A stretch of 64,000 nucleotides of DNA from an uncultured Ignavibacteriales bacterium. GTDB taxonomy: Bacteria > Zixibacteria > MSB-5A5 > GN15 > JAAZOE01. The stretch is taken from contig CAZGAV010000011.1 in the NCBI GenBank assembly GCA_964523575.1, forward strand, positions 2,294 through 66,293, in the 5' to 3' direction. Positions 1 through 64,000 of this stretch are shown here, one piece after another. The notes beneath the pieces are model-generated. The model made no database searches and was not told the origin of the DNA. It saw only the letters and a list, made by a program, of their open reading frames with translations. A program made the translations under genes and the position numbers. Positions within the stretch are counted from its first letter, which is position 1, and the number at the start of each line of letters is the position of its first letter.

Positions 1-1
1 T

Positions 2-1942
2 ACCGATATAAGCACAGACATCCAGGTGGTTCAGGGTTCGACTTATCTGTTATCATTCGATTATTCGGAAACCCCCGACAGCCCGGATGCGACCGGGATA
101 CTCCATGGGAATTTCGACGATGATCCAAACCCGGAGGTGTTTATTGCCGGGACCACTTACTGGTACACCTATGCCGCGACATTATATGATTACGCCTCTG
201 AAAGCGGATTCGGGCTGGCCTACTATTATAACAATCTCGATTTCCCGGCCCTTGCTTCACAACTGGGCTATTTTGATGGTGACGAGCTTCTGGATGTGGT
301 GATGACCCGTATTACACCATCTGTCCAATCGGTCGTCTTATCGGGTGATGGCGATAATTCATTTTCCGTTTCCGATTTTGACGATCCCACATCAGCCGCG
401 CCCAAGGGCGGCACTATCGGTGAATTCACCCGCGACGGCTACATAGATTATGCGACCGTCCAGTACAACGGGGTGAATATTTACGCCGGCGGTTCCGATC
501 CGTTATTCGATAAAGTCGGTTTTGTGGGGGTATCGGGTGAGGCCATGTCGGTCAATTCCGCCGATTTTAACGGTGATGGATATGACGATTTGGCCATAGG
601 CACCGACGCGGGAGTCAACATTTACCTCGGCGACAGCGTCGGCGGTTTCAATTTCGCCCACTTTTACAGCCAGCTTTATGGATCGCTGGATATTGTCGTA
701 ACCAATGAAGGGAGTGATTTCGACAACGACGGCAACTATGATCTGTGCATATCGACTCCATCGGTCGGCGGCGCTTACAGCGAAATGGTAGTGTATCTGG
801 GCAACGGCGATGGTTCTTTCGAACAGAATGTGATACTCACCGTCAAGGGTCAGATTTTCGGAAACCGCGTGGGTGATATCAATAATGACGGCGAACTGGA
901 TATCGTCTACGTCAACGGCGCCAAAGAATATGCCGCGATTCTGTTTGGAGACGGCGACGGGTCATTCACCAACGAATTGCGCTATGATATCGCGTTCCGT
1001 AATCCCCGGTATATTGATTGCTTTGACGTCGACCTCGACGGCGACCTCGATATCGCCGTAAACGCCAACCGTTTTTATCCCAGCAATTCTCTTTTCCTGT
1101 TGAAAAACGATCTGGATCCGGGAGAATACTCGCTCAGGTCCTTAGCCGTAACCGGCGTCAATAATGTCGAGCTCGAACTGGTATCGGCCAGCGGGAGGCA
1201 GTTCAATAATTTCCGCAACACTATGCCGACCGGCCAGTATTTCAAACGCAATATCGACCGGAACTCAATCATCGACGAATTCGCGGTCTTGTCGCTGGTG
1301 GAAGAGGGGGCTTATTCGCTGGTGGTTTCCCCGAAGGCCGATTGCCCGATTGGTGAACCATTCACGGTGGAATTCACTCTCGACGGCGAACTCTATCGTC
1401 TGGCCCGGGAGGCGCCGATGAATCAAGACGGATATACTTTCACGGTGTACCCGGCGGCCAACACCGAGGTTGTGCCGAGACCGGGAAAATTCGTGTCCGC
1501 CAATCCGCCGTCGTTTGCCTGGACCGGAACCGGCGATGTCGATTTTCAGCTGGCCTCCGATATCAACTTTAATCAGCTTCTTTGCGATGTGACGGTATCG
1601 GATAACCAATATGCCCCGTCTTCGGCGCTGGAAGTGACGGATACAAGTACGTTTTACTGGCGGATCAAGCCACACGGTCAAGCCTCTTATGATTGCCTGT
1701 ATGCAATCAATCTTGTCGCCACCGAAACGGGCTCGTGCGGCGATGCCAACCAGGATGGAGAGCTTAATGTGGGCGACGCCGTATTTCTCATCAATATGAT
1801 ATTCAAAGGCGGCCCCGCACCGATGCCGGCATGTATCGGAGATGCCTCAAATGACGGACACCTCGACGTGGGGGACGCCGTTTTAATCGTCAATTATATT
1901 TTCCGTGGCGGCCCGCCGCCGGCCGAAGGCTGCTGCCCCTGA
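2..1942 (+). CDS. FG-GAP/VCBS-repeat secreted protein with C-terminal dockerin-like module (5' partial)
   Basis: The frame is open from nt 2 to the GTG at 26 and there is no signal peptide, so the gene is probably truncated by the window edge. Repeated Ca-binding loops are present: NGDGYDDLAIGT, DNDGNYDLCIST, NNDGELDIVYVN, DLDGDLDIAVNA. The last 69 aa are two dockerin-like repeats (GDANQDGELNVGDAVFLINMIF / GDASNDGHLDVGDAVLIVNYIF) ending in CCP. Confidence 0.8.
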   Translation, partial: TDISTDIQVVQGSTYLLSFDYSETPDSPDATGILHGNFDDDPNPEVFIAGTTYWYTYAATLYDYASESGFGLAYYYNNLDFPALASQLGYFDGDELLDVVMTRITPSVQSVVLSGDGDNSFSVSDFDDPTSAAPKGGTIGEFTRDGYIDYATVQYNGVNIYAGGSDPLFDKVGFVGVSGEAMSVNSADFNGDGYDDLAIGTDAGVNIYLGDSVGGFNFAHFYSQLYGSLDIVVTNEGSDFDNDGNYDLCISTPSVGGAYSEMVVYLGNGDGSFEQNVILTVKGQIFGNRVGDINNDGELDIVYVNGAKEYAAILFGDGDGSFTNELRYDIAFRNPRYIDCFDVDLDGDLDIAVNANRFYPSNSLFLLKNDLDPGEYSLRSLAVTGVNNVELELVSASGRQFNNFRNTMPTGQYFKRNIDRNSIIDEFAVLSLVEEGAYSLVVSPKADCPIGEPFTVEFTLDGELYRLAREAPMNQDGYTFTVYPAANTEVVPRPGKFVSANPPSFAWTGTGDVDFQLASDINFNQLLCDVTVSDNQYAPSSALEVTDTSTFYWRIKPHGQASYDCLYAINLVATETGSCGDANQDGELNVGDAVFLINMIFKGGPAPMPACIGDASNDGHLDVGDAVLIVNYIFRGGPPPAEGCCP

Positions 1943-1973
1943 TTAGTTATCATTGATAATAATATTGATTCTG

Positions 1974-2011
1974 AGGAGGTCGTGTCGGCACAGCGAACGG
2001 CCTCCTTTTTT
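1974..2011 (+). terminator. Rho-independent terminator after the FG-GAP gene
   Basis: Stem GGAGGTCG (1974-1981) pairs with CGGCCTCC (1997-2004), with a 15-nt loop, followed by T7 (2005-2011). Confidence 0.6.
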
Positions 2012-2054
2012 TCGCAGGATCGATAGGTTCGAGGGTTCGGGCGTATTCGAGAAT

Positions 2055-2678
2055 TTATTGAATCAGGAGGGCGGACAGAAAGGCGCGGCTGACGCCTTTA
2101 TCGGCGGCCCGACGGGCTTCGTCGCTGACATCCTCGCCCCGGGCATGGCGCTGATAGAGATCAACGGCCTGCCTGATTCCGGCGACCTCATCCGAAGGAT
2201 TTTTTGCCACCGAAAGTCGTCCCGAAAGGTTATCGAGTTTATCGGTGGCTCCGCTGGCGGCCCAATAATTGACCGCCTCATAAAATTCACGTCTTAGACG
2301 CCATTTATCTTCCTTCTGAGGAGCCACTCGATGGGACATGAATTTGGCCCGAGCCTGATCGAAGAGGGTTTCGGCCTGCCCGACATCGCCGACCCGCCGC
2401 CGCACCAGGGCCAGGTTCATAACCGCCAGACCGTCGAACCACATTTTATCGTCGCCGGTGTCGAGCACCAGCAGGGCGTTGGCGTCGCGGGAGACGCGCT
2501 CCTGATCGTCGGCAAAATTGGCCGCCCAGCATCTCAATTCCAGCGCAGCGGCATACCAGTAAGAATCGGCCGGGGTGGCCTCGATGCATCGGGTCGCTTT
2601 TTTTATGGCATCGGAATAATTGCCGCGATTAAAAGCGGCGCACCCCTCATGGCATAATTGTTCGGGATCGAGAGCCAT
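2055..2678 (-). CDS. Hypothetical helical-repeat (TPR-like) protein
   Basis: 207-aa ORF 11 nt downstream of kup on the same strand. It is Ala/Trp/Tyr-rich with a helical-repeat character. No catalytic motif recognised. Confidence 0.55.
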   Translation of the reverse strand: MALDPEQLCHEGCAAFNRGNYSDAIKKATRCIEATPADSYWYAAALELRCWAANFADDQERVSRDANALLVLDTGDDKMWFDGLAVMNLALVRRRVGDVGQAETLFDQARAKFMSHRVAPQKEDKWRLRREFYEAVNYWAASGATDKLDNLSGRLSVAKNPSDEVAGIRQAVDLYQRHARGEDVSDEARRAADKGVSRAFLSALLIQ

Positions 2679-2689
2679 AATATCACATC

Positions 2690-4588
2690 CTATATTTTGA
2701 GCTGGACGCCGACTTCCATGACCTGTTCCTGCGGGATACCGTAGAAGGAAGAGGCATCGTAAGAATTACGCGAAAGGAAGGCAAAAAGATGGGCCCGCCA
2801 GAGGCTCACCAGATGATGCTTTTCCCGGACCAGCTTGACCCGCCCCAGGAAAAAGCTCGTATCCTCCAGCGGAAAATCCAGCCCCTGCCCCTGAGCCAGC
2901 GACAGGGCGATAGGAACACTGGGATTTTCCATATAGCCGTAATAGACCGTAATCTTATAGAAGCCACTACCCAGCTTGTCGATTTTCAGTTTTTCCTCAT
3001 TGGGCATGCGCGGCACCTCGACCGGCGCAAAATTGAGAAAGGCGACCTGGGAGTGGATAATTTTATTATGTTGCAGATTGTGTGTCAGGGCCACGGGCAC
3101 GCTGTCGGACTGGCCCGACATGAACACCGCCCGGCCCTTCACCCGTTCGATATCTTCGGCCAGGATGCGGGCCTGAAGCTCCTGAAAAGGTATCGACAAA
3201 TCCTTGAACTGCTCGGCCAGAATCGCCCGCCCCCGCTTCCAGGTCATCATGACCATGAGAACCATGAATCCGATGACCAGCGGAAACCAGGCGCCATGCA
3301 CAATCTTGCTGATATTGGCCGAAAAGAAAGCTATATCGACAATAATGAAGACCACCGCGGGCACACCGGCTGAGAGTGGACTCCATTTCCATCTCTCCCG
3401 GGCCACGACGTAAAAAAGCATGGTCGATATCATCATGGTCGACGTCACGGCCACGCCATAAGCGGCGGCCAGTCTGCTGGAAGATTGAAAACCAAGCACC
3501 AGCGCCAGCACCGCCACCATCATCAGCCAGTTCACCTGAGGAACATAAATCTGGCCGACATGCCGGGAGGACGTATGAATGATTCTCATGCGCGGCAGAT
3601 AACCCATCTGGATCGCCTGAGTCGTGAGAGAAAAGACTCCGGTGATAACCGCCTGCGAGGCGATGATGGTGGCCATCGTGGCCAGAACAACCATCGGGAT
3701 GACCGCCCATTCGGGCACCGTTGCATAAAAGATATGAAAAGCCTGATCGGGATGGGCCAGTAAATAAGCGCCCTGACCGAAATAGTTGATCACCAGGGCC
3801 GGCAACACCAGATAAAACCAGACCAGGCGAATCGGTCGACGGCCGAAATGGCCCATGTCGGCATAAAGCGCCTCGGCGCCGGTGACCACGAGAAAGACCG
3901 CACCCAGCACCAGAAAACCCTCAAGGCTGGCATGCATTAGAAAATTGATGGCGTACCAGGGAAGCAGGGCCCGAAAAATTCCCGGATGCTGTACGATTTG
4001 ATGTATACCCAGAGCCGCCAGAACCGCGAACCAGACCAGAATAACCGGCCCGAACATCTGCCCCACCTTGGCCGTTCCCCGGCTTTGCAGAAGAAACAGC
4101 CCGGCCAGTATCAGAACCGTGACGGGAATAATATATGGCTGAAACTGCGGCGCAATAACCTGCAGTCCTTCGACGGCGCTCATCACCGAAATGGCCGGCG
4201 TGATCATGCCGTCGCCGTAAAGCAGGCAGGCCGCGAAAATACCGACACCGATCAGGATGCGGCGGATTCTTCTCCGCCGGTCGGAACCGGATATAATCAA
4301 AGCCGTCAGGGCAATGACGCCGCCGTCGCCGCGATTATCGGCCCGAAGAATAAAAGTCATGTATTTCAGCGAAACGATAAACAGCAGGGACCAGAACATG
4401 AGCGACAGAACGCCCAGAATGCTATGCTCGGAAACGGGGATGCCATAGTCACCATGGAAACATTCCCGGATGGCATACAGAGGACTGGTGCCGATATCGC
4501 CGAAAACCACTCCCAGCGCCGCCAAGGCCAGAGCCCGGATCTGATTTTTTTTGTCTGCGACCGGAGTTTTAGACTCAGGTACCGCCAT
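2690..4588 (-). CDS. kup: KUP/HAK/KT-family potassium uptake transporter
   Basis: 632 aa. N-terminal KUP signature LGVVFGDIGTSPLYA, a polytopic N-terminal two thirds and a soluble C-terminal domain. Confidence 0.95.
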   Translation of the reverse strand: MAVPESKTPVADKKNQIRALALAALGVVFGDIGTSPLYAIRECFHGDYGIPVSEHSILGVLSLMFWSLLFIVSLKYMTFILRADNRGDGGVIALTALIISGSDRRRRIRRILIGVGIFAACLLYGDGMITPAISVMSAVEGLQVIAPQFQPYIIPVTVLILAGLFLLQSRGTAKVGQMFGPVILVWFAVLAALGIHQIVQHPGIFRALLPWYAINFLMHASLEGFLVLGAVFLVVTGAEALYADMGHFGRRPIRLVWFYLVLPALVINYFGQGAYLLAHPDQAFHIFYATVPEWAVIPMVVLATMATIIASQAVITGVFSLTTQAIQMGYLPRMRIIHTSSRHVGQIYVPQVNWLMMVAVLALVLGFQSSSRLAAAYGVAVTSTMMISTMLFYVVARERWKWSPLSAGVPAVVFIIVDIAFFSANISKIVHGAWFPLVIGFMVLMVMMTWKRGRAILAEQFKDLSIPFQELQARILAEDIERVKGRAVFMSGQSDSVPVALTHNLQHNKIIHSQVAFLNFAPVEVPRMPNEEKLKIDKLGSGFYKITVYYGYMENPSVPIALSLAQGQGLDFPLEDTSFFLGRVKLVREKHHLVSLWRAHLFAFLSRNSYDASSFYGIPQEQVMEVGVQLKI

Positions 4589-4819
4589 GCCGTCGTTCCC
4601 TCGTAATCGTCATGAATGTTTTCAATATATACGCCCCCGACAAAATAGCATGAAAAAAATTATCCCCCGTTCGGGATTAATATCGTCCGCTGTCGGGGGA
4701 ATTGTGTCCCGCCGCTGATGCCGGATGCAGTCAAGGCTCCTCGGGCGGGAGAGCGCAATGGATATTCACGAACTACTTTCACAAGCGAGTATGCCGCCTG
4801 GTCTGCGACCGAAAAATTC

Positions 4820-5251
4820 CTACCAGCCTCTCTTCTTCATAATATCGGACATTTTGGCCTCGAGGCCTTGTTCGAAAAGGAGCATCTTTTTTTGTTGGGC
4901 CTCGCTGATTTTACCCATAAGGGTCGTCAAGTCGGCCGGTTTTTCGAGAAAATCGACCGCGCCCATCTTGACCGCCTCGACGCCCTTTTCGACCGTCGCA
5001 TGCCCGGTCAGGAAAATTATCTGAAGATCCTTGTTGGTCTCGAGCATCTGTTTGAGGGTTTCAAAGCCATCCATTTCCGGCATGGCCATATCGAGAATAA
5101 CGGCGTCATACGATTTTTTCTTGATCATTTCCAGCGCCTGCATACCGCTTTCGGCGGTATCGACCATCAGCCCGCGGTTTCGCATCCGCTCGGCTATAAC
5201 GCTCGAGAATTCGGTCTCATCATCGACAATCAATACATTCGCACTCGCCAT
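4820..5251 (-). CDS. Stand-alone response-regulator receiver protein
   Basis: VLIVDDE acidic pocket, ILDMAMPEMDG phospho-acceptor context, FLTGHA, EKP lysine. No output domain. Confidence 0.9.
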   Translation of the reverse strand: MASANVLIVDDETEFSSVIAERMRNRGLMVDTAESGMQALEMIKKKSYDAVILDMAMPEMDGFETLKQMLETNKDLQIIFLTGHATVEKGVEAVKMGAVDFLEKPADLTTLMGKISEAQQKKMLLFEQGLEAKMSDIMKKRGW

Positions 5252-5331
5252 ATCCGTCCCTCTCTATCATTATATAAATTATTTACGAATCCCCATCCAC
5301 CGCCCGATAGCAAAATTCCGTTATTCGACTA

Positions 5332-5997
5332 TCAACCGGGCAATTCGAGGCGCACGGTGATTTTCTCCGGCGACTTCTGCAGTTCCGCCGATCCGGACAA
5401 CGCTTCCATGATGCGCTGAATATCGGCCGGATCGACAACCGGGCCGTCCTGAGTTCCGGCCGGGCCTTCGACGATAATTTCCACGCGGCCGCCACCCCGG
5501 TTGATCGCGATGGTCAATATATCACCTTTATGGGCCGATGACAGAATCATGCGGATAGCCGCAAACACGGCTTGTTGCAAATAAAACGGATTACTTTCGA
5601 TCTCGCCGGGGTCTTCGGCCGGCCGGGATTCCAATGTCACCCCCCGGAGGACTGCCAGCCTCCGGCTCAATTCGATCAGGTTGTTCAAAGTCTCATTAAT
5701 ATCGAATTTCTGCCTGGGCTGGTCGGCGCTGTGGGCGAAACGGTTCAGCCGTTTTATTATTCCCAGACCGCGGGCGGCCTGAGCCTGCAGGGAGGTTACT
5801 ATCCGGGCCAGTTTTTCGGCGGTGATTTTGATCTCCTCTTCCGATCCGGTCAGACGATCTTCGAGCAATCCCGTGGTCTGATCCATGATGGCTATGACAT
5901 TGTTGAGTTCATGGGAGACCGAGGCCGTGATGGCGCCGAAGAAGGCGAGACTACTGTCGCGGAGAGGGTCGTTTTGATATTTCAGTTCATCGTCCAT
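5332..5997 (-). CDS. HisKA-containing protein with degenerate ATPase domain
   Basis: H-box SVSHELNNVIAIMDQ. The C-terminal ~100 aa has the length of a HATPase_c domain, but I cannot find N, G1 or G2 boxes. No TM segments. Confidence 0.7.
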   Translation of the reverse strand: MDDELKYQNDPLRDSSLAFFGAITASVSHELNNVIAIMDQTTGLLEDRLTGSEEEIKITAEKLARIVTSLQAQAARGLGIIKRLNRFAHSADQPRQKFDINETLNNLIELSRRLAVLRGVTLESRPAEDPGEIESNPFYLQQAVFAAIRMILSSAHKGDILTIAINRGGGRVEIIVEGPAGTQDGPVVDPADIQRIMEALSGSAELQKSPEKITVRLELPG

Positions 5998-6007
5998 AAT
6001 TCCGCGA

Positions 6008-6376
6008 TTATTTATCGCGAATAACCTCCTCCATTTTCAAGATCAAATCTTCGATATTGATCGGTTTGACAAGATAATCGCGGGCTCCGGCCGGCTTTTC
6101 GAAAGATTGATTGATCGGCGAACCGTGACCGGTGATCAGCAGAACCGGAAGGTCGGGATTGGCCTGATTGATGCGCCGCAAAACCTCGAGGCCGTCCATG
6201 CCGGGCAGTTTCAAATCGAGCACGACGACGTCGAATTTTTCGCCTCCGATTTTGCGCAAGGCCTCGTGACCATCGAGCGCATAAGCCGCTTCGATATCCC
6301 GGTAGCTGAGCCGCTCGACCATCGTGCTGACCAGCTCTTCCTCGTCGTCAATCAGCAGGGCCTTGAATTTCGGCAT
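6008..6376 (-). CDS. Stand-alone response-regulator receiver protein
   Basis: LLIDDEEE, VVLDLKLPGMDG, LITGHGS, VKP. 122 aa. Confidence 0.9.
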   Translation of the reverse strand: MPKFKALLIDDEEELVSTMVERLSYRDIEAAYALDGHEALRKIGGEKFDVVVLDLKLPGMDGLEVLRRINQANPDLPVLLITGHGSPINQSFEKPAGARDYLVKPINIEDLILKMEEVIRDK

Positions 6377-6390
6377 GATAATTCTCCCGG

Positions 6391-8097
6391 TTAGGCGGTT
6401 TGTACGGGCAGGATAACGATGAAGCGAGTGCCCTTGCCGAGCTCGCTCTCGACCTCAATTTTGCCGCCCAGTTTTTCGACGATATCCCGAGTGATCGACA
6501 ATCCCAGACCGGTGCCGAATTCCCGCTTGGTGGAGAAGAACGGCTCGAAAATATGCTGTAGATTTTCAGCCGGGATACCGGTGCCGTTGTCGGTCACGGC
6601 GATGGTCACCGAATCGCGGTCGGGGCAGGCGACCGAGATATCGACTTTGCCGTCGGAATCGACGGCGGCGAAAGCGTTGTTGATAAGGTTCAATAACACC
6701 TGCTGCAACTGCCCCCGGTCGCTGACGATAGACGGCAAATCGTCGGCGAAATCGTAGGTAATATTGATATTGCGATGCAAGGCCTCGGTGCGCTGGAACC
6801 CGACAACCTCATCGATCAATTCCCGGATGTTGATCTGTTCCCGCCGAATTTCCATCCGTTTGGCAAAACCCAGCAGGCGATGGGTGACCTTACTGCACCG
6901 GTCCACCGACTTGACGATAGAATTCACCAGCCCCAGCATCTTTTCCCTCTGCGGAAACTCGGCCGAAAACCCGACCAGGTCATGAATCAATCCGGCTTTT
7001 TCATTGATGATGGCCATCGGGTTGTTGATCTCATGGGCGACACTGGCGGCCATGCGGCCGATGGTGGCCATTTTATTGGTGTATTCCATATTATGAAATT
7101 CTTTGGCCCGCCGCAGGTCGGCCTCACGCAGTTTCTTGGTCATATGATCGGCGCCATAGATGATAACCAGCAGAATCAAGGCCGTGCTGACTGCCAGAAA
7201 CCAGAGCACCTGAGAACGGTGCCCCAGCCAGTGACTGAAATGACCCTCGAGCCGTTTGATGACGATTAATACAAAAGGTGATCCTTCAATCTGCGTGTAT
7301 CCGGAAACTACCCATTTACCCTCCTCCCGGTTTTCCTCGACAATTTCCCGGGCACTGGACATCGGAGGCACTTCGATGGCCGCTTTTTTAAGAGCGGGAC
7401 CGTAAAAAACCGAGGCCGTCTGCAGGATGCCGTCCTTGTTCATGATGAAGGCGTCGGTGTAGCGGTCGAGATTGAGCGAATAGACCTGGCGGTTGAGCAA
7501 TTCCATATCGAGGGTCGCCCGGAGGATATAGAAACCGCCGGGATTACGGTCGTGCTTGAAGGCAATCACGAAATGGGGAAAATTCCGATATCCCATAAAG
7601 ACGTCGCTGACATAAGAACCGCGAAGGACGACTTCATGAAACCAGGACTGGTCTTCATAACTGCGGTTCTTCAGGTCATAGGGACCGGTATAATAGGACT
7701 GCAGGCCGGTCGAATCAATCAAGCCGAGATCGATAAAACCGCCGAAGGAGTTTTTGAGATTACGCAGGGTCGAAGCCAGGGCCGAATCGCTTTCCAAAGC
7801 CCGGTGCTCATGTTCGCTGATCACCAGCGCCAGCGCCGAGCGCCTTTCCTCAATCACCGATTCGAGAGTGCGTTTGGTATTGGACAGAATCTGAGTCACG
7901 GCGTAATGGCTTTCGGTCCGGTAGGCATCCTTGTCCTGGAGATAATTGATGATGGTCAGGACCACCAGCGGGGCCAGGGCGACCAAAAAGGTGATGACGA
8001 TGATGTTGCGCCGCAAACGGCGATATTGCGGAAATTTGGTCCCGACCAACTCCGGCGGCAAATTGTGCTCTTCGAATTTTTTCTTCTGGCGACTCAT
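6391..8097 (-). CDS. Membrane sensor histidine kinase with Cache-like extracytoplasmic domain
   Basis: Two TM segments flank a ~250-aa sensor domain. H-box AASVAHEINNPMAII; N box LLNLINNAFAA; G boxes DNGTGI and GTGLGLS. Confidence 0.9.
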   Translation of the reverse strand: MSRQKKKFEEHNLPPELVGTKFPQYRRLRRNIIVITFLVALAPLVVLTIINYLQDKDAYRTESHYAVTQILSNTKRTLESVIEERRSALALVISEHEHRALESDSALASTLRNLKNSFGGFIDLGLIDSTGLQSYYTGPYDLKNRSYEDQSWFHEVVLRGSYVSDVFMGYRNFPHFVIAFKHDRNPGGFYILRATLDMELLNRQVYSLNLDRYTDAFIMNKDGILQTASVFYGPALKKAAIEVPPMSSAREIVEENREEGKWVVSGYTQIEGSPFVLIVIKRLEGHFSHWLGHRSQVLWFLAVSTALILLVIIYGADHMTKKLREADLRRAKEFHNMEYTNKMATIGRMAASVAHEINNPMAIINEKAGLIHDLVGFSAEFPQREKMLGLVNSIVKSVDRCSKVTHRLLGFAKRMEIRREQINIRELIDEVVGFQRTEALHRNINITYDFADDLPSIVSDRGQLQQVLLNLINNAFAAVDSDGKVDISVACPDRDSVTIAVTDNGTGIPAENLQHIFEPFFSTKREFGTGLGLSITRDIVEKLGGKIEVESELGKGTRFIVILPVQTA

Positions 8098-8139
8098 CCC
8101 GCACCATAGAAAAAAGGAACGCCCCGAAGGTTTCCGGGG

Positions 8140-9399
8140 CTAAGAACTTTTCTTATCCTCACCGCCTTCGGTGTCGTGGCCGCGATCGACCGCTTTCATA
8201 TCGCTGGCCTTTTTGTAGGCGGCTTTCATCACCTGCGCCAGCTTGTCGATATTGACTGGCTTTTCGAGGTAGGCAAAAGCGCCCAGCTCTTCGGCGGTGG
8301 TTTTCTCCCGCTCCGATCCATGGCCGGTCAGGATGATCACCTCAACTTCCGGATGATCATTTTTAACCCGCCGCAAAACCTCGATGCCGTTTATGCCGGG
8401 CATCATCAAATCCAGCACCATAACGTCGGGCGCGTCTTTGGCCAGCATATCCAGCGCCTGTTCGCCGTCGTAAGCGATGGCCGAAGCCAGATCGCGCGTT
8501 TGAAGCCGTTCTGAGAGGGTGTGCACGAACTCTTTTTCATCGTCCACCAGAAGAAACCGCGGCGGGACTTCGATATTCGACCAGGGATTGATCGACGGCG
8601 TCTGATATTTGGGGCCGATCCGGGTGCTGACTTCCCTGACTCCCTCAACATCGGACGCGATTTCCATCAACTTTTCCTGATGGCGTTTCATCCGCACCAT
8701 GTAATCGTTGATAAGCAGAACCACACTGCCGTTTTCGGATTGGACCTCGACGTCATGCCCGGCCTCGGTCAGAGCCCGGCTGACGGTGGCCGACAGCACG
8801 AAATCCCGCGCCGCCTGAAGCGAACGCTCCGTGCTTCGAACCGGTTCACTGCCGGCGTAATCGACGATCATCCGCACCGCCGTCTCCAGCGGCGTATCAT
8901 GCATGGGGACGACGATGTCATAGAGTTTTTCATCGTAGGCCGGCCGGTCGATCAGGCGGGTCGTGCAGGTGTAATTCTGCTTGTCGTCATTGTGTATCAA
9001 TTTTCGGGCGTCTTTGTCCGAAAGAGCCTTGAGCTTCATGGCCTGTTCGACCCGGTAATCGAGGTTGGCGATAATCAGGACCCGAAGAATATGCGGAATG
9101 GTCGTCGGCAGAAGATGGCCGGCGCATCCTCGGATGACGACGTTGTCGGCGACAACCAGTTCGGCCAGAACCAGCCTGAGAGCGGCGATATTTTTCTCCC
9201 ATTCGCGCGTCAGGCGATTAAAAAAAGGTTCGGCCCCGGACAACGAGCGTGTCAGTTTTTCCGGATCGATTTCGAACCGTTTTGAGGTCTCTTCGATGAG
9301 TTTTTGATCGAGACGTTGGTATCCAAGTTGTTCGGCCACCCGGGCCGCCACCTCATCGCCGTTGCAATACGTTCCGCTGAAAATCGTGATTATTGCCAC
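8140..9399 (-). CDS. Cytidylate-kinase-like / BON-like / receiver three-domain protein
   Basis: The N-terminus IITIFSGTYCNGDEVAARVAEQLGY resembles the cytidylate-kinase-like family with a lysine-less P-loop. The central segment VEVQSENGSVVLLINDYM...VEGVREVSTRI is BON-like. The C-terminal REC shows LLVDDEKE, VLDLMMPGINGIE, ILTGHGS, LEKP. Confidence 0.8.
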   Translation of the reverse strand: MAIITIFSGTYCNGDEVAARVAEQLGYQRLDQKLIEETSKRFEIDPEKLTRSLSGAEPFFNRLTREWEKNIAALRLVLAELVVADNVVIRGCAGHLLPTTIPHILRVLIIANLDYRVEQAMKLKALSDKDARKLIHNDDKQNYTCTTRLIDRPAYDEKLYDIVVPMHDTPLETAVRMIVDYAGSEPVRSTERSLQAARDFVLSATVSRALTEAGHDVEVQSENGSVVLLINDYMVRMKRHQEKLMEIASDVEGVREVSTRIGPKYQTPSINPWSNIEVPPRFLLVDDEKEFVHTLSERLQTRDLASAIAYDGEQALDMLAKDAPDVMVLDLMMPGINGIEVLRRVKNDHPEVEVIILTGHGSEREKTTAEELGAFAYLEKPVNIDKLAQVMKAAYKKASDMKAVDRGHDTEGGEDKKSS

Positions 9400-9750
9400 T
9401 GCCTTCTCCCTTGCGTCCCCTTCGCTTTTCCAACAATCGCATATTAATCTGTATGCCCATGAGAAGCAAGTACTAAAACTAAGCGCGCGTCCGGCCCCAA
9501 AGGCCCTGAAAATACCGGGAATACCATTACGGACGCCGCTTCTATCGGGATATTATTTATCCTCTTTTCATTTCAGAGTTCACTCTGACGATGCGGGGAA
9601 AAAAGGCTTGCTCCCTACCGGGTGCGTGGTTATTATGATGCCTGCAATAAGTATCGAATATCCGGGGTCGGGATGCATGACGAGTGGATGCGGCCGGGTT
9701 TGACCGCAAGCGGCCGGTCGACACGAATCAGGTAAGGTGAGGAAGTCGCC

Positions 9751-10308
9751 ATGGATAACATTCAAGCCGAAGATATCATGATCGCTCTGGACAGCTACCC
9801 CCATGTTCCCTATTGGTTTTCGCTTCGTCAGGCGATCGTCGAAATGGAAAAGGCTCAGCTTGAAGTTGACGGCCGCAAATCTCTGCCCCGGGTGGTGCTG
9901 GTGTTCGATGAACAGTACCGGCTGATGGGCATAGTCAGGCGGCGCGATATTCTCCGCGGTCTGGGGCCCAATGCCATGCAGGAATCCAAAGAACGGGCCG
10001 GCGAAACCGATCCTCGAATCAAGCGCGATCTGCGCGCTCCCGATGCCGCCGGGCGGGCCAGCATCGAGGATATCCGCAGGCGGGCCGAGCGCCCCGTCAA
10101 CGAGGTCATGACTCCGATTCGGGTGACCCTGGCCAGCGATACACCATTGATGGATGTGGCCAACACCATGGTCGTCCATAACGTCAGCATCATCCCCATT
10201 CTAAAAGACGGCGCCGTCGTGGGCGTGGTGCGTTCGACCGATGTTCTGCATCGAATCGATAAAGAAATCATGAGGGATTCGACGGCTAAGACCGATACAT
10301 CTGAATAG
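9751..10308 (+). CDS. CBS-pair domain protein (paralog 1 of 3)
   Basis: 185 aa. It aligns by eye over its full length with the ORFs at 54817 and 55449. It carries CBS-type beta-alpha-beta motifs and ends ...IPILKDGAVVGVVRSTDVL. Confidence 0.85.
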   Translation: MDNIQAEDIMIALDSYPHVPYWFSLRQAIVEMEKAQLEVDGRKSLPRVVLVFDEQYRLMGIVRRRDILRGLGPNAMQESKERAGETDPRIKRDLRAPDAAGRASIEDIRRRAERPVNEVMTPIRVTLASDTPLMDVANTMVVHNVSIIPILKDGAVVGVVRSTDVLHRIDKEIMRDSTAKTDTSE

Positions 10309-10420
10309 AGACGGATGGCGGTTGAAGAGAAATTTTTCGATATGAGCGGCTTCGATTAAGGCTGCGCGGCGGGAGAATCAGTCGGCCGTGAGACTGAAAC
10401 TGTCACAACGGGGTAATTGA

Positions 10421-12634
10421 GTGGCTTCAAAAAAGATCCTGCGGATATTTCCCTTTCTGGGCTGGTTTGAGAAATACACCGTCGATAAACTGCGATCGGA
10501 CCTGATTTCCGGCCTCACCGTCGCTCTGGTGCTGGTGCCGCAGTCGATGGCTTATGCGCAGCTGGCGGGCTTACCGGCTTATTACGGTCTTTACGCCGCT
10601 TTCCTGCCTCCGATGGTGGCCGCCCTGTTCGGGTCCAGCCGCCAACTGGCCACCGGCCCGGTGGCGATCGTCTCCCTGATGACGGCGACGGCTCTGGAAC
10701 CGCTAGCCACGGCCGGCAGTGACATGTACATCGTATACGCCATTCTGCTGGCTTTGCTGGTCGGGCTGTTCCAATTAATGCTGGGCGTCCTCCGGCTGGG
10801 ACTGGTCGTCAATTTCCTTTCGCATCCGGTCGTCAACGGATTCACCAATGCCGCCGCCTTGATTATCGCCACTTCGCAATTATCCAAATTGTTCGGCGTC
10901 AACGTCGACAGCGCCGCCCATCACTATGAAACCGTTTACAATGTCATTAAGGCGGCATTTCAATATACTCACTGGCCGACTCTGGCGCTGGCGGCGCTGG
11001 CCTTTGCCATTATGATAATTTTACGGTACGTAAATCGCCGTATCCCCAACGTCCTGGCGGCGGTGGTCATCACCACCGTGATTTCATGGCTGACCGGTTT
11101 CGAACACAATTACAAGGCCGATCTCAGCCAGATAAAGTCGGAGATTTTTCATAGCCTGGTGCTGGTTTTCGATTCGGCCTGTGAGGGCCTGGCCGACAAA
11201 TCCGAGACCCGGGTGACGCTTCGAGACCAGTACAGCGCCACCGTCGATAATCAGGGACGGGATTCGTTTGATGCCATCCAGCTTTTATATAAATTACACA
11301 TCATCGACAGCGAAATCGAACGCCTCAAGGAGCAGTTGCGCGAATATCGTTCTGAAATGCGAGACTACTTCTTCAAGGCCGCCAATGTCGGCGGCGACAG
11401 TCTTGTTTTTTACGTGGCTGAAGAATTTCCCCCCGGGCTTCAGGCCTCCGGCGATCTATGGCGAATGAAAATCGGCAACAACCCCCTTAATCCCGCCGCG
11501 CTGACGATGACCGGCGGCGGCGCCGTGGTCGGAAATATTCCCAGCGGCCTGCCGTCCCTGAAAATACCGGGCTTTCCGGTTTCCACGGCGGTCGGTTTGA
11601 TTCCGATGGCGATGATTATCTCCCTCCTGGGTTTCATGGAAGCGATCTCCATCGCCAAAGCGATGGCGGCAAAAACCGGCCAGCGTCTCGACCCTAATCA
11701 GGAACTGGTCGGTCAGGGTCTGGCCAATATTGTCGGATCTTTCGGGCAAAGTTACGCCGTTTCCGGCTCGTTTTCGCGTTCGGCCGTCAACCTTCAGGCC
11801 GGCGGGGCCACCGGTTTATCGAGTGTTTTCAGCAGTCTGGTCGTGGCCGCGACTCTGCTGTTTTTCACGCCCCTGCTGTATCATTTGCCGCAATCGGTAC
11901 TGGCCGCTATCATCATGATGGCGGTGGTCGGTTTGCTGAACGTAAAGACTTTCATCCATTCCTGGCGGGCTCAGAAATACGACGGTATCATCGGTATCAT
12001 CAGCTTCCTTTTCACGCTCGCTTTCGCGCCTGATCTCGACCGCGGCATCATCATCGGTATCGGGCTGTCGCTTCTGCTGTATCTTCTGCGCAACATGAAA
12101 CCGGCTATCACGATGCTCTCTCTGCACCCCGACGGCACTTATCGGAGCCGGACTCGCTTCGGTCTTGATCAATGTCGCCATATCGCCGTCATCCGCTACT
12201 CCGGCTCGATTTTCTTCGCCAATGTCAGTTATCTCGAGGATCAGGTGCTGGAAACGGCGCGGTCGATGCCGGAACTGAAACATGTCCTCATCGTCGGCAA
12301 CGGCATCAATGAACTCGACGCCTCCGGCGAGGAAACCCTGGCCAGCCTCGTCGGCCGACTGCACGAGCAGGGCCTTGAGGTCTCCATGAGCGGTATCAAC
12401 GATGCCGTTCTGGACGCCATGAGACGCACGGGACTACTGGCTAAAATCGGCGAGGAAAATATTTACCGCAACGCCACCCGGGCCATCGAAAGTATCTGGG
12501 GGGCGGCCCATGAAAAATCTGATGAAATCGAATGTCCTCTTCGGATCATCCCCCTGAAGCATTTCCCGGTGGCCGATTCGGTCAAGGTCAGCCCGGCTAT
12601 CAGACCCGATCATCCCGATAATCGCCGCCGGTGA
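10421..12634 (+). CDS. SulP-family anion transporter with C-terminal STAS domain and a large internal insertion
   Basis: The N-terminus LRSDLISGLTVALVLVPQSMAYAQLAGLP is typical of SulP/SLC26. There is a STAS-like C-terminus (VIRYSGSIFFANVSYLED...). At 737 aa it appears longer than the SulP proteins I know (about 500-600 aa). Confidence 0.9.
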   Translation: MASKKILRIFPFLGWFEKYTVDKLRSDLISGLTVALVLVPQSMAYAQLAGLPAYYGLYAAFLPPMVAALFGSSRQLATGPVAIVSLMTATALEPLATAGSDMYIVYAILLALLVGLFQLMLGVLRLGLVVNFLSHPVVNGFTNAAALIIATSQLSKLFGVNVDSAAHHYETVYNVIKAAFQYTHWPTLALAALAFAIMIILRYVNRRIPNVLAAVVITTVISWLTGFEHNYKADLSQIKSEIFHSLVLVFDSACEGLADKSETRVTLRDQYSATVDNQGRDSFDAIQLLYKLHIIDSEIERLKEQLREYRSEMRDYFFKAANVGGDSLVFYVAEEFPPGLQASGDLWRMKIGNNPLNPAALTMTGGGAVVGNIPSGLPSLKIPGFPVSTAVGLIPMAMIISLLGFMEAISIAKAMAAKTGQRLDPNQELVGQGLANIVGSFGQSYAVSGSFSRSAVNLQAGGATGLSSVFSSLVVAATLLFFTPLLYHLPQSVLAAIIMMAVVGLLNVKTFIHSWRAQKYDGIIGIISFLFTLAFAPDLDRGIIIGIGLSLLLYLLRNMKPAITMLSLHPDGTYRSRTRFGLDQCRHIAVIRYSGSIFFANVSYLEDQVLETARSMPELKHVLIVGNGINELDASGEETLASLVGRLHEQGLEVSMSGINDAVLDAMRRTGLLAKIGEENIYRNATRAIESIWGAAHEKSDEIECPLRIIPLKHFPVADSVKVSPAIRPDHPDNRRR

Positions 12635-12818
12635 GAAGAGCTTGCCGGAGGCGTTTTATTGATGGGGATTGACGGCGCCGGTCTGCCATGATGCGACCCA
12701 ACCGACCCCATGTCGAATGCATTCGAGATTCGCCCAACGACCGAGGCGTTGTCCCGGCTGACTGAATCGATATATAATAATACAGACCGGAATCAAATCC
12801 CGGCCTGAGATCGAAATT

Positions 12819-13235
12819 TCAGTGAACGGTTTCCTGACTGCTTAATTCGTGGCTTTCATGGTGCGCTCCCGACAATGAATGCACTTCCATATCAGGCAGA
12901 AGCGTTTCCCAGGTCCCGAACGGTTCATCCGTGATCGACACGCACGCGTCGGCCATCCAGGTCCTGAAATCTCTCCAGTAATCGGCGCGATCGGTCGCCA
13001 GCACAATTCGAATCTCGGGCCAGACTTTCCGCAAATTCACCAGGGCCTCAAACCAGGCGTCATCCTCGGAACTCAAATGGATGACCGCCACATCGAATGA
13101 CCGCCGCGATAAGTTGTTGACCGTGCTCAGGGTGAAATCGGTTTCGAGATAGACGTCGCTTTCGCCATCCATGAATTTGTGCTCACACTGCTCCAGAAAG
13201 TCCTCATCCCTCGACAATATGATCACCTGTCTCAT
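12819..13235 (-). CDS. Hypothetical receiver-like (pseudo-receiver) protein
   Basis: I prefer the internal ATG, which is preceded by GGGAGG-N8. The track ORF extends to 13349. The layout is receiver-like (VIILSRDED, VAVIHLSSED, RIVLAT), but His sits where the phospho-acceptor Asp is expected. Confidence 0.5.
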   Translation of the reverse strand: MRQVIILSRDEDFLEQCEHKFMDGESDVYLETDFTLSTVNNLSRRSFDVAVIHLSSEDDAWFEALVNLRKVWPEIRIVLATDRADYWRDFRTWMADACVSITDEPFGTWETLLPDMEVHSLSGAHHESHELSSQETVH

Positions 13236-13367
13236 TTCGTTCGCCTCCCATCCGTACCCGGCCGGCGCCGGGCCTTCAGAAAATTTATCCCGGGGCGGAT
13301 CATCCTCTCCAGCGTCCGCCCCGGATTTATATAAAATCCAAACCGCCAATGATTATGATACTCCCCT

Positions 13368-14078
13368 TCAACTGGCCACATAGTCTTCCTCAGCCAGAGC
13401 GATAACACGGTTGAGATGATTCATGGCATCCCGAACGGAGGCCTCATCCATCACGATCCCGCCCGCGAGTTTCTGCGAGGTATCGAGAAGGTTCTTGATG
13501 AGGACCTTAGATTCGGGGTCCAGAAGGTGTTGCAACCAGATCTGGGCGTATTCGGCGTTTCGAGTTGCCGCCATCAATTGCCGGCCGGCGTTTAAATAAT
13601 CCTTTTTATCGAAATAATCCCGGGCCAGATCCCGATGATAGCGGGATAGGGCCAGTTGGGTGTGAGCCAGAACCTTGTCAAAATCGTCGGGGGCGATTAG
13701 AAATCCTCGCTGAAGACTGTCGGCCATGCCGACCATTTCCCGCGTCGCCGCCTGAAGATCCATTTTGGCTTCACCCTGAGCCAGGTCCGTCTCCTCGATC
13801 ATTATCTCGACGGCTTTCTGGACGCCGCCTATGGCCGAAACCGTATCATCAGCCCGGTAGGCCTCATGGGCCCGAACCGCGTGGGTCCAGGGATCGAGTT
13901 CATCGTAAACCCACAGGTCTTCGCCGATTATGCTATCGGTGGGCACGACAGTGGTGTCGCTTTCGGCGATGGCCGAAGCCGCCCCGGCCTCATTCTTGGG
14001 CTGGCTGTGACTGCAGGACAGAACCAGCATCGGCGGGGCGATCAGGAAGATAGCCGGGATCAGGAATTTCTTTAACAT
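13368..14078 (-). CDS. Hypothetical lipoprotein
   Basis: Signal peptide with lipobox LVLSC. The remainder is helical and acidic. Downstream of htrA on the same strand. Confidence 0.65.
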   Translation of the reverse strand: MLKKFLIPAIFLIAPPMLVLSCSHSQPKNEAGAASAIAESDTTVVPTDSIIGEDLWVYDELDPWTHAVRAHEAYRADDTVSAIGGVQKAVEIMIEETDLAQGEAKMDLQAATREMVGMADSLQRGFLIAPDDFDKVLAHTQLALSRYHRDLARDYFDKKDYLNAGRQLMAATRNAEYAQIWLQHLLDPESKVLIKNLLDTSQKLAGGIVMDEASVRDAMNHLNRVIALAEEDYVAS

Positions 14079-14146
14079 TTCTTTTGTCTCCTCTATGACG
14101 AAACCTTTAGACCGTGACGTCTTTGCTATCCCTCAGGGTTTGACCG

Positions 14147-15628
14147 TTACGGCTGAAAGGCCAGAAACAGGCTGTGTCCGTTGCGATAAACGCGAAGCAG
14201 AATCGTGTCACCCTTCTTCATCATGGAAATTTCATTGGTAAATCCATCCACCGAGTCGATTTTTCTTCTGTTGACGGCGGTGATGACGTCGCCTTCGCGC
14301 AAACCGGCGGCGTAGGCGTTACTGCCCTGATCGATATCGGTGACCGCTACGCCCTGGGTATCGTCGGCGAGACCATAATACTTCCGAATGTCGGGAGTTA
14401 TGTCCTTGACCGCGAATCCGAGACCTTCCATCATACTGTTCGGGTTGGCGGCGATCAACTGGTTATCCGAAGCCTCGGCCAGCTTGACCTTGATGTCTTC
14501 CTGCTTGCCATTGCGCATGATACTGAGATCGACGACAGTGCCGGGGCTCGTGGATGCGACCCGGTTGCGTAAATCGGAGGAATTGTTGATATCGAAACCG
14601 TCCATTTTCTGGATGATGTCGCCCGCCTGCACGCCGGCTTTATCGGCCGGGCCATCATGGACGACTTCGCTGACCAGGGCGCCGTTGGTTTTCTTAATAC
14701 CCATGGCGTTCGCGATCGATTCGTTGATATCCTGAATTGCCACGCCCAGCCAGCCGCGGACGACCTTACCCTGCTTGATCAGGGAATTCATGACATGAGT
14801 CGCCATATTGACCGGGATGGCGAAGCCCAGGCCCTGCGAACCGCCGCTCTGACTGACAATCGCGGTATTGATACCGATCAGCCGGCCGTCCATATTCACC
14901 AGCGGACCGCCGGAATTACCGGGGTTGATGGCCGCATCGGTTTGAATAAAATCTTCGTAATCGGCCAGGCCGACATTGGATCGGCCGGTGGCGCTGATGA
15001 TGCCCTGGGTAACGGTATAAGCCAGATTTTCACTCATGGGACTGCCGATGGCCAGAACCAGTTCGCCGACGTTCAGGCTGTCGCTGTTGCCCATGGATAT
15101 GCTGGGATAATCGTCGCCGTCTATTTTAAGCACGGCAATGTCGGTTTTGGTGTCGGCGCCGACTACTTTGACGGGATGCTTGTTGCCGTCGAAAGTCCGA
15201 ACATAAATACTGTCGGCGCCGTCAATCACATGAGCGTTGGTCAATATATATCCATCACTGCTGGTAATAACTCCGCTCCCCAGCCCGTATTGATGAAATT
15301 GGCGTTGCTGCGGCTGTTGCTGTTGACCGCCATGCGGATTTTGAAAAAAGTCAAAAATTGACCCGAAATCGTAGGCGTTGGCGGGCATAGTCAATGTTTT
15401 TTCCGTGGAAACCGTGACAACGGTTGGTTTGATAGCCGCTGCAATATCTATCAGGGCCTGATTGAAATCATGCAAATTGGCGATAGGTCTGTTTTCAGCC
15501 GGGACCACGTGCGTGGGGCGGGCCACTGCGGCCAACTCAATGACAAGAAAGAGACTCAGAGCGACTCCGATACCTAAAACCAAATATCTTATGCGGTGCG
15601 AATTGCCGGAATTTTTTTTCGTCTTCAT
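14147..15628 (-). CDS. htrA: HtrA/DegP-family periplasmic serine endoprotease with two PDZ domains
   Basis: Catalytic motifs TNAHV and GNSGGPL, an N-terminal membrane anchor, and two PDZ-like segments. 493 aa. Confidence 0.95.
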   Translation of the reverse strand: MKTKKNSGNSHRIRYLVLGIGVALSLFLVIELAAVARPTHVVPAENRPIANLHDFNQALIDIAAAIKPTVVTVSTEKTLTMPANAYDFGSIFDFFQNPHGGQQQQPQQRQFHQYGLGSGVITSSDGYILTNAHVIDGADSIYVRTFDGNKHPVKVVGADTKTDIAVLKIDGDDYPSISMGNSDSLNVGELVLAIGSPMSENLAYTVTQGIISATGRSNVGLADYEDFIQTDAAINPGNSGGPLVNMDGRLIGINTAIVSQSGGSQGLGFAIPVNMATHVMNSLIKQGKVVRGWLGVAIQDINESIANAMGIKKTNGALVSEVVHDGPADKAGVQAGDIIQKMDGFDINNSSDLRNRVASTSPGTVVDLSIMRNGKQEDIKVKLAEASDNQLIAANPNSMMEGLGFAVKDITPDIRKYYGLADDTQGVAVTDIDQGSNAYAAGLREGDVITAVNRRKIDSVDGFTNEISMMKKGDTILLRVYRNGHSLFLAFQP

Positions 15629-15733
15629 GACCTATTTCCCCATTTATGAGCGACGGCGTCCGGCTGAGTGAGCGAATCACCACACCGTTCGCCCGACTCA
15701 ACCGTTGTCGCTGTCGCAGTTTTCCCTTACCCT

Positions 15734-15749
15734 TGCAATGTCCGTGCCA
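15734..15749 (-). promoter_or_regulatory. Sigma-54 (-24/-12) promoter upstream of htrA
   Basis: The minus strand reads TGGCACGGACATTGCA, an exact match to TGGCACG-N4-TTGCW. It lies about 105 nt upstream of the htrA start codon, in a 239-nt intergenic gap. Confidence 0.7.
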
Positions 15750-15867
15750 AGATTGAATCGCATGATAATCAACCACTTATGAGATGCGTCTCGGTGGCAT
15801 TTCGCCTCAACGGGGCATCTTGCCACACCCGATGTAAACGATTGAATGAAGATCAAAAAGGGAAGTT

Positions 15868-17190
15868 TTAGGCTTCGGTATCGCGAGGCCGGATAGTATG
15901 CGAGACTCGAATTTCCCGCCGGGTAATAAGCCGGTAGAGGCCTTCAATCAGGAACGAGAGTGCGATCATGGCCACCAGCACCCAGATGCGGACCGGCTGT
16001 GTCGTCATTGTATGCCAGATAAGAGCCGCCAGGGCCAGACCGCAGGCGAGTGCACCGGCGATCGAGATCCAGGGGCGGCTCCCGGTCTGGCGATGAAGAT
16101 GAAAGTTGGCCAGATTGACGGCCGCAAAAATTATCAGGAATCCGGCGCTTCCCATCATCGAAATACTCGACAGGTCGAACACATTGGCTACTATAAGGGT
16201 AATGCCGGCCGTTATTAACAAACCTTCGGCCGGGCGATTCCAGACTTTTTTCTCGAGGATGGGCGGCAGTTCCCCATCACGGGCGATGGTATAGCTGAGG
16301 CGCGCCGCGCCATACAGAGTGGCATTGATAGCCGAAGCCGTCGAAAGCAGAGCGGCAACGGCGATAAGAATAAAACCAAATTCGCCCATAAAAGGCCGGG
16401 CCGCTTCGGCCAGGGCGTAATCCTGAGCCTTGACGATCTGAGGGACGGACAGATTGCCTACCGCCACCCCGGCGACCAAAACATAGAGAATGATGACAAA
16501 AATGACGGCCGAGAAATAGGCTTTGGGCAAAGTCCGCTTCGGTCGCTCGACGTCATGCGCTGTGTTGGCGATCAATTCAAACCCTTCATAAGCCAGAAAA
16601 ATAATCATCCCCCCGGCGACCAGGTTCAAAGGCGGTGACCAGGCGGCGGGCGCCAGACGGCCCCATTCGATCGTCACGAAGCCCAGACCGGCAAAGAGCA
16701 GGAGAATCGACAGCTTGACCGCGACGATCAGGAGTTCGGCGCGGCCGATGGCCTGCGTATTGAGCATATTTAATCCGGTAATGGCGACGATACTGAAACT
16801 GATCAGCAGATGACGAAAAAGAGGTTGCAGATGAGCCGGAAACAGGGCCGCACCATAACTTCCGAAGGCGAAAGAATACAGGGACAACATGACGATGTAA
16901 GAAAGCCAGAGGAGAATATTGAGTCCGCCGGTGAACAACCCGGCCCCGAAGGCTCGATCAAGAAAGGTGACTGTCCCTCCCTGACTGGGGAAGGCGATGG
17001 ACATTTTGGTGTAGGAGTATGCGGTCAGAAGAGCCACCAGTCCGGCCACCAGAAAAGCGACTGGAGAACCTCCGCGGGCGACCAGAACCGCCATCCCGAG
17101 AACCGCGAAAATTCCCCCGCCAACCATGCCGCCGACACCGATGGCTGCTGTCTCCCAGTAACCCAGTTTTTTTCCGGCGGCATTCTTCAT
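15868..17190 (-). CDS. APC-superfamily amino acid/polyamine permease
   Basis: 440 aa with about 12 TM segments. N-terminal Gly-rich motif AIGVGGMVGGGIFAVLG. Confidence 0.9.
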   Translation of the reverse strand: MKNAAGKKLGYWETAAIGVGGMVGGGIFAVLGMAVLVARGGSPVAFLVAGLVALLTAYSYTKMSIAFPSQGGTVTFLDRAFGAGLFTGGLNILLWLSYIVMLSLYSFAFGSYGAALFPAHLQPLFRHLLISFSIVAITGLNMLNTQAIGRAELLIVAVKLSILLLFAGLGFVTIEWGRLAPAAWSPPLNLVAGGMIIFLAYEGFELIANTAHDVERPKRTLPKAYFSAVIFVIILYVLVAGVAVGNLSVPQIVKAQDYALAEAARPFMGEFGFILIAVAALLSTASAINATLYGAARLSYTIARDGELPPILEKKVWNRPAEGLLITAGITLIVANVFDLSSISMMGSAGFLIIFAAVNLANFHLHRQTGSRPWISIAGALACGLALAALIWHTMTTQPVRIWVLVAMIALSFLIEGLYRLITRREIRVSHTIRPRDTEA

Positions 17191-17251
17191 CTAAGTCTGT
17201 ATCCCTTTACTGGACCGGGGACGTCGTGCGATCTCGCAGACCGGTCATTAG

Positions 17252-18097
17252 TTAGCCCGCTTTGCGTCTTACGTTCATTTCCGCCGCTTCAAGATATTTC
17301 TTTATCTTGCCTTCCGCAATGTCGAAAAGAAGTGTCAGATCAGTCTTGAGACCGGCGGATGGGGCGTCATCATGGTTGTCGCTGGTTATCACGAAGACTT
17401 TTCCCGGCAGCGTCAGTATCAGGCGTGAATAATAGAGCTCGGATCCGTCGGTCGTAATATGGTTCTCGATTATCACCCGGCAGAAGATGATCTTCTGGTT
17501 GAGCCGGGTAAGCTTCTCGGCCTCTTTGAATATATGTTCTTCGATATACATCAATCGCGGACTGTTGCGGAAAATAACATCGAGCGGAAAACCATGTCTC
17601 TGGGAAATAACCTTGGCTGTAGCCTTTTTCGCGGCTTTGGCAGAGACGTTGCTTTCCAGAATCTGGGCCACGATTTCCTGAAAGACATCGAGATCGAACG
17701 GTTTGTCCAGCATCGCCGCCACTCCCAGACTTTCCGCCTCGGCATGGGTTTTGGCGTCGCCGAAAGCGGTTATGAGCATTATGGGCGGGAAACCGCTGTT
17801 ATCATGGACAAAATCAAGTATCTCCATTCCGGTAAAACCGGGCATACGAATATCGGAAACAATAAGATCGAAACTTGCCGATTGCTCTTCATCAGTAAAA
17901 GACCCGAAGTGCTGTAATAATTCCACGCCGTTGGTGCATTCTTCGACTCGATATCCTTCTTTCGCCAGGACACGAATCAATAGCGATCTCATTTCATCAT
18001 CATCCTCAGCCAGAAGAATGGCGTATGGCTTTTCTTTTCTGCTCCGGCGCGCGGCCGAGCCATAATCGCGATTCTGCTGAGATTTCGAAGTGGCCAT
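17252..18097 (-). CDS. Response-regulator receiver fused to an HPF/RaiA-like (ribosome hibernation factor fold) domain
   Basis: REC motifs: LLAEDDDE, LIVSDIRMPGFTGME, LITAFGD, LDKP. The C-terminal ~110 aa follow the HPF/YfiA beta-alpha-beta-beta-beta-alpha pattern (LDVIFRN..IEEHIFKEAEKLTRL..IIFCRVIIEN..YYSRLILTLPGKVFVITSDN..LLFDIAEGKIKKYLE). Confidence 0.75.
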   Translation of the reverse strand: MATSKSQQNRDYGSAARRSRKEKPYAILLAEDDDEMRSLLIRVLAKEGYRVEECTNGVELLQHFGSFTDEEQSASFDLIVSDIRMPGFTGMEILDFVHDNSGFPPIMLITAFGDAKTHAEAESLGVAAMLDKPFDLDVFQEIVAQILESNVSAKAAKKATAKVISQRHGFPLDVIFRNSPRLMYIEEHIFKEAEKLTRLNQKIIFCRVIIENHITTDGSELYYSRLILTLPGKVFVITSDNHDDAPSAGLKTDLTLLFDIAEGKIKKYLEAAEMNVRRKAG

Positions 18098-18152
18098 GAC
18101 CTTTCTCCTCTAAGCAAGTGGTGGATGATTATTATTTTCTGATCATGATAAA

Positions 18153-18168
18153 AGCAAATAATGTGCCC
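18153..18168 (-). promoter_or_regulatory. Sigma-54 (-24/-12) promoter upstream of the REC-HPF gene
   Basis: The minus strand reads GGGCACATTATTTGCT with correct GG-N10-GC spacing. It lies about 55 nt upstream of the start codon at 18097. Confidence 0.65.
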
Positions 18169-18316
18169 GTATAAATCAATTGCCGCACAACGACTTAAAT
18201 GCAGACGGAATGTGTTATTCTTCCCCATTGGGGCGAATTGCCTCAAATGACGGGCAACAAAACCAATCTACGATAAATGCAGGAGATAGCCGAAATGCCG
18301 AGAAATCACCCGGCTT

Positions 18317-19687
18317 TCATGAAGCCGGTTTATCTTCGTCGTATTGTTGTAATTTCCGATAGAGGGTTTTGCGGTCGAGGCCGAGGATTCGTGAAGCCAG
18401 AGAACGATTGCCGCCAACGGTATCGAGAACATGGAGAATATAGCGGCGTTCGATCTCTTCCAGAGGAATCAGGTCGGCCGGATTTTCACTGTCGAAAGCC
18501 ATCCGCGAGCCGCGAAAATCATGCACTTTTTCGGGCAAATCTTCAGACGCGATATTATCATAAAGAGTCAGGGCCACGGCCCGTTCGATGGCATTTCGCA
18601 ATTCCCGGACATTTCCCGGCCAGGGATAATCGATCAGTTTCTGGGCGGCCGGTTGTGATATACCGACCACTTTTTTGCCCATCCGCTTGGCGAATTGACG
18701 GACGAAACGTCCGGCGATGAGCAGGATATCGTTGCCGCGGGCCCGCAGGGGCGGGACATCGAGCCGGATGACATTGATGCGGTAATAAAGATCTTCTCTG
18801 AAACGGCCTTCGGTTATGGCCGTTTCGAGGTCCTGATTCGTGGCCGTCAGAAGTCGCACATTGAAATCTGTTTCCGTTTTGCCGCCCACCGGTCGAATAC
18901 GGCGTTCCTCCAAGGCCCGCAACAGCTTGGGTTGCAGGGTCAGGGGAAAATCGCCGATTTCATCGAGCAGGAGCGTTCCCCCTTCGGCTTGTTGAAACAA
19001 ACCCTGGCGATCTTCCCGGGCATCGGTGAAGGCGCCGCGCTTGTGCCCGAATAATTCGCTTTCGAGCAGGTTTTCGGGGAGAGCCGAGCAGTTGATGGCG
19101 ACGAAAGGCTTGTTTTGGCGGCGGCTACGGTTATGCAGAGCCCGCGCCATCAATTCCTTGCCGGTGCCGCTTTCGCCTATGATCAGGACCGAGGTTTCGG
19201 TGTCGGCGATGCGGCTCAACTGCGAAAACAAGTTTATCATCGGTTTGCTTTCGCCGATAATTTCGTCAAACTGCTGTGATTCCTCAAGAGCCTCGCTGAG
19301 AAGATGGACCTTCTGCTGGAGTTCCCGGTGCCGTACGGCCCGTTCGATGGAGAGCGAAAGCAGATCGAGATCGATCGGTTTGGTGACAAAATCATAAGCC
19401 CCGGCCCGAATCGCCGCGATGGCCGAATCCATACTGCCGAAAGCGGTGATGACTATGACGGGAATATCGGGCCGATTGGCGTTGATCCTTTTGCATAATT
19501 CAATGCCGTCGATACCGGGCAGATTTAAATCGGTCAGAACGACGTCGATATCGTCATCCTTCATGCCGGCCAGAGCCTGATGCGGATCGGTGAAGGTGGC
19601 CGGCGTGAAACCCCGGCGGCGAAAATCGCTTTCCAGCAGTTTGCACATCTCATGGTCGTCATCGACGATTATTATTTTTCCGCTCAT
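18317..19687 (-). CDS. Sigma-54-dependent NtrC-family response regulator (REC + AAA+ + Fis-type HTH)
   Basis: REC: IIVDDDHE, VLTDLNLPGIDG. AAA+: Walker A GESGTGKE, sigma-54 contact loop GAFTDA (a GAFTGA variant), LLLDEIGD. The C-terminal HTH is GGNRSLASRILGLDRKTLYRKL. Confidence 0.95.
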   Translation of the reverse strand: MSGKIIIVDDDHEMCKLLESDFRRRGFTPATFTDPHQALAGMKDDDIDVVLTDLNLPGIDGIELCKRINANRPDIPVIVITAFGSMDSAIAAIRAGAYDFVTKPIDLDLLSLSIERAVRHRELQQKVHLLSEALEESQQFDEIIGESKPMINLFSQLSRIADTETSVLIIGESGTGKELMARALHNRSRRQNKPFVAINCSALPENLLESELFGHKRGAFTDAREDRQGLFQQAEGGTLLLDEIGDFPLTLQPKLLRALEERRIRPVGGKTETDFNVRLLTATNQDLETAITEGRFREDLYYRINVIRLDVPPLRARGNDILLIAGRFVRQFAKRMGKKVVGISQPAAQKLIDYPWPGNVRELRNAIERAVALTLYDNIASEDLPEKVHDFRGSRMAFDSENPADLIPLEEIERRYILHVLDTVGGNRSLASRILGLDRKTLYRKLQQYDEDKPAS

Positions 19688-21162
19688 CCTCTCTCCTCGG
19701 CCGGCAGGTAAATCGTAAATCGAGTGCCTTTACCCACCGTGCTTTCGACGGCAATCCATCCCTTGTGTTCCTCGATTATTCCGTAGGCGATTGACAGTCC
19801 CAGCCCGGTCCCCTGTCCGACATCCTTGGTCGAAAAGAAGGGATCGAAAATGAGGTTCAGATTTTCGGGAGCTATGCCCTCGCCCTGATCGGTAATATCG
19901 ATGGCCAGATAATCGCGCTCGGCGGCATCGGCGTGGGCCAGATTTTTGCGGCGATCGGGATACAATTTTATCTCAACGGTTCCGCCCCGGGGCATGGCCT
20001 GGATGGCGTTCATGACGAAATTCATCAGAACCTGCTGAATCTGCGATTGATCGACCGATACTCCCGGAGATTCGCCCTCTTCCACCAATTTCAATGTGAC
20101 CCTGGCCTTACCGGCCATCGGCCGCAGAAGATCCAGAACCTGACTGCACAACTGGCGCATGATCGTTGACATCCGGTGCGTCTGCCGCCGTCGCGCGAAA
20201 TCGAGCAATTGCCGGATAATCCTGATAATCCTCTCAGTCTGCTCGACAATGATGCGCGAATAGTCGCCGATCTCCTCCGAATCCAGTTTCTCGGTGCTCA
20301 ACAGCTTGGCCCGACCGGTAATAACATTCAAGGGAGTACCCAGTTCATGAGCGACGCCGGAGGCCAGCCGGCCGACCGTGGCCAGGCGCTCGGTGTGCCG
20401 CAATTGCTCCATGGTCGACAGCCGTTTTTCGACTTCGGCCCGCAGTTTCTCGCGGGAAAGCTGCAGCTGGGCGCACATCTGATTTAAAGCCCCGGCCAGC
20501 TGCGATAATTCGTGGTGGCCGGAAAGTGTCAGGTCGCAAGAGAAGTTTCCCTGCCCGATCCGCCGGGTTTTTTCCACCAGTTGTTTCAACGGCTGGCCGA
20601 CATATCGGTTACCGAGAATCCATAAAAAACCCAGACCCAAGAGGATCAGGACGACCGACAGAATGACGACCCGGATGGCCGTTTCCCTGGTATAATGCCG
20701 CAGACTGCCCATCGGTTCTTCCAGTTCAATGGCGCCCAGCTTCATATCTTTTGCATTGACCGGGACATAGGTGCGCATGAACTGGCGACCGTACTCATCG
20801 ACATAATGCAACGAAGTATCCCGGCCCTGTTCCACGGGGAGAAGATATTCGGGCCGGACATCGGGCGGCAAAGTCGGTTCGCTCACGCTGCTGGGATAAA
20901 TCCAGCGAATGCGGATACTGTTTTCGGCGCGGTTGATTTCATGAATTCGCCGCAACGCCCGTTCGGGATTATTCTGGAACATCGCCTCGGATACCATGCC
21001 TCCGGCCAATTGACCCAGCTGGACGGCTGTGGATTGCATATTATTGTGGAAAAGATCTATTTCGCGCCGCACCGATAAATAACCGTCGATGACGATCGTA
21101 AGCAGAATAATCGGAAATAATACAATCAGTAATTTTAGCGTCAGTCGCATAGGCCTGTCCAA
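19684..21162 (-). CDS. Membrane sensor histidine kinase (periplasmic domain + HAMP + HisKA + HATPase)
   Basis: Two TM segments flank a ~150-aa loop, followed by a HAMP-like linker. H-box SGVAHELGTPLNVI; DQGEGI and GTGLGLSIA boxes. There is a 4-nt overlap with the activator gene. Confidence 0.9.
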   Translation of the reverse strand: MDRPMRLTLKLLIVLFPIILLTIVIDGYLSVRREIDLFHNNMQSTAVQLGQLAGGMVSEAMFQNNPERALRRIHEINRAENSIRIRWIYPSSVSEPTLPPDVRPEYLLPVEQGRDTSLHYVDEYGRQFMRTYVPVNAKDMKLGAIELEEPMGSLRHYTRETAIRVVILSVVLILLGLGFLWILGNRYVGQPLKQLVEKTRRIGQGNFSCDLTLSGHHELSQLAGALNQMCAQLQLSREKLRAEVEKRLSTMEQLRHTERLATVGRLASGVAHELGTPLNVITGRAKLLSTEKLDSEEIGDYSRIIVEQTERIIRIIRQLLDFARRRQTHRMSTIMRQLCSQVLDLLRPMAGKARVTLKLVEEGESPGVSVDQSQIQQVLMNFVMNAIQAMPRGGTVEIKLYPDRRKNLAHADAAERDYLAIDITDQGEGIAPENLNLIFDPFFSTKDVGQGTGLGLSIAYGIIEEHKGWIAVESTVGKGTRFTIYLPAEERG

Positions 21163-21212
21163 TTTATCCTAATAGAATACTCAATATTGCGGCGGAAAAC
21201 TCCAAAGTCAAG

Positions 21213-23735
21213 TTAATGCGCACGCTTCGCCTGCCTGATTGCGCGTTCGCGGCGCTTCTGGTGCATGTGTTTGAGCAGGCCCGGTTCCCGCGATCCGAAA
21301 ATCTTAAAGGCCAGTAACTTGGAACCATCTTCGATTATAAAACCGGCCAATGCATAAGCCCACACGACTCCGGCCCAGCCCCAGCCGATGGGAGCCATCA
21401 GGAAGCCATACACGGAAATCAGGGTCGCTACCATTTGGGTCAATATAACTGCGGCCAAAAGCGGCGTGCCCGGTCGCGAGGACCAGAAGGGCCGCTCGGT
21501 TCGGGTGACAAAAATTGTCAGATGGCCGGCCACCGAAAGCTTGAGATACATGAAAGTCTGAAGCATATCACGGCTCAAGTTGAAAACCCTCTCACCCAGA
21601 AAGAAAAGGCCGAAAGATTCGATCACGCCAATCACGCCCAGAACAGTGGCAATCGGCAAAAGGATATGCATATCCCAGGCATCGGGACCCAGCGATTCCG
21701 TAACGCGGTCATAGGCAATGGACAGTATCGCGCCGTCGTTGAGCAGGGCCAGAAGAACAATCATAACGGCCGTAACCGGATAAAAATTGAAGGCCAGAAT
21801 CGACAGCGTCATGAACAGCAGGACCCGGATAGTTTCGGCTATTCGATAGGTGGCGTAAGCCTGCATCCTTTTGAATATTTTCCGGCTTTCGTGAATGGCC
21901 GAAATAATAACCGACAGACCCTTGGTCAGGAGAACGATGTCGGAGGCCGAACGGGCCGCATCGGTAGCGTCGGAAACGGCGATGCCGACGTCGGCTTTTT
22001 TCAGCGCCGGAGCGTCGTTGACGCCATCGCCGGTCATACCGACGATATGGTCCCGCTTTTGAAGGGCGGCTACAATATTGTATTTATGCTCGGGGAAAAC
22101 CTGGGCGAAACCATCGGCTTCTTCGATCTGGACCGGGGAAAAATCAAATGTGGCCTGATCCTCGCCGTCGGCGGAAATTTGCAGAATATTGGTGCCCAGG
22201 CCGAGTTGACGGGCTGTCTCTCGGGCGATGGCCTCCTGGTCGCCGGTGATCATTTTCACCGTGACGCCCATTTGCCGCGCCTGTTCAATGGTCGCTTTCG
22301 AATCCTCGCGCGGCGGATCATACAGAGGCAAAATCCCCAGAAACTGCCAACGGCCTTTTTTATCGGTTCGGGCCACGCCCAGCGAGCGATAGCCGCGTTG
22401 AGCGAAAGATTCGATCTCCTGCAGAGTATCTTTTTCGATATCGGCTGAATTTACCGACATTTTCAAAATGACCTGCGGCGCCCCTTTGGACACGCGGAAA
22501 GCCCGGCCGTCTTTTGGTTCAACCGCGGCTTCGGTTTTTTTATGCACCGGATCGAAGGGGATGAATTCGGTGACTTTGTAGTCTTTCAGCAGGTCTTTAT
22601 CTTCCAACCCTTCCACGACGGCGACGTCGATCGGGTCATTATCTTCTTCTCGTGAAGCCAATGCCGCCGCCAGAAAAATATCGCCGGCCGTGACCCCTTT
22701 AACGGTGAACGGTTCGGCGGCTTTTAATGAATTCTGGGTGAGGGTGCCGGTTTTATCGCTGCATAATATATCCACTCCGGCCAGTTCTTCTATTGAGGCC
22801 AGCCGGGAAACGATAGCTTTCTTGGCCGCCAGCAATCTGGCCCCGGCTGCCATAGTGACCGACAAGACCGTCGGCATGGCGATAGGAATCGCCGCCACCA
22901 GAAGCACTAACGCAAACTGCATGGTGGTGGCCAGGCGGTCGCCGCGGAAGATGGAGACGGTGAGGATAATAATAACGAGAAAGACCGCCAGGACAATGAG
23001 ATAGTCGCCGATTTTAAGCACCGCCCGCTGAAGGTGGCTCAGCCCGCCGTCTTCCTTGACCAATTGGGCCGTTTTACCGAAATAGGTCGCATCCCCGATG
23101 GCGCCGACCACAGCCCGGGCTTCGCCGCGCTTGACATTGGAACCGGAATAGACTTTCTCCTTCTTGTGACGCGACACCGGCAATGATTCTCCGGTGAGGG
23201 CCGCCTGATCGACCTGAATTTCGTCGTCGTCAATCAGAACAGCATCGGCCGGTATGATATCGCCGGACCGTAAACGGATCAAATCCCCCGGCACCAGGTC
23301 CCGAACGGGAATAATTTTCCATTCTCCGCCTCTTCTGACCCGAGCTTTGATCGCCAGAGTCTCCTTGAGAGCGGCGATAGTGTTGTCGGCCTGGTATTCC
23401 TCCCAAAAACCGATACAGGCGTTAATCAGGAGCATGGCTACGATAATACCGAAATCGCTCCAATGGCGGACGATAATCGAAAGCACCGCCGCGGCCTCGA
23501 TCATCCACGGAATCGGTCCCCAGAAATAACTCAGGAATTTCAGGATCGGATGCGTTTTATGCTCGACCAGTTCATTATAACCGTACTGCTCGTGCCCTGC
23601 CCTCACTTCGCTGTCGCTCAATCCCGCTTCGTTGAACTGAGGGATAACGGCGGCCTCGGAGTCATTATGGGATCGAGGGGCGTCATTATCCGATTGGGAC
23701 GCCGCCGGATGATCAGTCACTGCCTTTCCACTCAT
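21213..23735 (-). CDS. P-type ATPase, type IIIA (plasma-membrane H+-ATPase-like)
   Basis: P-type motifs TGES, DKTGTLT, MITGDQ and GDGVNDAPALKKADVGIAV. The N-terminus (YGYNELVEHKTHPILKFLSYFWGPIPWMIEAAAV) and the TM6 region (LLALLNDGAILSIAYDRV) resemble plant/fungal proton pumps. Confidence 0.9.
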   Translation of the reverse strand: MSGKAVTDHPAASQSDNDAPRSHNDSEAAVIPQFNEAGLSDSEVRAGHEQYGYNELVEHKTHPILKFLSYFWGPIPWMIEAAAVLSIIVRHWSDFGIIVAMLLINACIGFWEEYQADNTIAALKETLAIKARVRRGGEWKIIPVRDLVPGDLIRLRSGDIIPADAVLIDDDEIQVDQAALTGESLPVSRHKKEKVYSGSNVKRGEARAVVGAIGDATYFGKTAQLVKEDGGLSHLQRAVLKIGDYLIVLAVFLVIIILTVSIFRGDRLATTMQFALVLLVAAIPIAMPTVLSVTMAAGARLLAAKKAIVSRLASIEELAGVDILCSDKTGTLTQNSLKAAEPFTVKGVTAGDIFLAAALASREEDNDPIDVAVVEGLEDKDLLKDYKVTEFIPFDPVHKKTEAAVEPKDGRAFRVSKGAPQVILKMSVNSADIEKDTLQEIESFAQRGYRSLGVARTDKKGRWQFLGILPLYDPPREDSKATIEQARQMGVTVKMITGDQEAIARETARQLGLGTNILQISADGEDQATFDFSPVQIEEADGFAQVFPEHKYNIVAALQKRDHIVGMTGDGVNDAPALKKADVGIAVSDATDAARSASDIVLLTKGLSVIISAIHESRKIFKRMQAYATYRIAETIRVLLFMTLSILAFNFYPVTAVMIVLLALLNDGAILSIAYDRVTESLGPDAWDMHILLPIATVLGVIGVIESFGLFFLGERVFNLSRDMLQTFMYLKLSVAGHLTIFVTRTERPFWSSRPGTPLLAAVILTQMVATLISVYGFLMAPIGWGWAGVVWAYALAGFIIEDGSKLLAFKIFGSREPGLLKHMHQKRRERAIRQAKRAH

Positions 23736-23749
23736 ACTCGTCTCACAAC

Positions 23750-24295
23750 CTATTCTTCAACGGTTTCCGCGGGTACCTTTTTAATGGTTTTCAACGCTTC
23801 CCGCGCCAGAACGGCGACATGCTCCCATGGTCCCAAAGTGCGAATATCGTCCAGAACTTCAAGCACCGGCTGGCGCAAATGACGCTGGCGCTCGAGGTCA
23901 TGGAGTACATGATGAGCGCCGTTGCGCAACGATTCCGATTCCGGTCTTTCAACCAGCCCCCGAAGCAGAGGTTCGATGGCGGCCTTATTCAGGGCTATCA
24001 GGGCCTCGGCGGCCAGCCATTGAATTTCATAATCTTCATCGCTCAGGGCCTCGACGAGGTTATCACCGGTTTCGGGATCCTTGATGGTAATTAGGGCTTT
24101 GGCCGCTTCCCAACGGGCGTCATCGCCACCTTCTTTGAGTATTTTGATCAACCAGGGACTGGCTTCCCGGCCCAATTTTTCAAACTCCATTCGAGCTTCG
24201 TGCCGCACCATCCAATTTCGGTCGCTCAGGTTGTCTGCCAATCTCTTCAGTGTGGCCGGTGTCGGTTTACTTTTATCTTCGGTTTGAGCTGTCAT
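23750..24295 (-). CDS. HEAT-repeat protein
   Basis: Repeated D..W.VR..AA.AL-type HEAT/PBS-lyase repeats (NWMVRHEARMEF, DARWEAAKALI, EIQWLAAEALI). It ends 14 nt upstream of the ATPase gene. Confidence 0.8.
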   Translation of the reverse strand: MTAQTEDKSKPTPATLKRLADNLSDRNWMVRHEARMEFEKLGREASPWLIKILKEGGDDARWEAAKALITIKDPETGDNLVEALSDEDYEIQWLAAEALIALNKAAIEPLLRGLVERPESESLRNGAHHVLHDLERQRHLRQPVLEVLDDIRTLGPWEHVAVLAREALKTIKKVPAETVEE

Positions 24296-24352
24296 CTCTT
24301 CTCCTTTATCGAATCCACCTTATTTTTCTATCCTGTCATCCACATTTAATTT

Positions 24353-24368
24353 AGCAAAGCCCTTGCCA
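24353..24368 (-). promoter_or_regulatory. Sigma-54 (-24/-12) promoter upstream of the HEAT/H+-ATPase/kinase/activator operon
   Basis: The minus strand reads TGGCAAGGGCTTTGCT with correct GG-N10-GC spacing. It lies about 57 nt upstream of the start codon at 24295. Confidence 0.6.
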
Positions 24369-24648
24369 AAGAACACGGAAGTCGTCCGATGGGCCTTATC
24401 GCCATCGAGACAACAGGTTATCCGAATCCGGGAGGTCACAATGACAATTCGCGGCAATCTCGGAATGGGGCATAATGCCACAATGGGTAATGATGCTACA
24501 TCTATTACCCTACTTTCGAAGCCTGCCAGTTTTCAGGAATATGGCCCGCTGACAACTTCGGCTGCGGTAGTCTTTCTCAATATATACGGACTCAAATCGA
24601 GACCCGGCTCGCACGGTCCTGTGCCGGTCACAACGGTTTCGATAGTTC

Positions 24649-24664
24649 CGGCACGAAAATTGCA
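24649..24664 (+). promoter_or_regulatory. Sigma-54 (-24/-12) promoter upstream of the small secreted protein gene
   Basis: The plus strand reads CGGCACGAAAATTGCA. It lies about 37 nt upstream of the ATG at 24702 and is divergent from the promoter at 24353-24368. Confidence 0.65.
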
Positions 24665-24701
24665 TCAGAGAAAAATAAAAATTGTGGAAGGAGCCCACAT
24701 C

Positions 24702-25142
24702 ATGTTAAAGAAAATTGCGATTCTTTTGGGTATGGCGGCCATGATCGCCTGGCCGGGGAGTCATGCCATGGCCCAGCCCAAAACCGAATCCAATGGCGCC
24801 ATGAGCGCTCTAATCGCCTCCACCTCGCCCGATTCTATCCGTAGTCTGGACACGAAAGACGTCATCGACGCTCTGCTGATCGACGGGACCAAAATGGAAG
24901 CTTCTTATGATTCACTGCAGACCAATTTCGAAAGCCTGACAAAAATAAAGGACGATGAGGCTCGCCGGACGGAAACGGCTATTTATAAAACAGAGATGCA
25001 AACCCTGCGGGATAAACTCTCGGAAGAGATGGATGAATTGCGATTCCTGAGATCGATGTCCCAATCGGAAACGGCCGCGTCTGCCGGGGAAGTACGGGCT
25101 CAGCCGGCCAAGGTTACCAAGGGAGACGCCACCGGCCACTGA
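24702..25142 (+). CDS. Small secreted hypothetical protein (146 aa)
   Basis: The internal ATG is preceded by GGAAGGAG and followed by a signal peptide (MLKKIAILLGMAAMIAWPGSHAMAQ). The longer track ORF (from 24363) would run through the sigma-54 promoter. The mature part is helical and charged. Confidence 0.65.
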   Translation: MLKKIAILLGMAAMIAWPGSHAMAQPKTESNGAMSALIASTSPDSIRSLDTKDVIDALLIDGTKMEASYDSLQTNFESLTKIKDDEARRTETAIYKTEMQTLRDKLSEEMDELRFLRSMSQSETAASAGEVRAQPAKVTKGDATGH

Positions 25143-25225
25143 CGGCCGTCATTGGGGATGGAGAAATGAAGAGGGATGTGAAAATTTCAGTTTTATGAGG
25201 TGGATTTCCTTCCTGGGTATGTCAA

Positions 25226-25257
25226 AGGGATGCGACCGGGACGTCGCATCCCTTTTT
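25226..25257. terminator. Bidirectional rho-independent terminator between convergent genes
   Basis: A 10-bp stem GGGATGCGAC / GTCGCATCCC with a 6-nt loop, an A-run on the 5' side and T6 on the 3' side. Confidence 0.7.
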
Positions 25258-25308
25258 TAATATACTCCAATCACTCCCGGATTGCCGGGAGTTTAGTTTT
25301 CAGCGACA

Positions 25309-27726
25309 TCAGGGACAGCAGAATTCCTGAGGTCCCGGACCGGCTTTGAAAACGTAGCCGATCAGGTACACCGCATCGGCGATATTGGTCTCGCCGTCGT
25401 TGTTGGCGTCGCCGGAGCAGAGCGGATCCGGAGCCGGACCGCTCTTGAAGACATAATTGATCAGGAACACCGCGTCGGCCACATTAACGTCGCCGTCGCC
25501 GTTGGCGTCGCCGCAAACGTAATCGCAGACGTCACCGATACCGTTGCTGTTGGCGTCGGCCTGATCCGGGTTGTAAACATCGGGGCAATTATCGCAACCG
25601 TCCGGGAACCCATCAGCGTCAGTATCGACGTTATCGTCGAATCCCGGACAGATGTCACAACCGTCGGGGACGCCGTCGGCATCGGTATCGACATTATCGT
25701 CGAATCCCGGACAGATATCGCATCCGTCGGGTACGCCGTCGGCGTCGGCATCGACGTTATCGTCGAATCCCGGGCATATGTCGCAGGCGTCGCCGACGCC
25801 GTCGCCGTCGACATCTTCCTGGCCGGGATTGGCGACATCGGGACAATTATCGCAAACGTCGCCGATTCCGTCGAAATCGACATCGTCCTGTCCCGGGTTG
25901 TACAGCGCCGGGCAGTTGTCAACGTCATCGCCGATCCCGTCGCCGTCGGAATCGACAATGATTCCGGTGGGGGCAAAATGGATGAAAATACTGGTGTCGG
26001 GATCGTTATAATGTCGATATTCCCAGATTATCTTGGTGCCGTGATCGGAATAAGCGGAGCTATGCACGTCATTGATGACGACATCGTCGGGGACGGTGTT
26101 GACGATGCTCGGCGCTCCCCAGGTGGCCCCGGCATCCTCGGAGATCGTCTGATATAACGTATCGCCGCGCACAAATGAACAGGCGAAAACGTTGCTCGCG
26201 ACATGCGTCACGCGCGGGTGCCGTTCGCTGTCGGTGGTAGCCACGACCGTCGACTGCAGGAGATTTTCCATGTCGGAGCCGCCGGCGTAGAAGCAGATGA
26301 TATCGACGTCATCGGGAGCTCCATCGGTATAGTATTCCATGACAATGACGATGTTGCCGTTGTTGGCCGCGACATCCGGGTAGCGAATATTTTCGCCGGC
26401 ATTGAGGCTGTAGGTGACAGCCCCGCCGATTACGGCGTCTTCCATATCGGCAAAATTATCGCGCCGTAAAAGAAGGAAGCGCTGAGAGACGCCGGCATCG
26501 TAGGGATCATAAACGGTATAGCCATAGTGAGTCACGTGGTCGATGTCGACCGCCGTCGAAAGACACCCGGTAAAACCGTCGATCCAGGTCAGCGACGCAT
26601 AACCGGTAGAGATGGTGGTATCGTATTGATAGAAAAAGAAGGGGCCGTCAATAATATCCTGATAGCTGAGAACATGGGAAATGAGGCCGAAACGGTATTC
26701 ACCAGGGAAATAGGTGAACTCCTGGGAGCTGTCGCAGGCGATATCGGCCATCTTCATACTGTTGACGCCGTATTGCTCCCAGTTCCAGGTACTGAGGCCG
26801 AAAGTCGCCACGGCCATCGGATTATCAATAGTGATCAACTGGGTATTGGCGCCGCTATTCTGGGAGGCCTTGGGGACGAAGGTCGCGTAAAATTCAGTGC
26901 CCCAGCCCCAAAAATCGGCCGCGGGATAAGAATAATCTCCCGTAAACGAGCCGGCGCTGGGGAAGGACATGCCGTCATCGTCCGAACCGGCCCAGATGAC
27001 AGCCGTATCGTTCGTGTTCGACTCGTAAGCCATAAGCAGGGTACCGTTGCCGGCGTCGGCCAGGATGGGATGAATGAAGGCCGAATCCATGACATAGGTA
27101 ATATCCTCGGCCGTGCAATCGAGGACATAATCGCCGGAGGGATTGCTGGAAAAATCGCCGTCAACGACGATATAATAGGTGGAACCGGCATTCATGACGA
27201 CGCCCGTCAAAATTGACCGCAAACCGCATCCGAATCGGATGGCCGCAACCAGCGTATCGGCGTTGGTGCGGTAGACCCAGAGATTGGTCATGTACGACGA
27301 TTCGCAGAGGCTGATATCGACCAACTGGTTGACCGGCGGCGAATAGGAATAGACGACGTCGGGCGAGTGACCGATATTGCCAACGGACGCCTCCTGGTAA
27401 TCATCGGCGTACCCGACGGTCGTCCCGGAATCCAGGTAAGGCATGGAAGTAATCACGGTAGCGGAGGCAATATCCTCGCCGCCCTGCCGGCTTCCGGAAT
27501 TGAGCAGTTGGGAAGGAGTGAGATCGTTGATGGAGATTGTCTCACCTTCGGCCGTCAGCCGCTGGGGCGCCTGCGATACTTTTTCCGCCTGGGGTCGGTT
27601 CAAAACCAATCCCTTGGGATTATTGGGCGAAAACCCCTCGTTCGAAGGAATCGCCCCGATCGCGCCGGCTATCAAGGCTATCAAAAAGGTGAGAGCCAGT
27701 CCCGCTGTCAGACATTGACGTTTCAT
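25309..27726 (-). CDS. Secreted BNR/Asp-box protein with thrombospondin type-3 repeats and C-terminal dockerin-like module
   Basis: Signal peptide. Asp-box SEDAGATW. A run of D-x-D-x-DG-x-x-D-x-C-D-x-CP repeats (DSDGDGIGDDVDNCP...). The last 69 aa are GDANGDGDVNVADAVFLINYVF / GDANNDGETNIADAVYLIGYVF ending in CCP. Confidence 0.85.
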   Translation of the reverse strand: MKRQCLTAGLALTFLIALIAGAIGAIPSNEGFSPNNPKGLVLNRPQAEKVSQAPQRLTAEGETISINDLTPSQLLNSGSRQGGEDIASATVITSMPYLDSGTTVGYADDYQEASVGNIGHSPDVVYSYSPPVNQLVDISLCESSYMTNLWVYRTNADTLVAAIRFGCGLRSILTGVVMNAGSTYYIVVDGDFSSNPSGDYVLDCTAEDITYVMDSAFIHPILADAGNGTLLMAYESNTNDTAVIWAGSDDDGMSFPSAGSFTGDYSYPAADFWGWGTEFYATFVPKASQNSGANTQLITIDNPMAVATFGLSTWNWEQYGVNSMKMADIACDSSQEFTYFPGEYRFGLISHVLSYQDIIDGPFFFYQYDTTISTGYASLTWIDGFTGCLSTAVDIDHVTHYGYTVYDPYDAGVSQRFLLLRRDNFADMEDAVIGGAVTYSLNAGENIRYPDVAANNGNIVIVMEYYTDGAPDDVDIICFYAGGSDMENLLQSTVVATTDSERHPRVTHVASNVFACSFVRGDTLYQTISEDAGATWGAPSIVNTVPDDVVINDVHSSAYSDHGTKIIWEYRHYNDPDTSIFIHFAPTGIIVDSDGDGIGDDVDNCPALYNPGQDDVDFDGIGDVCDNCPDVANPGQEDVDGDGVGDACDICPGFDDNVDADADGVPDGCDICPGFDDNVDTDADGVPDGCDICPGFDDNVDTDADGFPDGCDNCPDVYNPDQADANSNGIGDVCDYVCGDANGDGDVNVADAVFLINYVFKSGPAPDPLCSGDANNDGETNIADAVYLIGYVFKAGPGPQEFCCP
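25624..25812 (-). repeat. Three tandem 63-bp coding repeats (TSP3-like unit DICPGFDDNVDxDADGxPDGC)
   Basis: Units are 25624-25686, 25687-25749 and 25750-25812. Units 1 and 2 differ at 7 of 63 positions. Unit 3 matches for its first ~27 nt and then diverges. Confidence 0.85.
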
Positions 27727-28265
27727 GACATAATCCTCCTACTGGTTAGCATGATGCGACGCCGCCGCTTCCGTTTCCGGCAGGCCGGAGCCCGGCTCAA
27801 TCCTCAGAAAGAGAACGGACGCCCGGCAATCGAAGAAAACTCCCGGACGCGTCGACATCTTCAAAGTTTAATATCACACAGTATCTTTCGGTACGGAGGG
27901 TGATGACAGGTGGGGACCATAAAACGTTACTGCGGTATCGAAAACACCGCCGGCCGAAAATAACCGGCGCCGTTTTATGACGGTGATAAGACGGGCGGAC
28001 GGTCTACTGGGGGAAAGGGCCGCCCGCATTGGAGGATATTCTCACTTAAGGCGTTGAACATCGGTCTCACCGGCAGGTACATGGTCATCAAAAGCCTCCC
28101 GAATCTTGCGCTGGCTGACGTATCCTCCTTTCTTTCTTTATTCGAAAATCCCCGCTGTTTGTTTCACGCGGCCTCGGAATTATTCGCCGCCAAGGGATTT
28201 CGAATATGACGCTTCACAAATTAATATAAGTCCAATTTCTATTTTTCCACGCTTATATTTTCATA

Positions 28266-30950
28266 TTATTCGGCGATAACCCTTTCCTCCCGGCCGACCG
28301 CCTCAAGAATTAAAGCCGTCTGAAAAGCTCTTTCAATCGCCTCCATAGTAACCGGGACCAGGGGCAATAAATGTCGCTCAACAACCTTTTGCCGAATGAC
28401 TATCCGCCGCCGCATAATGATCTCGCCGTCCCGGCGCAGGGTGTCGCCGGTGATATCGCACAGTTCATTGCTCAATGAAAAGGAATCGGAAACATCGCTG
28501 ATCCTCTCCGGCAGTCCACCGCTCAAAACGACGTCTATCTCCACGGTCGTCGGCTGATAAAAGACGAATTCCCGGTCAAAACAGAGGTTTTTCCAATAGC
28601 CGGTCGGAATCGTCGGATCGTTCCATTCCATTGTGCCCACCAGCCGGTTGCCGATACTCGATAGCTGACATCGATTCTGCATGCCCAGCGCCTCAAAGGT
28701 ATCCGAATGGGCCGTATGCGAAATCCGGTCGAACGAAATCAGGACGGCAGAGGGAAGAAAGCCGCGCAAAATAGACTGCGCCGCCTGAAGCTGGCTGAGA
28801 GACTGCAGGGATTGAGCCTTCAGGTTTTCATCGACCAGGCGGGCGATATTGCCCCGGGCTTCGAGATGAAAAGTGCCCGACAGCCAGTCCAGATCGACCC
28901 GGTCAAACGTTTCGGTAATCGAGACTCGGTTGCGATCCGGCTCATCGACTTCAATCGTCTGCGGTCGGCCGCCGTCGTTTATAATCAGGCCTTCCGTGCC
29001 CTGATATACCGGCGGGCAGGATTCGAATACGGCATGGCGGTTGGCCGCATCCAGATAATACCAGCGATCATCCAGACGCACCCGGATGAAAACATGGTCG
29101 AATTGGTCGCTGGGCAGGTCATCGAAAACGATACCATATTGCGACGACACCGCCACCAGTTGCGCTTCCAGATCCAGCTTTTTGCATACCAGATACAGCA
29201 GATAAGACTTATCCTTGCAATCGGCTACCCCGGAACGGATAATGGCTTCGGCCCGGCCCGGTTTGCCGATGAGCCGGAACGACGAGTCCATGGCGGCATA
29301 CTTCAGTTTGTCCCGTATCCAGTAAAAGGCCCGGCGCAAGGCTTCCCCGGCTGAACGACTCCCGGCGACAAAATCGAACAAAGGCGCCGGCAGGTCTTCA
29401 TCGCCGCTGAGCTTGCCGAAATTGTGAATCAACACCGATTGGGCCACCTCGGACCAGTCTTTCAACTCCGTGGCGCAGGCGATGACCGGGTTACTGCCGT
29501 AACTGCCGAAATAGGAATTGGTGTTCCGAACCGGCACATAGCGATGAATCGTCAATGATGTCACCTGATATTCTTCATCGTCGGATTCCTTCATCTCGAT
29601 ATCGGCCTGCCGATCCTTGCGACTGCATTTCAACCGTTGATCCTTCGGAGCCATGATCTTTGTCTTGCCGATAAAAGTCGGAAGTTGGGGATCCTGAATA
29701 GTACTGACGATGGAAAGCGGCACCCGGTCGTCGGCCACTGAAAAACTCTCCCGGCAGAGCAGACGATAACCCAATTCGACGATGTCGCCGGCGGAGAGGT
29801 CGGGCAAAATCCATGAACCCGATTTTTCCTGCTCGGTCGTGATATAAATATTCCGGGTCGGGCTGTCGCCGACCACAAACCGCTCCATCGGCAGATCAAT
29901 GACGGCGCCGTCGGCCTTGATAATCCGGCAGGCGGAGAAAAGGAGAATCTGCCGGGTGGAAAAATCGAATCCGACCCGCGACAACATCCGAGCCGCCACC
30001 GGGCGGCGGATCTCGAACGTCTCCCGCACTTTTTTGAGACACCATTCGTTGAATCCGAGCTGATAAACCTGGTCATATTCCAGGACCACCAGCCCATGAT
30101 GATCTTCCAGCTTCCAGTCGCGGCTCCGGTCGCGCAGTTGGTTTATGGACTCGACGGGGGAAAACCAGGTATCCCGCACCCCCGCTCGATAACGGTCGCC
30201 GGCAAAATCGGCCTGACCGTAAACCATCATTTTCAGTATATATTTTTCGAATTCCGGGGCTTTTTTAAGCTTATGGCAGGCCTCGGCCATGTATCCGAAG
30301 ACATGCGGATTTTTATCCGAATACCCGAGGTATTCCTCCAGCGATTCAAGAGCTATGGCGAAATTATCGTTTGTATAATGATCGAATCCGGCCCGCATGA
30401 TATCATAGTCCGGGTACTTGTCCCGAACCGTCCTCGTCTCCACCTTGTATGAAAAATCATAATCCAGACTCTTGAATTTAAGAACCGTTTTGGTTATCGG
30501 GCGTAGTTGGGGCGTCAGCAGTCGGATACGGCTCGTGTCGTCATTGGTCTTGGTGTCAATCCCGAAGGCCTGATCGATTTCTCCATTTTCATATACGAAT
30601 TTGGCGTCCTTCAGAACCAGATTGGGCGCGCCTGTCAGAAAAATATTTGAATAAATGATTCGGCGCGGGACAAAATAGACGATCTCCATCTCGCCTTCGC
30701 TCTGGTGCATGTTGATATATAGCTCGTACTTGTCAACGGGACGTCCGCGCAAGATCGAAATAACAGCGTAAAATATCCGACGCCAAATCGAAAAATCCGG
30801 GCGGAGCCGCCCGTCTTCCATATGCGGATTCAAGTTGACCCCCCATGCCTGAAGTGATTGGTCGGCTCGGCCTTCGTTGACGAGCTTAACCATCAATTCC
30901 CCCAGTTTAAAGAGGATTAAAGCCGCCGCGAAAAAACCGATAAATTCCAA
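28266..30950 (-). CDS. Membrane-anchored large protein with transglutaminase-like Cys-His-Asp core
   Basis: 894 aa with an N-terminal TM helix. The core is GVADCKDKSYLLYLVCKKL...FDHVFIRVRLDDRWYYLDA (Cys, His, Asp in transglutaminase-fold order). The preceding region resembles the DUF3857-type N-domains that accompany such cores. Confidence 0.75.
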   Translation of the reverse strand: MEFIGFFAAALILFKLGELMVKLVNEGRADQSLQAWGVNLNPHMEDGRLRPDFSIWRRIFYAVISILRGRPVDKYELYINMHQSEGEMEIVYFVPRRIIYSNIFLTGAPNLVLKDAKFVYENGEIDQAFGIDTKTNDDTSRIRLLTPQLRPITKTVLKFKSLDYDFSYKVETRTVRDKYPDYDIMRAGFDHYTNDNFAIALESLEEYLGYSDKNPHVFGYMAEACHKLKKAPEFEKYILKMMVYGQADFAGDRYRAGVRDTWFSPVESINQLRDRSRDWKLEDHHGLVVLEYDQVYQLGFNEWCLKKVRETFEIRRPVAARMLSRVGFDFSTRQILLFSACRIIKADGAVIDLPMERFVVGDSPTRNIYITTEQEKSGSWILPDLSAGDIVELGYRLLCRESFSVADDRVPLSIVSTIQDPQLPTFIGKTKIMAPKDQRLKCSRKDRQADIEMKESDDEEYQVTSLTIHRYVPVRNTNSYFGSYGSNPVIACATELKDWSEVAQSVLIHNFGKLSGDEDLPAPLFDFVAGSRSAGEALRRAFYWIRDKLKYAAMDSSFRLIGKPGRAEAIIRSGVADCKDKSYLLYLVCKKLDLEAQLVAVSSQYGIVFDDLPSDQFDHVFIRVRLDDRWYYLDAANRHAVFESCPPVYQGTEGLIINDGGRPQTIEVDEPDRNRVSITETFDRVDLDWLSGTFHLEARGNIARLVDENLKAQSLQSLSQLQAAQSILRGFLPSAVLISFDRISHTAHSDTFEALGMQNRCQLSSIGNRLVGTMEWNDPTIPTGYWKNLCFDREFVFYQPTTVEIDVVLSGGLPERISDVSDSFSLSNELCDITGDTLRRDGEIIMRRRIVIRQKVVERHLLPLVPVTMEAIERAFQTALILEAVGREERVIAE

Positions 30951-31115
30951 GAGATACTCCCGGGCTTCGGCATTTAAAATGAATGATATTAATACGGCTC
31001 CGACTGGGCCATTAACATCTATTATAATTTAGATCAGAAAGTAAATTTATGCAAGCACAACTTGAAGTGGCAGACGGGAATTGGAGCCTCGCGGCTTAAA
31101 GATACAGAGGGAAAA

Positions 31116-31880
31116 TCAAATTTTCTCGCGTTCGGCGACGCCCGGCGCCAGGTTCAGTATTTCCGGAACCGATCGGAGAACGGGTACATCATTGGGAAGG
31201 GAATCGGGATAATTCATGCCCGGCCGGTATTTCAAAACGCCGACCAGACCGGCCTTCCGGGCTCCCAGAACATCAACGTCATACCGGTCGCCGACATAGA
31301 TCATTTCCCTCGGTTCAAGTCCCGATCGGGTCACAGCCGCCTCAAAGACGGCCGGGTGCGGTTTGCGGTAACCGATCTCCGGGGAGTAGACCGTTATATC
31401 CAGATAGGGTTGCAATCCCAGGCGGACCAGATCGGAGTTCGGATATTCCGGGGCATACAGAGTATTGGATATTATACCCGTCAGGTAACCGCGTTCCTTG
31501 AGTCGGCGAAGCGTTTCCACCCCTCTCTCGCAAACCTGCATATACTTTTGAGCCTCAGTATAGACCATACGAATGAAGCGGGCGCTCACGGCCGCCGGAT
31601 CATCAACCCCGAACTCGGCCAGCAACGCCGCCGGGGCATCCGTCGCTTTCCATTCCCTCAGGGACTCACGATCAGCCGGGCGGCATTCGGACTTCAACTG
31701 TTCCAGCCGTTCATGAAATATGCCGAAAGGCGGCAGAGGGTACCCCCGGGCAACCAGATCGTCATAGCCCCGCTTATGCCCCTCGAGGTCGATCATGCGC
31801 CAGTCATGACCGCCATACTCGATCAAAGTATAGCCCAGATCGAAAAAAACGCCTTTGATATGCCGGAAGTCCATAATCAA
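31116..31880 (-). CDS. HAD-superfamily hydrolase
   Basis: Motif I GVFFDLGYTL (the second Asp is replaced), motif III/IV ...YVGDRYDVDVLGARKAG. Confidence 0.85.
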   Translation of the reverse strand: MIMDFRHIKGVFFDLGYTLIEYGGHDWRMIDLEGHKRGYDDLVARGYPLPPFGIFHERLEQLKSECRPADRESLREWKATDAPAALLAEFGVDDPAAVSARFIRMVYTEAQKYMQVCERGVETLRRLKERGYLTGIISNTLYAPEYPNSDLVRLGLQPYLDITVYSPEIGYRKPHPAVFEAAVTRSGLEPREMIYVGDRYDVDVLGARKAGLVGVLKYRPGMNYPDSLPNDVPVLRSVPEILNLAPGVAEREKI

Positions 31881-31926
31881 TAAATCTCAGCGATATCAGG
31901 TTCATAATTATTCATCGCCGTCGTCA

Positions 31927-33126
31927 TTAATAAAGCCGCTCGGCTTCGACCGTGTCCCCGGCCGCCAGAGTTCTTATGTCCACGTTCATGAGTATGAAGC
32001 CGTTGATGCCTTTGATCGATGACAGTCGTCCCGAATCCTGCCGGAGCGAAGGATAAGCCACGATTTGGTTTCCTTCTTCCTGTAATTTTACGCCTATCAG
32101 ATTAAGCCTGTCGCCCTGCACTGTCACGTCATCATGAAGGACGGCCTGCACCCGACTCGGCTCGCAGTCCTGCCCCATCATCCGAGCAATGACCCGTCGG
32201 ACATAGAGATGATACCCGGCCACGACACTGACCGGGTTGCCGGGAAGACTCAATATCCAGCTGTCGTCGATGCGGGCAAAAAGAATCGGTTTACCCGGTT
32301 TGACCAGAGCCTTATGGAACAGGATTTCTCCTCCCGATTGCCGGATAACATCCGGGAGATAATCGAAATCCCCCATCGACACTCCGCCGGTGGTGATAAC
32401 CAGATCGGAAGCTTCAAGACATCTCTTCAAAACCTCTTTCAACGATTCCTTATTATCCGGCACCATTGTCACGATTTCTCCTTGTGGAAGCCCCAATTTT
32501 TCGATAAGGGCCTGCAAAACACTCCGATTGGAATCATAGATTTGTCCCGGAAGCAACGGCGTGCCGGGTTGAGCCAGCTCCGACCCACTGCAAAGCAGGG
32601 CTGTCCGGGGTCGTGGAATAACCGATACGCGCGTCAATCCCACCGAGGCCAGAACGCCGATGTCAACCGGCGTCAGGCTTTCCCCGGCTCGAAAGAGGCT
32701 GTCTCCGACGTGGATATCATCGCCGACCGGACGGACATATTGCCCCTTGGCGACACCGTCGGCGATAAGTACCTGATTCCCTTCAAAACTGACGTCCTCG
32801 ACCTTGATCACCGTGTCGGCCCCGGATATCACCGGAGCGCCGGTCATGACTTTCACGGCATAGCCCGGCTTGAGGTTTTGATCGGGGCTGTCCCCGGCGG
32901 CCACGACCGATTGCAGAGGCAAGGACCATGGTTGACCGCCGGTCAAATCGGCTATTCGGACGGCGATACCGTCCATTTTCGAGCCTTCGAATTCGGGCAC
33001 ATTGATGGGCGACAAGACATCATTGGCCAGGGTGCATCCGACCGCTTGCAACAAGGGGACGTCCACCGGCGGCAGAGAACCGACGGCCCGGTCAATAATA
33101 TTCTTGGCCTCCTGCAGGGTAATCAT
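31927..33126 (-). CDS. moeA: Molybdopterin molybdenumtransferase MoeA
   Basis: 399 aa with the typical MoeA layout and motifs (SPINVP, MDGIAV, GAPV..GADTV, TTGGVSMGDFDY). Confidence 0.95.
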   Translation of the reverse strand: MITLQEAKNIIDRAVGSLPPVDVPLLQAVGCTLANDVLSPINVPEFEGSKMDGIAVRIADLTGGQPWSLPLQSVVAAGDSPDQNLKPGYAVKVMTGAPVISGADTVIKVEDVSFEGNQVLIADGVAKGQYVRPVGDDIHVGDSLFRAGESLTPVDIGVLASVGLTRVSVIPRPRTALLCSGSELAQPGTPLLPGQIYDSNRSVLQALIEKLGLPQGEIVTMVPDNKESLKEVLKRCLEASDLVITTGGVSMGDFDYLPDVIRQSGGEILFHKALVKPGKPILFARIDDSWILSLPGNPVSVVAGYHLYVRRVIARMMGQDCEPSRVQAVLHDDVTVQGDRLNLIGVKLQEEGNQIVAYPSLRQDSGRLSSIKGINGFILMNVDIRTLAAGDTVEAERLY

Positions 33127-33127
33127 C

Positions 33128-33571
33128 TCAGCTTAAAATCCTTATGTCATCCCCTTCGCGCAGTTTTCCCCCGGATAGAACGCGGGCAAAGACGCCTTCG
33201 CGGGGCATGATGCAATCGCCGACCAACTGGCGGATAATACAACCTTTGTGGCATTCCTTGCCGATCTGAATCACTTCGACTTCCACCGAGGCGCCCAATT
33301 GTATCCGGGTGCCGACCGCCACGTTGGTGAAATCAAGACCGACGGTGGTGATGTTCTCGGCGAAATCACCCGGCTTGACATCCAGGTCGGGATGTTCGAC
33401 CTTGACGAAACTTTCGTGTGGAAGGAGACTTAAGGGGCGATGCGAATGGCCGTGAGCATCGCCTTCAATACCTCCGCCGGCGACCACCTCGACTTCGCTG
33501 ACATTCTTCTTTTTTTGACCCTTTTGGGGTGAAATCGAGATGCGATAGATATGTGCGCCATTATTTTCCAT
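33128..33571 (-). CDS. MOSC-domain protein
   Basis: G.GIEGDAHG...PGDFAENITTVG...IGKECH pattern. I prefer the start at MENNGAH. The track ORF extends to 33628 through an Arg-rich stretch. Confidence 0.85.
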   Translation of the reverse strand: MENNGAHIYRISISPQKGQKKKNVSEVEVVAGGGIEGDAHGHSHRPLSLLPHESFVKVEHPDLDVKPGDFAENITTVGLDFTNVAVGTRIQLGASVEVEVIQIGKECHKGCIIRQLVGDCIMPREGVFARVLSGGKLREGDDIRILS

Positions 33572-33665
33572 GTTCCACCTTTTCCGCTGTCTCCGTCGGA
33601 TCGGAGATTTAATTTCGATCCCGCCCAAAACTCAGGTTCGGTTGTCGCATCAGAGCTTTCATGAC

Positions 33666-33767
33666 TTACTTTTCTTCCTCCGCCACGGCCGTCGCCCGAC
33701 GTTCGGTTTCCGGTTTGCCGCCGATATCAACCATGCGCGCCCGGCTTTGCGTCTCGACATGTGACAT
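33666..33767 (-). pseudogene. moaC: 33-codon remnant of moaC (cyclic pyranopterin monophosphate synthase N-terminus)
   Basis: An ATG 11 nt after the moaA stop encodes MSHVETQSRARMVDIGGKPETERRATAVAEEEK*. The segment RMVDIGGKPETERRATAVA matches the conserved MoaC N-terminal motif (compare E. coli HMVDVSAKAETVREARAEA). Only ~95 nt remain before the MOSC start, so there is no room for the remaining ~125 aa. Confidence 0.5.
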
Positions 33768-33778
33768 TTTTTTCAAAG

Positions 33779-34786
33779 TCAACCTCCCACCCGCCGCATG
33801 CACGGTTCCGGTTCCAGTACCGAAAAAAGCGACTGACAGCGCCGGAAACCGGGCGTGGCAATCAGCGACGTCAGGAAATCCACCAGGTTATCATCGTTTT
33901 CATATTGCTCGAGAATCCGGCCGATGTTCACCCCCTCGGCGCCGAATAAACAGCCAAAAATCTCGCCGTCGGAGGTCAGGCGCAGACGGTTGCATCCGGA
34001 GCAGAAATTGTGGCTGACCGCCGATATAAAGCTGACCCGCCCCGGCTGCCCCGAAACCCGATAACTTCGGGCCGGGCCGCCGGTGATGTCGCCGCCGATA
34101 ATCGGCTGTAATTCAAAATCGATTCTCGCTTTCATTTCATCTTCACCTATAAACCGATCCGCGCCCCATTTGGAATCAGCCGTGGGCATGAATTCGATCA
34201 GACGCAGGTCAATCGGCCGGGTCAGGGCCCATTCGGCCAGTCTCGGAATTTCATCGTCGTTGATTCCCCGGATAACCACGGTATTGACTTTGACCGAAGG
34301 AAAACGTCCGCATTCGATGGCGCTCATGATACTTTCGTAGACCCGTTCGAATCCATCAACCCCGGCGATCCGCCGGAAACGTTCGCGGTCGAGGGTGTCG
34401 AGGCTGATGTTGATGCGGTTCAGACCGGCCGCAATCAAATCCGGAATCATCCGTTTCAGGATCAAACCGTTGGTAGTGATACCGATTTGCGAGATCCCGT
34501 CGATGGCGGCGGTTTTTGCGACGAGGTCGACCAGACCCCGGCGCACGGTCGGTTCGCCCCCCGTGAATCGAATCTTCACGACGCCAAGGGAAGCGAAAAT
34601 ATCGATTAGCCGAATCAACTGCTCGTCGGTGAGGGGTTCGCGGGCCCGGAAGGTATCGGCTGCGGACCCGTAGCAATAGACACAGCGCAGGTTGCAACGA
34701 TTGGTCAGCGATACCCTCAGGTAAGTAATCTGTCGGTTGAAAACGTCGATCAGGCGTTTTCGATTATCGGAGTTATCCATAGTCAT
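33779..34786 (-). CDS. moaA: GTP 3',8-cyclase MoaA (radical SAM)
   Basis: CNLRCVYC cluster motif, a second cluster at CSGCNRLRLTSDG, and a C-terminal Gly-Gly. Confidence 0.95.
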   Translation of the reverse strand: MTMDNSDNRKRLIDVFNRQITYLRVSLTNRCNLRCVYCYGSAADTFRAREPLTDEQLIRLIDIFASLGVVKIRFTGGEPTVRRGLVDLVAKTAAIDGISQIGITTNGLILKRMIPDLIAAGLNRINISLDTLDRERFRRIAGVDGFERVYESIMSAIECGRFPSVKVNTVVIRGINDDEIPRLAEWALTRPIDLRLIEFMPTADSKWGADRFIGEDEMKARIDFELQPIIGGDITGGPARSYRVSGQPGRVSFISAVSHNFCSGCNRLRLTSDGEIFGCLFGAEGVNIGRILEQYENDDNLVDFLTSLIATPGFRRCQSLFSVLEPEPCMRRVGG

Positions 34787-35283
34787 TTGTCCGGTTTTCC
34801 TCCGTCGATCAGAGCCAGCGCATGATGCAAAGCCGGTTTGACGACGTCAAAATTTTCGACCGCCCCCTTGGGGCTGCCGGGAAGATTTATGATCAAAGTA
34901 CCGCCGGCGACGCCCGCCACTGCCCGCGACAGCATGGCATGCGGAGTGATTTTGAGCGAGACCTGCCGCATGGCTTCTTCCATCCCCGGAATTCGCCGGT
35001 CAATAACCTCAAGCGTCGCCTCCGGTGTCACATCCGATGGCGCCAGGCCGGTGCCGCCCGAAGTCAGAATCAGTTTGATGCCGGCGGCGATCCACCGACG
35101 CAACATTTCGGCAATCTGCACCCGATCGTCAGGAATGATTTCGATTTCATGAACCCGGTAGCCCGCCCCTTTGAGGCGATCTCCCAAAAGCGGCGCCGTT
35201 TCATCCGGCCGTTCACCGCTGAAGGCCCGATCACTGCAGATCAAAATGGCGGCGGTCGGGAGAGATTCCGGCTGTGATTCCAT
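34783..35283 (-). CDS. mog: MogA/MoaB-family molybdopterin adenylyltransferase-like protein
   Basis: 166 aa with TSGGTGLAPSDVTPEAT and INLPGSPKG motifs. There is a 4-nt overlap with moaA. Confidence 0.9.
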   Translation of the reverse strand: MESQPESLPTAAILICSDRAFSGERPDETAPLLGDRLKGAGYRVHEIEIIPDDRVQIAEMLRRWIAAGIKLILTSGGTGLAPSDVTPEATLEVIDRRIPGMEEAMRQVSLKITPHAMLSRAVAGVAGGTLIINLPGSPKGAVENFDVVKPALHHALALIDGGKPDK

Positions 35284-35500
35284 GTGCCGTAATTCCTATC
35301 TCCAAAAGACAATGGCCATATCGAATCGAGGGAATGTCAGGATAATTCCCGGCGTACAATTCAATGTGGATAATTTGTATCCGTATTAATTTAAACCCCG
35401 AGCCAAAGCCGGTTGTTCCCAATGGAGCGCATTTTTCAAGCTGCTGGAGTTGTCGTAACTATTTTATATTCAGCATGTTACAAAATTCACATGGCCGCCG

Positions 35501-35534
35501 GGCAGGGATGCGGCGGTTGGAGCGCATCCCTGCC
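35501..35534 (-). terminator. Terminator-like hairpin immediately after the RND pump gene
   Basis: A 12-bp perfect stem GGCAGGGATGCG / CGCATCCCTGCC with a 10-nt loop, starting 10 nt past the stop codon. The downstream T-run is weak and displaced. Confidence 0.45.
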
Positions 35535-35543
35535 TGACAGCAT

Positions 35544-38500
35544 TTACGCCGCCTTACCGATTTTGGACCGGTTCATAAAATAAAACAGAACCGGCACGAT
35601 GACGAGCGTCAGAATCGTGGATGTCACCAGGCCGCCGACCATCGGCGCCGCAATCCTCTTCATCACTTCAGCGCCGGTGCCATGACCAAACATGATCGGA
35701 AGCAGGGCGATGATCGTGGTGCTGACCGTCATCAGTTTCGGGCGTACCCGTTCGACGGCGCCTTCAACCACGGCCGCATGCAGATCGGCGATCGAATTCA
35801 ATCGTTTCTCGGCCTGATATCTCGCCACCGCTTCTTCCAGATAGACCAGCATAACCACTCCGGTTTCGGCCGCCAGTCCGGCCAGGGCGATAAAGCCGAC
35901 ATAGACGGCGACCGAGGTGTTATATCCAAAAATATAAAACAGCCAGATACCGCCCACTAATGCGAACGGCAGAGACAGCAGAACGATCAGGCTGTTGGCC
36001 AGATTTCTGAAATGCAGGTACAGGAGAAGAAAAATGATAATCAGCGTCAAGGGAATAATCAGTCGCAGTTTTTCGGCGGCGGCCTGCATATTTTCATATT
36101 GCCCGGCCCAGATCAGCGAGTATCCGGTCGGCAGTTTGATATCGGAGGCCACCGCCTCACGCGCCCGGGCGACATAGGTGCCGACGTCGATATTGCGGAT
36201 ATCGACGAAAACCCAGGCTGTGGTGCGGGCGTTTTCGGACTTGATCATGGCCGGCCCCTTATTGAATTCAAGGCTGGCCACCTGTCCCAGCGGCACATAA
36301 CCGCCGTCCGGCGTCGAAATCAGGACGCGGCGAATCGCTTCCGGATCATCCCGTAATTCACGCGAATAGCGAATATTAATCGGGTATCTTTCCCGCCCCT
36401 CGATGGTGGTCGCGATATTCATGCCGCCGATGGCGGTCTTGATGACATCCTGAATATCGCCGACCGTCAGGCCATAAGCGGCCGCTCGAAAACGATCGAT
36501 ATTAACGTCGAGGTAATTGCCGCCGGTGACCCGTTCGGCGTAAACCGACCGCGTTCCCGGCAAAGTCTTTACCGCGGTTTCGATGCGCTGGGCGATGGCG
36601 TTGAGACTGTCAAGGTTCGGCCCCATCACTTTGATGCCGACCGGCGTTTTGATGCCTGTCGCCAGCATATCGATGCGGGTTTTGATCGGCATCGTCCAGG
36701 CGTTGGTCAGACCGGGAAATTGAATCGAAGCGTCCAGGGAATCGATCAGCATCTCCGGCGTCAAACCCCGCCGCCATTCCTTTTCCGGCTTGAGCATAAT
36801 CGTCGTTTCGAGCATGGTCAAAGGCGCCGGATCGGTGGCCGTCTCGGCCCGGCCGACCTTCCCGAAAACTCTTTTTACTTCCGGGAAAGATGCGATGATA
36901 CGGTCGGTTTGCTGTAATAGCTCCCGCGCTTTGTCAATCGAGATCCCCGGCAGGGTGGTCGGCATATAAAGCAAATCGCCCTCATAAAGAGGCGGCATGA
37001 ATTCCGAGCCGATGCGGCTGATGGGGAAATAGGTAATCGCCATCAGGATCACCACCAGCGACAATACCAGCACTTTGTGCCTGAGGGCAAAATTGATCAC
37101 CGGCCGATAGAGCCAGATGCTGATGCGCGAGAGCGGATTTTTGCTTTCGGGACGAATTTTGCCTTTGATGAACAGGGCCGTCAGGACGGGGATGATGGTC
37201 ACCGAAAGCAGAGCCGAAGCCGCCATGGCGAACGATTTGGTATAGGCCAGCGGTTTGAACAATCGCCCCGACTGGCCGCCCAGAACCAGCACCGGCAAAA
37301 AGGAAATCGTGATAATCAAAAGCGAGAAAAACAGGGCCGGGCCGACCTCTTTGGCCGAATCGATGATGATCTGACTATGCGGTTTTTTGCCGGCGTCGCG
37401 TTCCAGATGCTTATGAGCGTTCTCGACCATGACCACCGAGGCGTCAACCATCACCCCGATGGCGATAGCAATACCTCCCAGCGACATGATATTGGCGTTG
37501 ATCTTAAACAGGTACATGACCAAAATCGAAATCAAAACCCCGGCGGGCAAGGTCACCATTGCCACCAGCGTCGATCGGATATGAAACAGAAATACCAGGG
37601 TGATAAGCATCACCACGATCATTTCCTTAATGAGGGTATCGCGCAGGTTATTGGTAGCCCGGTCGATCAGGCCGGAACGGTCATAAACCGGGACTATCTC
37701 GACTCCCTCAGGCAAACCGCCTTTCAATTCAGCCAGCTTGGTTTTGACCCGTTCGATCACCTTGCGAGCGTTATCACCCCAGCGGACGATAACGATGCCG
37801 CCCACGGTTTCACCGCGGCCGTCGAGATCGGCCAGTCCGCGCCTGATTTCGGGGCCGTACTGGACATTGGCAACGGCCGACAGCAAAATCGGCGGACCAC
37901 CCTTGGGCATGTGGATCGGAATATTCCTTAAATCATCCAAATCACCCACATAGGCCTGATTACGAACCATGAATTCGCTTTCGCCCAGTTCGATAAGCTT
38001 GCCGCCGGCGGCCCCCGTCGATTTTTTGACGGCCATGATGACATGGTTCAGAGGGATGTCGTAAAATTCCATCTTGCGGGGATCGACTTCTATCTGAAAC
38101 TGCCGCACGAAACCACCGACCGAGGCCACCTCGGAAACACCCGGTACCGACGACAGTTCATATTTGAGGAACCAATCCTGCAAGGAACGCAGTTCGACCA
38201 GGTCATGCTTATTGGTGGTATCGACCAGGGCGTATTGATAGACCCATCCGACGCCGGTGGCATCGGGGCCGAGCTGGGGCGTCACTCCCTCCGGTAAGCG
38301 GCCGCTCATCTGCGACAGGTATTCCAGCACCCGGCTTCGCGCCCAGTATATATCGGTGCCGTCATTGAAAATGATATAGACGAACGACAGCCCGAAATAG
38401 GAATATCCACGAACGTTTTTGGCGCCGGGGACAGCCAGCATGGCCGTCGTCAAGGGGTAGGTGACCTGATCTTCCACCACTTGAGGCGGTTGTCCGCTGT

Positions 38501-38657
38501 AACTCGTCTGGATAATGACCTGAACGTCGGACAGGTCGGGGATGGCGTCGACCGGAATATGATCGGCGGCATAGATGCCGGCAATCACCAGGATAGCAGT
38601 AATTCCCAGCACCAGCCATTTATTACGGATCGAATACTCGATCAATTTATTGATCAT
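35544..38657 (-). CDS. CusA/CzcA-family heavy-metal efflux RND transporter
   Basis: 1037 aa with 12-TM RND architecture. The N-terminus [16 protein letters not shown] and [16 protein letters not shown] are typical of the HME-RND family. Confidence 0.95.
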
Positions 38658-40266
38658 GACCGGCTCCCGGCTGGAATTTGACCAGTTTCATCCCGCAAAC
38701 CGGGCAATTCCCCGGCTTGTCCTGCACCACGCTGTCTTCCGGCATGGGGCAAACATAAACTTCGGTATTATGAGTCTGCTCGATCGGCACCAACGCCATG
38801 CCGCACTCCGGGCATTTCCCGGGGCCATACTGAAGCACATGATAATGTTCCGGCATCGGACAGGTATATATGCCCGATAACGAATCTGAGGCGGTCGTAT
38901 CCATCGACATCGGTTTATCGACTTCGGCGGCATGGTCAGAGATTTGAGTTATCGGTTTATGGACTTCGGCTTCATGAACGGAGGTCTCAGGCATCGTATC
39001 CATTGATTTCTGGCTATCGGACTTCGAGGCCATATCGCCATGCTGATGCATCCCGCCCATGCCCAGCGCTTCACTCAGCCGCGTCTCGCTGTCGAGCATA
39101 AACTGACCCGACACGACCACCCGATCCCTGGTATTCAAACCGGAGACCACCTCAACCATATCATCGTCGCCGACGGCGCCGGTAGTCACCTCCCGCGGTG
39201 AATAGGAGCCATCGCCTAAAGCGAGATAAACAACCTGCCTTTTTCCGGAATTGATGACCGCCGAGCGCGGGATAACCACTCTTTCACCCGGCAATTGCGA
39301 CCGGAGGCTGACCTCGGCGTACATATCCGGCCGAAGCGAGCCGTCGCGGTTATCGAGGTCAAGGCGGATTTCGACCTGGCGGTTGGCGTTGAGATAGGGG
39401 GAAATATATATGATTTTCCCTTCGAACGTCTGACCCGGAAGGTTGGGAAAGACCACCTGAGCCGTCTGGCCGATTTTGACGAAAGGAATATCCTGCTCGT
39501 AAATATAGGCCTTGACCCAGACGGTTGACAGATCGGCGATCCGATAAATCTCGGCCCCGGCTTTCAGGCGGTCGCCCTCATTTACTTTCTTGGCCGTGAC
39601 CACGCCATTGCCCGGTGAAATAATCTTTATCGACCGGGTGATTTCGCCGGTGGTGACCAGGTGATTGATCTGGTCCTCGGAAAGATCCCAGTTCTGCAGG
39701 CGCGTCTCGGCCGCATTCCTCAATCGAGTCAGCCCGGCGTTCGATTCGGCACCTTTTAAGGATCGATTGACGGTCAAAAATTCCTGCTGGGCGTTGGTCA
39801 GGTCGGGGGAGTAAACCTCCGCCAAAGGTTGTCCTTTGCGCACCGTTTCTCCTTCGTAGGTGACATACAATTTTTCGGCCCAGCCGTCGGTGCGAAGGTT
39901 GACGGCATAGATATTGGCCTCATCATAAGTCACATCGCCGAAAGCCCGCACCATCCGGGTTATTCTTTGCGTGGCGACCGGTGTCGTCACCAGCCCCATA
40001 TTCTGGGTTGTGGCCGGATCGATGGTGATGGCTCCAAGGGAAGCGCCGCCGTCCTTTTTAGGGGTCAACTTCATGCCGCATATGGGACAATAACCCGGCT
40101 CATCCGAAATTATTTCCGGATGCATGCCGCAGGTATAAAGTTGTTTGTGCGGAGGCGCCGGCGCCGGGTCGGAAGCTGTAACCGCCGGCGATGACGGCGC
40201 GACGATCATATAAGCGATCCCGAACCCGGCGGCGATGCATATTATGGCAATCAGTAGAGTCTTCAT
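38647..40266 (-). CDS. RND periplasmic adaptor (CusB-like) with three heavy-metal-binding zinc-ribbon modules
   Basis: The adaptor core contains barrel-sandwich and beta-barrel segments. [24 protein letters not shown] lies at the N-terminus. [26 protein letters not shown] and [25 protein letters not shown] lie at the C-terminus. Confidence 0.9.
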
Positions 40267-40271
40267 TTTTC

Positions 40272-41537
40272 TTACCTCCCGTCCCGATAACCGAGACCGA
40301 TTAATTCGCGGTATCGGGCCGTATTCTGATGATAGCTTTTCAGCAGGGTGAGCCTTTCCAGATCGATATTCAGCAAATCCATCTGGACCGACAACAGGTC
40401 GTTGAAATCGCCTTTGCCCGTTTCATAGGCGGTTTGAGCCACCTCAAGGGCGGCGCGGGCCTGCGGTAAAATATCGTTGTGATAATTATCCAGTTGTTTG
40501 GCGGCCGCATTCAGAGCCAGTCTGACATCAAAGATCTGCTTTTCGATTTTGAGATCGACCGCCTGCCGGTCGGCCCGGGCCGAGGCCAGGTTCTGCTGAG
40601 CCGCCCGGGTTTGATTTTTCTGGTTCTTGAAAAACCACAACGGCAGCTTCAGGCCGAGCTTGAAGGACAAGTAATCCTCGCCGTGCACGGCGTCCATTGG
40701 CTGATCCTTGCGGAAACTGTAATCGACGCCGACCATGAGATCGGGCCAATAATCTTTTTTGGCCAATGATAATTTCTCGCCGAACATATCGGTTTTCACG
40801 CCGGCGCGAAGTAAATCAGGATTTTGACTCACCGCCGATCCGGTATTGGAAATGTCGATGGCGGCAATATTTTCGGGCAAGGCCGGGGTCAATTCATAAT
40901 CGGCGCGCGGCGTTTCGCCGGTCAGGGTCGTCAGGAGGGCCAGAGCCGAACGCTGCATCCGGTCTATATCCAATTTGCGGTTTTGCATCCGGGACTGGGC
41001 CGTCTGGGCGCGCAGGACGTCGGTGGCCGACCTCATACCGTTGGAATAACCGGTTTCGGCGATATCGATGATGGAACCGATCAAGGCGATATTCTCATCG
41101 AGGATACTGTCGGCCAGACACCAGTATGAATATTCGTAATAGCCGTCGGTCACCATTCGCACGATATTATTCCGCCGGGCCGTGACATCGAGGGAATCCA
41201 TTGCAGACTGAAAATGAGCTATTTTGCCGCGCGAACCCAGTTTGGAAGGCCAGGGGATAGCCTGTGAAAACCCAACCACCACCGCCGACATCGGCGTTTC
41301 ATCAAGAGCCAGCGATTTCCACGGAAGGTTCATGGTCGCCAGCGATAACTGCGGATCGGGCAAAACCCCGGCGGCCTCGGCTCGATAATCTGCCGACGCC
41401 TTCTGAAATTCGGCCGCCTGAATATCGGGATTATTTTTCAGCGCCGTCTGGATCAGCGAATCAAGAACTTCTCCGGCATTGGCCGCGGCCGTCAATGACA
41501 GGCAAACTGCCAGAAGAAGCATGCCTCTTCGAAACAT
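40272..41537 (-). CDS. TolC-family outer-membrane efflux protein
   Basis: 421 aa with a signal peptide and two OEP-type helical repeats. It is the first pump gene of the C-B-A order. Confidence 0.9.
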
Positions 41538-41608
41538 GGGAATACTCCCTGTTTAAAATGATTAAAAGACAGACTTATCTGTAATCGGGAATTAAATAGG
41601 GCTGGAAA

Positions 41609-42034
41609 TCAGATGATGAGAGAAGACAGAGAGATAAAAATGGGTGGGCTATTGACGGCGGGAACCGTTTCCGGCGTCCGGGTCAAAATCGTTACCTTCG
41701 GCACTAAATCCTGAGACACGGTTTCACCCGGTTCGACCCATGTTTGATGGCCGTTGCTGTTGGGAATTTGTATATCCAGCGGCGCTTCGGCCGGTATTTC
41801 GCCCCGGTTAAAATCGCAGTGGCAACCGTCAGGACTGCCGGTCAACTGACATTGACTCCCGGCGGCTGATTCGCCCTTGCAACAGCAATGACTGGAGCAA
41901 TGACAAGTGGACCCGGACACGAGCCGCACTGATTGATGGGCCTGTAGATAGGGGGCAAAAAGCAGTGCCATAAAGGCCATGGCCACGGTGGTCAATCGGC
42001 CGACCCGAAGCGATATATTAACCAAGCGTTTCAT
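41609..42034 (-). CDS. Small secreted Cys/His-rich protein preceding the efflux operon
   Basis: Signal/anchor segment, then STCHCSSHCCCKGESAAGSQCQLTGSPDGCHCDFN (10 Cys and 3 His in 35 aa). Same strand, 71 nt upstream of the TolC-like gene. Confidence 0.6.
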   Translation of the reverse strand: MKRLVNISLRVGRLTTVAMAFMALLFAPYLQAHQSVRLVSGSTCHCSSHCCCKGESAAGSQCQLTGSPDGCHCDFNRGEIPAEAPLDIQIPNSNGHQTWVEPGETVSQDLVPKVTILTRTPETVPAVNSPPIFISLSSLII

Positions 42035-42140
42035 GATAGTTACTCAATTGAACAAACCGGGGCAAAAATAGTTCCCTTTTCTTCCAGATCGGTTCCCGGC
42101 TTCATTTTGTTTAATATCGGAACTCATTAAAATAGATAAA

Positions 42141-42557
42141 TCAAAGGGCACCCAGAATCTCGGCCGCTTTGTCATAATTTTCCGGCTTAACCCACAGGAT
42201 ATAGCCGAATCGCCCGCCCCCGTCGATAACGCCATTGGCGGCATAAGCATTGATTCCGGCATTGGCCAATTTCAGGTGGTGCTCATGAAGGGCCCCGATC
42301 CGGTCCCGCCCCTGAATCATGAAAGCCCGCTTGGGCCCGACCAATTTGATTCCGGCATCGGCCGCCGCCTTTTGCAATTGCTCCGGATTTTCGGGGAAAA
42401 AATCGAGTTGAGCCTTGTTCTCGCCGATCGGGAAAGCGGTAAAGGCCACCAGATTAACCCCGTGTTCGCTGAGATGTTCGAACAACCGGCGTCCCTCACC
42501 CGGCTGGTCGCTCACTTCGGCATAAAAATATCCCACTCTATGCACTGTTTCTGCCAT
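42141..42557 (-). CDS. Tandem ACT-domain protein
   Basis: Two ~65-aa beta-alpha-beta-beta-alpha-beta units (YFYAEVSDQPGEGRRLFEHLSEHGVNL.. and FMIQGRDRIGALHEHHLKLANAGINA..). Confidence 0.7.
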   Translation of the reverse strand: MAETVHRVGYFYAEVSDQPGEGRRLFEHLSEHGVNLVAFTAFPIGENKAQLDFFPENPEQLQKAAADAGIKLVGPKRAFMIQGRDRIGALHEHHLKLANAGINAYAANGVIDGGGRFGYILWVKPENYDKAAEILGAL

Positions 42558-42767
42558 ACCGGCGCCTCCCTTTAAAGGAACTATCTTCTCTTTGATATCT
42601 TCAAAAGCTCAATTCAGATGGCTGTGAATGTCTATAAGTATCTACGGCGCTTAACGGAATTCCATGAAGGCAAATCGTATTGTTTATTCAGAATGCGAAG
42701 GGAAGGGAACGGCCAAGGATATGGAGCCATCAGCCCGGATAGGAATACCGCGCTGTCGCATTCTGGA

Positions 42768-43136
42768 CTACGACGCGTATTTGTCGAACTTGGTCCAGTA
42801 GGCCTTGGATAATTGATAAGGCACGAAAGTTCCGGGCTGGTCGGCGTTTTCGACTCCCTCAGCCGGGACAATGATCCCCAGATCAGCGGCATAATCGAAG
42901 ATCTGGGTGATATCCGGTCTCGGCCCCAAGGGCACAGTCGGTTCCGGTCCCTCGCCGAATTCCCATTTCCCGTCCTTTTTGCCCAGCGCGCCTATATGCA
43001 CTTTGCATAAAGTGTGCAAATATTGTTGCACCGAATACTGATGATGGGCATAGAAGTCGATTTCAGGTTTGGGCATCGGGATCAGATTGTCCAAAACGAT
43101 TTCGTACTTGAAATATTTAAATGTTGCGTCGACCAT
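42768..43136 (-). CDS. Hypothetical protein
   Basis: 122-aa ORF with an ATG start. No recognisable motif. Coding status rests on ORF length and the absence of competing ORFs. Confidence 0.5.
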   Translation of the reverse strand: MVDATFKYFKYEIVLDNLIPMPKPEIDFYAHHQYSVQQYLHTLCKVHIGALGKKDGKWEFGEGPEPTVPLGPRPDITQIFDYAADLGIIVPAEGVENADQPGTFVPYQLSKAYWTKFDKYAS

Positions 43137-43276
43137 ATATTCAAAATCGGCAAAAACTGTTCAAATTTCAATAAAAAATCACAGGATTTCAAGATAGTTT
43201 CCGGCCTCACGCCGAGACGGTCGACCTGAAAACCGGCCCTGCGGCGGAATAATAGTTGTTGCCGATATAAAATGCC

Positions 43277-44614
43277 ATGATTAATTTTTATGAAAATGCC
43301 GATTTTATATTAAAAATTATCGACTTTGGAGCAACCGTGGAACCGCAGGGGATAGTATCGGGATTCAAAGAGGCCTTACAGGGCTTCGAAATCCCCCTTC
43401 AAATTCGTTTTTTCGTCGCTCTGGCGATTGCGTTCCTGATCGGCCTCGAACGTGAAAGCGCCAGCGTTCGCAAACCGCGCGTTTTCGCCGGCGTGCGAAC
43501 CTATACCCTGATCGGCGCCTATGGTTTCGGATGCGCCTGGTTGTTCCATCTGCAGGTCGAGTGGGCCTTGCCGATCGGCATGGTTTCCATCGCCGCCCTC
43601 GTGGTCGTCGCCTATCTGGCCAAATTGCGCGAGGATCATATCGGCTGGACCAGCGAAGTGGCCGCTCTGCTGACCTTTATCATCGGCGCCCTGTGTCTGC
43701 TGGCCGATCTATGGGTCCCGATGGCTCTCGGTATTGTCGGCACTTTCCTGTTATCCGAAAAATCGAAATTCGAGTTATTCGTCGAAAACCTCGATAAAGC
43801 CGAATTTTTGGCCGTCGTCAAATTCCTGCTGGTGACCCTTATTATTCTGCCGGTTTTGCCCAATCATGAATATACGACGTTCCATCTCAATCCCCGCCAT
43901 ATCTGGCAAATCGTGGTATTGGTTTCGGCCATCGGGTTTGTCGGGTATTTCCTGTCCAAAAAATTCGGCGACCGGATCGGATTATGGCTCTCGGGTCTTT
44001 TGGGCGGCATCGTTTCCAGCACCGCTGTCAGTCTTGTGATGGGTCGTATCGCGCGGCAAAATCCAAACAAAAGCGCCCACGCCCTGCAGGCTTCTATAAT
44101 CGCCGGCAGTGTCATGTACGTGCGAATCCTGATCCTGATTCTGATCATCAAACCCGAATTCATAATTCATATCTGGTGGAAGCTGGTTTACCTGGCCGTG
44201 GTCGGCCTGGTTTTATCAATTCGATTCAATAAAGGCAACGGCGTCACCGAACGGCCCAGCGTTCAGCCGCTTACTAACCCCTTTGAGATAAAACCAGCCC
44301 TGGTCTTCGCCAGCCTTTTCGTCGTGCTTTCGATTGTCACCTCGCTGACACAGGAATATTATGGGCGGGCCGGAGTTATCGTTCTGGCCGGTGTCACCGG
44401 CGTCACCGACATCGATCCTTTTATTCTCTCGATCGTCAATCAGGCGCCCGGATTCGAGACCTTCCTTTTTTCCGCGATTGTGGTATCGATGATGAGCAAC
44501 ACCATTATCAAGGGCCTTTATTTCGGTTTCCTGGCCAAAGAAGCCCGGACGGCAACCGCCTGGCGTTACGCCCTCTGGGCCGTTCTGCACCTGCCGGTTA
44601 TTTTCATCCGCTAA
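43277..44614 (+). CDS. MgtC/SapB-family membrane protein with DUF4010-like C-terminal half
   Basis: MgtC signature ALAIAFLIGLERE near the N-terminus. About 10 TM segments over 445 aa. Confidence 0.85.
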   Translation: MINFYENADFILKIIDFGATVEPQGIVSGFKEALQGFEIPLQIRFFVALAIAFLIGLERESASVRKPRVFAGVRTYTLIGAYGFGCAWLFHLQVEWALPIGMVSIAALVVVAYLAKLREDHIGWTSEVAALLTFIIGALCLLADLWVPMALGIVGTFLLSEKSKFELFVENLDKAEFLAVVKFLLVTLIILPVLPNHEYTTFHLNPRHIWQIVVLVSAIGFVGYFLSKKFGDRIGLWLSGLLGGIVSSTAVSLVMGRIARQNPNKSAHALQASIIAGSVMYVRILILILIIKPEFIIHIWWKLVYLAVVGLVLSIRFNKGNGVTERPSVQPLTNPFEIKPALVFASLFVVLSIVTSLTQEYYGRAGVIVLAGVTGVTDIDPFILSIVNQAPGFETFLFSAIVVSMMSNTIIKGLYFGFLAKEARTATAWRYALWAVLHLPVIFIR

Positions 44615-44691
44615 AACTGAATCATGAATCGCGCTGCTCAGTTATCCGCCCTGGATCGGGTTGGAGCGTGCCCGGGAAAGACTAATAAATC

Positions 44692-44725
44692 GGGCCGGGC
44701 TTGTGTTTTACCACCAGCCCGGCCC
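44692..44725. terminator. Hairpin between convergent genes
   Basis: A 10-bp stem GGGCCGGGCT / AGCCCGGCCC with a 14-nt loop. The flanks are only moderately T/A-rich. Confidence 0.4.
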
Positions 44726-44765
44726 ATCTATGCATAGCAACCGCCTGATTGCCGAATTCAGAGTA

Positions 44766-46247
44766 TCACTTTGTCAACAATTCCTCGATCCGCCCGGAGA
44801 CCGTGATTGCGGCATTGTCATAATTTGACATCACCGCCACGGTGTATCCGGAATTGAGGTACATGGCCAGGTCGCTGTTGATTCCCGGCGCTCCGCCGCC
44901 ATGCCCGATAATCCTCTGGCCGTTGACGGTCTTGTCCTGGATCAAATAGGCATATTCCAATCCGGGACGGCGCTCGGTTTTGCCGGTCGTCATCAGGTCG
45001 AATGATTCCCGGCTCATCAGCTTGTTTTGACGCAGGGCGATATCGAATTGCAGGAGATCCTCGACCGTGGAATACCCCCCGCCCGCCGGCCCGCCCTTGA
45101 TCGCATGAAGGAAAAGATTGTTGCGCAGGCCGCCTTCGGGATCGAACATTCCGTTGTAACCGACCCGGGTGTAGCCGATGGCCAGATTCGGCACCGGGCG
45201 ATCGACTTCATAGCAATCGGTGTTGATCATCCCCGCCGGTATGTAAATATGGTCGCGAACATAATCATAATAGCTCTGGCCGGTAATCTTTTCGATTATC
45301 ATCCCCAGAACAATCGGCCCGGAATTGCTGTAATGAAAATCGGTGCCCGGTTCAAATAATAGCGAATCATCGAAAATCAAATCAGCCATCTGGGCCACGG
45401 TCTTGATTTCCCACCATTTAGCGTTGAATAACTCCTCCCAGTAATCCTGCATGCCGGAAGTGTGGGTCAACAATTGATGGATGGTCACTTTGTCGGCGAT
45501 TTCCTTATTCGGTATATCGGGGAGGTATTTCCCGACCTTGTCATCCAGCGACAATTTGCCTTGCTCCATCAACTGCATAATAGCCACGCCGGTAAACATC
45601 TTGTTCATCGAACCCAGGTTAAATTTGGTATCCAGATAATTGGGGACTTGATACCGCTTGCAGGCTTCGCCGTAAACCCGGGTATAAAAGGGCACGCCGT
45701 CTTTGGCAATCAGGACCGTTCCGGAAAATTTATCTCGGGCCACGAGGTCTTCGAGGTATTTATCCATATAGGCAACGATTTCATCATCGGTCAACTTCCC
45801 TTCGGGGATATCATCGGCCGGCGCGCTGGCCGGACGGATACCGATTCGGGCCAGCCGGTAGGGCGGAAGCGAATCGATGTCCATGACGGCCGTCACCCAT
45901 TCGAACTGTCCCTGCGAATTGCGCGCCTGAAGGAGGGCCGATATCTGATAATCGGAGGCGTTGACGATTTGACGCAGATCGGCGCCGGCCATATCGCTGT
46001 AAATCATCTTGAACAACCCCAGCCGCCGGGTTGCGGCCTCGGGGTCATCCGACGGCGCCCAGTTATTATCGATAAATAACTGCCACTGGGCTTCATCGCC
46101 GGAATTGAAAGCTTCCAGAAACAGGTTCAGTATTTTCCCGACCGGGGTTTCGGGTGTCGACGGCGTATTTTGTTGCGCGCTCGCCATAGCCGCCGACAGG
46201 CAGAAACAAAGCCCTATCAAAATCACCTGAAAACGTCGTGACAGCAT
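44766..46247 (-). CDS. Secreted serine hydrolase of the beta-lactamase/PBP (class C-like) family
   Basis: Signal peptide, S-x-x-K motif SMNKMF and Y-x-N motif YSN. There is an extra ~150-aa N-terminal domain. Confidence 0.9.
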   Translation of the reverse strand: MLSRRFQVILIGLCFCLSAAMASAQQNTPSTPETPVGKILNLFLEAFNSGDEAQWQLFIDNNWAPSDDPEAATRRLGLFKMIYSDMAGADLRQIVNASDYQISALLQARNSQGQFEWVTAVMDIDSLPPYRLARIGIRPASAPADDIPEGKLTDDEIVAYMDKYLEDLVARDKFSGTVLIAKDGVPFYTRVYGEACKRYQVPNYLDTKFNLGSMNKMFTGVAIMQLMEQGKLSLDDKVGKYLPDIPNKEIADKVTIHQLLTHTSGMQDYWEELFNAKWWEIKTVAQMADLIFDDSLLFEPGTDFHYSNSGPIVLGMIIEKITGQSYYDYVRDHIYIPAGMINTDCYEVDRPVPNLAIGYTRVGYNGMFDPEGGLRNNLFLHAIKGGPAGGGYSTVEDLLQFDIALRQNKLMSRESFDLMTTGKTERRPGLEYAYLIQDKTVNGQRIIGHGGGAPGINSDLAMYLNSGYTVAVMSNYDNAAITVSGRIEELLTK

Positions 46248-46519
46248 ATTCCCTCCTTAAATAGATATCCTCATTAAGTAAAGGGCCGTCTTCAACTGGT
46301 CAACAATTTTATGTAAGCGCTTACTTATTCTTTTACCTATTAGACTATAATCTTGCCAAAAGGTTGCGAATAATTTACCATGGGCGAGGTACAATACTTA
46401 TCGTTGGCACAACATGGTACGTTTATTCCGGCCCGGGACAACCGGGCGGCAAGGCCTGCGTTATCAATGCCGGAAAATTAAACGCGAGTCTAAGCGAAGA
46501 TTTAGAAAAGGATACCGAC

Positions 46520-47299
46520 ATGGTCCGGATTCAAAATTTGTCGCGCTCATTCGGTTTGATCAAAGCTGTCGATGATTTATCGTTTGAAGTCAAAGGCGGC
46601 GAAATTTTCGCCCTGCTGGGGCCCAACGGCGCCGGCAAAACCACCACCATTAAAATTATCCTCGGCATGCTCCGGCCCGACAGCGGCACCGTCTGGTTCG
46701 ACGGACATGAGGTTTCACCGCAGGAAAACGGTTACAAGGCTCGCACCGGCTATGTCCCCGAAAACTGCGCCCTTTATGAAACTCTCAGCGGCCGCGAATA
46801 TCTCGAATTCGTCGGCAATCTGCATCATCTGTCGCCCGAATCGGTGCGGCGCAAATCCGACCGCCTTCTCGAACTCCTCGAAATCGGCGACGCCTCGACC
46901 AAACTGATCCGCGAATATTCCAAAGGGATGAAACAGAAAATACTGATTATTTCGGCTCTCCTTCATGACCCCGATTTGATTATTCTCGACGAGCCTTTCT
47001 CCGGTCTCGACGCCAACGCCGTTTCGGTTTTCCGCGAGGTTTTCCGCGAGCAGGCCCGTCAGGGCAAAAGTATCATTTTCTGTTCGCACATCCTCGAGGT
47101 CGTCGAACGGCTGGTCAGCCGCATCCTTATCATCAAAGACGGCAAAAACCTGGCCTCCGGTTCCCCGGACGAAATCATCCGCCAAACCGGCCATACCAGC
47201 CTCGACCGCGCCTTCAATGACCTCACCGGCGCCCGGGATATTGATACTCGCGCCCGGGATATTGTCGATGCCATCGGGCGGGACGATGGCGATGACTAA
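46520..47299 (+). CDS. ABC transporter ATP-binding protein
   Basis: Start chosen at MVRIQNLSRSFG. Walker A GPNGAGKTT, signature-like YSKGMKQK, Walker B LIILDEPFSGLD. Confidence 0.9.
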   Translation: MVRIQNLSRSFGLIKAVDDLSFEVKGGEIFALLGPNGAGKTTTIKIILGMLRPDSGTVWFDGHEVSPQENGYKARTGYVPENCALYETLSGREYLEFVGNLHHLSPESVRRKSDRLLELLEIGDASTKLIREYSKGMKQKILIISALLHDPDLIILDEPFSGLDANAVSVFREVFREQARQGKSIIFCSHILEVVERLVSRILIIKDGKNLASGSPDEIIRQTGHTSLDRAFNDLTGARDIDTRARDIVDAIGRDDGDD

Positions 47300-48929
47300 A
47301 GCCCGGCAGATAATCGACTGGCATCAGGTCCGGGCCATGATCGGCGTCAGCCTCAAAAACGACTGGCGCGGCGCCAACAACCCCTTCACCGGGTCGTCGG
47401 TCCGCAAAGGCAAAATTCCCGGAATCGTCATAATCCTGATCATGAATCTGGTCATGTCGATTTTTCTCGGCGTGGCTTTTCTTCTGGTGGCCGATCTGTT
47501 CACCGGTATGGTCATCGCCGCCGTTGGCGCCCTGACCGTGGTTGCCGTTCAGGTCTTGTTGGAATTCGGTAACGTCATCATCTCGCCGGACGATTATAAT
47601 ATCCTCAGCCCTCATCCGATCAATTCTCGAACCTTTTATACCGCCAAACTTATCCACCTGCTCTTTTATGTCACCCTGTTGGCGGCTTCGGTGTCGGTCG
47701 CCCCGGCGATTTTCGCGGCTGTAGCCGCAAAGTCGATATGGGCCGCGCCGGTGGTTCTGATCCATTTCTGGATAACCTGCGTTTTTGCCGCCGTCCTCGT
47801 CATGAATCTCTATACCCTGATTATCAAAAAAATCGACCGGCGGCGGCTGGAACGACTGCTCGGTTATATCCATATGCTGATGATGATCGGCTTTTATCTC
47901 GGGCTGAATATTCTCTCGCGCGTCATGAAACAGGCCCTGGTGGGACTCGATGTCAGCCGCCTGCCGTGGCTGAAGGCCCTGCCGTCTTACTGGTTCGGGG
48001 CCTGGGTCAAGCTCGCCGTCAGCGGCTGGGATGGGGAGACTTTTTTGCTGGGACTGCTGGGACTGGCCCTGCTGGCCGGCCTGGCGGCCATGGCCTTCTC
48101 CTATCTGTCATTGACCTACGCCGAATCATTGAGCCATGTGGCCTGGTCGCGATCCTCCGATATCCGCCGGGAAACACCCCGGCTGTTAAAAATCGTGGGG
48201 AAGCGAATCATGGGCTTCGAGGAACGCGCCCTGTTGATGCTGGTGCGGGCCAACTTCAAGCATGACACTCAATTTCGGATGGGCGTCCTGGGATTCTTGC
48301 CATTGATAATATTCTACATGATTTATGGCTTTATCGTGGCCGGCTCCAATGTCCGTGATCCCCTGAATCCGTTGCCGGATACTCAGGCCATGACCAATGT
48401 TTTACTTGGTCTCGCCGTCGTCATTATGCCGGCCATGATGCTGTCGCTGATGCATACCTCCAAATCATGGTCGGCGGCCTGGATATTTTATACGGCGCCG
48501 TTTGACCGGGTGAAAATGATCCGGGCCATCGATCGCCTGGTATTGATGATGCTGGTCGTGCCGATCTGCATCCTCATGTGCGCCATCTTCATCTACCTTT
48601 ACGGCAATGTCCTCCACGCTCTCCTTCACACTGCTTTCATGATGACCGTGGCCGCGACCGGATTGACTTTTTTGAACATCTTCGATATTCGCCTGCCGTT
48701 TGCGGCCGATAGTCGGCCGGGGGGGACGATGGGTGGAATGCTGGGTCCGATGATCCTGGCGGCGGCCATATTTGGCACCATTATCGCGATCGTCGCCAAC
48801 GTCGGCTATGGGGGATACCTGGGCTGGGGAATTTATATGGCCGCTTTTCTGATTTTCAATTTCCTTCTCAGCCGGGGCCGGGTCGGTCGTATCCGCAAAG
48901 TCTCCGCCACCTGGGAATTCACCGGCTGA
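47286..48929 (+). CDS. Polytopic membrane protein, probable permease partner of the ABC ATPase
   Basis: The ATG overlaps the ATPase gene by 14 nt. About 12 hydrophobic helices. No family motif recognised. Confidence 0.7.
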   Translation: MAMTKARQIIDWHQVRAMIGVSLKNDWRGANNPFTGSSVRKGKIPGIVIILIMNLVMSIFLGVAFLLVADLFTGMVIAAVGALTVVAVQVLLEFGNVIISPDDYNILSPHPINSRTFYTAKLIHLLFYVTLLAASVSVAPAIFAAVAAKSIWAAPVVLIHFWITCVFAAVLVMNLYTLIIKKIDRRRLERLLGYIHMLMMIGFYLGLNILSRVMKQALVGLDVSRLPWLKALPSYWFGAWVKLAVSGWDGETFLLGLLGLALLAGLAAMAFSYLSLTYAESLSHVAWSRSSDIRRETPRLLKIVGKRIMGFEERALLMLVRANFKHDTQFRMGVLGFLPLIIFYMIYGFIVAGSNVRDPLNPLPDTQAMTNVLLGLAVVIMPAMMLSLMHTSKSWSAAWIFYTAPFDRVKMIRAIDRLVLMMLVVPICILMCAIFIYLYGNVLHALLHTAFMMTVAATGLTFLNIFDIRLPFAADSRPGGTMGGMLGPMILAAAIFGTIIAIVANVGYGGYLGWGIYMAAFLIFNFLLSRGRVGRIRKVSATWEFTG

Positions 48930-49272
48930 CGACAGCCCTCAACCATCGAATCGAGTAATTGTCCTTTTTCCGCCTTCATCCCCGTCGCACCGAACTCAAG
49001 GAATAATTAAACGCTTGTTCAATTAGCCGCTCTGCCTTATTTTATACTCAAACCGCAGGATACTTCAGCCGACATAGGTTATAGACACAAGTCGGCAACG
49101 AAGCTTTGACAAGCCGCGCGGCGCCGTTGAACAGAATTTTTCTGGTGAGGGGGATCACCGGTTCCATCGGTTCTCGCCCGGGCATCGGTTTAAAATTGAA
49201 CGCCGACGACAGGAGGCGGTCGAAATTGTCTATTGGCAGGCAATGGGCGAGATGTATATCTCGGGCGGAAGT

Positions 49273-51642
49273 ATGACATCTATCCGAATTTTGATCATTC
49301 TCAGTCTTTTCGGGACGGCCATCGCCCTGGCCGAACCGGCGGTCAGGATCGAACACCCCGTCGTGATTTCACCCCAGGGCAATGTCAACGTCGATATTTC
49401 TCTGGACAATCCCGACAGCCTCGCCTTCGGCGGCTTTGACCTTTATATATCGTATGACTCGGCCCTGTCCCTCCAGTCGGTTTCAATGGGGCAACTTCTG
49501 ATCGATTGCGGCTGGGAGTACTTCACCTATCGCGGTGAGGGGCTCAATGAAATACGCATCGTGGCCATGGCTGAAATCAGCAACGGCGCCGCCCACCCCT
49601 CATGCTACGCCCAAACTTCGGGGACGCTGGCCCGCATCGCGTTTGTCCCCCAATGCAACCCCCTTCACGACGCCGATTTTCTTTCGATTCGTTTTATGTG
49701 GTACGACTGCGGCGACAATACCTTTTCCTCGATTGCCGGCGACACCCTGATTATTTCCCATGACGTTTACGCCTTCAATGGTCTCGACGATTTTCTCATC
49801 ACCGGGGACACCGCTTTCCCGACCCCCTACGGCGCACCCGGTCAATGCCTGCCCAATTTCCGGGGAATAGATTTCTACGGCGGCGGCATTGCGGCCATAT
49901 TCCATGATACGATACCTCCCCTCGCCCATTGTCCCGGCAATATCATAGCGGAAAACGACCCCGGCCAATGCGGCGCGAGTGTAGCTTATACCGCCTCGGT
50001 TTCGGACAACAATCCCGGAGCGACCATTACCTGCGATATACCATCCGGTTCGTTTTTCCCCGATGGTTCGACCACTGTCACCTGCATTGCCGTCGATATT
50101 CTCGATAACGCCGACACCTGTGATTTTCAGGTTAACGTCCATGATACCGAAGCGCCATCGGCCGTCTGCCCCGGGGATATGACCGTCGCCGCCGATCCCG
50201 GAACCTGCGGAGCGATTGTGCCGTTTGCGGCGGAGGTGACCGACAACTGCCCCGGCCCCACCATTTCATATTCCCCCGGACCTTCGAGTTTCTTCGAAAT
50301 CGGACCTAACCCGGTAATTTGCGTCGCTACAGACGCCGCCGGCAATGCCGATACCTGTAGCTTCACCGTCACTGTCATCGATTCCGAGCCGCCCACAATT
50401 AATTTTCCGCAAGACGTCGTCGTTCCCAACGATCCCGGCCAATGTGACGCCGAGGTCGCCTACGAGGTTACGGCCGAAGACAATTGTTCGACGGCCAATG
50501 TTTCCTGTGATCATCCTTTCGATTCCTATTTCAATCTCGGGACGACCTCCATTACCTGCATTGCCGTCGATGAAGCAGGCAATGCCGATACCGGAGTTTT
50601 TCACATAACCGTCATTGACACCCAGCCTCCGGTGGCCTCCTGCCCCGACGACACCACTCTGTACAATGAACCCGGTTTGTGCGGCGCTCATCTGGTCTTT
50701 ACTCCCACCGTTGAAGATAATTGTCCCGGCGCGACGATTTCCTGCTATCCGCCGTCGGGAGCGCTGTTTCCGACTCGGCCCCTGCCGGTCGTTTGTGTCG
50801 CCGTTGACGCCGGAGGCAATACCGATACGGTCGGCTTCACGGTCACCGTCGTCGATACTCAGCCGCCGATTGTCAATGTCCCGACCGAAGTTATTAAACC
50901 CAACGATCCCGGCCAATGCGGCACGGTTGTCGAGTTCGAAGTGAGCGTCATGGACAATTGCGCCAACGCCGTGATTTCCTGCGACCACGCTTCAGGCTCC
51001 TACTTCCCGGTGGGATTCACCGAGGTTACTTGCATCGGAAGCGACGGCTGGAACAACGCCGATACGGCGATCTTTACGGTTATCGTCTCCGACACCATCC
51101 GGCCGACTTTGTTCTGCCCCAACGATATCGAGGTCCAGAACGATTCCGGCGCCTATGGAGCCATCGTGAATTACACGCCCACCGCCGAAGACAATTGCCC
51201 CGATGTAACCATTTACACCTCGCCTCCGTCGGGCTCATTTTTCGATATTGGCACTAGAACAGTACAGGTTATCGCCACCGATAATGTCGGCAACGCCACG
51301 GTTGGCCATTTCGATGTGACCGTTACCCTCAACGATCCCGATCAGGACGGCTTCGCCACCTGGGATGATAATTGTCCCGAAACGTTTAACCCCGATCAAC
51401 TCGACTCCGACGGCGACGGTCTCGGCGATGTCTGCGACTGGCGCTACGGTGATGCCAATAATGACGATGACATCAATGTCGGTGACGCCGTTTACCTGAT
51501 CGCTTATGTCTTCAGCTATGGTCCTGGGCCGGAACCGGATCAGGCCGGCGACGCCAATTGCGACGGTCAGGCCAATGTTGCCGACGCTGTTTATTTGATT
51601 AATTACATTTTTCGCCAGGGTTCGGAACCCGGATGCCGCTGA
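49273..51642 (+). CDS. Secreted surface protein: cohesin-like domain + 6 HYR repeats + TSP3 repeat + dockerin-like module
   Basis: Start chosen at MTSIRILIILSLFGTAIALA (signal peptide). The N-domain is ...NVNVDISLDNPDSLAFGGFDLYISYDSALSLQSV.... Six ~79-aa units follow the pattern DTxPP..CP.D......G.CGA.V.......DNCPG......P.SGS.FP.G.T.V.C.A.D..GN.D.C.F.V.V. The tail is GDANNDDDINVGDAVYLIAYVF / GDANCDGQANVADAVYLINYIF. Confidence 0.85.
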   Translation: MTSIRILIILSLFGTAIALAEPAVRIEHPVVISPQGNVNVDISLDNPDSLAFGGFDLYISYDSALSLQSVSMGQLLIDCGWEYFTYRGEGLNEIRIVAMAEISNGAAHPSCYAQTSGTLARIAFVPQCNPLHDADFLSIRFMWYDCGDNTFSSIAGDTLIISHDVYAFNGLDDFLITGDTAFPTPYGAPGQCLPNFRGIDFYGGGIAAIFHDTIPPLAHCPGNIIAENDPGQCGASVAYTASVSDNNPGATITCDIPSGSFFPDGSTTVTCIAVDILDNADTCDFQVNVHDTEAPSAVCPGDMTVAADPGTCGAIVPFAAEVTDNCPGPTISYSPGPSSFFEIGPNPVICVATDAAGNADTCSFTVTVIDSEPPTINFPQDVVVPNDPGQCDAEVAYEVTAEDNCSTANVSCDHPFDSYFNLGTTSITCIAVDEAGNADTGVFHITVIDTQPPVASCPDDTTLYNEPGLCGAHLVFTPTVEDNCPGATISCYPPSGALFPTRPLPVVCVAVDAGGNTDTVGFTVTVVDTQPPIVNVPTEVIKPNDPGQCGTVVEFEVSVMDNCANAVISCDHASGSYFPVGFTEVTCIGSDGWNNADTAIFTVIVSDTIRPTLFCPNDIEVQNDSGAYGAIVNYTPTAEDNCPDVTIYTSPPSGSFFDIGTRTVQVIATDNVGNATVGHFDVTVTLNDPDQDGFATWDDNCPETFNPDQLDSDGDGLGDVCDWRYGDANNDDDINVGDAVYLIAYVFSYGPGPEPDQAGDANCDGQANVADAVYLINYIFRQGSEPGCR
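49906..51330 (+). repeat. Six tandem HYR-type coding repeats (~237 bp each, diverged)
   Basis: The repeat boundaries DTIPP, DTEAP, DSEPP, DTQPP, DTQPP and DTIRP recur every ~79 codons. Confidence 0.8.
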
Positions 51643-51829
51643 GGGTTATAATTATCAGCACACGCAATATCATAGCATGGCAACGCCCACCTGCCGGCTG
51701 TGAGTAAGAATCGCCGCACCCCGGCCGAAAGTTCCAATCTTGGACCGGGGACGGCAATTCTTTCTTTACAGGCCAATCATTGAATTGTTAAATTGAGGTT
51801 AAATCGGTCCTCTAAGCACGGGGTGAATT

Positions 51830-52240
51830 ATGAAATACGCCGTTTTATGGCTGATCCTGGTAATCGCCGTCGTCGGTTGCACCAAAATCGATTATATCGG
51901 CGAGGAATATCCCCCGACCAGCCTGGTCGATCTCTATTTTTCCATGGATGACGTCCGGCTGGAGTACAAGGTCATGGGGCATGTGGTCGCCACGGCTCAT
52001 GATATCGTCAGCGCCGAAAAAATGCAGAAGAAGATAATGGAAGAAGCCCGGAAAAAAGGCGCCGATGGGGTCGTTATTCTCGGGCTGGATCGCTACCAGG
52101 CCGGATCATCAACATCCTACACCGAGACGACCGAGACCGCCGAAACCCAAAAAGGCAGTCAATCGGTGACGACCGCCACGACCAAAACCGACGTCGAAGA
52201 GAAAAAGGAAATCCGGGCGACCTTCATCAAATATCGATGA
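51830..52240 (+). CDS. Hypothetical lipoprotein
   Basis: Signal peptide with lipobox VVGC. Thr/Glu-rich C-terminal half. Confidence 0.65.
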   Translation: MKYAVLWLILVIAVVGCTKIDYIGEEYPPTSLVDLYFSMDDVRLEYKVMGHVVATAHDIVSAEKMQKKIMEEARKKGADGVVILGLDRYQAGSSTSYTETTETAETQKGSQSVTTATTKTDVEEKKEIRATFIKYR

Positions 52241-52248
52241 CGCCGCCC

Positions 52249-52776
52249 TTAAGGCGACGGCGACAGCTTTTTGGCCAGTTCGATCATGGTCGCGATATGA
52301 TGGTCGTCATGCTCGGCAAAGAAGAAAACCATATCAACCACCCGCATCGGTTTGTTCAGTCGGGGATGTATCGCTTCCCGGGCGATGATTGATTCATCAA
52401 GTGATTCCAATCGCGCCACGATGCCCATCCGCACGGCCCGAAACGAAGCCAGTAAGGCCTCGATGTTTTTCTCATGATGCCGCCGGGCGACGGTTCGGGC
52501 ATTGGACATGTCGGCCGGGCGAAGGGTTTCCCTGCCGGCAATAAAATCGTCAATCCGCGCGTTCAGCAATTCTTCGACATCCTCCAGATGCCCGATCTGT
52601 TCCTGAATCGACCAGCTTTCTCCGTGGCGCATCGTCAATATTTTTTGGGGAAGCGATTTGACGATTTCCTCCACCCGCGCCGGCGTGCCTCTCAAACGCG
52701 TCAGGATACAGGGGTATTCCCCCTGCGGTGGATGATATTCAAATTTTCTTTCGATCCATTTGGTCTTGTCGGCCAT
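52249..52776 (-). CDS. DinB-family (four-helix bundle, metal-binding) protein
   Basis: 175 aa with His residues spaced as in DinB_2 proteins (QIGHLEDV, ..RRHHEKN.., AEHDDHHIATM). Confidence 0.75.
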   Translation of the reverse strand: MADKTKWIERKFEYHPPQGEYPCILTRLRGTPARVEEIVKSLPQKILTMRHGESWSIQEQIGHLEDVEELLNARIDDFIAGRETLRPADMSNARTVARRHHEKNIEALLASFRAVRMGIVARLESLDESIIAREAIHPRLNKPMRVVDMVFFFAEHDDHHIATMIELAKKLSPSP

Positions 52777-52953
52777 AAACCGCCCTCCTCAACAATCTTC
52801 AAAAATACAGTATAATAAAATTACTCTTATCAGAGGCCAGGAATTTCTCCCGGTTCTCCGCTCTTTTCCGATACGATTTCGGACATTTCCGGATTCAAAA
52901 AATATGGCCACTGGGGATGGGTTATTCGACCTCCGATTTACCCCCGATTGCTA

Positions 52954-52982
52954 TTGACAACCCTGAACCGCAGGAGTATCCT
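52954..52982 (+). promoter_or_regulatory. Sigma-70-like promoter upstream of the second sensor kinase module
   Basis: TTGACA (52954-52959), a 17-nt spacer, then TATCCT (52977-52982). This assumes the organism uses an E. coli-like housekeeping consensus. Confidence 0.4.
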
Positions 52983-53089
52983 AACGCGGGTAGGCAGTAG
53001 CCGATCCCGGCCGTGGTTTTTGAAAAAGAGTGACTTGAGCTCAATCTTTGTTTCCTGCCGGGGGCAGGATTTTTGGGGCGCGAGGAGTG

Positions 53090-54763
53090 ATGAGAGCAGA
53101 GTCGTCCCCGGGGTACGCTCCTTTCACGAAGGAGCACTATAGAGAACTCAGGCGAAAAACCGTCGTTCGCCTCCTGGTCACCTATCTGGCGCCGTTGATT
53201 CTTTTAGCGGCGTATTTTTTTTACCAGTATGACGCCATGCTCACCGAGGGCCGCCGCCTGCATCTGCGGGCCATCGCCGAAAATCAGGCCAATATCCTCG
53301 ACCTGTTTCTTTCGGAACGGCTGGTCAACCTTTCCAATCTGATCGACGATCCTAAGTTTGAAATCGCGCCGGCCCCCGTCAAACTTCAGGCCTATCTCGA
53401 CAATCTCCAGAAAAGCAGCAAGGCCTTCGTCGATATCGGTTCTTTCGATTCCTCAGGCGTCCAGGTGGCGTATGCCGGCCCCTACCCTTCGCTGGAAAAA
53501 CGCAATTACAGTTCCGAAGCCTGGTATCAGGCGCTCAGGAAAAAGCACGATAATTTCATCATCACCGATATTTACCTGGGATTTCGTCAACAGCCCCATT
53601 TTACCATCGCCGTCAGCCGTCTCATTGACGGCCAGTATATCGTCCTGAGAGCCACCCTCAGCCCGGAAAAAATTTACGAATATATCAGCGGGCTGGAAGG
53701 CTCCAACGAAGTCTTCACCTCGATTGTCAACAAGGCCGGATTTTATCAGGTGGCGACCCCCAATATCGGCACGCCGCTTCAGACTTCATCGATCGTGCCC
53801 CCCGAAACGCCCCGGCTGGGGACGGAGAAGGTTGATATTTCCGGCACCGATATCACCTATGCCTACTCCTGGCTCCGCACCGCCGATTGGGCCTTGACGG
53901 TGCAGTGGTCGGGCCCAGTCGATCAGGGATTGTTGACGGCTTTCGAATGGCGTCTTATTATCATCTCGCTGGTCGTCATCGGCCTTATCTTCGTCATTAT
54001 TATCAGCCGCGCCCGTAAACTGGTTGACCTGCAGATGGAATCGGATCGCACCCGGGCCCAGTTGGAACATGCCGCCAAGCTGGCCTCAGTCGGCGAACTG
54101 GCCGCCGGAATCGCCCATGAAATCAACAATCCCCTGGCCGTCATCAGCGAGGAAGCCGGCTTGATGAAGGATCTGATGAATCCGGAATTCGGAACGCCGA
54201 TTCAAAACACCGAACTAGTTCCTCATCTGGACAACATCAGCGAGTCGGTCTTTCGGTGCCGCGATATTACCCGCAAACTCCTGGGGTTTGTCCGCAAAAC
54301 CGATATCGATCTGCGCCGCCATAATATCCATACGATAATCGACGGCGTCGTTGACGGCCTGCTCGGTCCGGAGTTGGCCGTTTCCAATATCGAGGTCATC
54401 AGGCAATACGGCCGCGACATCCCCGAGCTGGTTACCGATCGCAACCAGCTTCAGCAGGTGTTACTCAACATCCTCAACAACGGTATCGATGCGATTGCGG
54501 GACGCGGCAAAATCACCATTACCACCTCCCTCGAAGGCAAGAGGGTTAAGATAACCATGACTGACACCGGCAAGGGTATAAGGCCCCAACATCTGGATAA
54601 AATTTTCATGCCCTTCTTCACGACCAAGGAGGTCGGCAAGGGCACCGGACTGGGGTTGTCGGTCAGTTACGGCATCATCAAAAATCTCGGTGGAGAGATT
54701 GCTGTGGAAAGCACGGTCGGCGTCGGGACGAGGTTTACGATTAAACTCTCGATCCGGCCTTGA
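53090..54763 (+). CDS. Membrane sensor histidine kinase with Cache-like domain (paralog of 6391..8097)
   Basis: It has the same architecture as the first kinase and aligns with it by eye (e.g. FVDIGSFDSSGVQVAYAGPY vs FIDLGLIDSTGLQSYYTGPY). H-box AAGIAHEINNPLAVI; DTGKGI and GTGLGLSVS boxes. The start is uncertain (the track gives 53048). Confidence 0.9.
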   Translation: MRAESSPGYAPFTKEHYRELRRKTVVRLLVTYLAPLILLAAYFFYQYDAMLTEGRRLHLRAIAENQANILDLFLSERLVNLSNLIDDPKFEIAPAPVKLQAYLDNLQKSSKAFVDIGSFDSSGVQVAYAGPYPSLEKRNYSSEAWYQALRKKHDNFIITDIYLGFRQQPHFTIAVSRLIDGQYIVLRATLSPEKIYEYISGLEGSNEVFTSIVNKAGFYQVATPNIGTPLQTSSIVPPETPRLGTEKVDISGTDITYAYSWLRTADWALTVQWSGPVDQGLLTAFEWRLIIISLVVIGLIFVIIISRARKLVDLQMESDRTRAQLEHAAKLASVGELAAGIAHEINNPLAVISEEAGLMKDLMNPEFGTPIQNTELVPHLDNISESVFRCRDITRKLLGFVRKTDIDLRRHNIHTIIDGVVDGLLGPELAVSNIEVIRQYGRDIPELVTDRNQLQQVLLNILNNGIDAIAGRGKITITTSLEGKRVKITMTDTGKGIRPQHLDKIFMPFFTTKEVGKGTGLGLSVSYGIIKNLGGEIAVESTVGVGTRFTIKLSIRP

Positions 54764-54816
54764 TAAATAAAGCGAAGGCGGCCGGGAAACCGGACGCCGG
54801 TTTTTAATGCAAGGGT

Positions 54817-55371
54817 TTGGCTATGGATTCAAAAACGGTTAAAGACCTTATTGTGCCGCTCGACCAGTACGCGGTGGTGCCCGAAAGCGCGACCGTACTG
54901 GATGCCATCCGGGTCCTCAAGCTGGCCCGTGCCCAGACGTCGCCGGATCGCCACCTGCCTCGCGCCGTCGTGGTCATTGATGAAAACGAAGTCGTTATCG
55001 GACAGATTGGGCATCTCGATTTTCTCGGCGCCCTGGAACCCGCCTTTCCGCCCCGGGGCGATATTGATGTCATGACCCGGGCCGGCGTGGACGATGCTTT
55101 ACTGGATTCGGTCGTCGAAAGTCAGCGTTTCTGGCAAGGCAACCTTGACGACGCCTGTCGCCGGGTGCGGGGGATAAAGGTCACCGCAATCATGCACCCG
55201 GTCACCGACAGCATCGACGAAATGGCATCCATCTGGGATGCTATCCGCAAAATTGTCAAGATCGGGGCCATGCGCATGCTGGTTTTGAGCGGCGGTGACG
55301 TCGTCGGAATCGTGCGCCTGGCCGATCTGTTTGCCGAAATAGCCGATTGCATCGACACCGTCGAGGAGTAG
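54817..55371 (+). CDS. CBS-pair domain protein (paralog 2 of 3)
   Basis: 184 aa. TVKDLIVPLDQYAVVPESATVLDAI... aligns with the ORFs at 55449 and 9751. Confidence 0.85.
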   Translation: MAMDSKTVKDLIVPLDQYAVVPESATVLDAIRVLKLARAQTSPDRHLPRAVVVIDENEVVIGQIGHLDFLGALEPAFPPRGDIDVMTRAGVDDALLDSVVESQRFWQGNLDDACRRVRGIKVTAIMHPVTDSIDEMASIWDAIRKIVKIGAMRMLVLSGGDVVGIVRLADLFAEIADCIDTVEE

Positions 55372-55448
55372 CCGCGCCGGAGAATCAACGGCGCGAAAGT
55401 GTGATTATTAACCATTGACCCGGTGATACCCGGCCGGGAGGAAGGTCG

Positions 55449-56006
55449 ATGGATACTAAAATAGTGAAAGATTTGATGGTGCCGCTCGACGAATACGCAG
55501 TGGTGCCGGAAGAAGCCACTCTGCTGGACGCCATCAATGCCCTGGAGGCGGCGCAGAAACGCCTGCCCGAGGGACGTCAGCCGCACCGGGCGGTTCTGGT
55601 TGAGGGCAAAGATAAAAGAATCATCGGGAAAGTCGGCCAATTGGCTTTCCTCAAAGCGCTGGAGCCCAAATACAATGTCCTTGGAGATATGGAAATGCTG
55701 GCCCGGGCCGGCGTCCAGCCCGATTTCATTTCGTCGATGATGGAAAATTATCAATTCTTCCAGGACAGCCTGTCCGACTTATGCTGGCGGGGTCGAAATA
55801 TCCGGGTGCGGGATGTCATGCGCCCGGTTGCCGAACATATTGACGAGAAGGCCTCGTTGCGAGAGGCCATCCATCAGATTATCATGTTGCAGACGCTCTC
55901 GATTCTGGTCACGCGCGGCCGGGAAGTCATCGGTCTTTTGCGACTTTCCGACTTGTATGAGGAAGTGGCCGCCCAGATAAAGAACGCGCCGAGCGACTGC
56001 GAATAA
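55449..56006 (+). CDS. CBS-pair domain protein (paralog 3 of 3)
   Basis: 185 aa. IVKDLMVPLDEYAVVPEEATLLDAI.... Tandem duplicate of the preceding gene. Confidence 0.85.
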   Translation: MDTKIVKDLMVPLDEYAVVPEEATLLDAINALEAAQKRLPEGRQPHRAVLVEGKDKRIIGKVGQLAFLKALEPKYNVLGDMEMLARAGVQPDFISSMMENYQFFQDSLSDLCWRGRNIRVRDVMRPVAEHIDEKASLREAIHQIIMLQTLSILVTRGREVIGLLRLSDLYEEVAAQIKNAPSDCE

Positions 56007-56024
56007 CATCGGGGGATACATAAG

Positions 56025-58058
56025 ATGCCAAGAGTCCTTCTGGTAGACGATGAAGATAAATTCCGCGAATCGATGGCCAGCCGCCTGCGATTGCGCGGCT
56101 ATGATGTCGTAGATGTGACCAACGGCGAGGACGCCATCAAAAAAGTGAGAAGCGACGACGAAATCGACGTCGTCGTTCTGGACCGCAAAATGCCGGGGAT
56201 GAGCGGCGAGCAAACGCTCAAGGAAGTTCGAACCTTCCGCCCGGCCATTCAGGTAATCATGCTGACCGGTCACGGGTCGCTGGGTTCGGCCATGGAGGTC
56301 GGCAAACTGGAGGCTTTTTCCTATTTGCAGAAACCATGCGAACTGGAAGATTTGATCAAGACCATCGAAGAGGCCCGGGAAAACAAAGTCTTCGCCATGG
56401 AGCGCTACGAAATTCCGCGCGTTGAAAAAGGCTCAGCCTGGAAATGGCTCAAAGGTTCGCACAATTCCCGGCCCGGGGTCATTATGCTGGCGGTTCTGGT
56501 GTTTATTGGCATCCTCGCCCTGCCGACGCCGAAACGGCTGATGCAAATCGTCTCGGCCCCCAAAACCGGGCAGTTGACCGACTCCAACATGGGATACGCC
56601 AGTTACCGGAAGATGAAAGACGGCGAAACTATCGCCGATTATTACAGCAAATCTTCCGGCATGGGCGTCACCCGGGTCGACGCCGACGGCAAGAAAATTT
56701 CCGAACCTCTGCCGCCGAAGGGAGTCGCCTTCAAAGCCCGCGTTATGCTGGGCATACTGGTTGTGGCCGCCATGTTCTGGGCCACCGGCGCCATTCCGGT
56801 CGGCGTCACCGCCCTGCTGGTGGGCGTCTTCATGTACTTCTTCGGCATCCTCAAACCCGATGATATCGCGGCCGCCTATGCCAAAGACTCGGTTATCTTC
56901 ATTTTCGGAGTGCTGGCCATTTCGCTGGCCATAAGCAAAACCGGACTCGACCGGCGCATCGGCCTCTTGCTTCTGGGACCGGCCAAAAATCTGGGCCGGT
57001 ATCTTTTCATTTTTCTGCCGCTACTGGGTATCGCCTGCTCGTTTGTTTCTGAGCATGCCCTGATCGCCTTCATCATGCCGCTTTTCATTATGGTTTATGC
57101 TTCCTCGGTCCGCGCCGCCGGGCTCAAAAAGGATCGGGCTTTGGCGGTCTTGTTTATCCTGTCGGCCTGCTATGTGGCCAACTGCGGCGGCCCCGGTTCG
57201 CCGGCCGCGGGCGGACGCAACGCCGTCATGCTCGGTATCCTCACCGACTACGGCATCGCTCCCTCTTTCGGGCAATGGGTGAAATACGGACTGCCGTTCG
57301 TGCCCGTTATGGCGCTGGTGATCGCGCTCTATTTTTATCTGACGTTCCGGCGAAAATTGAAAGTGACCAACCTCAATATTTCATCGCTGGTGCGGCAGGC
57401 CTCGGAAAAAATCGGGCCGATGAATAAAAATGAATATCTGACGGCGGCGACCCTGATTCTCCTGATCTTCCTCTGGATCACGGCCAGCGACCTCTACGGT
57501 CTGGGCGGGCCGGTGATACTCTGCATCGTCCTGCTCAATATCATGCGTATCCTGCGCTGGCGCGACATCGCCTCCATTCCCTGGGATGTGGTCGCCCTCT
57601 ATGCCAGCGCCACCGCTCTGGGCAAGGGCCTGGCCGTAACCGGCGCGGCCCTGTATATGGCCGACGGTTTTATCAATCTTATGCCCGATTTTCTGACTCA
57701 CGGCACCGGGCTGGCCATTGCCGCCAGCATCTTCACCGGCATCGCCACCAATTTCATGAGCGACGGCGCCACCGTTTCGGCTATCGGGCCGATCACGGTG
57801 CCGATGGCGACCATTTCCGGGACTCATCCCTGGATGGTCGGGCTATCGACGGCTTTCGCCTCATCCTTCGCCCACATGCTGATTATCGGAACTCCCAACA
57901 ACGCCATCGCCTATGCCATGGCCAAGGACCCGGTGACCGGAGAACAAATGGTAACCCTGGGCGATTTCCTGAAACATGGTTCGGCTATTTTGCTCCTGTC
58001 ATTCGTCGTCCTGTGGTTCTGGACTTTCCTGGGCTACTGGCGCATACTTGGATTTTAG
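56025..58058 (+). CDS. Response-regulator receiver fused to an SLC13/DASS-CitMHS-type (ion-transporter superfamily) permease
   Basis: Residues 1-120 form a complete REC (LLVDDEDK, VVVLDRKMPGMSG, MLTGHGS, LQKP). After a linker comes a ~440-aa polytopic domain with FWATGAIPVGVTALLVG and the re-entrant-loop-like motifs CGGPGSPAAGGRNAV and IIGTPNNAIAYA. Confidence 0.88.
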   Translation: MPRVLLVDDEDKFRESMASRLRLRGYDVVDVTNGEDAIKKVRSDDEIDVVVLDRKMPGMSGEQTLKEVRTFRPAIQVIMLTGHGSLGSAMEVGKLEAFSYLQKPCELEDLIKTIEEARENKVFAMERYEIPRVEKGSAWKWLKGSHNSRPGVIMLAVLVFIGILALPTPKRLMQIVSAPKTGQLTDSNMGYASYRKMKDGETIADYYSKSSGMGVTRVDADGKKISEPLPPKGVAFKARVMLGILVVAAMFWATGAIPVGVTALLVGVFMYFFGILKPDDIAAAYAKDSVIFIFGVLAISLAISKTGLDRRIGLLLLGPAKNLGRYLFIFLPLLGIACSFVSEHALIAFIMPLFIMVYASSVRAAGLKKDRALAVLFILSACYVANCGGPGSPAAGGRNAVMLGILTDYGIAPSFGQWVKYGLPFVPVMALVIALYFYLTFRRKLKVTNLNISSLVRQASEKIGPMNKNEYLTAATLILLIFLWITASDLYGLGGPVILCIVLLNIMRILRWRDIASIPWDVVALYASATALGKGLAVTGAALYMADGFINLMPDFLTHGTGLAIAASIFTGIATNFMSDGATVSAIGPITVPMATISGTHPWMVGLSTAFASSFAHMLIIGTPNNAIAYAMAKDPVTGEQMVTLGDFLKHGSAILLLSFVVLWFWTFLGYWRILGF

Positions 58059-58080
58059 GTTTAAAGAAGAGAGGTAATCC

Positions 58081-58569
58081 ATGCCGGATAAAATCAAATT
58101 GCTGATCGTCGATGACGAGGTCAAATATCTGGACTCGATCGCCCAGCGATTAGAATTGCGCGGCTTCGACGTCACCAAGGCATCCAGCGGAGCGGCCGCC
58201 CTTGATGCCGCCAAGGCGGGCAAATTCGATCTGGCCCTGCTTGATCTGAAAATGCCGGGCATGGACGGCACCGAAGTGCTGGCCCGCCTGAAGCAGGAGC
58301 ATAAATTCCTCGAGGTGATTATCCTCACCGGACACGGCTCACTGGACTCGGCGGTCGAATGCACCAAGCTGGGCGCCTTCGGCTATCTGCCCAAACCGTA
58401 CGAGCTGGATAATCTCCTGAGTGTGATCAGGCAGGCCTATGAGGCCCGCCTCAAGAAAAAATTCGAGCTCGACGCGGCGCGAATGGATAAAATCGCCGAA
58501 ATCGCACTCGGCTCCAGCGCCCTGGGCATTCTGCGCGAATTGTCGAAGCTGGACAACGAAGAAAAATAG
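58081..58569 (+). CDS. Stand-alone response-regulator receiver with short helical C-terminal extension
   Basis: LLIVDDEVK, ALLDLKMPGMDG, ILTGHGS, LPKP, plus a ~40-aa tail. Confidence 0.9.
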   Translation: MPDKIKLLIVDDEVKYLDSIAQRLELRGFDVTKASSGAAALDAAKAGKFDLALLDLKMPGMDGTEVLARLKQEHKFLEVIILTGHGSLDSAVECTKLGAFGYLPKPYELDNLLSVIRQAYEARLKKKFELDAARMDKIAEIALGSSALGILRELSKLDNEEK

Positions 58570-58592
58570 ACTTCCCAAGGCTGTCCGGGAAG

Positions 58593-59060
58593 GTGACAGC
58601 CGGGATAGAGACAGGGGAAAACGTGAATCTTGCGTCGCAGATCGACATCAAGGCCCCAGCGGAAAAAGTCTTCGATCTGGTCAGTGATATCGTCCGCATG
58701 CCGCAATGGATGGACAACCTGATCGAATCCGAATATTTGGCCGGTTTCGATCCGGTCCGGGCCATCGGAGCCGGATTCAGACAAAAGGCCTCGGAAATGG
58801 GCCGGGAATTCATCTACGAGGGCCGAATAACCGCTTATGACCCACCGGCCAAATTCGCCATACGCGTCGACAGCAAGGATTTTGCCCTCGAGATAACGAT
58901 CGACATCACGCCCACTCAACAGGGGTCACGGCTCGATTACAAGGCCGAAATGACCCGAGCCTCTTTCAAAATTCGTCTTCTGGCGTCGGCTTTCACTTCG
59001 GTGGCCGAAAAGACTCTGACGCGGCAGCTGAGCAATCTCAAGAAACTGGCCGAATCGTAA
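58593..59060 (+). CDS. SRPBCC (START/polyketide-cyclase-like) family protein
   Basis: The N-terminal pattern I.APAEKVFDLVSDI..MPQW and ~150-aa size are typical of SRPBCC proteins. The start is GTG or slightly downstream. Confidence 0.7.
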   Translation: MTAGIETGENVNLASQIDIKAPAEKVFDLVSDIVRMPQWMDNLIESEYLAGFDPVRAIGAGFRQKASEMGREFIYEGRITAYDPPAKFAIRVDSKDFALEITIDITPTQQGSRLDYKAEMTRASFKIRLLASAFTSVAEKTLTRQLSNLKKLAES

Positions 59061-59195
59061 ACTCCGAGCGCGAAGTTCATGACAGGTCATCGCACCACCG
59101 GCCGCGGGTCAAAAAACAGGTGTATCAATTCCAGTTTTATATTAATTTACGGTCGGTAACCATGGACTGCCTCACCCTTCTCAGGATGGTGCTTT

Positions 59196-60491
59196 ATGCC
59201 GAAAAGTACTTCGCTGGCGGTGTTGGCCTGTATGATAATTTTTCAGGCCGCACCGTTGATGGCTCAAAACGACCGGGTCCAGTACGTTCCCTATTACAGG
59301 GACCCGGCCAATGAGGAATTGCGCTTAAAACTTGATTCGCTCAAGGACGTGCGCGACAGCATTACCGATGAAATCCGCGACCGACAGGAAGAATTTAAAA
59401 AGCAGGAAAGAGAAAACCGCCAGTCTCTGCAATTCGATTTCACTGGCGTTGTCAAACCGGCCTCGCCCGACGATTTCAAATCGGAGTTCCATTTCCCGCC
59501 TGTCCGACAGTATCGCACCGGAACCTGCTGGTGCTTTTCGGGGACTTCGTTCCTGGAATCGGAAGTCTATCGGTTGACCGGAAAAAAAATCCAGCTCTCG
59601 GTGATGTACACCGTTTATCATGAGTATCTTGAAAAGGCCCGCTATTTCGTACGACAGCGCGGCCTCGAATGGAACGGCGAGGGTTCCGAAACCAACGCCG
59701 TTACCCGGATGGTTAAAAAATACGGCGCCGTACCTCTCGATGTCTATCCCGGCTATGTCGGCGATCCCCGGCATGATCATTCGGAGTTGTCCGACGAAAT
59801 CGACGCCTTTTTCGAATTCGTCAAAGCCAATGATTTCTGGGACGAGGATGCGGTGGTCGAACATGTCAAACTGATTCTCAATAAATATCTTGGAACGCCG
59901 CCCGAGACTTTCGTTTTCGAGGGGAAAACGATAACGCCCCTCGCTTTTCTACATGATGTCCTGAAATTCAATCCCGATGATTATTACAGCGTCATGTCAA
60001 CCCTGTCCGAACCGTTCTACACCCAGGGACCCCTCGAAGTACGCGACAACTGGTGGCATGACAGCAGTTATTGCAACGTGCCTCTCGATGAATGGTTCGC
60101 GGCCATCGTCATGGCCATCGATAACGGCTATACCGTGACCATCGGCGGCGACAATTCCGAACCGGGCTGGAACGGTTTCGAGGATGCCTGTATCATTCCC
60201 GATTTCGATATTCCCCAGTCTTACATTAATCAGGATTCGCGGGAATACCGGTTGTACTACGGGATCACCGGCGACGATCACGGTATCCATCTCGTCGGCC
60301 ATACCCGGATCGACGGCCGCGACTGGTTCTTGATCAAGGATTCCGGCAGTAGCGGCCATTGGGGCAAGTACAAAGGCTACTACTTCATGCGCGACGACTA
60401 CGTCCGCCTCAAAATGATGACCTTCACCGCTCATAAGGATATCCTGGCCGATCTTCTGGCAAAAATGAAACCCCTTCCCGGCGAGGAATAG
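59196..60491 (+). CDS. C1-family cysteine peptidase (aminopeptidase C / bleomycin-hydrolase-like) with signal peptide
   Basis: Q-x5-C-W context QYRTGTCWCFSGTSF, His context DDHGIHLVGH, and an N-terminal signal peptide MPKSTSLAVLACMIIFQAAPLMAQ. Confidence 0.8.
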   Translation: MPKSTSLAVLACMIIFQAAPLMAQNDRVQYVPYYRDPANEELRLKLDSLKDVRDSITDEIRDRQEEFKKQERENRQSLQFDFTGVVKPASPDDFKSEFHFPPVRQYRTGTCWCFSGTSFLESEVYRLTGKKIQLSVMYTVYHEYLEKARYFVRQRGLEWNGEGSETNAVTRMVKKYGAVPLDVYPGYVGDPRHDHSELSDEIDAFFEFVKANDFWDEDAVVEHVKLILNKYLGTPPETFVFEGKTITPLAFLHDVLKFNPDDYYSVMSTLSEPFYTQGPLEVRDNWWHDSSYCNVPLDEWFAAIVMAIDNGYTVTIGGDNSEPGWNGFEDACIIPDFDIPQSYINQDSREYRLYYGITGDDHGIHLVGHTRIDGRDWFLIKDSGSSGHWGKYKGYYFMRDDYVRLKMMTFTAHKDILADLLAKMKPLPGEE

Positions 60492-60497
60492 AAATTA

Positions 60498-61016
60498 ATG
60501 GCGGTGAAAGATATTCTGCAGTTGGGCCATCCGTTGCTTTGGGAAAAATCAACGCCGGTCGATCCGGCGGAGATGGACGTCGCCGTTTCAATTATTGATG
60601 ATTTGCGCGACACCCTTGCCGCCTTCAGACAGGATAACGGTTTTGGGCGCGGTATCGCCGCGCCCCAGATCGGCATACTGAAGCGGATGATATATATCGC
60701 CATGCCGTCCGGCGAGTTTTCCGGAGCCTTGATCAACCCGATTATCGTGGACCGAAGCGAAAACAGCGTCGAGTTATGGGACTCCTGTTTCAGTCTGCCG
60801 GGCCTGATGGTCAAGGTTTCCCGTTCGGCCGCCGTCGGGGTCGAATACGATGACCTGGCCGGACATCATCACCGCCTTGAGGCCAAAGACAGCCTCTCCG
60901 AATTATTACAGCATGAAATCGATCATCTCGACGGCCTGCTTATCATCCATCGCGCCTTATCGCCTCGGGCTTTTACAACACGGCAGGAATATCTGCGTAT
61001 CACCTCCAAAGCATAG
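60498..61016 (+). CDS. def: Peptide deformylase
   Basis: Motif 1 GRGIAAPQIG, motif 2 variant DSCFSLPG (normally EGCLS), motif 3 QHEIDHLDG. Confidence 0.85.
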   Translation: MAVKDILQLGHPLLWEKSTPVDPAEMDVAVSIIDDLRDTLAAFRQDNGFGRGIAAPQIGILKRMIYIAMPSGEFSGALINPIIVDRSENSVELWDSCFSLPGLMVKVSRSAAVGVEYDDLAGHHHRLEAKDSLSELLQHEIDHLDGLLIIHRALSPRAFTTRQEYLRITSKA

Positions 61017-61045
61017 CTTGATGGTAAATAATTGTTTCCGATGAG

Positions 61046-61405
61046 GTGACGCCTGATATGAATAATTTCGATGAAATAACCGGGGCCGAATTCGAAAAGC
61101 TGGAATTGAGAGTGGGGACGGTCGTCGAGGCCGATGATTTTCCCGAAGCGCAGAAGCCGGCCTACAAATTGAAGATCGACTTCGGACGCGAAATCGGCGT
61201 CCGGCATTCCAGCGCCCAGATAACCGACCTGTATGCCCGCGAGGAACTGATTGGTATGCAGGTGGTGGCGGTGTTGAATCTTCCATCCAAAAAAATCGCC
61301 GGGTTCACCTCCGAAGTGCTGGTCACCGGCTTCCCCGATGGCGATGGCGCTGTGGTTCTGGCGGTTCCTGAACGGTTCGTTCCCGACGGTTCCAAACTGT
61401 TTTGA
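61046..61405 (+). CDS. CsaA/YgjH-like tRNA-binding (OB-fold) protein
   Basis: [28 protein letters not shown]...R.SSAQIT pattern. 119 aa. Confidence 0.85.
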
Positions 61406-61462
61406 TCGCCGCCGGAAATTATTTAAAATAATATCAATCGCACCGCGCCGGCCCACTATTTC

Positions 61463-61491
61463 TTGACATAAATTTTAAAGTCGCTTATTAT
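61463..61491 (+). promoter_or_regulatory. Sigma-70-like promoter upstream of the lipoprotein gene
   Basis: TTGACA (61463-61468), a 17-nt spacer, then TATTAT (61486-61491). An AGGAGG RBS lies 7 nt before the ATG at 61533. Confidence 0.45.
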
Positions 61492-61532
61492 AAATTTATA
61501 CCATTTTATCTTTCTGCAGGAGGGAATTAATC

Positions 61533-62684
61533 ATGTTTTCAGGAAAATACAGGGGCTGGCTTGTCTTGTTGGTCATAGCCGGCTTCATCGTCGGTCTCAG
61601 CGTCGGCTGTTCCGATGATGACAAAACAACCGATCCCGGCAACGGCTGGGAACCACCCCCGGCGACCGATGTCGGACCCGAGGGGGATACCCTTGATATC
61701 GTCAATCAATTGAAACTGATCATACCGCCGGGCGCGCTCGATGACACAGTGAGATTCACGATCGTCCAGAACGACCCGCCGAGTGGAACGCCGGCTCCGA
61801 TGGGCCTGGTATCCAATTATTACGAGATCCAGCCCAGCGGTACAAATTTCGATCCTCCGGCGACACTGATATTGAACTACAGCGAAGCGAAACTCGGCGG
61901 TGGCGATGAGAGTACGATTCAATTGTATACTTATGACGGCGTCTGGACGGCGTTGACAACGACCGTCGATACCGATTTGAATAAAATCTCCGCTCCTATT
62001 TCACACCTGTCCGGTTACGGCGGCCTGGTCGATACAACCTCCCCGGCCGCAGAGGGTATTTTCGCCAAATTGGTTGTGGGGCGCAACATCACCTATATCG
62101 GCGCCGGCGATCCCTATCGCATCGATGCCTTTGAAGCCGTTTTCGACAGCGCCTACGCTCCCTGCGATCCCATTCAACCCATCGGAACCGTGGATGTCAC
62201 CTGCAATGACAGCACCCTGGTCTGGAATCAGAATACGGATATGTACACTTATCCCGAAACTCCGATGCCGATGGTGCCCCTGATTTCTCTGGGCGGCACT
62301 TATACTTTCGAGGTAACGGCCGGGGGCGGCGTGCCGGCCTTGAGCCGGTCGATCCTTTTCCCCGCTAACGAGCCGTATATCACCTACCCGACTATGATGA
62401 TGACCCTGAGCCGGACCGAATTCGATATCACCTGGGCCGGATTTGGGACCGGCACGATCGAATTGACCTTCATGGATTCCAACGGGCAAATTGTGGTCTT
62501 CGAGGAAACCCCCAATGACGGCAGTTATACGATTTCTTCGGCTTTGCTCAGCGGCCTGCCTTCGGGGGAATGTGTCATACTTATCAGTCATCACAACAAG
62601 GAAACCATCACCGCCGATGGATACGATTCGCGAAGTTATATCGCCGCGCGGGTTCAGAGCCAAACCATGTTTACTCTCGAATAA
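61533..62684 (+). CDS. Hypothetical lipoprotein
   Basis: Signal peptide with lipobox SVGC. A 383-aa beta-rich sequence with no recognised motif. Confidence 0.65.
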   Translation: MFSGKYRGWLVLLVIAGFIVGLSVGCSDDDKTTDPGNGWEPPPATDVGPEGDTLDIVNQLKLIIPPGALDDTVRFTIVQNDPPSGTPAPMGLVSNYYEIQPSGTNFDPPATLILNYSEAKLGGGDESTIQLYTYDGVWTALTTTVDTDLNKISAPISHLSGYGGLVDTTSPAAEGIFAKLVVGRNITYIGAGDPYRIDAFEAVFDSAYAPCDPIQPIGTVDVTCNDSTLVWNQNTDMYTYPETPMPMVPLISLGGTYTFEVTAGGGVPALSRSILFPANEPYITYPTMMMTLSRTEFDITWAGFGTGTIELTFMDSNGQIVVFEETPNDGSYTISSALLSGLPSGECVILISHHNKETITADGYDSRSYIAARVQSQTMFTLE

Positions 62685-62706
62685 CGACCAATATAGTCCT
62701 CTAAAA

Positions 62707-62732
62707 CCCCCGCCCGCGGCGGGGGTTTTTTT
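62707..62732. terminator. Rho-independent terminator after the lipoprotein gene
   Basis: AAAA-CCCCCGCC-CGC-GGCGGGGG-TTTTTTT: an 8-bp GC stem with A and T runs on both sides. Confidence 0.8.
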
Positions 62733-62921
62733 ATCCCAAAACGTCTCAAGCCGCTATTTTATTGGCGATTCGGGCCGGCATGGTCGATACCCCGGTCATC
62801 ATTTGATAATTTTCTCGTGCAGAGGCTTTGACAGGTAAGGATATTATCTTGTGACTGACAATATTTATCATGCCGGTTGCATTCAAGCCGCGACAATCAT
62901 CAGGAAATGTCGATTTACAAG

Positions 62922-62950
62922 GGCAGGCCCGACCGGGCCTGCCTTTTTTT
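62922..62950 (+). terminator. Strong orphan rho-independent terminator in a non-coding region
   Basis: A 9-bp stem GGCAGGCCC / GGGCCTGCC with loop GACC, followed by T7. It lies 190 nt downstream of the previous terminator with no credible ORF in between. Confidence 0.75.
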
Positions 62951-63076
62951 CCCACGGTCTATTAGTAATCGCAAAAAATCCGGGAACCCGGCCACAAGTA
63001 AAATTTATAAATATTTCATGGAATGAACATAGGTGTTGAACCATGGGTGGTAGAGATAACGATCGACCGCGGGTCC

Positions 63077-63104
63077 TTGACATTTGGGACCGATGCGATA
63101 TATT
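63077..63104 (+). promoter_or_regulatory. Sigma-70-like promoter upstream of the ABC exporter operon
   Basis: TTGACA (63077-63082), a 16-nt spacer, then TATATT (63099-63104). It lies 89 nt upstream of the ATG at 63193. Confidence 0.45.
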
Positions 63105-63192
63105 TCCGAATTCAATACGTGACCATATTATCATGATTACCGTATGCCTCGTTACGGCTCAACACTATTTTAGCATTTTGTGAGGTAGCTGT

Positions 63193-63963
63193 ATGACGGA
63201 TATTTCAAATCAGGCCATGATCGAGGCCAAAAACCTCTCCAGGTATTTCGGCCGATTCATGGCCATCAAGGATATCACTTTTTCCGTTCCTCAGGGCCAG
63301 ATTGTTGCTTTTCTGGGACCGAACGGGGCGGGAAAAACCACCACCATGCGCATCCTGACCGGTTTTCTGGGACCGAGCTCCGGATCGGCGGCCATCGCCG
63401 GACTGGATATCAACACGCATCGGCTGGAAGCCGCTCGGCATCTGGGTTACCTGCCCGAAAACGGTCCCCTGTACGAAAACATGACACCGCTGGAACTGCT
63501 GACTTTCTTCGGCGAAGCGCGTGGTCTGGATGGCCACACTCTCAGAAAACGAACCGACGTCGTCGTGGAACAATGCGCTCTACAGCACGTGCTGGAAAAA
63601 CCGATCGGCAAATTGTCGCGCGGCTACCGTCAGCGCGTCGGGCTGGCTCAGGCCCTTCTTCATGATCCCGACGTGTTGATCATGGATGAACCGACCGCCG
63701 GGCTGGACCCCAATCAAATTCGTGAATTCCGCACCAATCTCACCAACCTGGCCCGATCCAAGACCATCCTGCTTTCGACCCATATTCTACAGGAAGTCGA
63801 GGCGGTGGCCGACCGGGTCCTGCTGATCCATGACGGCCGGCTGGTCTTCGACGGCCATCCCGACGATCTCAAACGCGGCGGCACCATCGAGGAGAACTTT
63901 TACCGCATGACCGACTACGGCAAACCTTCCCCGGCCACCGAGGAGGAAGGAGCGGTATCATGA
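63193..63963 (+). CDS. ABC transporter ATP-binding protein (ABC-2/exporter type)
   Basis: Walker A GPNGAGKTT, signature LSRGYRQRV, Walker B VLIMDEPTAGLD, H-loop STHIL. Confidence 0.9.
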   Translation: MTDISNQAMIEAKNLSRYFGRFMAIKDITFSVPQGQIVAFLGPNGAGKTTTMRILTGFLGPSSGSAAIAGLDINTHRLEAARHLGYLPENGPLYENMTPLELLTFFGEARGLDGHTLRKRTDVVVEQCALQHVLEKPIGKLSRGYRQRVGLAQALLHDPDVLIMDEPTAGLDPNQIREFRTNLTNLARSKTILLSTHILQEVEAVADRVLLIHDGRLVFDGHPDDLKRGGTIEENFYRMTDYGKPSPATEEEGAVS

Positions 63964-64000
63964 AATCGAATGTTAAATTCAACAGCCGTATGATTGCGGT
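63960..64000 (+). CDS. Start of downstream gene, probably the ABC permease partner (3' truncated by window)
   Basis: The ATG overlaps the ATPase stop (ATGA). Only 13 codons are visible (MKSNVKFNSRMIA). Confidence 0.35.
   Translation, partial: MKSNVKFNSRMIA

Follow-up and report, generated by a model that had tools for sequence, protein, structure and literature searches.

In the sigma-54-dependent ZraPSR envelope stress system of E. coli and Salmonella, a membrane HAMP-type kinase and a REC-AAA+-HTH activator are encoded in one operon, a small periplasmic helical protein is transcribed divergently, and the sigma-54 promoters of both units use one enhancer region. The textbook tandem-site enhancer is that of NtrBC at glnAp2, where activator dimers have two neighbouring sites of dyad symmetry approximately 80-150 bp upstream of the -24/-12 element, the activator oligomerises on the tandem sites and the operon is autoregulated. 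NtrB is a soluble PAS-domain kinase, and NtrC recognises TGCACC-N5-GGTGCA. A further sigma-54 two-component system that feeds envelope-stress functions is GlrKR (QseEF), which activates rpoE and glmY, with GlrR sites of the form TGTC-N10-GACA.

The DNA analysed here, a stretch of 64 kb referred to as the window, very probably holds a sigma-54 (RpoN) regulon of four units with a common enhancer, driven by one two-component system and likely to respond to stress. It represents an uncharacterised system within a well-known regulatory class. The locus shares with ZraPSR the operonic kinase and activator, the divergent helical protein, the common enhancer region and the theme of envelope protection, and the gene of a secreted 146-aa protein occupies the place that ZraP has in the E. 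coli zra locus. However, the kinase/activator pair is not orthologous to ZraSR, the secreted protein resembles none of ZraP, CpxP and Spy and shows no sign of metal sensing, the enhancer motif is different, and the regulon is larger, including an H+-ATPase, HtrA, a receiver-HPF-like fusion (REC-HPF) and a permease. The tandem dyad-symmetric sites and the operon logic recall NtrBC and glnAp2, whereas the kinase here is a membrane protein that has a periplasmic domain, nitrogen genes are missing from the window, the recognition sequence differs, and the enhancer lies nearer to the promoter, with centres around -78/-96, and is accompanied by an IHF-like site. With regard to GlrKR, an orthologous system in a Pirellulaceae genome (L110) lies upstream of ECF sigma factor and site-2 protease genes; the binding motif is nevertheless different, and a glmY-type small RNA was looked for in this comparison and not found.

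Four probable sigma-54 promoters

An earlier note on this DNA had proposed four sigma-54 promoters around one kinase/activator pair, and the four 16-mers are present at the coordinates and on the strands that it gave (15749->15734, 18168->18153, 24368->24353 and 24649->24664). P1 (TGGCACGGACATTGCA, 15734..15749, minus strand) is a perfect consensus of 18.9 bits with a predicted start at approximately 15723. P2 (GGGCACATTATTTGCT, 18153..18168, minus strand) and P3 (TGGCAAGGGCTTTGCT, 24353..24368, minus strand) reach 14.0 and 16.5 bits, with starts predicted near 18142 and 24342, respectively, while P4 (CGGCACGAAAATTGCA, 24649..24664, plus strand) reaches 16.1 bits and would start near 24675. 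The distances to the start codons, 106 (P1), 56 (P2), 58 (P3) and 38 nt (P4), agree with those claimed, and all four elements do lie in intergenic DNA and point towards a gene start.

All bit scores come from a position weight matrix that is our own approximation of the published consensus and compilation. When both strands of the window were scanned, P1-P4 were the top four matches in all 64 kb. Against 500 dinucleotide-preserving shuffles of the window, four matches of at least 14 bits compare with 0.77 expected (four were reached in 0.4% of shuffles), and three of at least 16 bits with 0.14 expected (three were reached in 0 of 500). As an independent check, the window has three matches to TGGCACGNNNNTTGCW with at most one mismatch, where 0.45 are expected. 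At up to two mismatches the raw count shows no enrichment (7 vs 8.5 expected), so the sigma-54 signal resides in how well the elements match and where they lie. Of all position and strand pairs of the window, only 3.9% fall in intergenic DNA, co-oriented with a gene and 20-250 nt before its start, and the chance of finding all four elements in this class is about 2e-6. P2 is the weakest of the four, with 14.0 bits and an enhancer carrying 2+3 mismatches, and a coding-region match of 13.9 bits lies nearby.

Gene content of the four proposed units

The P3 unit would comprise four genes on the minus strand. A 181-aa HEAT-repeat protein (23750..24295; Pfam HEAT_2, E 5.9e-25) is followed by an 840-aa P-type IIIA proton-efflux ATPase (21213..23735; TIGR01647, 1042 bits vs a cutoff of 615.5), a membrane sensor histidine kinase (19684..21150) and an NtrC-type sigma-54 activator (18317..19687; Pfam Sigma54_activat, 235 bits). 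Pfam matches and the translation give the kinase a periplasmic domain, HAMP, HisKA and HATPase_c; the model of the periplasmic domain is of low confidence, and its weak Foldseek matches are nearly all Cache/PDC sensor domains. The kinase stop and the activator start overlap by 4 nt. The activator has the architecture described earlier, with REC, an AAA+ domain carrying GESGTGKE and a GAFTDA loop, and a Fis-type HTH, and it is the only sigma-54 activator in the 64-kb window. Its orthologues, at 57-73% identity, have the same loop type, and GAFTDA is the natural loop of the functional FlgR (PMC3162934). Autoregulation of the activator operon is plausible; it would depend on read-through across a 62-bp gap between the ATPase and kinase genes that also has sigma-70-like matches.

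The P2 unit probably consists of REC-HPF (281 aa; 17252..18097, minus strand) and an APC-family amino-acid permease (15868..17190, minus strand; Pfam AA_permease_2, E 1.9e-34). REC-HPF is the most unusual component of the locus. Its closest known counterparts are the ribosome hibernation factors HPF/RaiA/YfiA (PF02482, 'sigma-54 modulation protein'). The C-terminal half matches the N-terminal, ribosome-binding domain of an HPF of known structure (PDB 9t0z_9, E 4.3e-8; E 2.3e-15 with the family profile). Many family members (15 of 40 relatives) reach PF02482, whereas the window protein itself stays below the Pfam threshold, and its ribosome binding is putative. Unlike those factors, it carries a fused phospho-accepting receiver, which matches Pfam REC, and its gene sits behind a predicted sigma-54 promoter and not downstream of rpoN; the 64-kb window has no ORF with an RpoN box.

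Downstream of P1, also on the minus strand, lies the gene of an HtrA/DegP-family periplasmic serine protease with two PDZ domains (14147..15628; TIGR02037, 492 bits vs a cutoff of 416). It is probably co-transcribed with that of a 236-aa helical lipoprotein of unassigned family (13368..14078), whose lipobox (...LVLSC) was read from the translation and which has no Pfam match. The last gene before a terminator at 12783-12807 encodes a small protein tentatively assigned as a degenerate, REC-like receiver from its translation (12819..13235, minus strand); it is 20% identical to the REC-HPF receiver (alignment A4) and has no Pfam receiver match. The divergent P4 unit would consist of the 146-aa protein alone (24702..25142, plus strand), which is mostly helical with a signal peptide read from the translation, and would end at an intrinsic terminator with a 13-pair stem and a T-run (25224..25255, plus strand). 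The protein is a near-orphan, with a single relative in searches of 5.8e9 sequences and 1.84e9 representatives, and it is distantly similar to a divergent 185-aa Met-rich protein of L111; its model is a long helix with a pLDDT of 67.

The gene annotations of the earlier note are borne out (HtrA, P3A H+-ATPase, REC-HPF, HEAT protein, HAMP kinase and GAFTDA activator). The units would also take in the permease and, behind htrA, the genes of the lipoprotein and the REC-like protein. Its view of a self-contained locus is valid within the 64-kb window only.

Tandem palindromes, their conservation and rival readings

All four promoters are preceded by the same kind of element, a pair of 15-bp palindromes of the form G(G/T)GGCA-N3-TGCC(A/C)C that are 18 bp apart from centre to centre. 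The divergent P3 and P4 have a pair in common (GGGGCATAATGCCAC and GGGTAATGATGCTAC, 24467..24499), whose centres are 108/126 bp away from P3 and, on the other side, 158/176 bp away from P4. The P2 pair (TGTTATTCTTCCCCA and GGGGCGAATTGCCTC, 18212..18244) is centred 52/70 bp upstream of the GG, with identical geometry in L111, L108 and L109, and the P1 pair (GTGGCATTTCGCCTC and GGGGCATCTTGCCAC, 15794..15826) 54/72 bp upstream; one or other of these two geometries is found in six promoters of five organisms, which align without gaps. The window contains the exact 16-mer GGGGCAnnnTGCCACA only twice, in each case ahead of these promoters, and a third copy with two mismatches lies upstream of P2, each being half of an 18-bp-spaced pair. 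Between the P1 enhancer and P1 lies an IHF-consensus site (AATCAACCACTTA, 15767..15779), the sole exact match to WATCAANNNNTTR in the whole window. An exact IHF consensus between enhancer and -24 is also found in L109, with the offset and strand seen at P1, and in L111, on the opposite strand and at a different offset.

In 1.27 Mb, comprising the window and the fetched loci, tandem pairs with one strong site were found only at loci of kinase/activator orthologues, apart from one weak chance match. Each of these tandem pairs is accompanied by an outward sigma-54 promoter at a distance of 52-186 bp (the window, L026, L111, L037, L113, L108, L109, L110, L002 and L003), and the relatives checked in detail span MAGs, KSB1, Pirellulaceae and Desulfobacterium. 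The motif is absent from the loci of paralogous activators (L013, L014, L061 and L106), even though the first three have good sigma-54 sites. The earlier note had proposed a check for conservation in relatives. In L026, which encodes a secreted protein with 75% identity to that of the window, P3 (with a spacer change only), a fully conserved 40-bp enhancer block, P4 (GG and GC kept) and the 5'UTR stand as islands in a diverged spacer. P3-analogous promoters are found in L111 (18.0 bits) and L037, a P4-analogous divergent promoter in L111 (16.6 bits), and P2-analogous promoters before REC or REC-HPF genes in L111, L113, L109 and L037. Two orthologous promoters deviate (7.8-9.9 bits in L037; TTGA for TTGC at -12 in L113), and no clear sigma-54 promoter of the kinase-activator operon was seen in L037, L113 or L110.

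The common enhancer, the co-occurrence with the activator and the L026 footprint thus support the claim that P1-P4 behave like genuine sigma-54 promoters under the local NtrC-type activator. That they resemble sigma-54 promoters by chance, in intergenic DNA richer in AT, with sigma-70 promoters doing the work and the palindromes being terminators or structural repeats, is very improbable. Apart from the missing enrichment at two mismatches, such a reading could draw on the over-representation of sigma-70-like matches in the region (20 vs 9.8 expected) and on the P1 and P2 enhancer pairs, which lie directly 3' of the permease and activator stop codons, where terminators would be placed. However, the palindromes have no T-run and none was called as a terminator, the P3/P4 pair is flanked by divergent genes, a place where a terminator would be unexpected, and chance does not account for top-scoring, correctly placed elements that are kept while spacers diverge, nor for an enhancer-promoter geometry fixed across phyla.

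Somewhat less improbable, though still quite unlikely, is an orthologue of ZraSR/ZraP, NtrBC, AtoSC or GlrKR with the same function. The best NCBIfam models are AtoC, NtrC, ZraR and GlrR for the activator and AtoS and ZraS for the kinase, the layout is like that of zraP and zraSR, and the ECF sigma gene of L110 recalls rpoE activation by GlrR. Yet the equivalog scores are far under their cutoffs (AtoC 453/714, NtrC 421/559, ZraR 404/760, GlrR 396/763, ZraS 166/479), acetoacetate genes are missing as are those for nitrogen assimilation, the kinase has no PAS-domain match, and the secreted protein and enhancer motif differ as described above. The strongest competitor, albeit an unlikely one, is that real sigma-54 promoters are partly or wholly served by activators encoded elsewhere, with the palindromes binding a different regulator such as a repressor, and hence no self-contained regulon. 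The visible DNA is 64 kb of a genome, activator binding to the palindromes is predicted from sequence, P4, which is 158-176 bp distant from the common enhancer, may possess a separate, unrecognised site, and the L026 comparison reveals further conserved blocks in the P3-P4 spacer (GCCATCGAGACAAC, CCTCAATATA and TCGCAYGRTCCTGTG). Against it, the window has no second activator, and the tandem palindrome accompanies the orthologous activator in different phyla and is not found next to paralogous ones. NtrC-family Fis-type HTH dimers are expected to bind sites of this size, dyad symmetry and tandem arrangement. The compact RpoN regulon around one kinase/activator pair is largely supported by the statistics, the common enhancer and the conservation.

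Proposed mechanism and role

In this regulon, the membrane histidine kinase would perceive its signal through the periplasmic sensor domain and phosphorylate the activator, whose dimers would bind the tandem palindromes and assemble an ATPase ring. DNA looping, at the close-spaced promoters with the help of an IHF-type bend, would bring the ring to the four -24/-12 promoters, where it would open sigma-54 holoenzyme complexes; the P3 unit would add positive feedback on kinase and activator if transcription reads through.

The wiring with this kinase/activator pair and enhancer recurs across several bacterial phyla. The HEAT-ATPase and REC-HPF-permease pairings recur in L037 and L111, L037 and the P0004 contig share the order REC-HPF then permease with the window, and REC-HPF is paired with HtrA in L113, with htrA directly 3' of REC-HPF in L113/L114. 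L108 and L109 have a stand-alone REC (49-53% identical), L110 has the site-2 protease and ECF sigma factor genes downstream of its orthologous system, and L002/L003 have an ion-translocating hydrogenase-like complex at the locus. Because the cargo varies between lineages, a single physiological theme is an interpretation. For the organism of the window, the likely role is to counter stress on the envelope and/or the ion-motive force (pH): protons would be pumped out by the ATPase, damaged periplasmic proteins degraded by HtrA and amino acids exchanged by the permease. The HPF-like protein, under phosphorylation control, would damp translation, and its receiver would be a conserved auxiliary partner of the system that may also serve as a phosphate sink.

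Predicted sigma-54 promoters and their putative tandem-palindrome enhancer

Four sigma-54 (-24/-12) elements are present exactly at the coordinates and on the strands that the earlier note had assigned to them. P1 (15749->15734, TGGCACGGACATTGCA) lies 106 nt before the start of htrA, P2 (18168->18153, GGGCACATTATTTGCT) 56 nt before the start of a receiver gene, P3 (24368->24353, TGGCAAGGGCTTTGCT) 58 nt before the start of a HEAT-repeat gene and P4 (24649->24664, CGGCACGAAAATTGCA) 38 nt before the start of a 146-aa gene. All four keep the claimed distance of 10 nt between the GG and GC dinucleotides in TGGCAC-N5-TTGCW. Weight-matrix scoring of the window, which had been proposed as a check, ranks them first on both strands of the 64 kb, with 18.9, 16.5, 16.1 and 14.0 bits under a matrix that is the author's approximation of the published sigma-54 consensus and is not curated. 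The scores are enriched over dinucleotide-preserving shuffles: four sites reach at least 14 bits against 0.77 expected, a count attained in 0.4% of 500 shuffles, and three reach at least 16 bits against 0.14 expected, a count attained in 0 of 500. In a separate consensus-count test of the window, 3 matches with at most one mismatch to TGGCACGNNNNTTGCW were found (0.45 expected), and no enrichment appeared at up to two mismatches (7 versus 8.5 expected); the signal therefore resides in match quality and placement. With regard to placement, all four elements are intergenic, point towards a gene start and lie 20-250 nt before it; such positions account for 3.9% of the (position, strand) pairs of the window, and the chance of four out of four falling there is about 2e-6.

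Further sigma-54-like matches, at 17638(+), 19134(-) and 42541(-), fall in or at coding regions and lack an enhancer; they are attributed to chance or considered unrelated. The last of these (42541-42556, minus strand, TGGCAGAAACAGTGCA), the seventh-best in the window with 12.7 bits, is situated where a 138-aa ORF, close to an MgtC/DUF4010 gene (43277-44614), is annotated to start. Its surroundings contain no tandem palindrome, and the match may be part of a regulon under another activator or have arisen by chance. No RpoN box was found in the window.

Each of the four promoters is preceded by a pair of 15-bp palindromes, G(G/T)GGCA-N3-TGCC(A/C)C, placed 18 bp apart: at 15794/15812 upstream of P1, at 18212/18230 upstream of P2, and at 24467/24485 between the divergent P3 and P4, which share the pair. 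The exact 16-mer GGGGCAnnnTGCCACA has only two copies in the window, both inside these enhancers. The centres of the two palindromes lie 54/72 bp from the -24 GG of P1, 52/70 bp from that of P2, 108/126 bp from that of P3 and 158/176 bp from that of P4. The 52/70 (or 54/72) bp spacing recurs in six promoters from five organisms, which give a gap-free alignment over the stretch that starts with the palindromes and ends with the -12 element. P1 and its enhancer flank an exact IHF consensus (15767-15779, AATCAACCACTTA), the sole exact match to WATCAANNNNTTR in the entire window, and half of the fixed-spacing promoters (3/6) have an exact IHF consensus between palindromes and promoter.

Across 1.27 Mb, comprising the window and all comparison loci fetched up to that search, tandem pairs with one strong site occur only at loci with orthologues of the kinase and activator, with one weak exception. 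The motif is absent from four loci of paralogous activators (L013, L014, L061 and L106), the first three of which have good sigma-54 sites despite its absence. That exception, at 50615/50632 of the window, with 4+1 mismatches and no promoter nearby, was taken as a chance occurrence. The tandem palindromes are putative cognate activator sites of P1-P4, specific to activator-orthologue loci, and would be bound by the activator.

Genes of the locus and a probable receiver-HPF fusion

According to Pfam and NCBIfam, the minus-strand genes that follow P3 encode a HEAT-repeat protein (23750-24295; HEAT_2), a P-type IIIA ATPase (21213-23735), a sensor kinase (19684-21150) and the activator (18317-19687). 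The ATPase matches TIGR01647 over model positions 1-755 with 1042.1 bits (cutoff 615.5), and proton efflux is its predicted function. The kinase has a periplasmic domain, HAMP, HisKA and HATPase_c, and its reading frame runs 4 nt into that of the activator. A single-sequence model of the periplasmic domain has low confidence (pLDDT 58.6), and Foldseek returned nothing for it at E<=0.001, the only matches being weak ones of Cache/PDC type; on this model, a Cache/PDC-type sensor is a tentative assignment. Further along the same strand lie the receiver gene (17252-18097), in which Pfam recognises REC only and leaves the C-terminal half unassigned, an APC amino-acid permease (15868-17190; AA_permease_2) and HtrA/DegP (14147-15628; TIGR02037, 492.1 bits versus a cutoff of 416.2; Trypsin_2 and two PDZ_2), with a 236-aa lipoprotein, a small receiver-like protein and a strong terminator (12807-12783) 3' of htrA. 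On the plus strand, the gene for the 146-aa secreted helical protein (24702-25142), without family match, is followed by a strong terminator at 25224-25255. The operon boundaries are predictions. No known RNA family was found by Rfam in 12000-26000. A perfect hairpin without a clear T-run (CCGGCTTCATGAAAGCCGG, 18310-18328) overlaps the activator stop codon and could separate the P3 unit from P2, either as a weak terminator or as an RNA-stability element. The gene at 25309-27726 (minus strand), directly past the terminator that follows the 146-aa gene, encodes an 805-aa protein with a dockerin domain and thrombospondin type-3 repeats; as far as can be seen, it has no connection with the regulon.

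The domains that had been read in the activator, REC, the sigma-54-interacting AAA+ domain and a Fis-type HTH, were all recovered by Pfam (PF00072; PF00158 with 235 bits; PF25601; PF02954), in keeping with an NtrC-type response regulator of group I among the bacterial enhancer-binding proteins, together with the GESGTGKE and GAFTDA motifs, and no second sigma-54 activator was found in the window. Orthologues carry GAFTDA or GSFTNA, with D or N at the same position of the loop. Since the functional activator FlgR naturally carries a G5-to-D loop and N at G5 gives a putatively functional loop (PMC3162934), the GAFTDA sequence is compatible with sigma-54 activation. The activator does not appear to be an orthologue of a named regulator, as its scores are far below all of the NCBIfam equivalog cutoffs (AtoC 452.7/714, NtrC 421.4/558.6, ZraR 404.3/760 and GlrR 395.7/763). 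In architecture, the closest known system is ZraPSR, with its divergent periplasmic protein, common enhancer and sigma-54 promoters on both sides, and in enhancer logic it is NtrBC/glnAp2, with its tandem dyads. The 146-aa protein was considered as a ZraP/CpxP/Spy-like protein, an idea that was dropped: it has no Pfam match at E<=0.001 and noise only at E<=10, no NCBIfam or PDB sequence match, and a single homologue across two very large searches. Its AlphaFold model, one long helix with pTM 0.28, is uninformative.

The label REC-HPF, a receiver fused to a domain like that of the ribosome hibernation factor HPF, is probably right. The C-terminal half matches the solved HPF 9t0z_9 with E 4.3e-8 (phmmer), the family profile matches the same chain with E 2.3e-15, and 15 of 40 relatives match PF02482 (Ribosomal_S30AE; best 1.5e-10). 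The C-terminal domain of the window protein itself has no PF02482 match in Pfam, even at E<=10. On the basis of these matches, homology of this domain to HPF/RaiA is likely. The receiver homologues listed take three forms, namely the REC-HPF of about 275 aa, a receiver of about 157 aa and a receiver with HATPase_c_2, an anti-sigma-factor-kinase-like domain (P0203). The receiver-HPF family comprises roughly 100 proteins of about 275 aa (P0132-P0198 among the relatives), and among stand-alone receivers, those of the distant loci L109 and L108 share 53% and 49% identity, respectively, with the receiver domain of REC-HPF. Some receiver homologues are on contigs equal in length to contigs of activator homologues, a hint that the two may be co-located. 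This kinship and the recurring forms make the second receiver protein the most conserved target of the system, and its predicted output domain differs between lineages.

Conservation in relatives

Conservation of the elements in relatives, another proposed check, was found for P3 and P4 in L026, the closest relative, and for analogues of P2, P3 and P4 in L111. In L026, where the secreted protein is 75% identical, the conserved islands in an otherwise diverged P3-P4 spacer are P3, the enhancer block, P4 and the 5'UTR with its ribosome-binding site; P3 is kept with a substitution in its spacer only, and a 40-bp conserved block spans both palindromes. The 5'UTR of the 146-aa gene (24675-24701, GAAAAATAAAAATTGTGGAAGGAGCCCAC) is 100% conserved and can fold into a small hairpin, TGTGG...CCACA, whose loop contains the AAGGAG ribosome-binding site. 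Three more blocks of the spacer are conserved in L026, GCCATCGAGACAAC (24401-24414), CCTCAATATA (about 24575-24584) and TCGCAYGRTCCTGTG (about 24608-24622); they are neither promoter nor palindrome, and a second regulator or a bending protein may bind there.

The gene order of L111 is that of the window, with a divergent secreted-protein gene opposite a HEAT-ATPase-kinase-activator-REC-HPF string, a REC-HPF that is 55% identical, tandem palindromes, and promoters of 16.6, 18.0 and 15.2 bits at the P4, P3 and P2 positions. Its positional counterpart of the 146-aa protein (2641-3198, minus strand) is strikingly methionine-rich, with runs such as PGMMGRMTGSKPAMGNKMSSGMMSG, a composition that recalls periplasmic proteins which bind Cu/Ag or buffer oxidation; no such methionine richness is seen in the window protein. 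In L036/L037 the same genes are reordered, kinase and activator coming first, followed by enhancer, promoter and HEAT-ATPase, with a divergent enhancer and promoter ahead of REC-HPF and the permease. L113/L114 have kinase-activator, enhancer, promoter and REC-HPF, and then HtrA directly. Because htrA comes after REC-HPF in L113, P1 has no direct orthologue. Promoters of the REC and HEAT genes are also present in L037, L113, L108 and L109. Three organisms encode a protein of the Cytidylate_kin2 family at a distance of a few kb from the kinase/activator locus (window 8140-9399, minus strand; L111 1-1223; L113 4879-5700); in the window, the domain is joined to a receiver and to a BON-like stretch.

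In the distant orthologous loci L108, L109, L110 and L002/L003, with activators 57-67% and kinases about 40% identical, a tandem palindrome lies upstream of an outward sigma-54 promoter in all cases. The promoter is followed by a 589/628-aa protein and a stand-alone receiver in L108 (a MAG), and by a stand-alone receiver and an outer-membrane beta-barrel in L109 (KSB1). L110 (Pirellulaceae) has a divergent site-2 protease and, downstream, an ECF sigma factor and a second sigma-70-family factor, and L002/L003 (Desulfobacterium) have a NuoL/H/K/M and NuoCD/NuoB-like ion-translocating hydrogenase-type complex. The L110 arrangement, with enhancer and sigma-54 promoter ahead of the ECF-type gene and a 516-aa sigma-70-family gene (11650-13997), would be a sigma-54 to sigma-70-family cascade. 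In L108, six tandem paralogues of about 190-196 aa without Pfam match (1932-5721, minus strand) are the immediate upstream neighbours of the orthologous kinase/activator operon and are transcribed away from it.

A kinase query of GTDB genomes gave Desulfobacterium MAGs as the closest relatives, which at only 40% identity were of use for the enhancer but not for footprinting. A permease query in a metagenome scan returned 80 loci, among them a short contig from the window organism (L027). Otherwise the system is present only in L036/L037, and the remaining permease loci, serving as negative controls, have no tandem enhancer. On six unrelated metagenome contigs without kinase/activator or enhancer (L040, L044, L045, L068, L071 and L081), homologues of the permease (62-67% identical) and of the P-type H+-ATPase (49-69% identical) are a few kb apart at most, a hint that these transporters may be functionally linked.

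What was observed is the elements themselves, their statistics, their conservation and their association with the activator, which is independent of lineage. The claim that the sigma-54 promoters are served by the local activator is supported, and has been strengthened by the shared enhancer and the comparative evidence.

Proposed circuit and its significance

In the best-supported model, the kinase would sense a periplasmic or membrane cue and phosphorylate the activator, dimers of which would fill the tandem palindromes and form an ATPase ring. At P1-P4 this ring would remodel the sigma-54 holoenzyme, assisted at the close-spaced promoters by a bend of IHF type. Positive feedback of kinase and activator via P3 is a plausible feature of this arrangement. 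The 62-bp ATPase-kinase gap contains the sigma-70-like matches TTGACT-17-AATATT and TGGACA-18-TAAAAT, which could supply basal kinase and activator; no clear sigma-54 promoter precedes the kinase in L037, L113 and L110.

As to physiology, a response to envelope or ion-motive-force (pH) stress is a quite possible role, falling a little short of an even call. It is suggested by the cargo of the window (proton pump, HtrA, lipoprotein, secreted protein, permease and HPF-like protein) and by that of the relatives (site-2 protease, ECF sigma factor, outer-membrane protein and ion-translocating complex). Both sets are consistent with the "bacterial exterior" view, in which sigma-54 is proposed to govern the cell exterior (PMC3162934).

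The locus belongs to a very well-known class of regulation, the logic of two-component system, enhancer and sigma-54 being already textbook, but is itself uncharacterised. Its features are a newly proposed recognition motif, a promoter cassette of fixed geometry that is conserved across phyla, and the unusual cargo of a P-type proton pump and REC-HPF. This target set, the motif and REC-HPF fusions are nowhere described in the literature searched, the incomplete coverage of which means that this is no proof of novelty; the searches extended to the Desulfovibrio sigma-54 regulome and brought up no account of the system, and a phosphorylation-controlled hibernation factor was likewise absent.

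As a tentative and, taken as a whole, rather unlikely proposal, the pair would belong to a widespread and so far unnamed sigma-54 module that crosses phyla (KSB1, Planctomycetota, Desulfobacterales and other MAG lineages), with a fixed-spacing palindrome/IHF/-24/-12 cassette and, as its most conserved target, a second receiver protein with a swappable output (none, HPF-like or anti-sigma-factor-kinase-like); in the window organism, phosphorylation-controlled ribosome hibernation would form one arm of an envelope or proton-motive-force response, beside the P-type proton pump and HtrA. The activator family has 7,583 relatives at E<=1e-100, and the enhancer motif with its fixed spacing is a possible regulon predictor in thousands of MAGs. 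For uncultured sediment bacteria, the locus offers a testable circuit in which sensor, activator, DNA motif, promoter class and targets are defined. It links sigma-54, unusually, with a bacterial P-type proton pump, periplasmic proteolysis and a receiver-HPF fusion, and points to a direct path by which signals from the envelope may shut down translation.

Follow-up and report, generated by a model that had tools for sequence, protein, structure and literature searches.

The protein encoded on the minus strand at positions 17252–18097 of the window (the whole stretch of 64,000 nucleotides that was analysed, to which all positions refer) joins a phosphorylation receiver to a C-terminal domain that is a diverged homologue of the ribosome hibernation factors HPF, RaiA, and YfiA. 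We interpret it as a response regulator with a diverged HPF/RaiA-type (S30AE) output, which would damp ribosome activity under stress through phosphorylation of Asp82, and assign this reading a probability of about 0.55. The combination of a receiver, a hibernation-type domain, and a conserved sigma-54 stress regulon suggests that, through this protein, ribosomes may be the direct target of a phosphorylation signal; both ribosome binding and phospho-control we infer from sequence.

Architecture and recurrence of the fusion protein

The open reading frame is exactly as the initial annotation had it, encoding 281 aa with its stop codon at 17252–17254, and an identical protein is present in the databases (P0001). 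The protein begins with a disordered, basic tail (aa 1–25, positions 18023–18097, minus strand; net charge +5 by charge count), in which the AF2 pLDDT lies below 50 over aa 1–18, with a comparable extension seen across the fusion family in the alignment of homologues. The receiver (aa 26–154, positions 17636–18022, minus strand) is followed by an interdomain linker (aa 155–169, positions 17591–17635, minus strand; AF2 pLDDT 58–61) and the HPF/RaiA-like, S30AE-superfamily domain (aa 170–281, positions 17255–17590, minus strand). The Ala/Lys-rich linker described earlier is indeed present after the receiver, with the sequence SNVSAKAAKKATAKVISQRHG (aa 149–169) and a net charge of +5, and forms a low-confidence stretch of the AF2 model.

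Full-length homologues of the fusion comprise more than 50 metagenomic proteins of 270–285 aa, the nearest named relatives being metagenome-assembled genomes of Desulfobacterales, Gammaproteobacteria, and Binatia. Such a frame could also arise artificially, from separate genes for a receiver and a short HPF brought together by a frameshift or mis-assembly, and both kinds of partner exist, as stand-alone receivers 51–57% identical to the fusion receiver and as stand-alone HPF-like proteins of 110–125 aa. However, the same single open reading frame, with the linker length conserved, occurs in over 50 independent proteins drawn from the assemblies of NCBI, JGI, ENA, and Logan, as well as in 10 loci examined, and this recurrence already refutes an artefact, leaving it a negligible probability. 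A scan of GTDB genomes, which used receiver-derived patterns, returned mostly receiver-only relatives among the matches listed, the only full-length fusions among these being L007 and L009.

Automatic annotation records PF02482 together with PF00072 on several relatives, one of which carries the JGI name 'CheY-like chemotaxis protein/ribosome-associated translation inhibitor RaiA'; the architecture is therefore uncharacterised rather than unseen. In agreement with the earlier statement that no characterised example was known, full-text literature searches turned up no paper on a receiver/S30AE fusion, nor does the preprint describing HPFcold (bioRxiv 10.1101/2025.11.08.686982) mention one.

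The receiver domain

Residues 27–143 match the Pfam family Response_reg (PF00072) with E=1e-20 (74.4 bits against a cut-off of 30.2), and the motifs AEDDDEM, LIVSDIRMPGF, LITAFGD, and LDKPF are all found, bearing out the proposal of a complete receiver. The active-site quintet is complete, with an acidic pocket formed by D32 and D33, the phospho-acceptor Asp82, Thr110, and Lys132. Strands and helices alternate over aa 26–154 of the AF2 model as in a (βα)5 fold, with pLDDT values mostly of 87–97, and the closest receivers by NCBIfam are those of AtoC/NtrC, CpdR, and FixJ. As judged from these residues, the intact receiver looks phosphorylatable.

Were the receiver only a structural or dimerisation module, the protein would be a constitutive hibernation factor, with its activity set by sigma-54-dependent expression alone. 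Expression appears to be under tight control by sigma-54 and an activator already, and the receiver of one relative (P0208) is degenerate, having neither the acidic pocket nor the Asp. However, an alignment of 56 homologues shows no variation at D32, D82, T110, and K132, and at least 90% conservation of D33. This is a signature of selection for phosphorylation chemistry, and we regard a constitutive factor as very improbable.

Homology and fold of the C-terminal domain

Neither the full protein nor its isolated C-terminal 131 aa match PF02482, even at E values up to 10, and no HPF model was matched in an NCBIfam scan that included the isolated C-terminal 131 aa. Whilst the Pfam searches proposed in the initial annotation thus recover Response_reg, the window protein itself has no PF02482 match, and the homology is instead established through a family profile and through relatives. 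Profile and structure searches were needed for the identification because the family scans alone gave nothing; taken by itself, this blank would have led to the wrong rejection of an HPF-like domain.

With the single sequence of the domain as query, phmmer retrieves chain 9t0z_9 (Coxiella HPFcold) at E=4e-8. The family profile matches the same chain at E=3.6e-19, chain 9sda_9 at E=2.5e-6, and E. coli YfiA, E. coli HPF, and Thermus protein Y at E values of 5.5e-4 to 7e-3 (5.5e-4 for YfiA). The profile matches 17 distinct HPF/RaiA/protein Y chains in the PDB, and no competing family was found in this search. Furthermore, PF02482 is matched by 19 of 35 relatives (best E=4.2e-11), and scores above the gathering threshold in the receiver-fused relatives P0128, P0204, L007, and L009.

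The secondary-structure order of short HPF/YfiA proteins, which had been predicted for the C-terminal ~110 aa, is reproduced in the AF2 model as β-α-β-β-β-α (β172–177, α183–197, β205–214, β220–230, β233–238, and α248–280). The isolated domain is modelled by AlphaFold with a pLDDT of 90.5, and in the suggested comparison of a predicted structure with HPF/RaiA the best 32 Foldseek matches in the PDB are all HPF/RaiA/pY structures (probability 1.00, TM 0.5–0.8), including both ribosome-bound and free hibernation factors. Net charge and pI of the domain show no separation from canonical HPFs. One protein of 1339 aa with 11 matches to the domain profile (P0144) was rejected as spurious, being a repetitive T9SS/ice-binding-like surface protein.

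Signature residues and subgroups

The receiver-fused proteins form two subgroups, with the window protein in the more diverged one. Its domain is without the canonical DxYxAI and RQL signature, with G249 and K251 in place of the Asp and Tyr of 'DxYxAI', and G263, next to Lys264, in place of the α2 Arg of 'RQL'. Across the window's subgroup, the α2 Arg position is occupied by Gly in 91% of sequences and the following residue is basic in 86%, and the α1 Lys of 'aKLe', present in the window protein as K195, is kept in only 14%. The conserved basic positions R207, K233, K/R264, R/K266, and K267 are retained in this subgroup, which counts in favour of our main explanation. The replacement of signature residues is counted against our main explanation, as is the failure of the window protein to match the Pfam and NCBIfam S30AE models; additionally, the 130-aa N-terminal receiver may clash with the 50S subunit.

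The same features could point to a repurposed fold, in which an HPF-descended domain no longer occupies the decoding site and provides another RNA- or protein-binding output, directed for example at an mRNA, an sRNA, or a partner within the stress regulon. Members of the window's subgroup no longer have the α2 Arg seen across the family or the DxY motif, and mostly not the α1 Lys either; the window sequence shows no PF02482 match at any E value up to 10, and the S30AE fold resembles general double-stranded-RNA-binding folds. Against this, the fold, modelled with high confidence, is preserved and retrieves only hibernation factors, and the basic residues beside the lost Arg are conserved. The second receiver-fused subgroup, which occurs in the same neighbourhood, retains the canonical signature, suggesting one ancestral ribosome-directed function, and we consider repurposing rather unlikely, if well short of negligible. 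The same S30AE subfamily is also found fused to a cold-shock domain (P0142) and to a YbaK-like tRNA-editing domain (P0135), and with an N-terminal release-factor-like baeRF domain (P0226); these translation-related partners argue that the subfamily acts on the ribosome and tolerates N-terminal partners.

Promoter and upstream site of the fusion gene

A sigma-54 type -24/-12 promoter, GGGCACATTATTTGCT (18153–18168, minus strand), with one mismatch to the consensus, ends 55 nt upstream of the ATG of the fusion gene, and a Shine-Dalgarno region, AGGAGAAAGG (18100–18110, minus strand), read from the sequence, ends 2 nt before this ATG (the TC of ...AAAGGTC ATG). The consensus TGGCAC-N5-TTGCW, with at most one mismatch, is matched 5 times in the window compared with 1.59 matches expected, and equivalent promoters lie upstream of the homologues in six loci (L001, L002, L005, L006, L087, and L009); two loci carry a TTGA variant at -12.

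Approximately 60 nt upstream of the -24 element lies the sequence GAGGCAATTCGCCCC AATG GGGAAGAATAACACAT (18210–18244, minus strand), a palindrome that is a candidate activator-binding site (UAS). Of 12 loci, 9 have the motif GGCA-N4-GCC[CA]C ahead of the fusion gene, the background frequency being 0.047 per kb, and in those 9 loci the palindromic site is positioned 60–170 nt upstream of the promoters; within the window, the palindromic form occurs only at sigma-54 promoters. The sigma-54 promoter claimed for the fusion gene is thus corroborated by a consensus match conserved in homologous loci, an adjacent activator gene, and the upstream palindrome. The connection previously drawn to the historical name 'sigma-54 modulation protein' is coincidental: the fusion gene owes its sigma-54 dependence to a local regulon of kinase and activator and not to an rpoN operon.

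Neighbouring genes and regulon

Upstream of the fusion gene are genes for an NtrC-type sigma-54 enhancer-binding response regulator of 456 aa (18317–19687, minus strand), comprising REC, AAA+, and Fis-type HTH domains (Pfam Sigma54_activat, E=3.9e-70, Response_reg, and HTH_8), and for a membrane sensor histidine kinase of 492 aa (19684–21162, minus strand), with HAMP, HisKA, and HATPase_c domains by Pfam and two predicted transmembrane segments. In 9 of 12 loci the fusion gene has both kinase and activator as its neighbours. The adjacent kinase is the candidate phosphodonor of the fusion protein, with phosphotransfer between the two being what we infer; the receivers of the fusion protein and of the activator share only 27% identity, and a single kinase for both is therefore not indicated by sequence.

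With a shared kinase, the fusion protein could also serve as a phosphate sink or feedback modulator, competing with the sigma-54 activator for phosphoryl groups, with the C-terminal domain being of secondary importance. A gene beside the kinase and activator, and apparently induced by both, has the typical layout of negative feedback, and the stand-alone receiver genes found directly upstream in L007, L009, and L088 suggest multi-receiver phosphate traffic. However, a sink has no need of a conserved, folded output of 110 aa, which nonetheless persists, with its surface basic residues conserved, in no fewer than 16 clusters formed at 50% identity, and we judge this role improbable.

The kinase gene is preceded by that of a plasma-membrane proton-efflux P-type ATPase (type IIIA) of 840 aa (21213–23735, minus strand; NCBIfam TIGR01647 at 1042 bits, cut-off 615) and that of a HEAT-repeat protein (23750–24295, minus strand; HEAT_2, E=5.9e-25), the first gene of a HEAT/ATPase/kinase/activator operon. 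The ATPase is also found beside the module in L002, L005, and L006, where the HEAT/ATPase gene pair recurs. Consensus scanning places a sigma-54 promoter, TGGCAAGGGCTTTGCT (24353–24368, minus strand), before this operon and a divergent one, CGGCACGAAAATTGCA (24649–24664, plus strand), ~35 nt upstream of an ATG at 24702, with a palindromic UAS, GTGGCATTATGCCCC (24467–24481), matching exactly on both strands, between the two.

The divergent gene encodes a small protein of 146 aa (24702–25142, plus strand), the translation of which shows a signal-peptide-like stretch at its N-terminus and also contains a coiled-coil-like region; it is a probable member of the regulon and is probably secreted. No Pfam family was matched by this protein, which shows weak similarity (E=2e-5) to the product of a 147-aa gene beside the fusion gene in L006. 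Membership of the ZraP/CpxP family was rejected given the lack of a Pfam match, with the positional analogy alone being kept.

On the other side of the fusion gene, an HtrA/DegP (Do-family) periplasmic serine protease (14147–15628, minus strand; TIGR02037 at 492 bits, cut-off 416) is preceded by a perfect sigma-54 promoter, TGGCACGGACATTGCA (15734–15749, minus strand; consensus scan), and, upstream of this, by a palindromic UAS, GTGGCAAGATGCCCC (15812–15826; motif scan). HtrA is the direct neighbour of the fusion gene in two other loci, L087 and L089, and lies close to it in L005. The same arrangement of promoter and palindrome stands before htrA/degP, the HEAT/proton-pump/kinase/activator operon, and the gene of the small protein. 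An APC-family amino-acid permease (15868–17190, minus strand; Pfam AA_permease_2), 61 nt downstream of the fusion gene, is possibly co-transcribed with it, no terminator-like site between them having been found in a sigma-70 promoter/terminator scan; in other loci the permease is not conserved next to the fusion gene. Recurrent neighbours across loci are HtrA, H+-ATPase, a Na+/H+ exchanger, MgtC, Kup, HSP20, and YfdX, and the conserved kinase, sigma-54 activator, HtrA, and proton pump lead to the hypothesis that translation is throttled in envelope or ion/pH stress.

Proposed mechanism

In the stress-gated response regulator that we favour, envelope or ion/pH stress would activate the membrane kinase, and the phosphorylated activator would then turn on the sigma-54 regulon, including the fusion gene. 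The same kinase, or acetyl phosphate, would phosphorylate Asp82 of the fusion protein, with phosphorylation gating the HPF-like domain either through its release from the receiver or through receiver dimerisation. The HPF-like domain would subsequently fill the tRNA/mRNA cleft of the 30S subunit, reversibly damping translation while the protease and pump handle the damage. The more specific form of this scheme, with the ribosome as direct target, is tentative: one kinase would phosphorylate both activator and fusion protein, phosphorylation would switch the latter between free and decoding-site-bound forms, and the activator would drive the proton pump, HtrA, and the fusion gene. By analogy with the C-terminal domain of long HPF, phospho-dependent dimerisation of the receiver might also pair ribosomes.

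The hibernation factors RMF, HPF, RaiA, Balon, and HPFcold are controlled mainly by the amount of protein made. A hibernation-type domain that carries a phospho-receiver of its own would act as a fast and reversible switch, dependent on a signal, for entry into and exit from ribosome dormancy. Were the more specific form of the scheme true, it would make the protein the first response regulator with the ribosome as its target, a new entry among response-regulator outputs, and also the first hibernation factor under post-translational control by a signal.

Comparison with known systems

In response regulators with non-DNA outputs (the ANTAR RNA-binding regulators, RssB, CheY, and CpdR), as proposed for the window protein, the output under the control of a canonical receiver is post-transcriptional or lies at the protein level. 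To our knowledge none of these has an S30AE domain or a known ribosome target, and literature searches found no such case. The layout of the regulon matches that of the envelope-stress system ZraPSR of enterobacteria (histidine kinase ZraS, activator ZraR, and divergent periplasmic ZraP), with a membrane kinase and sigma-54 activator, divergent sigma-54 promoters flanking a central palindrome, a small and probably exported protein on the opposite side, and envelope-quality-control genes (HtrA) within the regulon. Matches of the kinase and activator to the ZraS and ZraR models were obtained, though below the cut-offs, and with all equivalog scores far below cut-off the two systems are not orthologous; moreover, ZraPSR has no ribosome-directed member.

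Long HPF, which is found in Gram-positive bacteria, Thermus, cyanobacteria, and, as PSRP1, in plastids, resembles the fusion protein in having two domains and a flexible linker, with the second domain adding a function, in its case dimerisation into 100S particles. Its extra domain is a C-terminal, constitutive dimeriser, whereas that of the window protein is an N-terminal signalling receiver, and no long-HPF C-terminal dimerisation domain was matched in the window protein by Pfam, with nothing following α2. Short HPF (YhbH) and RaiA/YfiA/protein Y of E. coli and Thermus share the fold of the window domain (Foldseek TM 0.6–0.8), and are similar to it in size and net charge. Their genes lie in rpoN or stress operons, and that of the window protein lies behind a sigma-54 promoter. 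In contrast to these single-domain proteins, which are controlled by expression level only, the window protein adds a phospho-receiver, falls below the PF02482 threshold, and is without part of the short HPF/RaiA signature.

By sequence, the closest solved relative of the window domain is the N-terminal S30AE domain of HPFcold (Coxiella burnetii CBU_0020; PDB 9T0Z/9TZE), which is bound in the decoding centre/tRNA cleft of the 30S subunit (bioRxiv 10.1101/2025.11.08.686982). The two domains have the same β-α-β-β-β-α fold, and share a CR/CH-V-V strand, a long β2-β3 hairpin, and an LT(L/V)PGK motif. HPFcold combines S30AE with a cold-shock domain, whereas the window protein, in which no cold-shock domain was matched and which ends directly after the S30AE-like α2, carries an N-terminal receiver instead. 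The α2 Arg is kept in HPFcold, in contrast to the Gly of the window's subgroup, and the canonical and diverged receiver-fused subgroups offer a natural comparison for the residues important in ribosome binding.

Domain architecture of the receiver fusion

The gene at 17252..18097 (minus strand) encodes a protein of 281 aa, exactly as read in the initial annotation, with the Shine-Dalgarno sequence AGGAGAAAGG, a good match, ending 2 nt ahead of its ATG. The full-length AlphaFold model (pLDDT 84) has four parts: a disordered, basic N-terminal tail (aa 1–25), a (βα)5 receiver (aa 26–154), a low-confidence Ala/Lys-rich linker (aa 155–169), and a C-terminal domain of order β-α-β-β-β-α (aa 172–280). 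The receiver, previously described as complete, is detected by Pfam at aa 27–143 (E=1e-20; 74 bits, cut-off 30), with every testable feature of receiver-family membership present. Among 5.8 billion proteins searched are the identical protein, on a 67-kb contig in NCBI, and roughly 70 full-length relatives (270–285 aa, 31–55% identity). An assembly artefact, to which we assign next to no probability, is excluded because the fusion recurs. Across an alignment of 56 of these relatives, residues D32, D82, T110, and K132 never vary and D33 is retained in at least 90%, so the receiver is under selection to keep its phosphorylation chemistry. Given this invariant active site, the protein is very unlikely to be a constitutive factor whose receiver is purely structural.

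The HPF/RaiA-like fold proposed for the C-terminal domain is borne out by profile and structural comparison, whereas direct scans with curated models were empty. Neither the whole protein nor its isolated C-terminal 131 aa matched any NCBIfam HPF model, or PF02482 (the Pfam S30AE family of hibernation factors) at E up to 10. The only solved protein matched by the isolated domain was chain 9 of 9T0Z/9TZE, annotated as ‘ribosome hibernation promoting factor’ (E=4e-8). This chain is Coxiella burnetii CBU_0020, or ‘HPFcold’, which combines S30AE and cold-shock domains and was located in the 30S tRNA cleft by cryo-EM (bioRxiv 10.1101/2025.11.08.686982). A profile built from 35 C-terminal domains of the fusion-protein family matched 9T0Z chain 9 at E=3.6e-19, and HPF 9SDA at 2.5e-6. 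Weaker matches (5.5e-4 to 7e-3) included YfiA and HPF of E. coli, Vibrio HPF, and Thermus protein Y, with no competing family among the solved proteins matched. When the 35 domains were scanned singly, 19 matched PF02482 (best 4.2e-11), and no other family was matched consistently. The best 32 Foldseek PDB matches of a domain-only AlphaFold model (pLDDT 90.5, pTM 0.82) are all HPF, RaiA, protein Y, or plastid pY, with probability 1.00 and TM 0.5–0.8. Judged by profile and predicted fold, the domain is a diverged member of the S30AE superfamily; with its signature residues partial and the curated model negative, it is therefore named HPF-like, not HPF.

Column-by-column alignment of receiver-fused, stand-alone, HPFcold-like, and E. 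coli proteins separates the receiver-fused proteins into two subgroups. The canonical subgroup is Pfam-positive and retains the α1 Lys of ‘aKLe’, the α2 ‘DxYxAI’, and the Arg of ‘RQL’. The window protein falls in the diverged subgroup, from which the DxY motif and α1 Lys are mostly gone (the window protein itself retaining the latter as K195), with the Arg position of ‘RQL’ occupied by Gly in 91% and the neighbouring residue basic in 86%. R207, K233, K/R264, R/K266, and K267 are conserved across this subgroup, and the domain is similar to canonical HPFs in net charge and pI, neither of which discriminates. The fold and ancestry of the domain are secure; judging from these positions, retention of decoding-site binding in the diverged subgroup is not. 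Loss of signature residues speaks for an HPF fold repurposed towards a different RNA or protein target, a reading we regard as possible but doubtful.

Fusion partners of the S30AE subfamily

Exhaustive searching of 1.84 billion cluster representatives with the family profile returned 1354 proteins with E no higher than 1e-10 in three size classes: stand-alone (110–125 aa), HPFcold-like (about 180–200 aa), and receiver-fused (263–309 aa), with stand-alone and fused relatives passing the PF02482 gathering score. The top 150 include at least 16 receiver-fused clusters at 50% identity. The subfamily domain is also found with a cold-shock domain (P0142), a C-terminal YbaK-type tRNA-editing domain (P0135), and an N-terminal release-factor-like baeRF/Host_attach domain (P0226). 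All three partners are translation-related, and no signalling partner other than the receiver was seen among the subfamily fusions. As baeRF is carried N-terminally, an N-terminal partner is tolerated by the subfamily. Of these fusions, those to baeRF and YbaK seem not to have been characterised. One receiver-fused relative of 291 aa (P0208) has NN in its acidic pocket and a replaced phospho-acceptor Asp, and appears to be a pseudo-receiver version of the architecture.

Some relatives are already tagged with both domains by automatic pipelines. No description or characterisation of a receiver/S30AE fusion was found in full-text literature searches or in the HPFcold preprint (bioRxiv 10.1101/2025.11.08.686982), in agreement with the initial annotation, whose author knew of no characterised example. 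The receiver/HPF-like fusion is a real, recurrent, and uncharacterised architecture.

A putative sigma-54 regulon

The sigma-54 promoter first noted before the fusion gene, GGGCACATTATTTGCT at 18153–18168 (minus strand), has one mismatch to consensus, with its 3' end 55 nt ahead of the ATG. The window contains five such matches at ≤1 mismatch, against 1.59 expected, four of them intergenic and gene-facing within one 10-kb stretch. The others of these four are a perfect match before htrA/degP (15734–15749), one before an operon (24353–24368), and a divergent one (24649–24664, plus strand) that faces the gene of a small, probably exported protein. The operon encodes a HEAT-repeat protein and type IIIA proton-efflux P-type ATPase (21213–24295, minus strand; ATPase TIGR01647, 1042 bits), a HAMP/HisKA membrane kinase (19684–21162), and beside it an NtrC-type sigma-54 activator (18317–19687) directly upstream of the fusion gene. 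The 146-aa exported candidate (24702–25142, plus strand), with a signal-peptide-like N-terminus and coiled-coil-like body, matched no Pfam family and is weakly similar (E=2e-5) to a 147-aa gene product adjoining the fusion gene in a homologous locus, L006. The palindrome G(T/G)GGCA-N3-TGCCCC lies upstream of each of the four promoters, 60–170 nt from the -24 element, with a single copy at 24467 common to both divergent promoters (spans with promoters 15734–15826, 18153–18244, and 24353–24664). Together, these predicted sites define a local regulon of htrA, the fusion gene, the operon, and the small protein. The fifth match, with one mismatch, is antisense within the fusion gene (17638–17653, plus strand) and is most likely due to chance because no family-supported ORF follows it.

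The gene layout is conserved far outside the window. Homologous loci (35–55% protein identity) occur in Desulfobacterales, Gammaproteobacteria, and Binatia MAGs and in metagenomes, with a kinase and/or activator adjoining the fusion gene in nine of 12 loci, the window included. In six loci, a counterpart of the promoter at ≤1 mismatch stands ahead of the fusion gene or of a receiver-only gene immediately preceding it, and four more have weaker or variant (-12 TTGA) forms, against a background of 0.042 per kb per strand. Nine of the 12 loci carry the palindrome core GGCA-N4-GCC[CA]C upstream (background 0.047 per kb). The HEAT-repeat/ATPase pair also adjoins the kinase/activator module in L002, L005, and L006. 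To our knowledge, bacterial ATPases of this type are little studied. The recurring neighbours, HtrA, the HEAT/H+-ATPase pair, a Na+/H+ exchanger, MgtC, Kup, HSP20, and YfdX, point to envelope and ion/pH stress. A large TSP_3/dockerin-repeat protein near the module in both the window (25309–27726, minus strand) and L005 (13549–14853) hints at possible wider synteny between the two contigs.

Proposed mechanism and related systems

Envelope or ion stress would be sensed by the kinase, with the phosphorylated activator binding the palindromes and firing the sigma-54 promoters, that of the fusion gene among them. Asp82 would be phosphorylated by the same kinase or acetyl phosphate, gating the HPF-like domain through relief of receiver masking or through receiver dimerisation, and the domain could then occupy the 30S tRNA/mRNA cleft, reversibly damping translation. 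Domain architecture, homology, promoter and site motifs, and gene linkage are direct observations, and we assign the overall picture, a kinase/activator regulon with a phospho-gated HPF-like domain acting on the 30S, a probability of about 0.55. That the protein is a phosphate sink or feedback element appears unlikely. The initial annotation’s observation, with its structural and regulatory interpretation, is supported; its signal-controlled ribosome silencing is a plausible and testable proposal, weaker for the window’s subgroup because of divergence at the signature positions.

The nearest analogues are HPFcold, HPF, and RaiA for the predicted output, and phospho-activated response regulators for the predicted input. 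The fusion protein has neither the cold-shock domain of HPFcold nor the C-terminal dimerisation domain of long HPF, and is therefore neither. The regulon layout is similar to that of ZraPSR-type sigma-54 envelope-stress systems, however the two are not orthologous, and the likeness of the 146-aa protein gene to zraP would be one of position only.

Stand-alone receiver genes, close relatives of the fused receiver, lie directly upstream of the fusion gene in L007 (1041–1601), L009 (3379–3834, with a sigma-54 promoter ahead of it), and L088 (214–687 and 1151–1717), which suggests multi-receiver phosphate traffic. At about -150 from the start codon in L089, and about -95 in L090, GGCAT-N5-TTGATAC replaces the usual -12 TTGC, and these two loci share a non-canonical GA at -12 of an otherwise sigma-54-like promoter.

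Follow-up and report, generated by a model that had tools for sequence, protein, structure and literature searches.

Our genome comparisons show that a P3A-type P-type ATPase and a predicted cytoplasmic HEAT-repeat solenoid of ~180 amino acids form a conserved two-gene unit and that, in the lineage of the 64,000-nucleotide stretch of DNA analyzed here (the window), this unit appears wired into a sigma-54 regulon of a sensor kinase and its activator. We favor, with somewhat more conviction than doubt, the reading that the locus is a stress-inducible proton-pump module under sigma-54 control, with the HEAT protein as a regulatory or stabilizing partner. New here are the co-occurrence of the HEAT family with P3A pumps, the linkage of both to a two-component system, the GTGGC-N5-GCCAC palindrome, and the wider regulon. 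The core of the locus consists of four genes, in the order described by the first-pass annotation:

23750-24295, minus strand: HEAT-repeat protein, 181 aa, predicted cytoplasmic alpha-solenoid and proposed pump partner (PF13646, AlphaFold2)
21213-23735, minus strand: P3A-type P-type ATPase, 840 aa (TIGR01647, AHA2 alignment, catalytic and proton-site residues)
19684-21162, minus strand: sensor histidine kinase, 492 aa from a TTG start (TM, periplasmic domain of ~130 aa, TM, HAMP, HisKA, HATPase_c)
18317-19687, minus strand: NtrC/ZraR-type sigma-54 activator, 456 aa (Response_reg, Sigma54_activat of the AAA+ type, HTH_8)

The gene spacing given in that annotation is likewise correct (14 nt between HEAT and ATPase genes, 50 nt between the ATPase gene and the TTG start of the kinase, and a 4-nt overlap of kinase and activator), but the span that it assigned to the operon, 19684-24295, leaves the activator outside. 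The true start of the kinase is most likely the ATG at 21150, because all six orthologs begin at that position; with this start, the gap between ATPase and kinase would be 62 nt.

The ATPase had been described as a plant/fungal P3A type, an assignment that holds. It scores 1042.1 bits against TIGR01647 (cut-off 615.5), and its top relatives of solved structure are AHA2 (659.5 bits) and PMA1 (640 and 629 bits), with MgtA at 275 bits. Placement in the P3B (Mg) subfamily had been set beforehand as evidence that would overturn the assignment; in the NCBIfam profile search the P3B model is a runner-up with 362 bits, far under its own cut-off, and the PMR1-type Ca model reaches 342 bits. The peptides quoted from the ATPase are found in its translation, and its Pfam domains are E1-E2_ATPase, Hydrolase, and Cation_ATPase_N. 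A single alignment spans pump residues 37-800 and AHA2 chain positions 20-821. The motifs TGES (T181), DKTGT (D327), PIAMP in TM4 (P284), TGDQ (T497), and GDGVNDAP (G569) are each kept in 66 or 67 of 67 relatives. The proton-site triad N105 (TM2), R637 (TM5), and D667 (TM6) aligns with N106, R655, and D684 of AHA2 and is highly conserved: among 67 prokaryotic relatives, the three residues are found in 67, 62, and 67, respectively. The residues of Escherichia coli MgtA at these positions are S, G, and D. The hydropathy profile fits the ten-TM 2+2+6 arrangement, with peaks for TM1-7 and TM9-10 and a weaker TM8. In our tree, from which eukaryotic references were left out and compared by HMM and PDB search only, the pump clusters with prokaryotic P3A proteins, and the outgroup E. 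coli MgtA lies on a branch of ~4 changes per site. We therefore regard the 840-aa protein as a genuine P3A ATPase of the AHA2/PMA1 type, and we infer from its sequence that it exports protons. It has in common with AHA2 and PMA1 the NCBIfam equivalog, the catalytic motifs, PIAMP in TM4, the Asn/Arg/Asp triad, and an alignment from end to end, but it differs from them in the separate HEAT gene alongside and in its short tail, which comprises 40 residues after TM10 (15-64 in prokaryotic relatives) and does not match a eukaryote-type autoinhibitory tail (the plant R domain of ~100 aa or its fungal equivalent). Because the autoinhibitory R domain is lacking, the pump would have no 14-3-3 site.

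The HEAT protein matches PF13646 (HEAT_2) with 87.8 bits (cut-off 27.7), and its AlphaFold2 model (pLDDT 92.4, nine helices), which by fold is closest to alphaRep binder scaffolds and CpcE/F, confidently predicts a solenoid of the binder-scaffold type. The repeat type (PBS-HEAT-like) and fold are common to the HEAT protein, alphaRep, and the CpcE/CpcF lyases, but the HEAT protein has motifs of its own (RWEAAKAL, DxSFEIxWLAAEALI with its WLAAEALI core, and GAHHVL), and we assign it to a separate family whose occurrence goes with that of P3A pumps. An identity as a CpcE or CpcF phycobilin lyase was rejected, the scores of 29.4 and 23.6 bits being below the equivalog cut-offs of 330 and 220.

The synteny of HEAT and pump genes, whose absence in relatives had been named in advance as refuting, is present both inside and outside the phylum of the window. 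Among 285 genomes of this phylum, the HEAT family occurs in 18 and P3A in 21, and 15 of the 18 genomes with the HEAT family also carry the pump (Fisher p = 1.2e-17); the phylum has 20 HEAT copies, and 12 of them have a pump gene as immediate neighbor on the same strand. The HEAT gene adjoins the pump gene in 8/8 loci of Bacteroidota, where it lies downstream, in one locus of Calditrichia, and in the metagenome loci L077, L080, L084, L137, and L140. Either gene may come first; in L077, L084, L137, and L052 the pair overlaps by 4-11 nt, and in the cultured Maribellus mangrovi it forms an isolated two-gene unit. The main clades are common to the HEAT tree and the pump tree, and HEAT subfamilies follow pump subclades even where the genes are 4-12 kb apart.

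These data bear on the alternative that the HEAT protein, rather than being a pump subunit, is a general cytoplasmic adaptor or stress protein for several proton-coupled transporters, or acts alone, and is merely co-regulated with the pump, an alternative that we consider rather unlikely. It draws on family members encoded beside an NhaP-type Na+/H+ exchanger (L121, L123), beside Nramp inside the regulon (L079), beside cytochrome b (L127), beside glycogen genes (L133, L135), and divergently from cytochrome bd (L117, L120, L125); because such paralogs adjoin other membrane proteins, the family is not exclusive to the pump. It also fits the many close pump homologs that have no HEAT neighbor, for example, in Chloroflexia, Planctomycetota, Mangrovitalea, and Desulfomonilaceae, and the lack of HEAT-pump fusions among the best 120 pump homologs. 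A further point against a module is that no N- or C-terminal feature tells HEAT-associated pumps from the others. What argues for a specific partnership is the frequent direct adjacency within the phylum, the persistence of the pair in different phyla and despite inverted gene order, its isolation in Maribellus, the overlap of the two genes, and the parallel subfamilies that are maintained at a distance.

The two-component system shows a comparable linkage. Kinase orthologs (37-55% identity) are linked to HEAT in seven loci (L077, L079, L084, L119, L122, L126, and L137), which also contain activator orthologs scoring 570-661 bits. The pump is present in all of these loci but L079, and the gene orders are shuffled, L137 having that of the window. 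In L124 the activator is found and the contig ends before any kinase. Overall, the kinase/activator pair accompanies the module in at least eight loci. Further genes and predicted regulatory sites of the regulon are as follows:

24702-25142, plus strand: small secreted (periplasmic) protein, 146 aa, with signal peptide, divergent from the pump operon
24649-24664, plus strand: sigma-54 promoter-like site CGGCACGAAAATTGCA of the small secreted protein, 37 nt before the ATG at 24702
24464-24499: candidate enhancer (UAS), palindrome GGGGCATAATGCCAC with a degenerate second copy 18 nt away
24353-24368, minus strand: predicted sigma-54 promoter TGGCAAGGGCTTTGCT driving the HEAT-pump operon, at a distance of 57 nt from the HEAT ATG
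18153-18168, minus strand: predicted sigma-54 promoter GGGCACATTATTTGCT of the receiver-domain protein gene
17252-18097, minus strand: receiver-domain protein, 281 aa (Response_reg)
15868-17190, minus strand: APC-family amino-acid permease, 440 aa (AA_permease_2; only a generic NCBIfam match)
15794-15826: two tandem UAS-like palindromes GTGGCATTTCGCCTC and GGGGCATCTTGCCAC, 18 nt apart
15734-15749, minus strand: predicted consensus sigma-54 promoter TGGCACGGACATTGCA of htrA, without mismatches, 105 nt before the ATG
14147-15628, minus strand: HtrA/DegP (Do-family) periplasmic serine protease with two PDZ domains (TIGR02037, Pfam)
13368-14078, minus strand: lipoprotein-like protein, 236 aa, with a lipobox-type N-terminus

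The sigma-54 promoter reported ahead of the HEAT operon is present. The window contains 20 matches to such promoters versus 22.6 expected, so that a single match is not above chance; we accept TGGCAAGGGCTTTGCT as real because of its position and its conservation in relatives, equivalent promoters lying ahead of HEAT in six loci (L119, L124, L122, L126, L084, and L137). The candidate enhancer GGGGCATAATGCCAC precedes the HEAT promoter by 98 nt and the divergent promoter by 167 nt. Palindromes of the GTGGC-N5-GCCAC type are found upstream of the HEAT promoter in L119, L124, L126, L084, and L122, and in L077 a palindrome heads a heme oxygenase-HEAT-pump operon, where the search gave no sigma-54 site. 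When no more than one mismatch is allowed, 5 or more of 7 independent loci have the palindrome upstream (binomial p about 5e-11); genome-wide, palindrome-plus-promoter pairs number 6 versus 3-8 in shuffled sequence, a count that is not above expectation and speaks against the module reading. The promoter GGGCACATTATTTGCT is preceded at ~60 nt by the palindrome GAGGCAATTCGCCCC, which has two mismatches, and promoters also lie ahead of the receiver-domain gene orthologs in L077, L084, L122, and L079. The palindromes GTGGCATTTCGCCTC and GGGGCATCTTGCCAC precede the htrA promoter by 44 and 62 nt. The predicted binding site of the activator is GTGGC-N5-GCCAC, which stands 44-170 nt ahead of the sigma-54 promoters that serve the HEAT-pump operon, htrA, and the divergent small periplasmic protein. 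The conserved linkage and the conserved enhancer-like palindrome support the earlier suggestion that the pump is co-expressed with its own sensory system.

The accompanying genes recur to varying degrees. The receiver-domain gene is kept in the same seven loci as the kinase. HtrA scores 492 bits against TIGR02037 (cut-off 416), and its gene comes after the pump gene in L119, L122, L124, L126, and L128; in L079 it lies ahead of HEAT. The lipoprotein-like protein has no family match in Pfam or NCBIfam, and a homolog follows htrA in L119 and L124. Orthologs of the permease occur in L119 and L122, and in L141 an APC permease gene lies between HEAT and pump. The small secreted protein has no Pfam or NCBIfam match; weak homologs are encoded in the corresponding regulon of L137, L077, and L119, and a paralog is encoded on contig C5 of the same genome. 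The family has a common core, FDxLxxxFxxMMxIKD, and most copies are Met-rich, that of the window being the least so. The Met-rich periplasmic proteins and a possible additional target preceding a Cu-type ATPase are hints that the signal could be a metal instead of protons.

The regulon looks like a ZraPSR-like envelope or ion-stress program. In ZraPSR, a small periplasmic protein and the operon with the two-component system are transcribed from divergent sigma-54 promoters (PMC4987338). The window, like ZraPSR of E. coli and Salmonella, combines a membrane kinase that has a periplasmic sensor with a sigma-54 activator composed of receiver, AAA+, and HTH_8 domains, and its promoters at 24649-24664 (plus) and 24353-24368 (minus) are divergent, a layout repeated in L137 with a promoter at the position matching CGGCACGAAAATTGCA. 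It differs in adding the P3A pump, HEAT, HtrA, and the receiver-domain protein. Orthology with ZraS and ZraR was rejected at 166 and 404 bits, far under the cut-offs of 479 and 760; the AtoS and AtoC models outscore them for kinase and activator, yet are under their cut-offs too. Orthology with ZraP was rejected as well, the small periplasmic protein having no ZraP/Spy-family match.

The likeness to ZraSR, the closest characterized two-component system, which is metal-responsive, is one reason to consider that the pump moves a cation other than H+, as a P3A-like enzyme for metal or Mg/K homeostasis, and that the regulon serves chiefly metal stress (e.g., copper). The Met-rich periplasmic proteins of most relatives would fit this explanation, as would the C5 paralog, which has a similar promoter and palindrome and precedes a Cu-type P1B ATPase, the Nramp that takes the place of the pump in L079, and the heme oxygenase in the L077 operon; furthermore, the transport function of prokaryotic P3A proteins has been described as undetermined (PMC10654040). 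We nevertheless judge it improbable given the intact and nearly invariant Asn/Arg/Asp proton site, including the TM5 arginine that is absent from Mg pumps (PMC10654040), and the low score of the Mg-pump model; in addition, the periplasmic protein of the window itself is poor in Met relative to its family, and the promoter-palindrome match on C5 is within chance expectation. A neutral accident, in which the adjacency of pump, HEAT, and two-component genes would reflect gene order and no functional relation, is scarcely credible. Gene order is indeed shuffled among relatives, and the pump of the window lies outside the clade formed by the other regulon pumps, a placement that also counts against the module reading; however, the comparative data contradict an accident, with a co-occurrence p of about 1e-17, a linkage that survives rearrangements, and conserved promoters and palindrome. 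Near-clonal relatives are excluded as a cause, since protein identities are 37-71%.

For the favored proton-pump module, we hypothesize that envelope or ion stress is sensed in the periplasm and that the kinase then phosphorylates the activator. The activator would switch on the pump, whose ATP-driven expulsion of protons would restore membrane potential and cytoplasmic pH; it would also induce the receiver-domain protein as well as HtrA and the small periplasmic protein, so that damaged envelope proteins are cleared. Because kinase and activator are encoded in the pump operon, the activator would also raise its own level. Most probably, the HEAT protein docks onto the pump, at its cytoplasmic domains or its short basic tail, and may act as a trans-acting regulatory or stabilizing subunit, in the role that the built-in R domain (with 14-3-3) has in plants. 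Partners of P-type ATPases include the beta and FXYD subunits of Na,K-ATPase, Cdc50 of P4 ATPases, KdpA/C/F, and 14-3-3 on AHA2. The common idea is a dedicated protein, encoded or expressed with the pump, that controls it; however, beta, FXYD, Cdc50, and KdpA/C/F reside in the membrane and 14-3-3 depends on the R domain, whereas the HEAT protein is small and soluble. We found no description of a small soluble HEAT solenoid as a P-type ATPase partner in the literature searched. More speculatively, and with considerable doubt, in one branch of bacterial P3A pumps the ~180-aa HEAT protein could be a soluble subunit, obligate and stoichiometric, that gates the pump by cytoplasmic conditions, perhaps with the near-invariant His-His of GAHHVL as a pH sensor, and its paralogs could do likewise for NhaP-type antiporters and Nramp. 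If true, proton-linked cation transporters would have in the HEAT family a previously unrecognized class of regulatory subunit. The HEAT partner and the sensory system would offer a first testable lead on the use and control of the little-studied bacterial P3A pumps.

The first-pass annotation had also tied a KUP transporter to the pump; the gene is real (2690-4588), but it occurs in 0 of the pump loci of relatives examined, and we do not retain the association. Among control genomes, only two archaea, Methanocaldococcus jannaschii and Methanosarcina, exceed the P3A cut-off. Their pumps are of the same family, and no HEAT neighbor was found at the archaeal loci examined, whereas the window combines the pump with a conserved partner gene and dedicated sigma-54 control. 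The description of P3A pumps as sporadic in bacteria needs qualifying: in the phylum of the window only 21 of 285 genomes carry one, yet public metagenomes contain at least 8000 close homologs.

The pump belongs to an operon on the minus strand of the window in which it follows the gene for a HEAT-repeat protein (henceforth the HEAT protein) and precedes the genes of a two-component system. The Pfam domain content of all four proteins is confirmed, and the 14-nt HEAT–pump gap, the 50-nt pump–kinase gap and the 4-nt kinase/activator overlap are as the first-pass annotation gave them.

Features of the pump operon in the window
24467: palindrome GGGGCATAATGCCAC of the GTGGC-N5-GCCAC type, with a degenerate twin 18 nt away
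24353-24368, minus strand: sigma-54 promoter TGGCAAGGGCTTTGCT, 57 nt ahead of the HEAT start
23750-24295, minus strand: HEAT-repeat protein, 181 aa
21213-23735, minus strand: P-type ATPase (the pump), 840 aa
19684-21162, minus strand: histidine kinase, 492 aa as listed, from a TTG
18317-19687, minus strand: sigma-54 activator, 456 aa

All six kinase orthologues begin at the position of an ATG at 21150, four codons after the listed TTG (window 21150-21162), so the kinase probably starts at this ATG. A weak sigma-70-like site predicted in the 50-nt gap before the kinase could support basal expression, and an Rfam search of positions 12000-26000 found no structured RNA leader or riboswitch, such as the Mg leader of mgtA.

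In plants and fungi, the plasma membrane is energised by P3A proton pumps. The AHA/PMA1-like character that the first-pass annotation ascribed to the bacterial pump is borne out by several measures. The P3A model (TIGR01647) gives 1042 bits against a cut-off of 615, the Mg-pump (P3B) model gives 362, and all remaining subfamily models score lower. The best solved relative is Arabidopsis AHA2 (659 bits in a single alignment over residues 37-800), followed by the PMA1 proteins of Neurospora (640 bits) and yeast (629); MgtA reaches 275. Residues N105, R637 and D667 align with Asn106, Arg655 and Asp684, which move the proton in AHA2, and are kept in 67/67, 62/67 and 67/67 sequences, respectively, in an alignment of 67 prokaryotic relatives; Escherichia coli MgtA has S, G and D at these positions. 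The arginine in TM5 is the criterion by which a recent review separates proton pumps from P3B pumps (PMC10654040). The model scores, the solved-structure scores and the proton-site residues together rule out a magnesium (P3B) pump, and we conclude that the protein is a P3A enzyme, with proton transport as its predicted activity. Unlike eukaryotic P3A pumps, it has no C-terminal autoinhibitory domain, since its chain ends only 40 residues after the last membrane helix, and the domain is likewise missing from all prokaryotic relatives compared. We searched for an N- or C-terminal extension peculiar to HEAT-associated pumps and found none. A 64-aa C-terminal tail bearing the motif ERAYELYEQRG...DGRA..DWRQAEREIR is confined to two pumps (contigs L121:12934-15537 and L133:3607-6219) that are separated from their HEAT gene by 4-12 kb.

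Bacterial genes that carry the P3A annotation are already known. The same review places prokaryotic P3A pumps "mainly in methanogenic Archaea" (PMC10654040). At least 8000 database proteins match the pump at E <= 1e-100, from many bacterial lineages that include Alphaproteobacteria, Desulfomonilaceae, Syntrophorhabdaceae and Mangrovitalea, so bacterial P3A pumps are far commoner than this wording suggests. The claim that such pumps are sporadic in bacteria calls for qualification: it suits the phylum of the window, where only 21 of 285 genomes have one, less well the many close homologues at large. The genome of the window itself has a single P3A gene, the pump. Recurrent neighbors of P3A pumps elsewhere are genes for phosphoglucomutase, glycogen phosphorylase, ClC, and phosphoketolase with acetate kinase. 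Glycogen and fermentation genes adjoin P3A pumps and their HEAT genes in L080, L133, L135, L138, L140 and L121, ClC channels do so in L080 and L139, and these neighborhoods span several phyla; such neighbors would suit a pump supplied by fermentative ATP.

The HEAT gene is a conserved partner of one branch of these numerous bacterial pumps, as the proposal of a possible accessory subunit had presupposed. A HEAT homolog lies immediately downstream of the pump gene in eight Bacteroidota loci (Prolixibacteraceae and Roseivirgaceae), including that of the cultured Maribellus mangrovi (Prolixibacteraceae), and in one Calditrichia locus. Among metagenome contigs found via HEAT homologs, L077, L080 and L084 have HEAT followed by pump, and contigs found via pump homologs add L137 and L140, so that both gene orders exist. 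In Maribellus, which with Draconibacterium represents the cultured Bacteroidota carrying the pair, the neighbors on both sides are unrelated. Across 285 species genomes of the window's phylum, in which the HEAT family is separated from generic HEAT proteins by a clean gap (at least 136 bits vs at most 68), the family occurs in 18 genomes and the P3A pump in 21, with both in 15 (Fisher's exact test, p = 1.2e-17). Twelve of the 20 HEAT copies directly adjoin the pump on the same strand, and a further two are 4 and 12 kb distant. In L077, L084, L137 and L052 the two genes share 4-11 nt, an overlap of the kind typically seen where partners are coupled in translation. The HEAT and pump trees share their main clades (a Bacteroidota clade, a regulon clade and a third clade), and in the third the two proteins correspond even when their genes are several kilobases apart. 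In a Calditrichia MAG (L074:7587-8962), the pump gene is fragmented, with only a 770-nt piece open, and a diverged HEAT gene is still present downstream.

The association has its limits: many close pump homologs have no HEAT neighbor, no member of a second set of P3A-like pumps with lower scores (704-940 bits) has one, and none of the 120 closest pump homologs carries a HEAT domain in the same polypeptide. The best 150 matches to a HEAT-alignment profile among 1.84 billion representative proteins are all giant multi-repeat HEAT proteins. HEAT paralogs are found directly after an NhaP-type Na+/H+ exchanger in L121 and L123 (genomes G035 and G140), before Nramp in L079, inside the same kinase/activator/HtrA cluster, and divergent from cytochrome bd subunit I in L117, L120 and L125. 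NhaP, Nramp and cytochrome bd are all proton-linked membrane proteins. This distribution suggests that the HEAT family is tied more widely to proton-coupled membrane proteins and not to the pump alone.

AlphaFold2 predicts the HEAT protein with confidence (mean pLDDT of 92.4) as a nine-helix solenoid, most similar in fold to artificial alphaRep binder proteins and to the CpcE/F lyase. Phycobilin-lyase models score far under their cut-offs, and we reject that function. The predicted fold is that of a scaffold for protein binding and gives no hint of an enzyme site. The family is marked by the motifs RWEAAKAL, DxSFEIxWLAAEALI and GAHHVLxxLER, with D86, W93 and H128 invariant and H129 nearly so, and we take the protein to be cytoplasmic because it lacks a hydrophobic segment. 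We found no description of a conserved HEAT partner of a P3A pump in the literature searched; should it turn out to be a pump subunit, the HEAT protein would represent a new mode of P-type ATPase control.

In one lineage, the HEAT–pump pair forms part of a defined sigma-54 regulon that has a predicted operator and a probable role in stress. Other loci link the pair, in shuffled orders, to orthologs of the kinase (37-55% identity to that of the window) and of the activator (570-661 bits).

Gene order in linked loci of relatives
L119: on the opposite strand, permease and receiver-domain gene; then kinase, activator, HEAT, pump, small protein, HtrA, lipoprotein
L122: on the opposite strand, receiver-domain gene; then kinase, activator, HEAT, pump, HtrA, permease
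L126: in one direction, kinase, activator, HEAT, pump, HtrA, receiver-domain gene (the L122 set minus the permease)
L077, L084: kinase, activator, (heme oxygenase), HEAT, pump
L137: HEAT, pump, kinase, activator, receiver-domain gene (the window's own order; pump 69% identical)

Sigma-54 promoters precede HEAT in L119, L124, L122, L126, L084 and L137, and the palindrome, with at most one mismatch, lies upstream of this promoter in L119, L124, L126, L084 and L122. In L077 it heads the heme oxygenase–HEAT–pump operon, just past the activator gene, and our scan found no sigma-54 site there. The chance of a palindrome with at most one mismatch in a 160-nt region is ~0.005, which gives p ~5e-11 for at least five hits in seven independent loci. 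Within the window, two copies lie 44 and 62 nt upstream of a consensus sigma-54 promoter of htrA (14147-15628, minus strand), and a two-mismatch copy lies ~60 nt upstream of the promoter of the receiver-domain gene (17252-18097, minus strand); in L122 and L084 the palindrome sits between divergent receiver-domain and kinase genes. Based on this recurrence upstream of sigma-54 promoters and between divergent genes, GTGGC-N5-GCCAC is taken to be the predicted binding site of the activator. Since the pump operon also encodes the kinase and the activator, self-amplification is expected. Scanning the whole genome for the palindrome with a sigma-54 promoter after it returned six pairs, four of them in this regulon; shuffled sequence gave 3-8, and as the total is not above this background we make no regulon-wide claim. 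The linkage in relatives and the conserved promoters and palindrome support the proposed co-expression of the pump with its own sensory system. More generally, the observation made in the first-pass annotation is confirmed and its interpretation supported, except for its remark on a KUP K+ transporter (2690-4588), which is missing from the relatives' pump loci examined and which we do not connect with the pump. The periplasmic sensor domain of the kinase matches no recognisable family, and its orthologs share no telling conserved residues.

The window's HEAT protein groups with the regulon HEAT proteins, and its kinase and activator are orthologs of those in the other regulon-type loci. Its pump groups with that of L008 and with pumps of other phyla, apart from the clade of the other regulon-type pumps compared (L119, L122, L124, L126, L077 and L084); possible explanations are an in-place exchange of the pump gene and poor resolution of this long branch in the tree. 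L008 is the same as L118 and identical to G101:C125; its NCBI label, "uncultured Ignavibacteriales," is probably imprecise, and a genome search puts G101 in the window's own order.

Besides the pump operon, the regulon holds a Do-family HtrA/DegP protease (492 bits vs a cut-off of 416), a lipoprotein, an APC permease and a receiver protein. It also encodes a small secreted protein, divergent from the pump operon and with its own sigma-54 promoter (24649-24664), which has weak homologs in L137, L077 and L119 and a paralog on another contig of the same genome (C5); most copies are methionine-rich. Divergent sigma-54 promoters that set a small periplasmic protein against an operon with a two-component system match the arrangement of enterobacterial ZraPSR, an envelope-stress system (PMC4987338), although the window's proteins are not its orthologs. 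In the literature searched we found no description of a ZraPSR-like sigma-54 regulon with a defined operator for the pump. Our reading is that the regulon is an envelope or ion-stress programme, in which the pump would spend ATP to restore membrane potential and cytoplasmic pH while HtrA would clear damaged envelope proteins. The number of homologs, the partner gene, the regulon and the cultured carriers make the role and regulation of bacterial P3A pumps, an acknowledged open question, directly testable, including in cultured bacteria.

A metal may be the inducing signal of this stress programme, in favor of which are the methionine-rich secreted proteins and a possible extra target on C5. 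There (C5:25500-29214, outside the window), a sigma-54 promoter TGGAACGCTTTTTGCT with a palindrome GTGGCATATTGCCTC 85 nt upstream precedes the 161-aa, very methionine-rich secreted paralog of the window's small periplasmic protein. Next comes the gene for a copper-type P1B ATPase of 884 aa, which bears a Cys-rich metal-binding motif at its N-terminus; the same activator, or a paralog of it, may act on this locus too.
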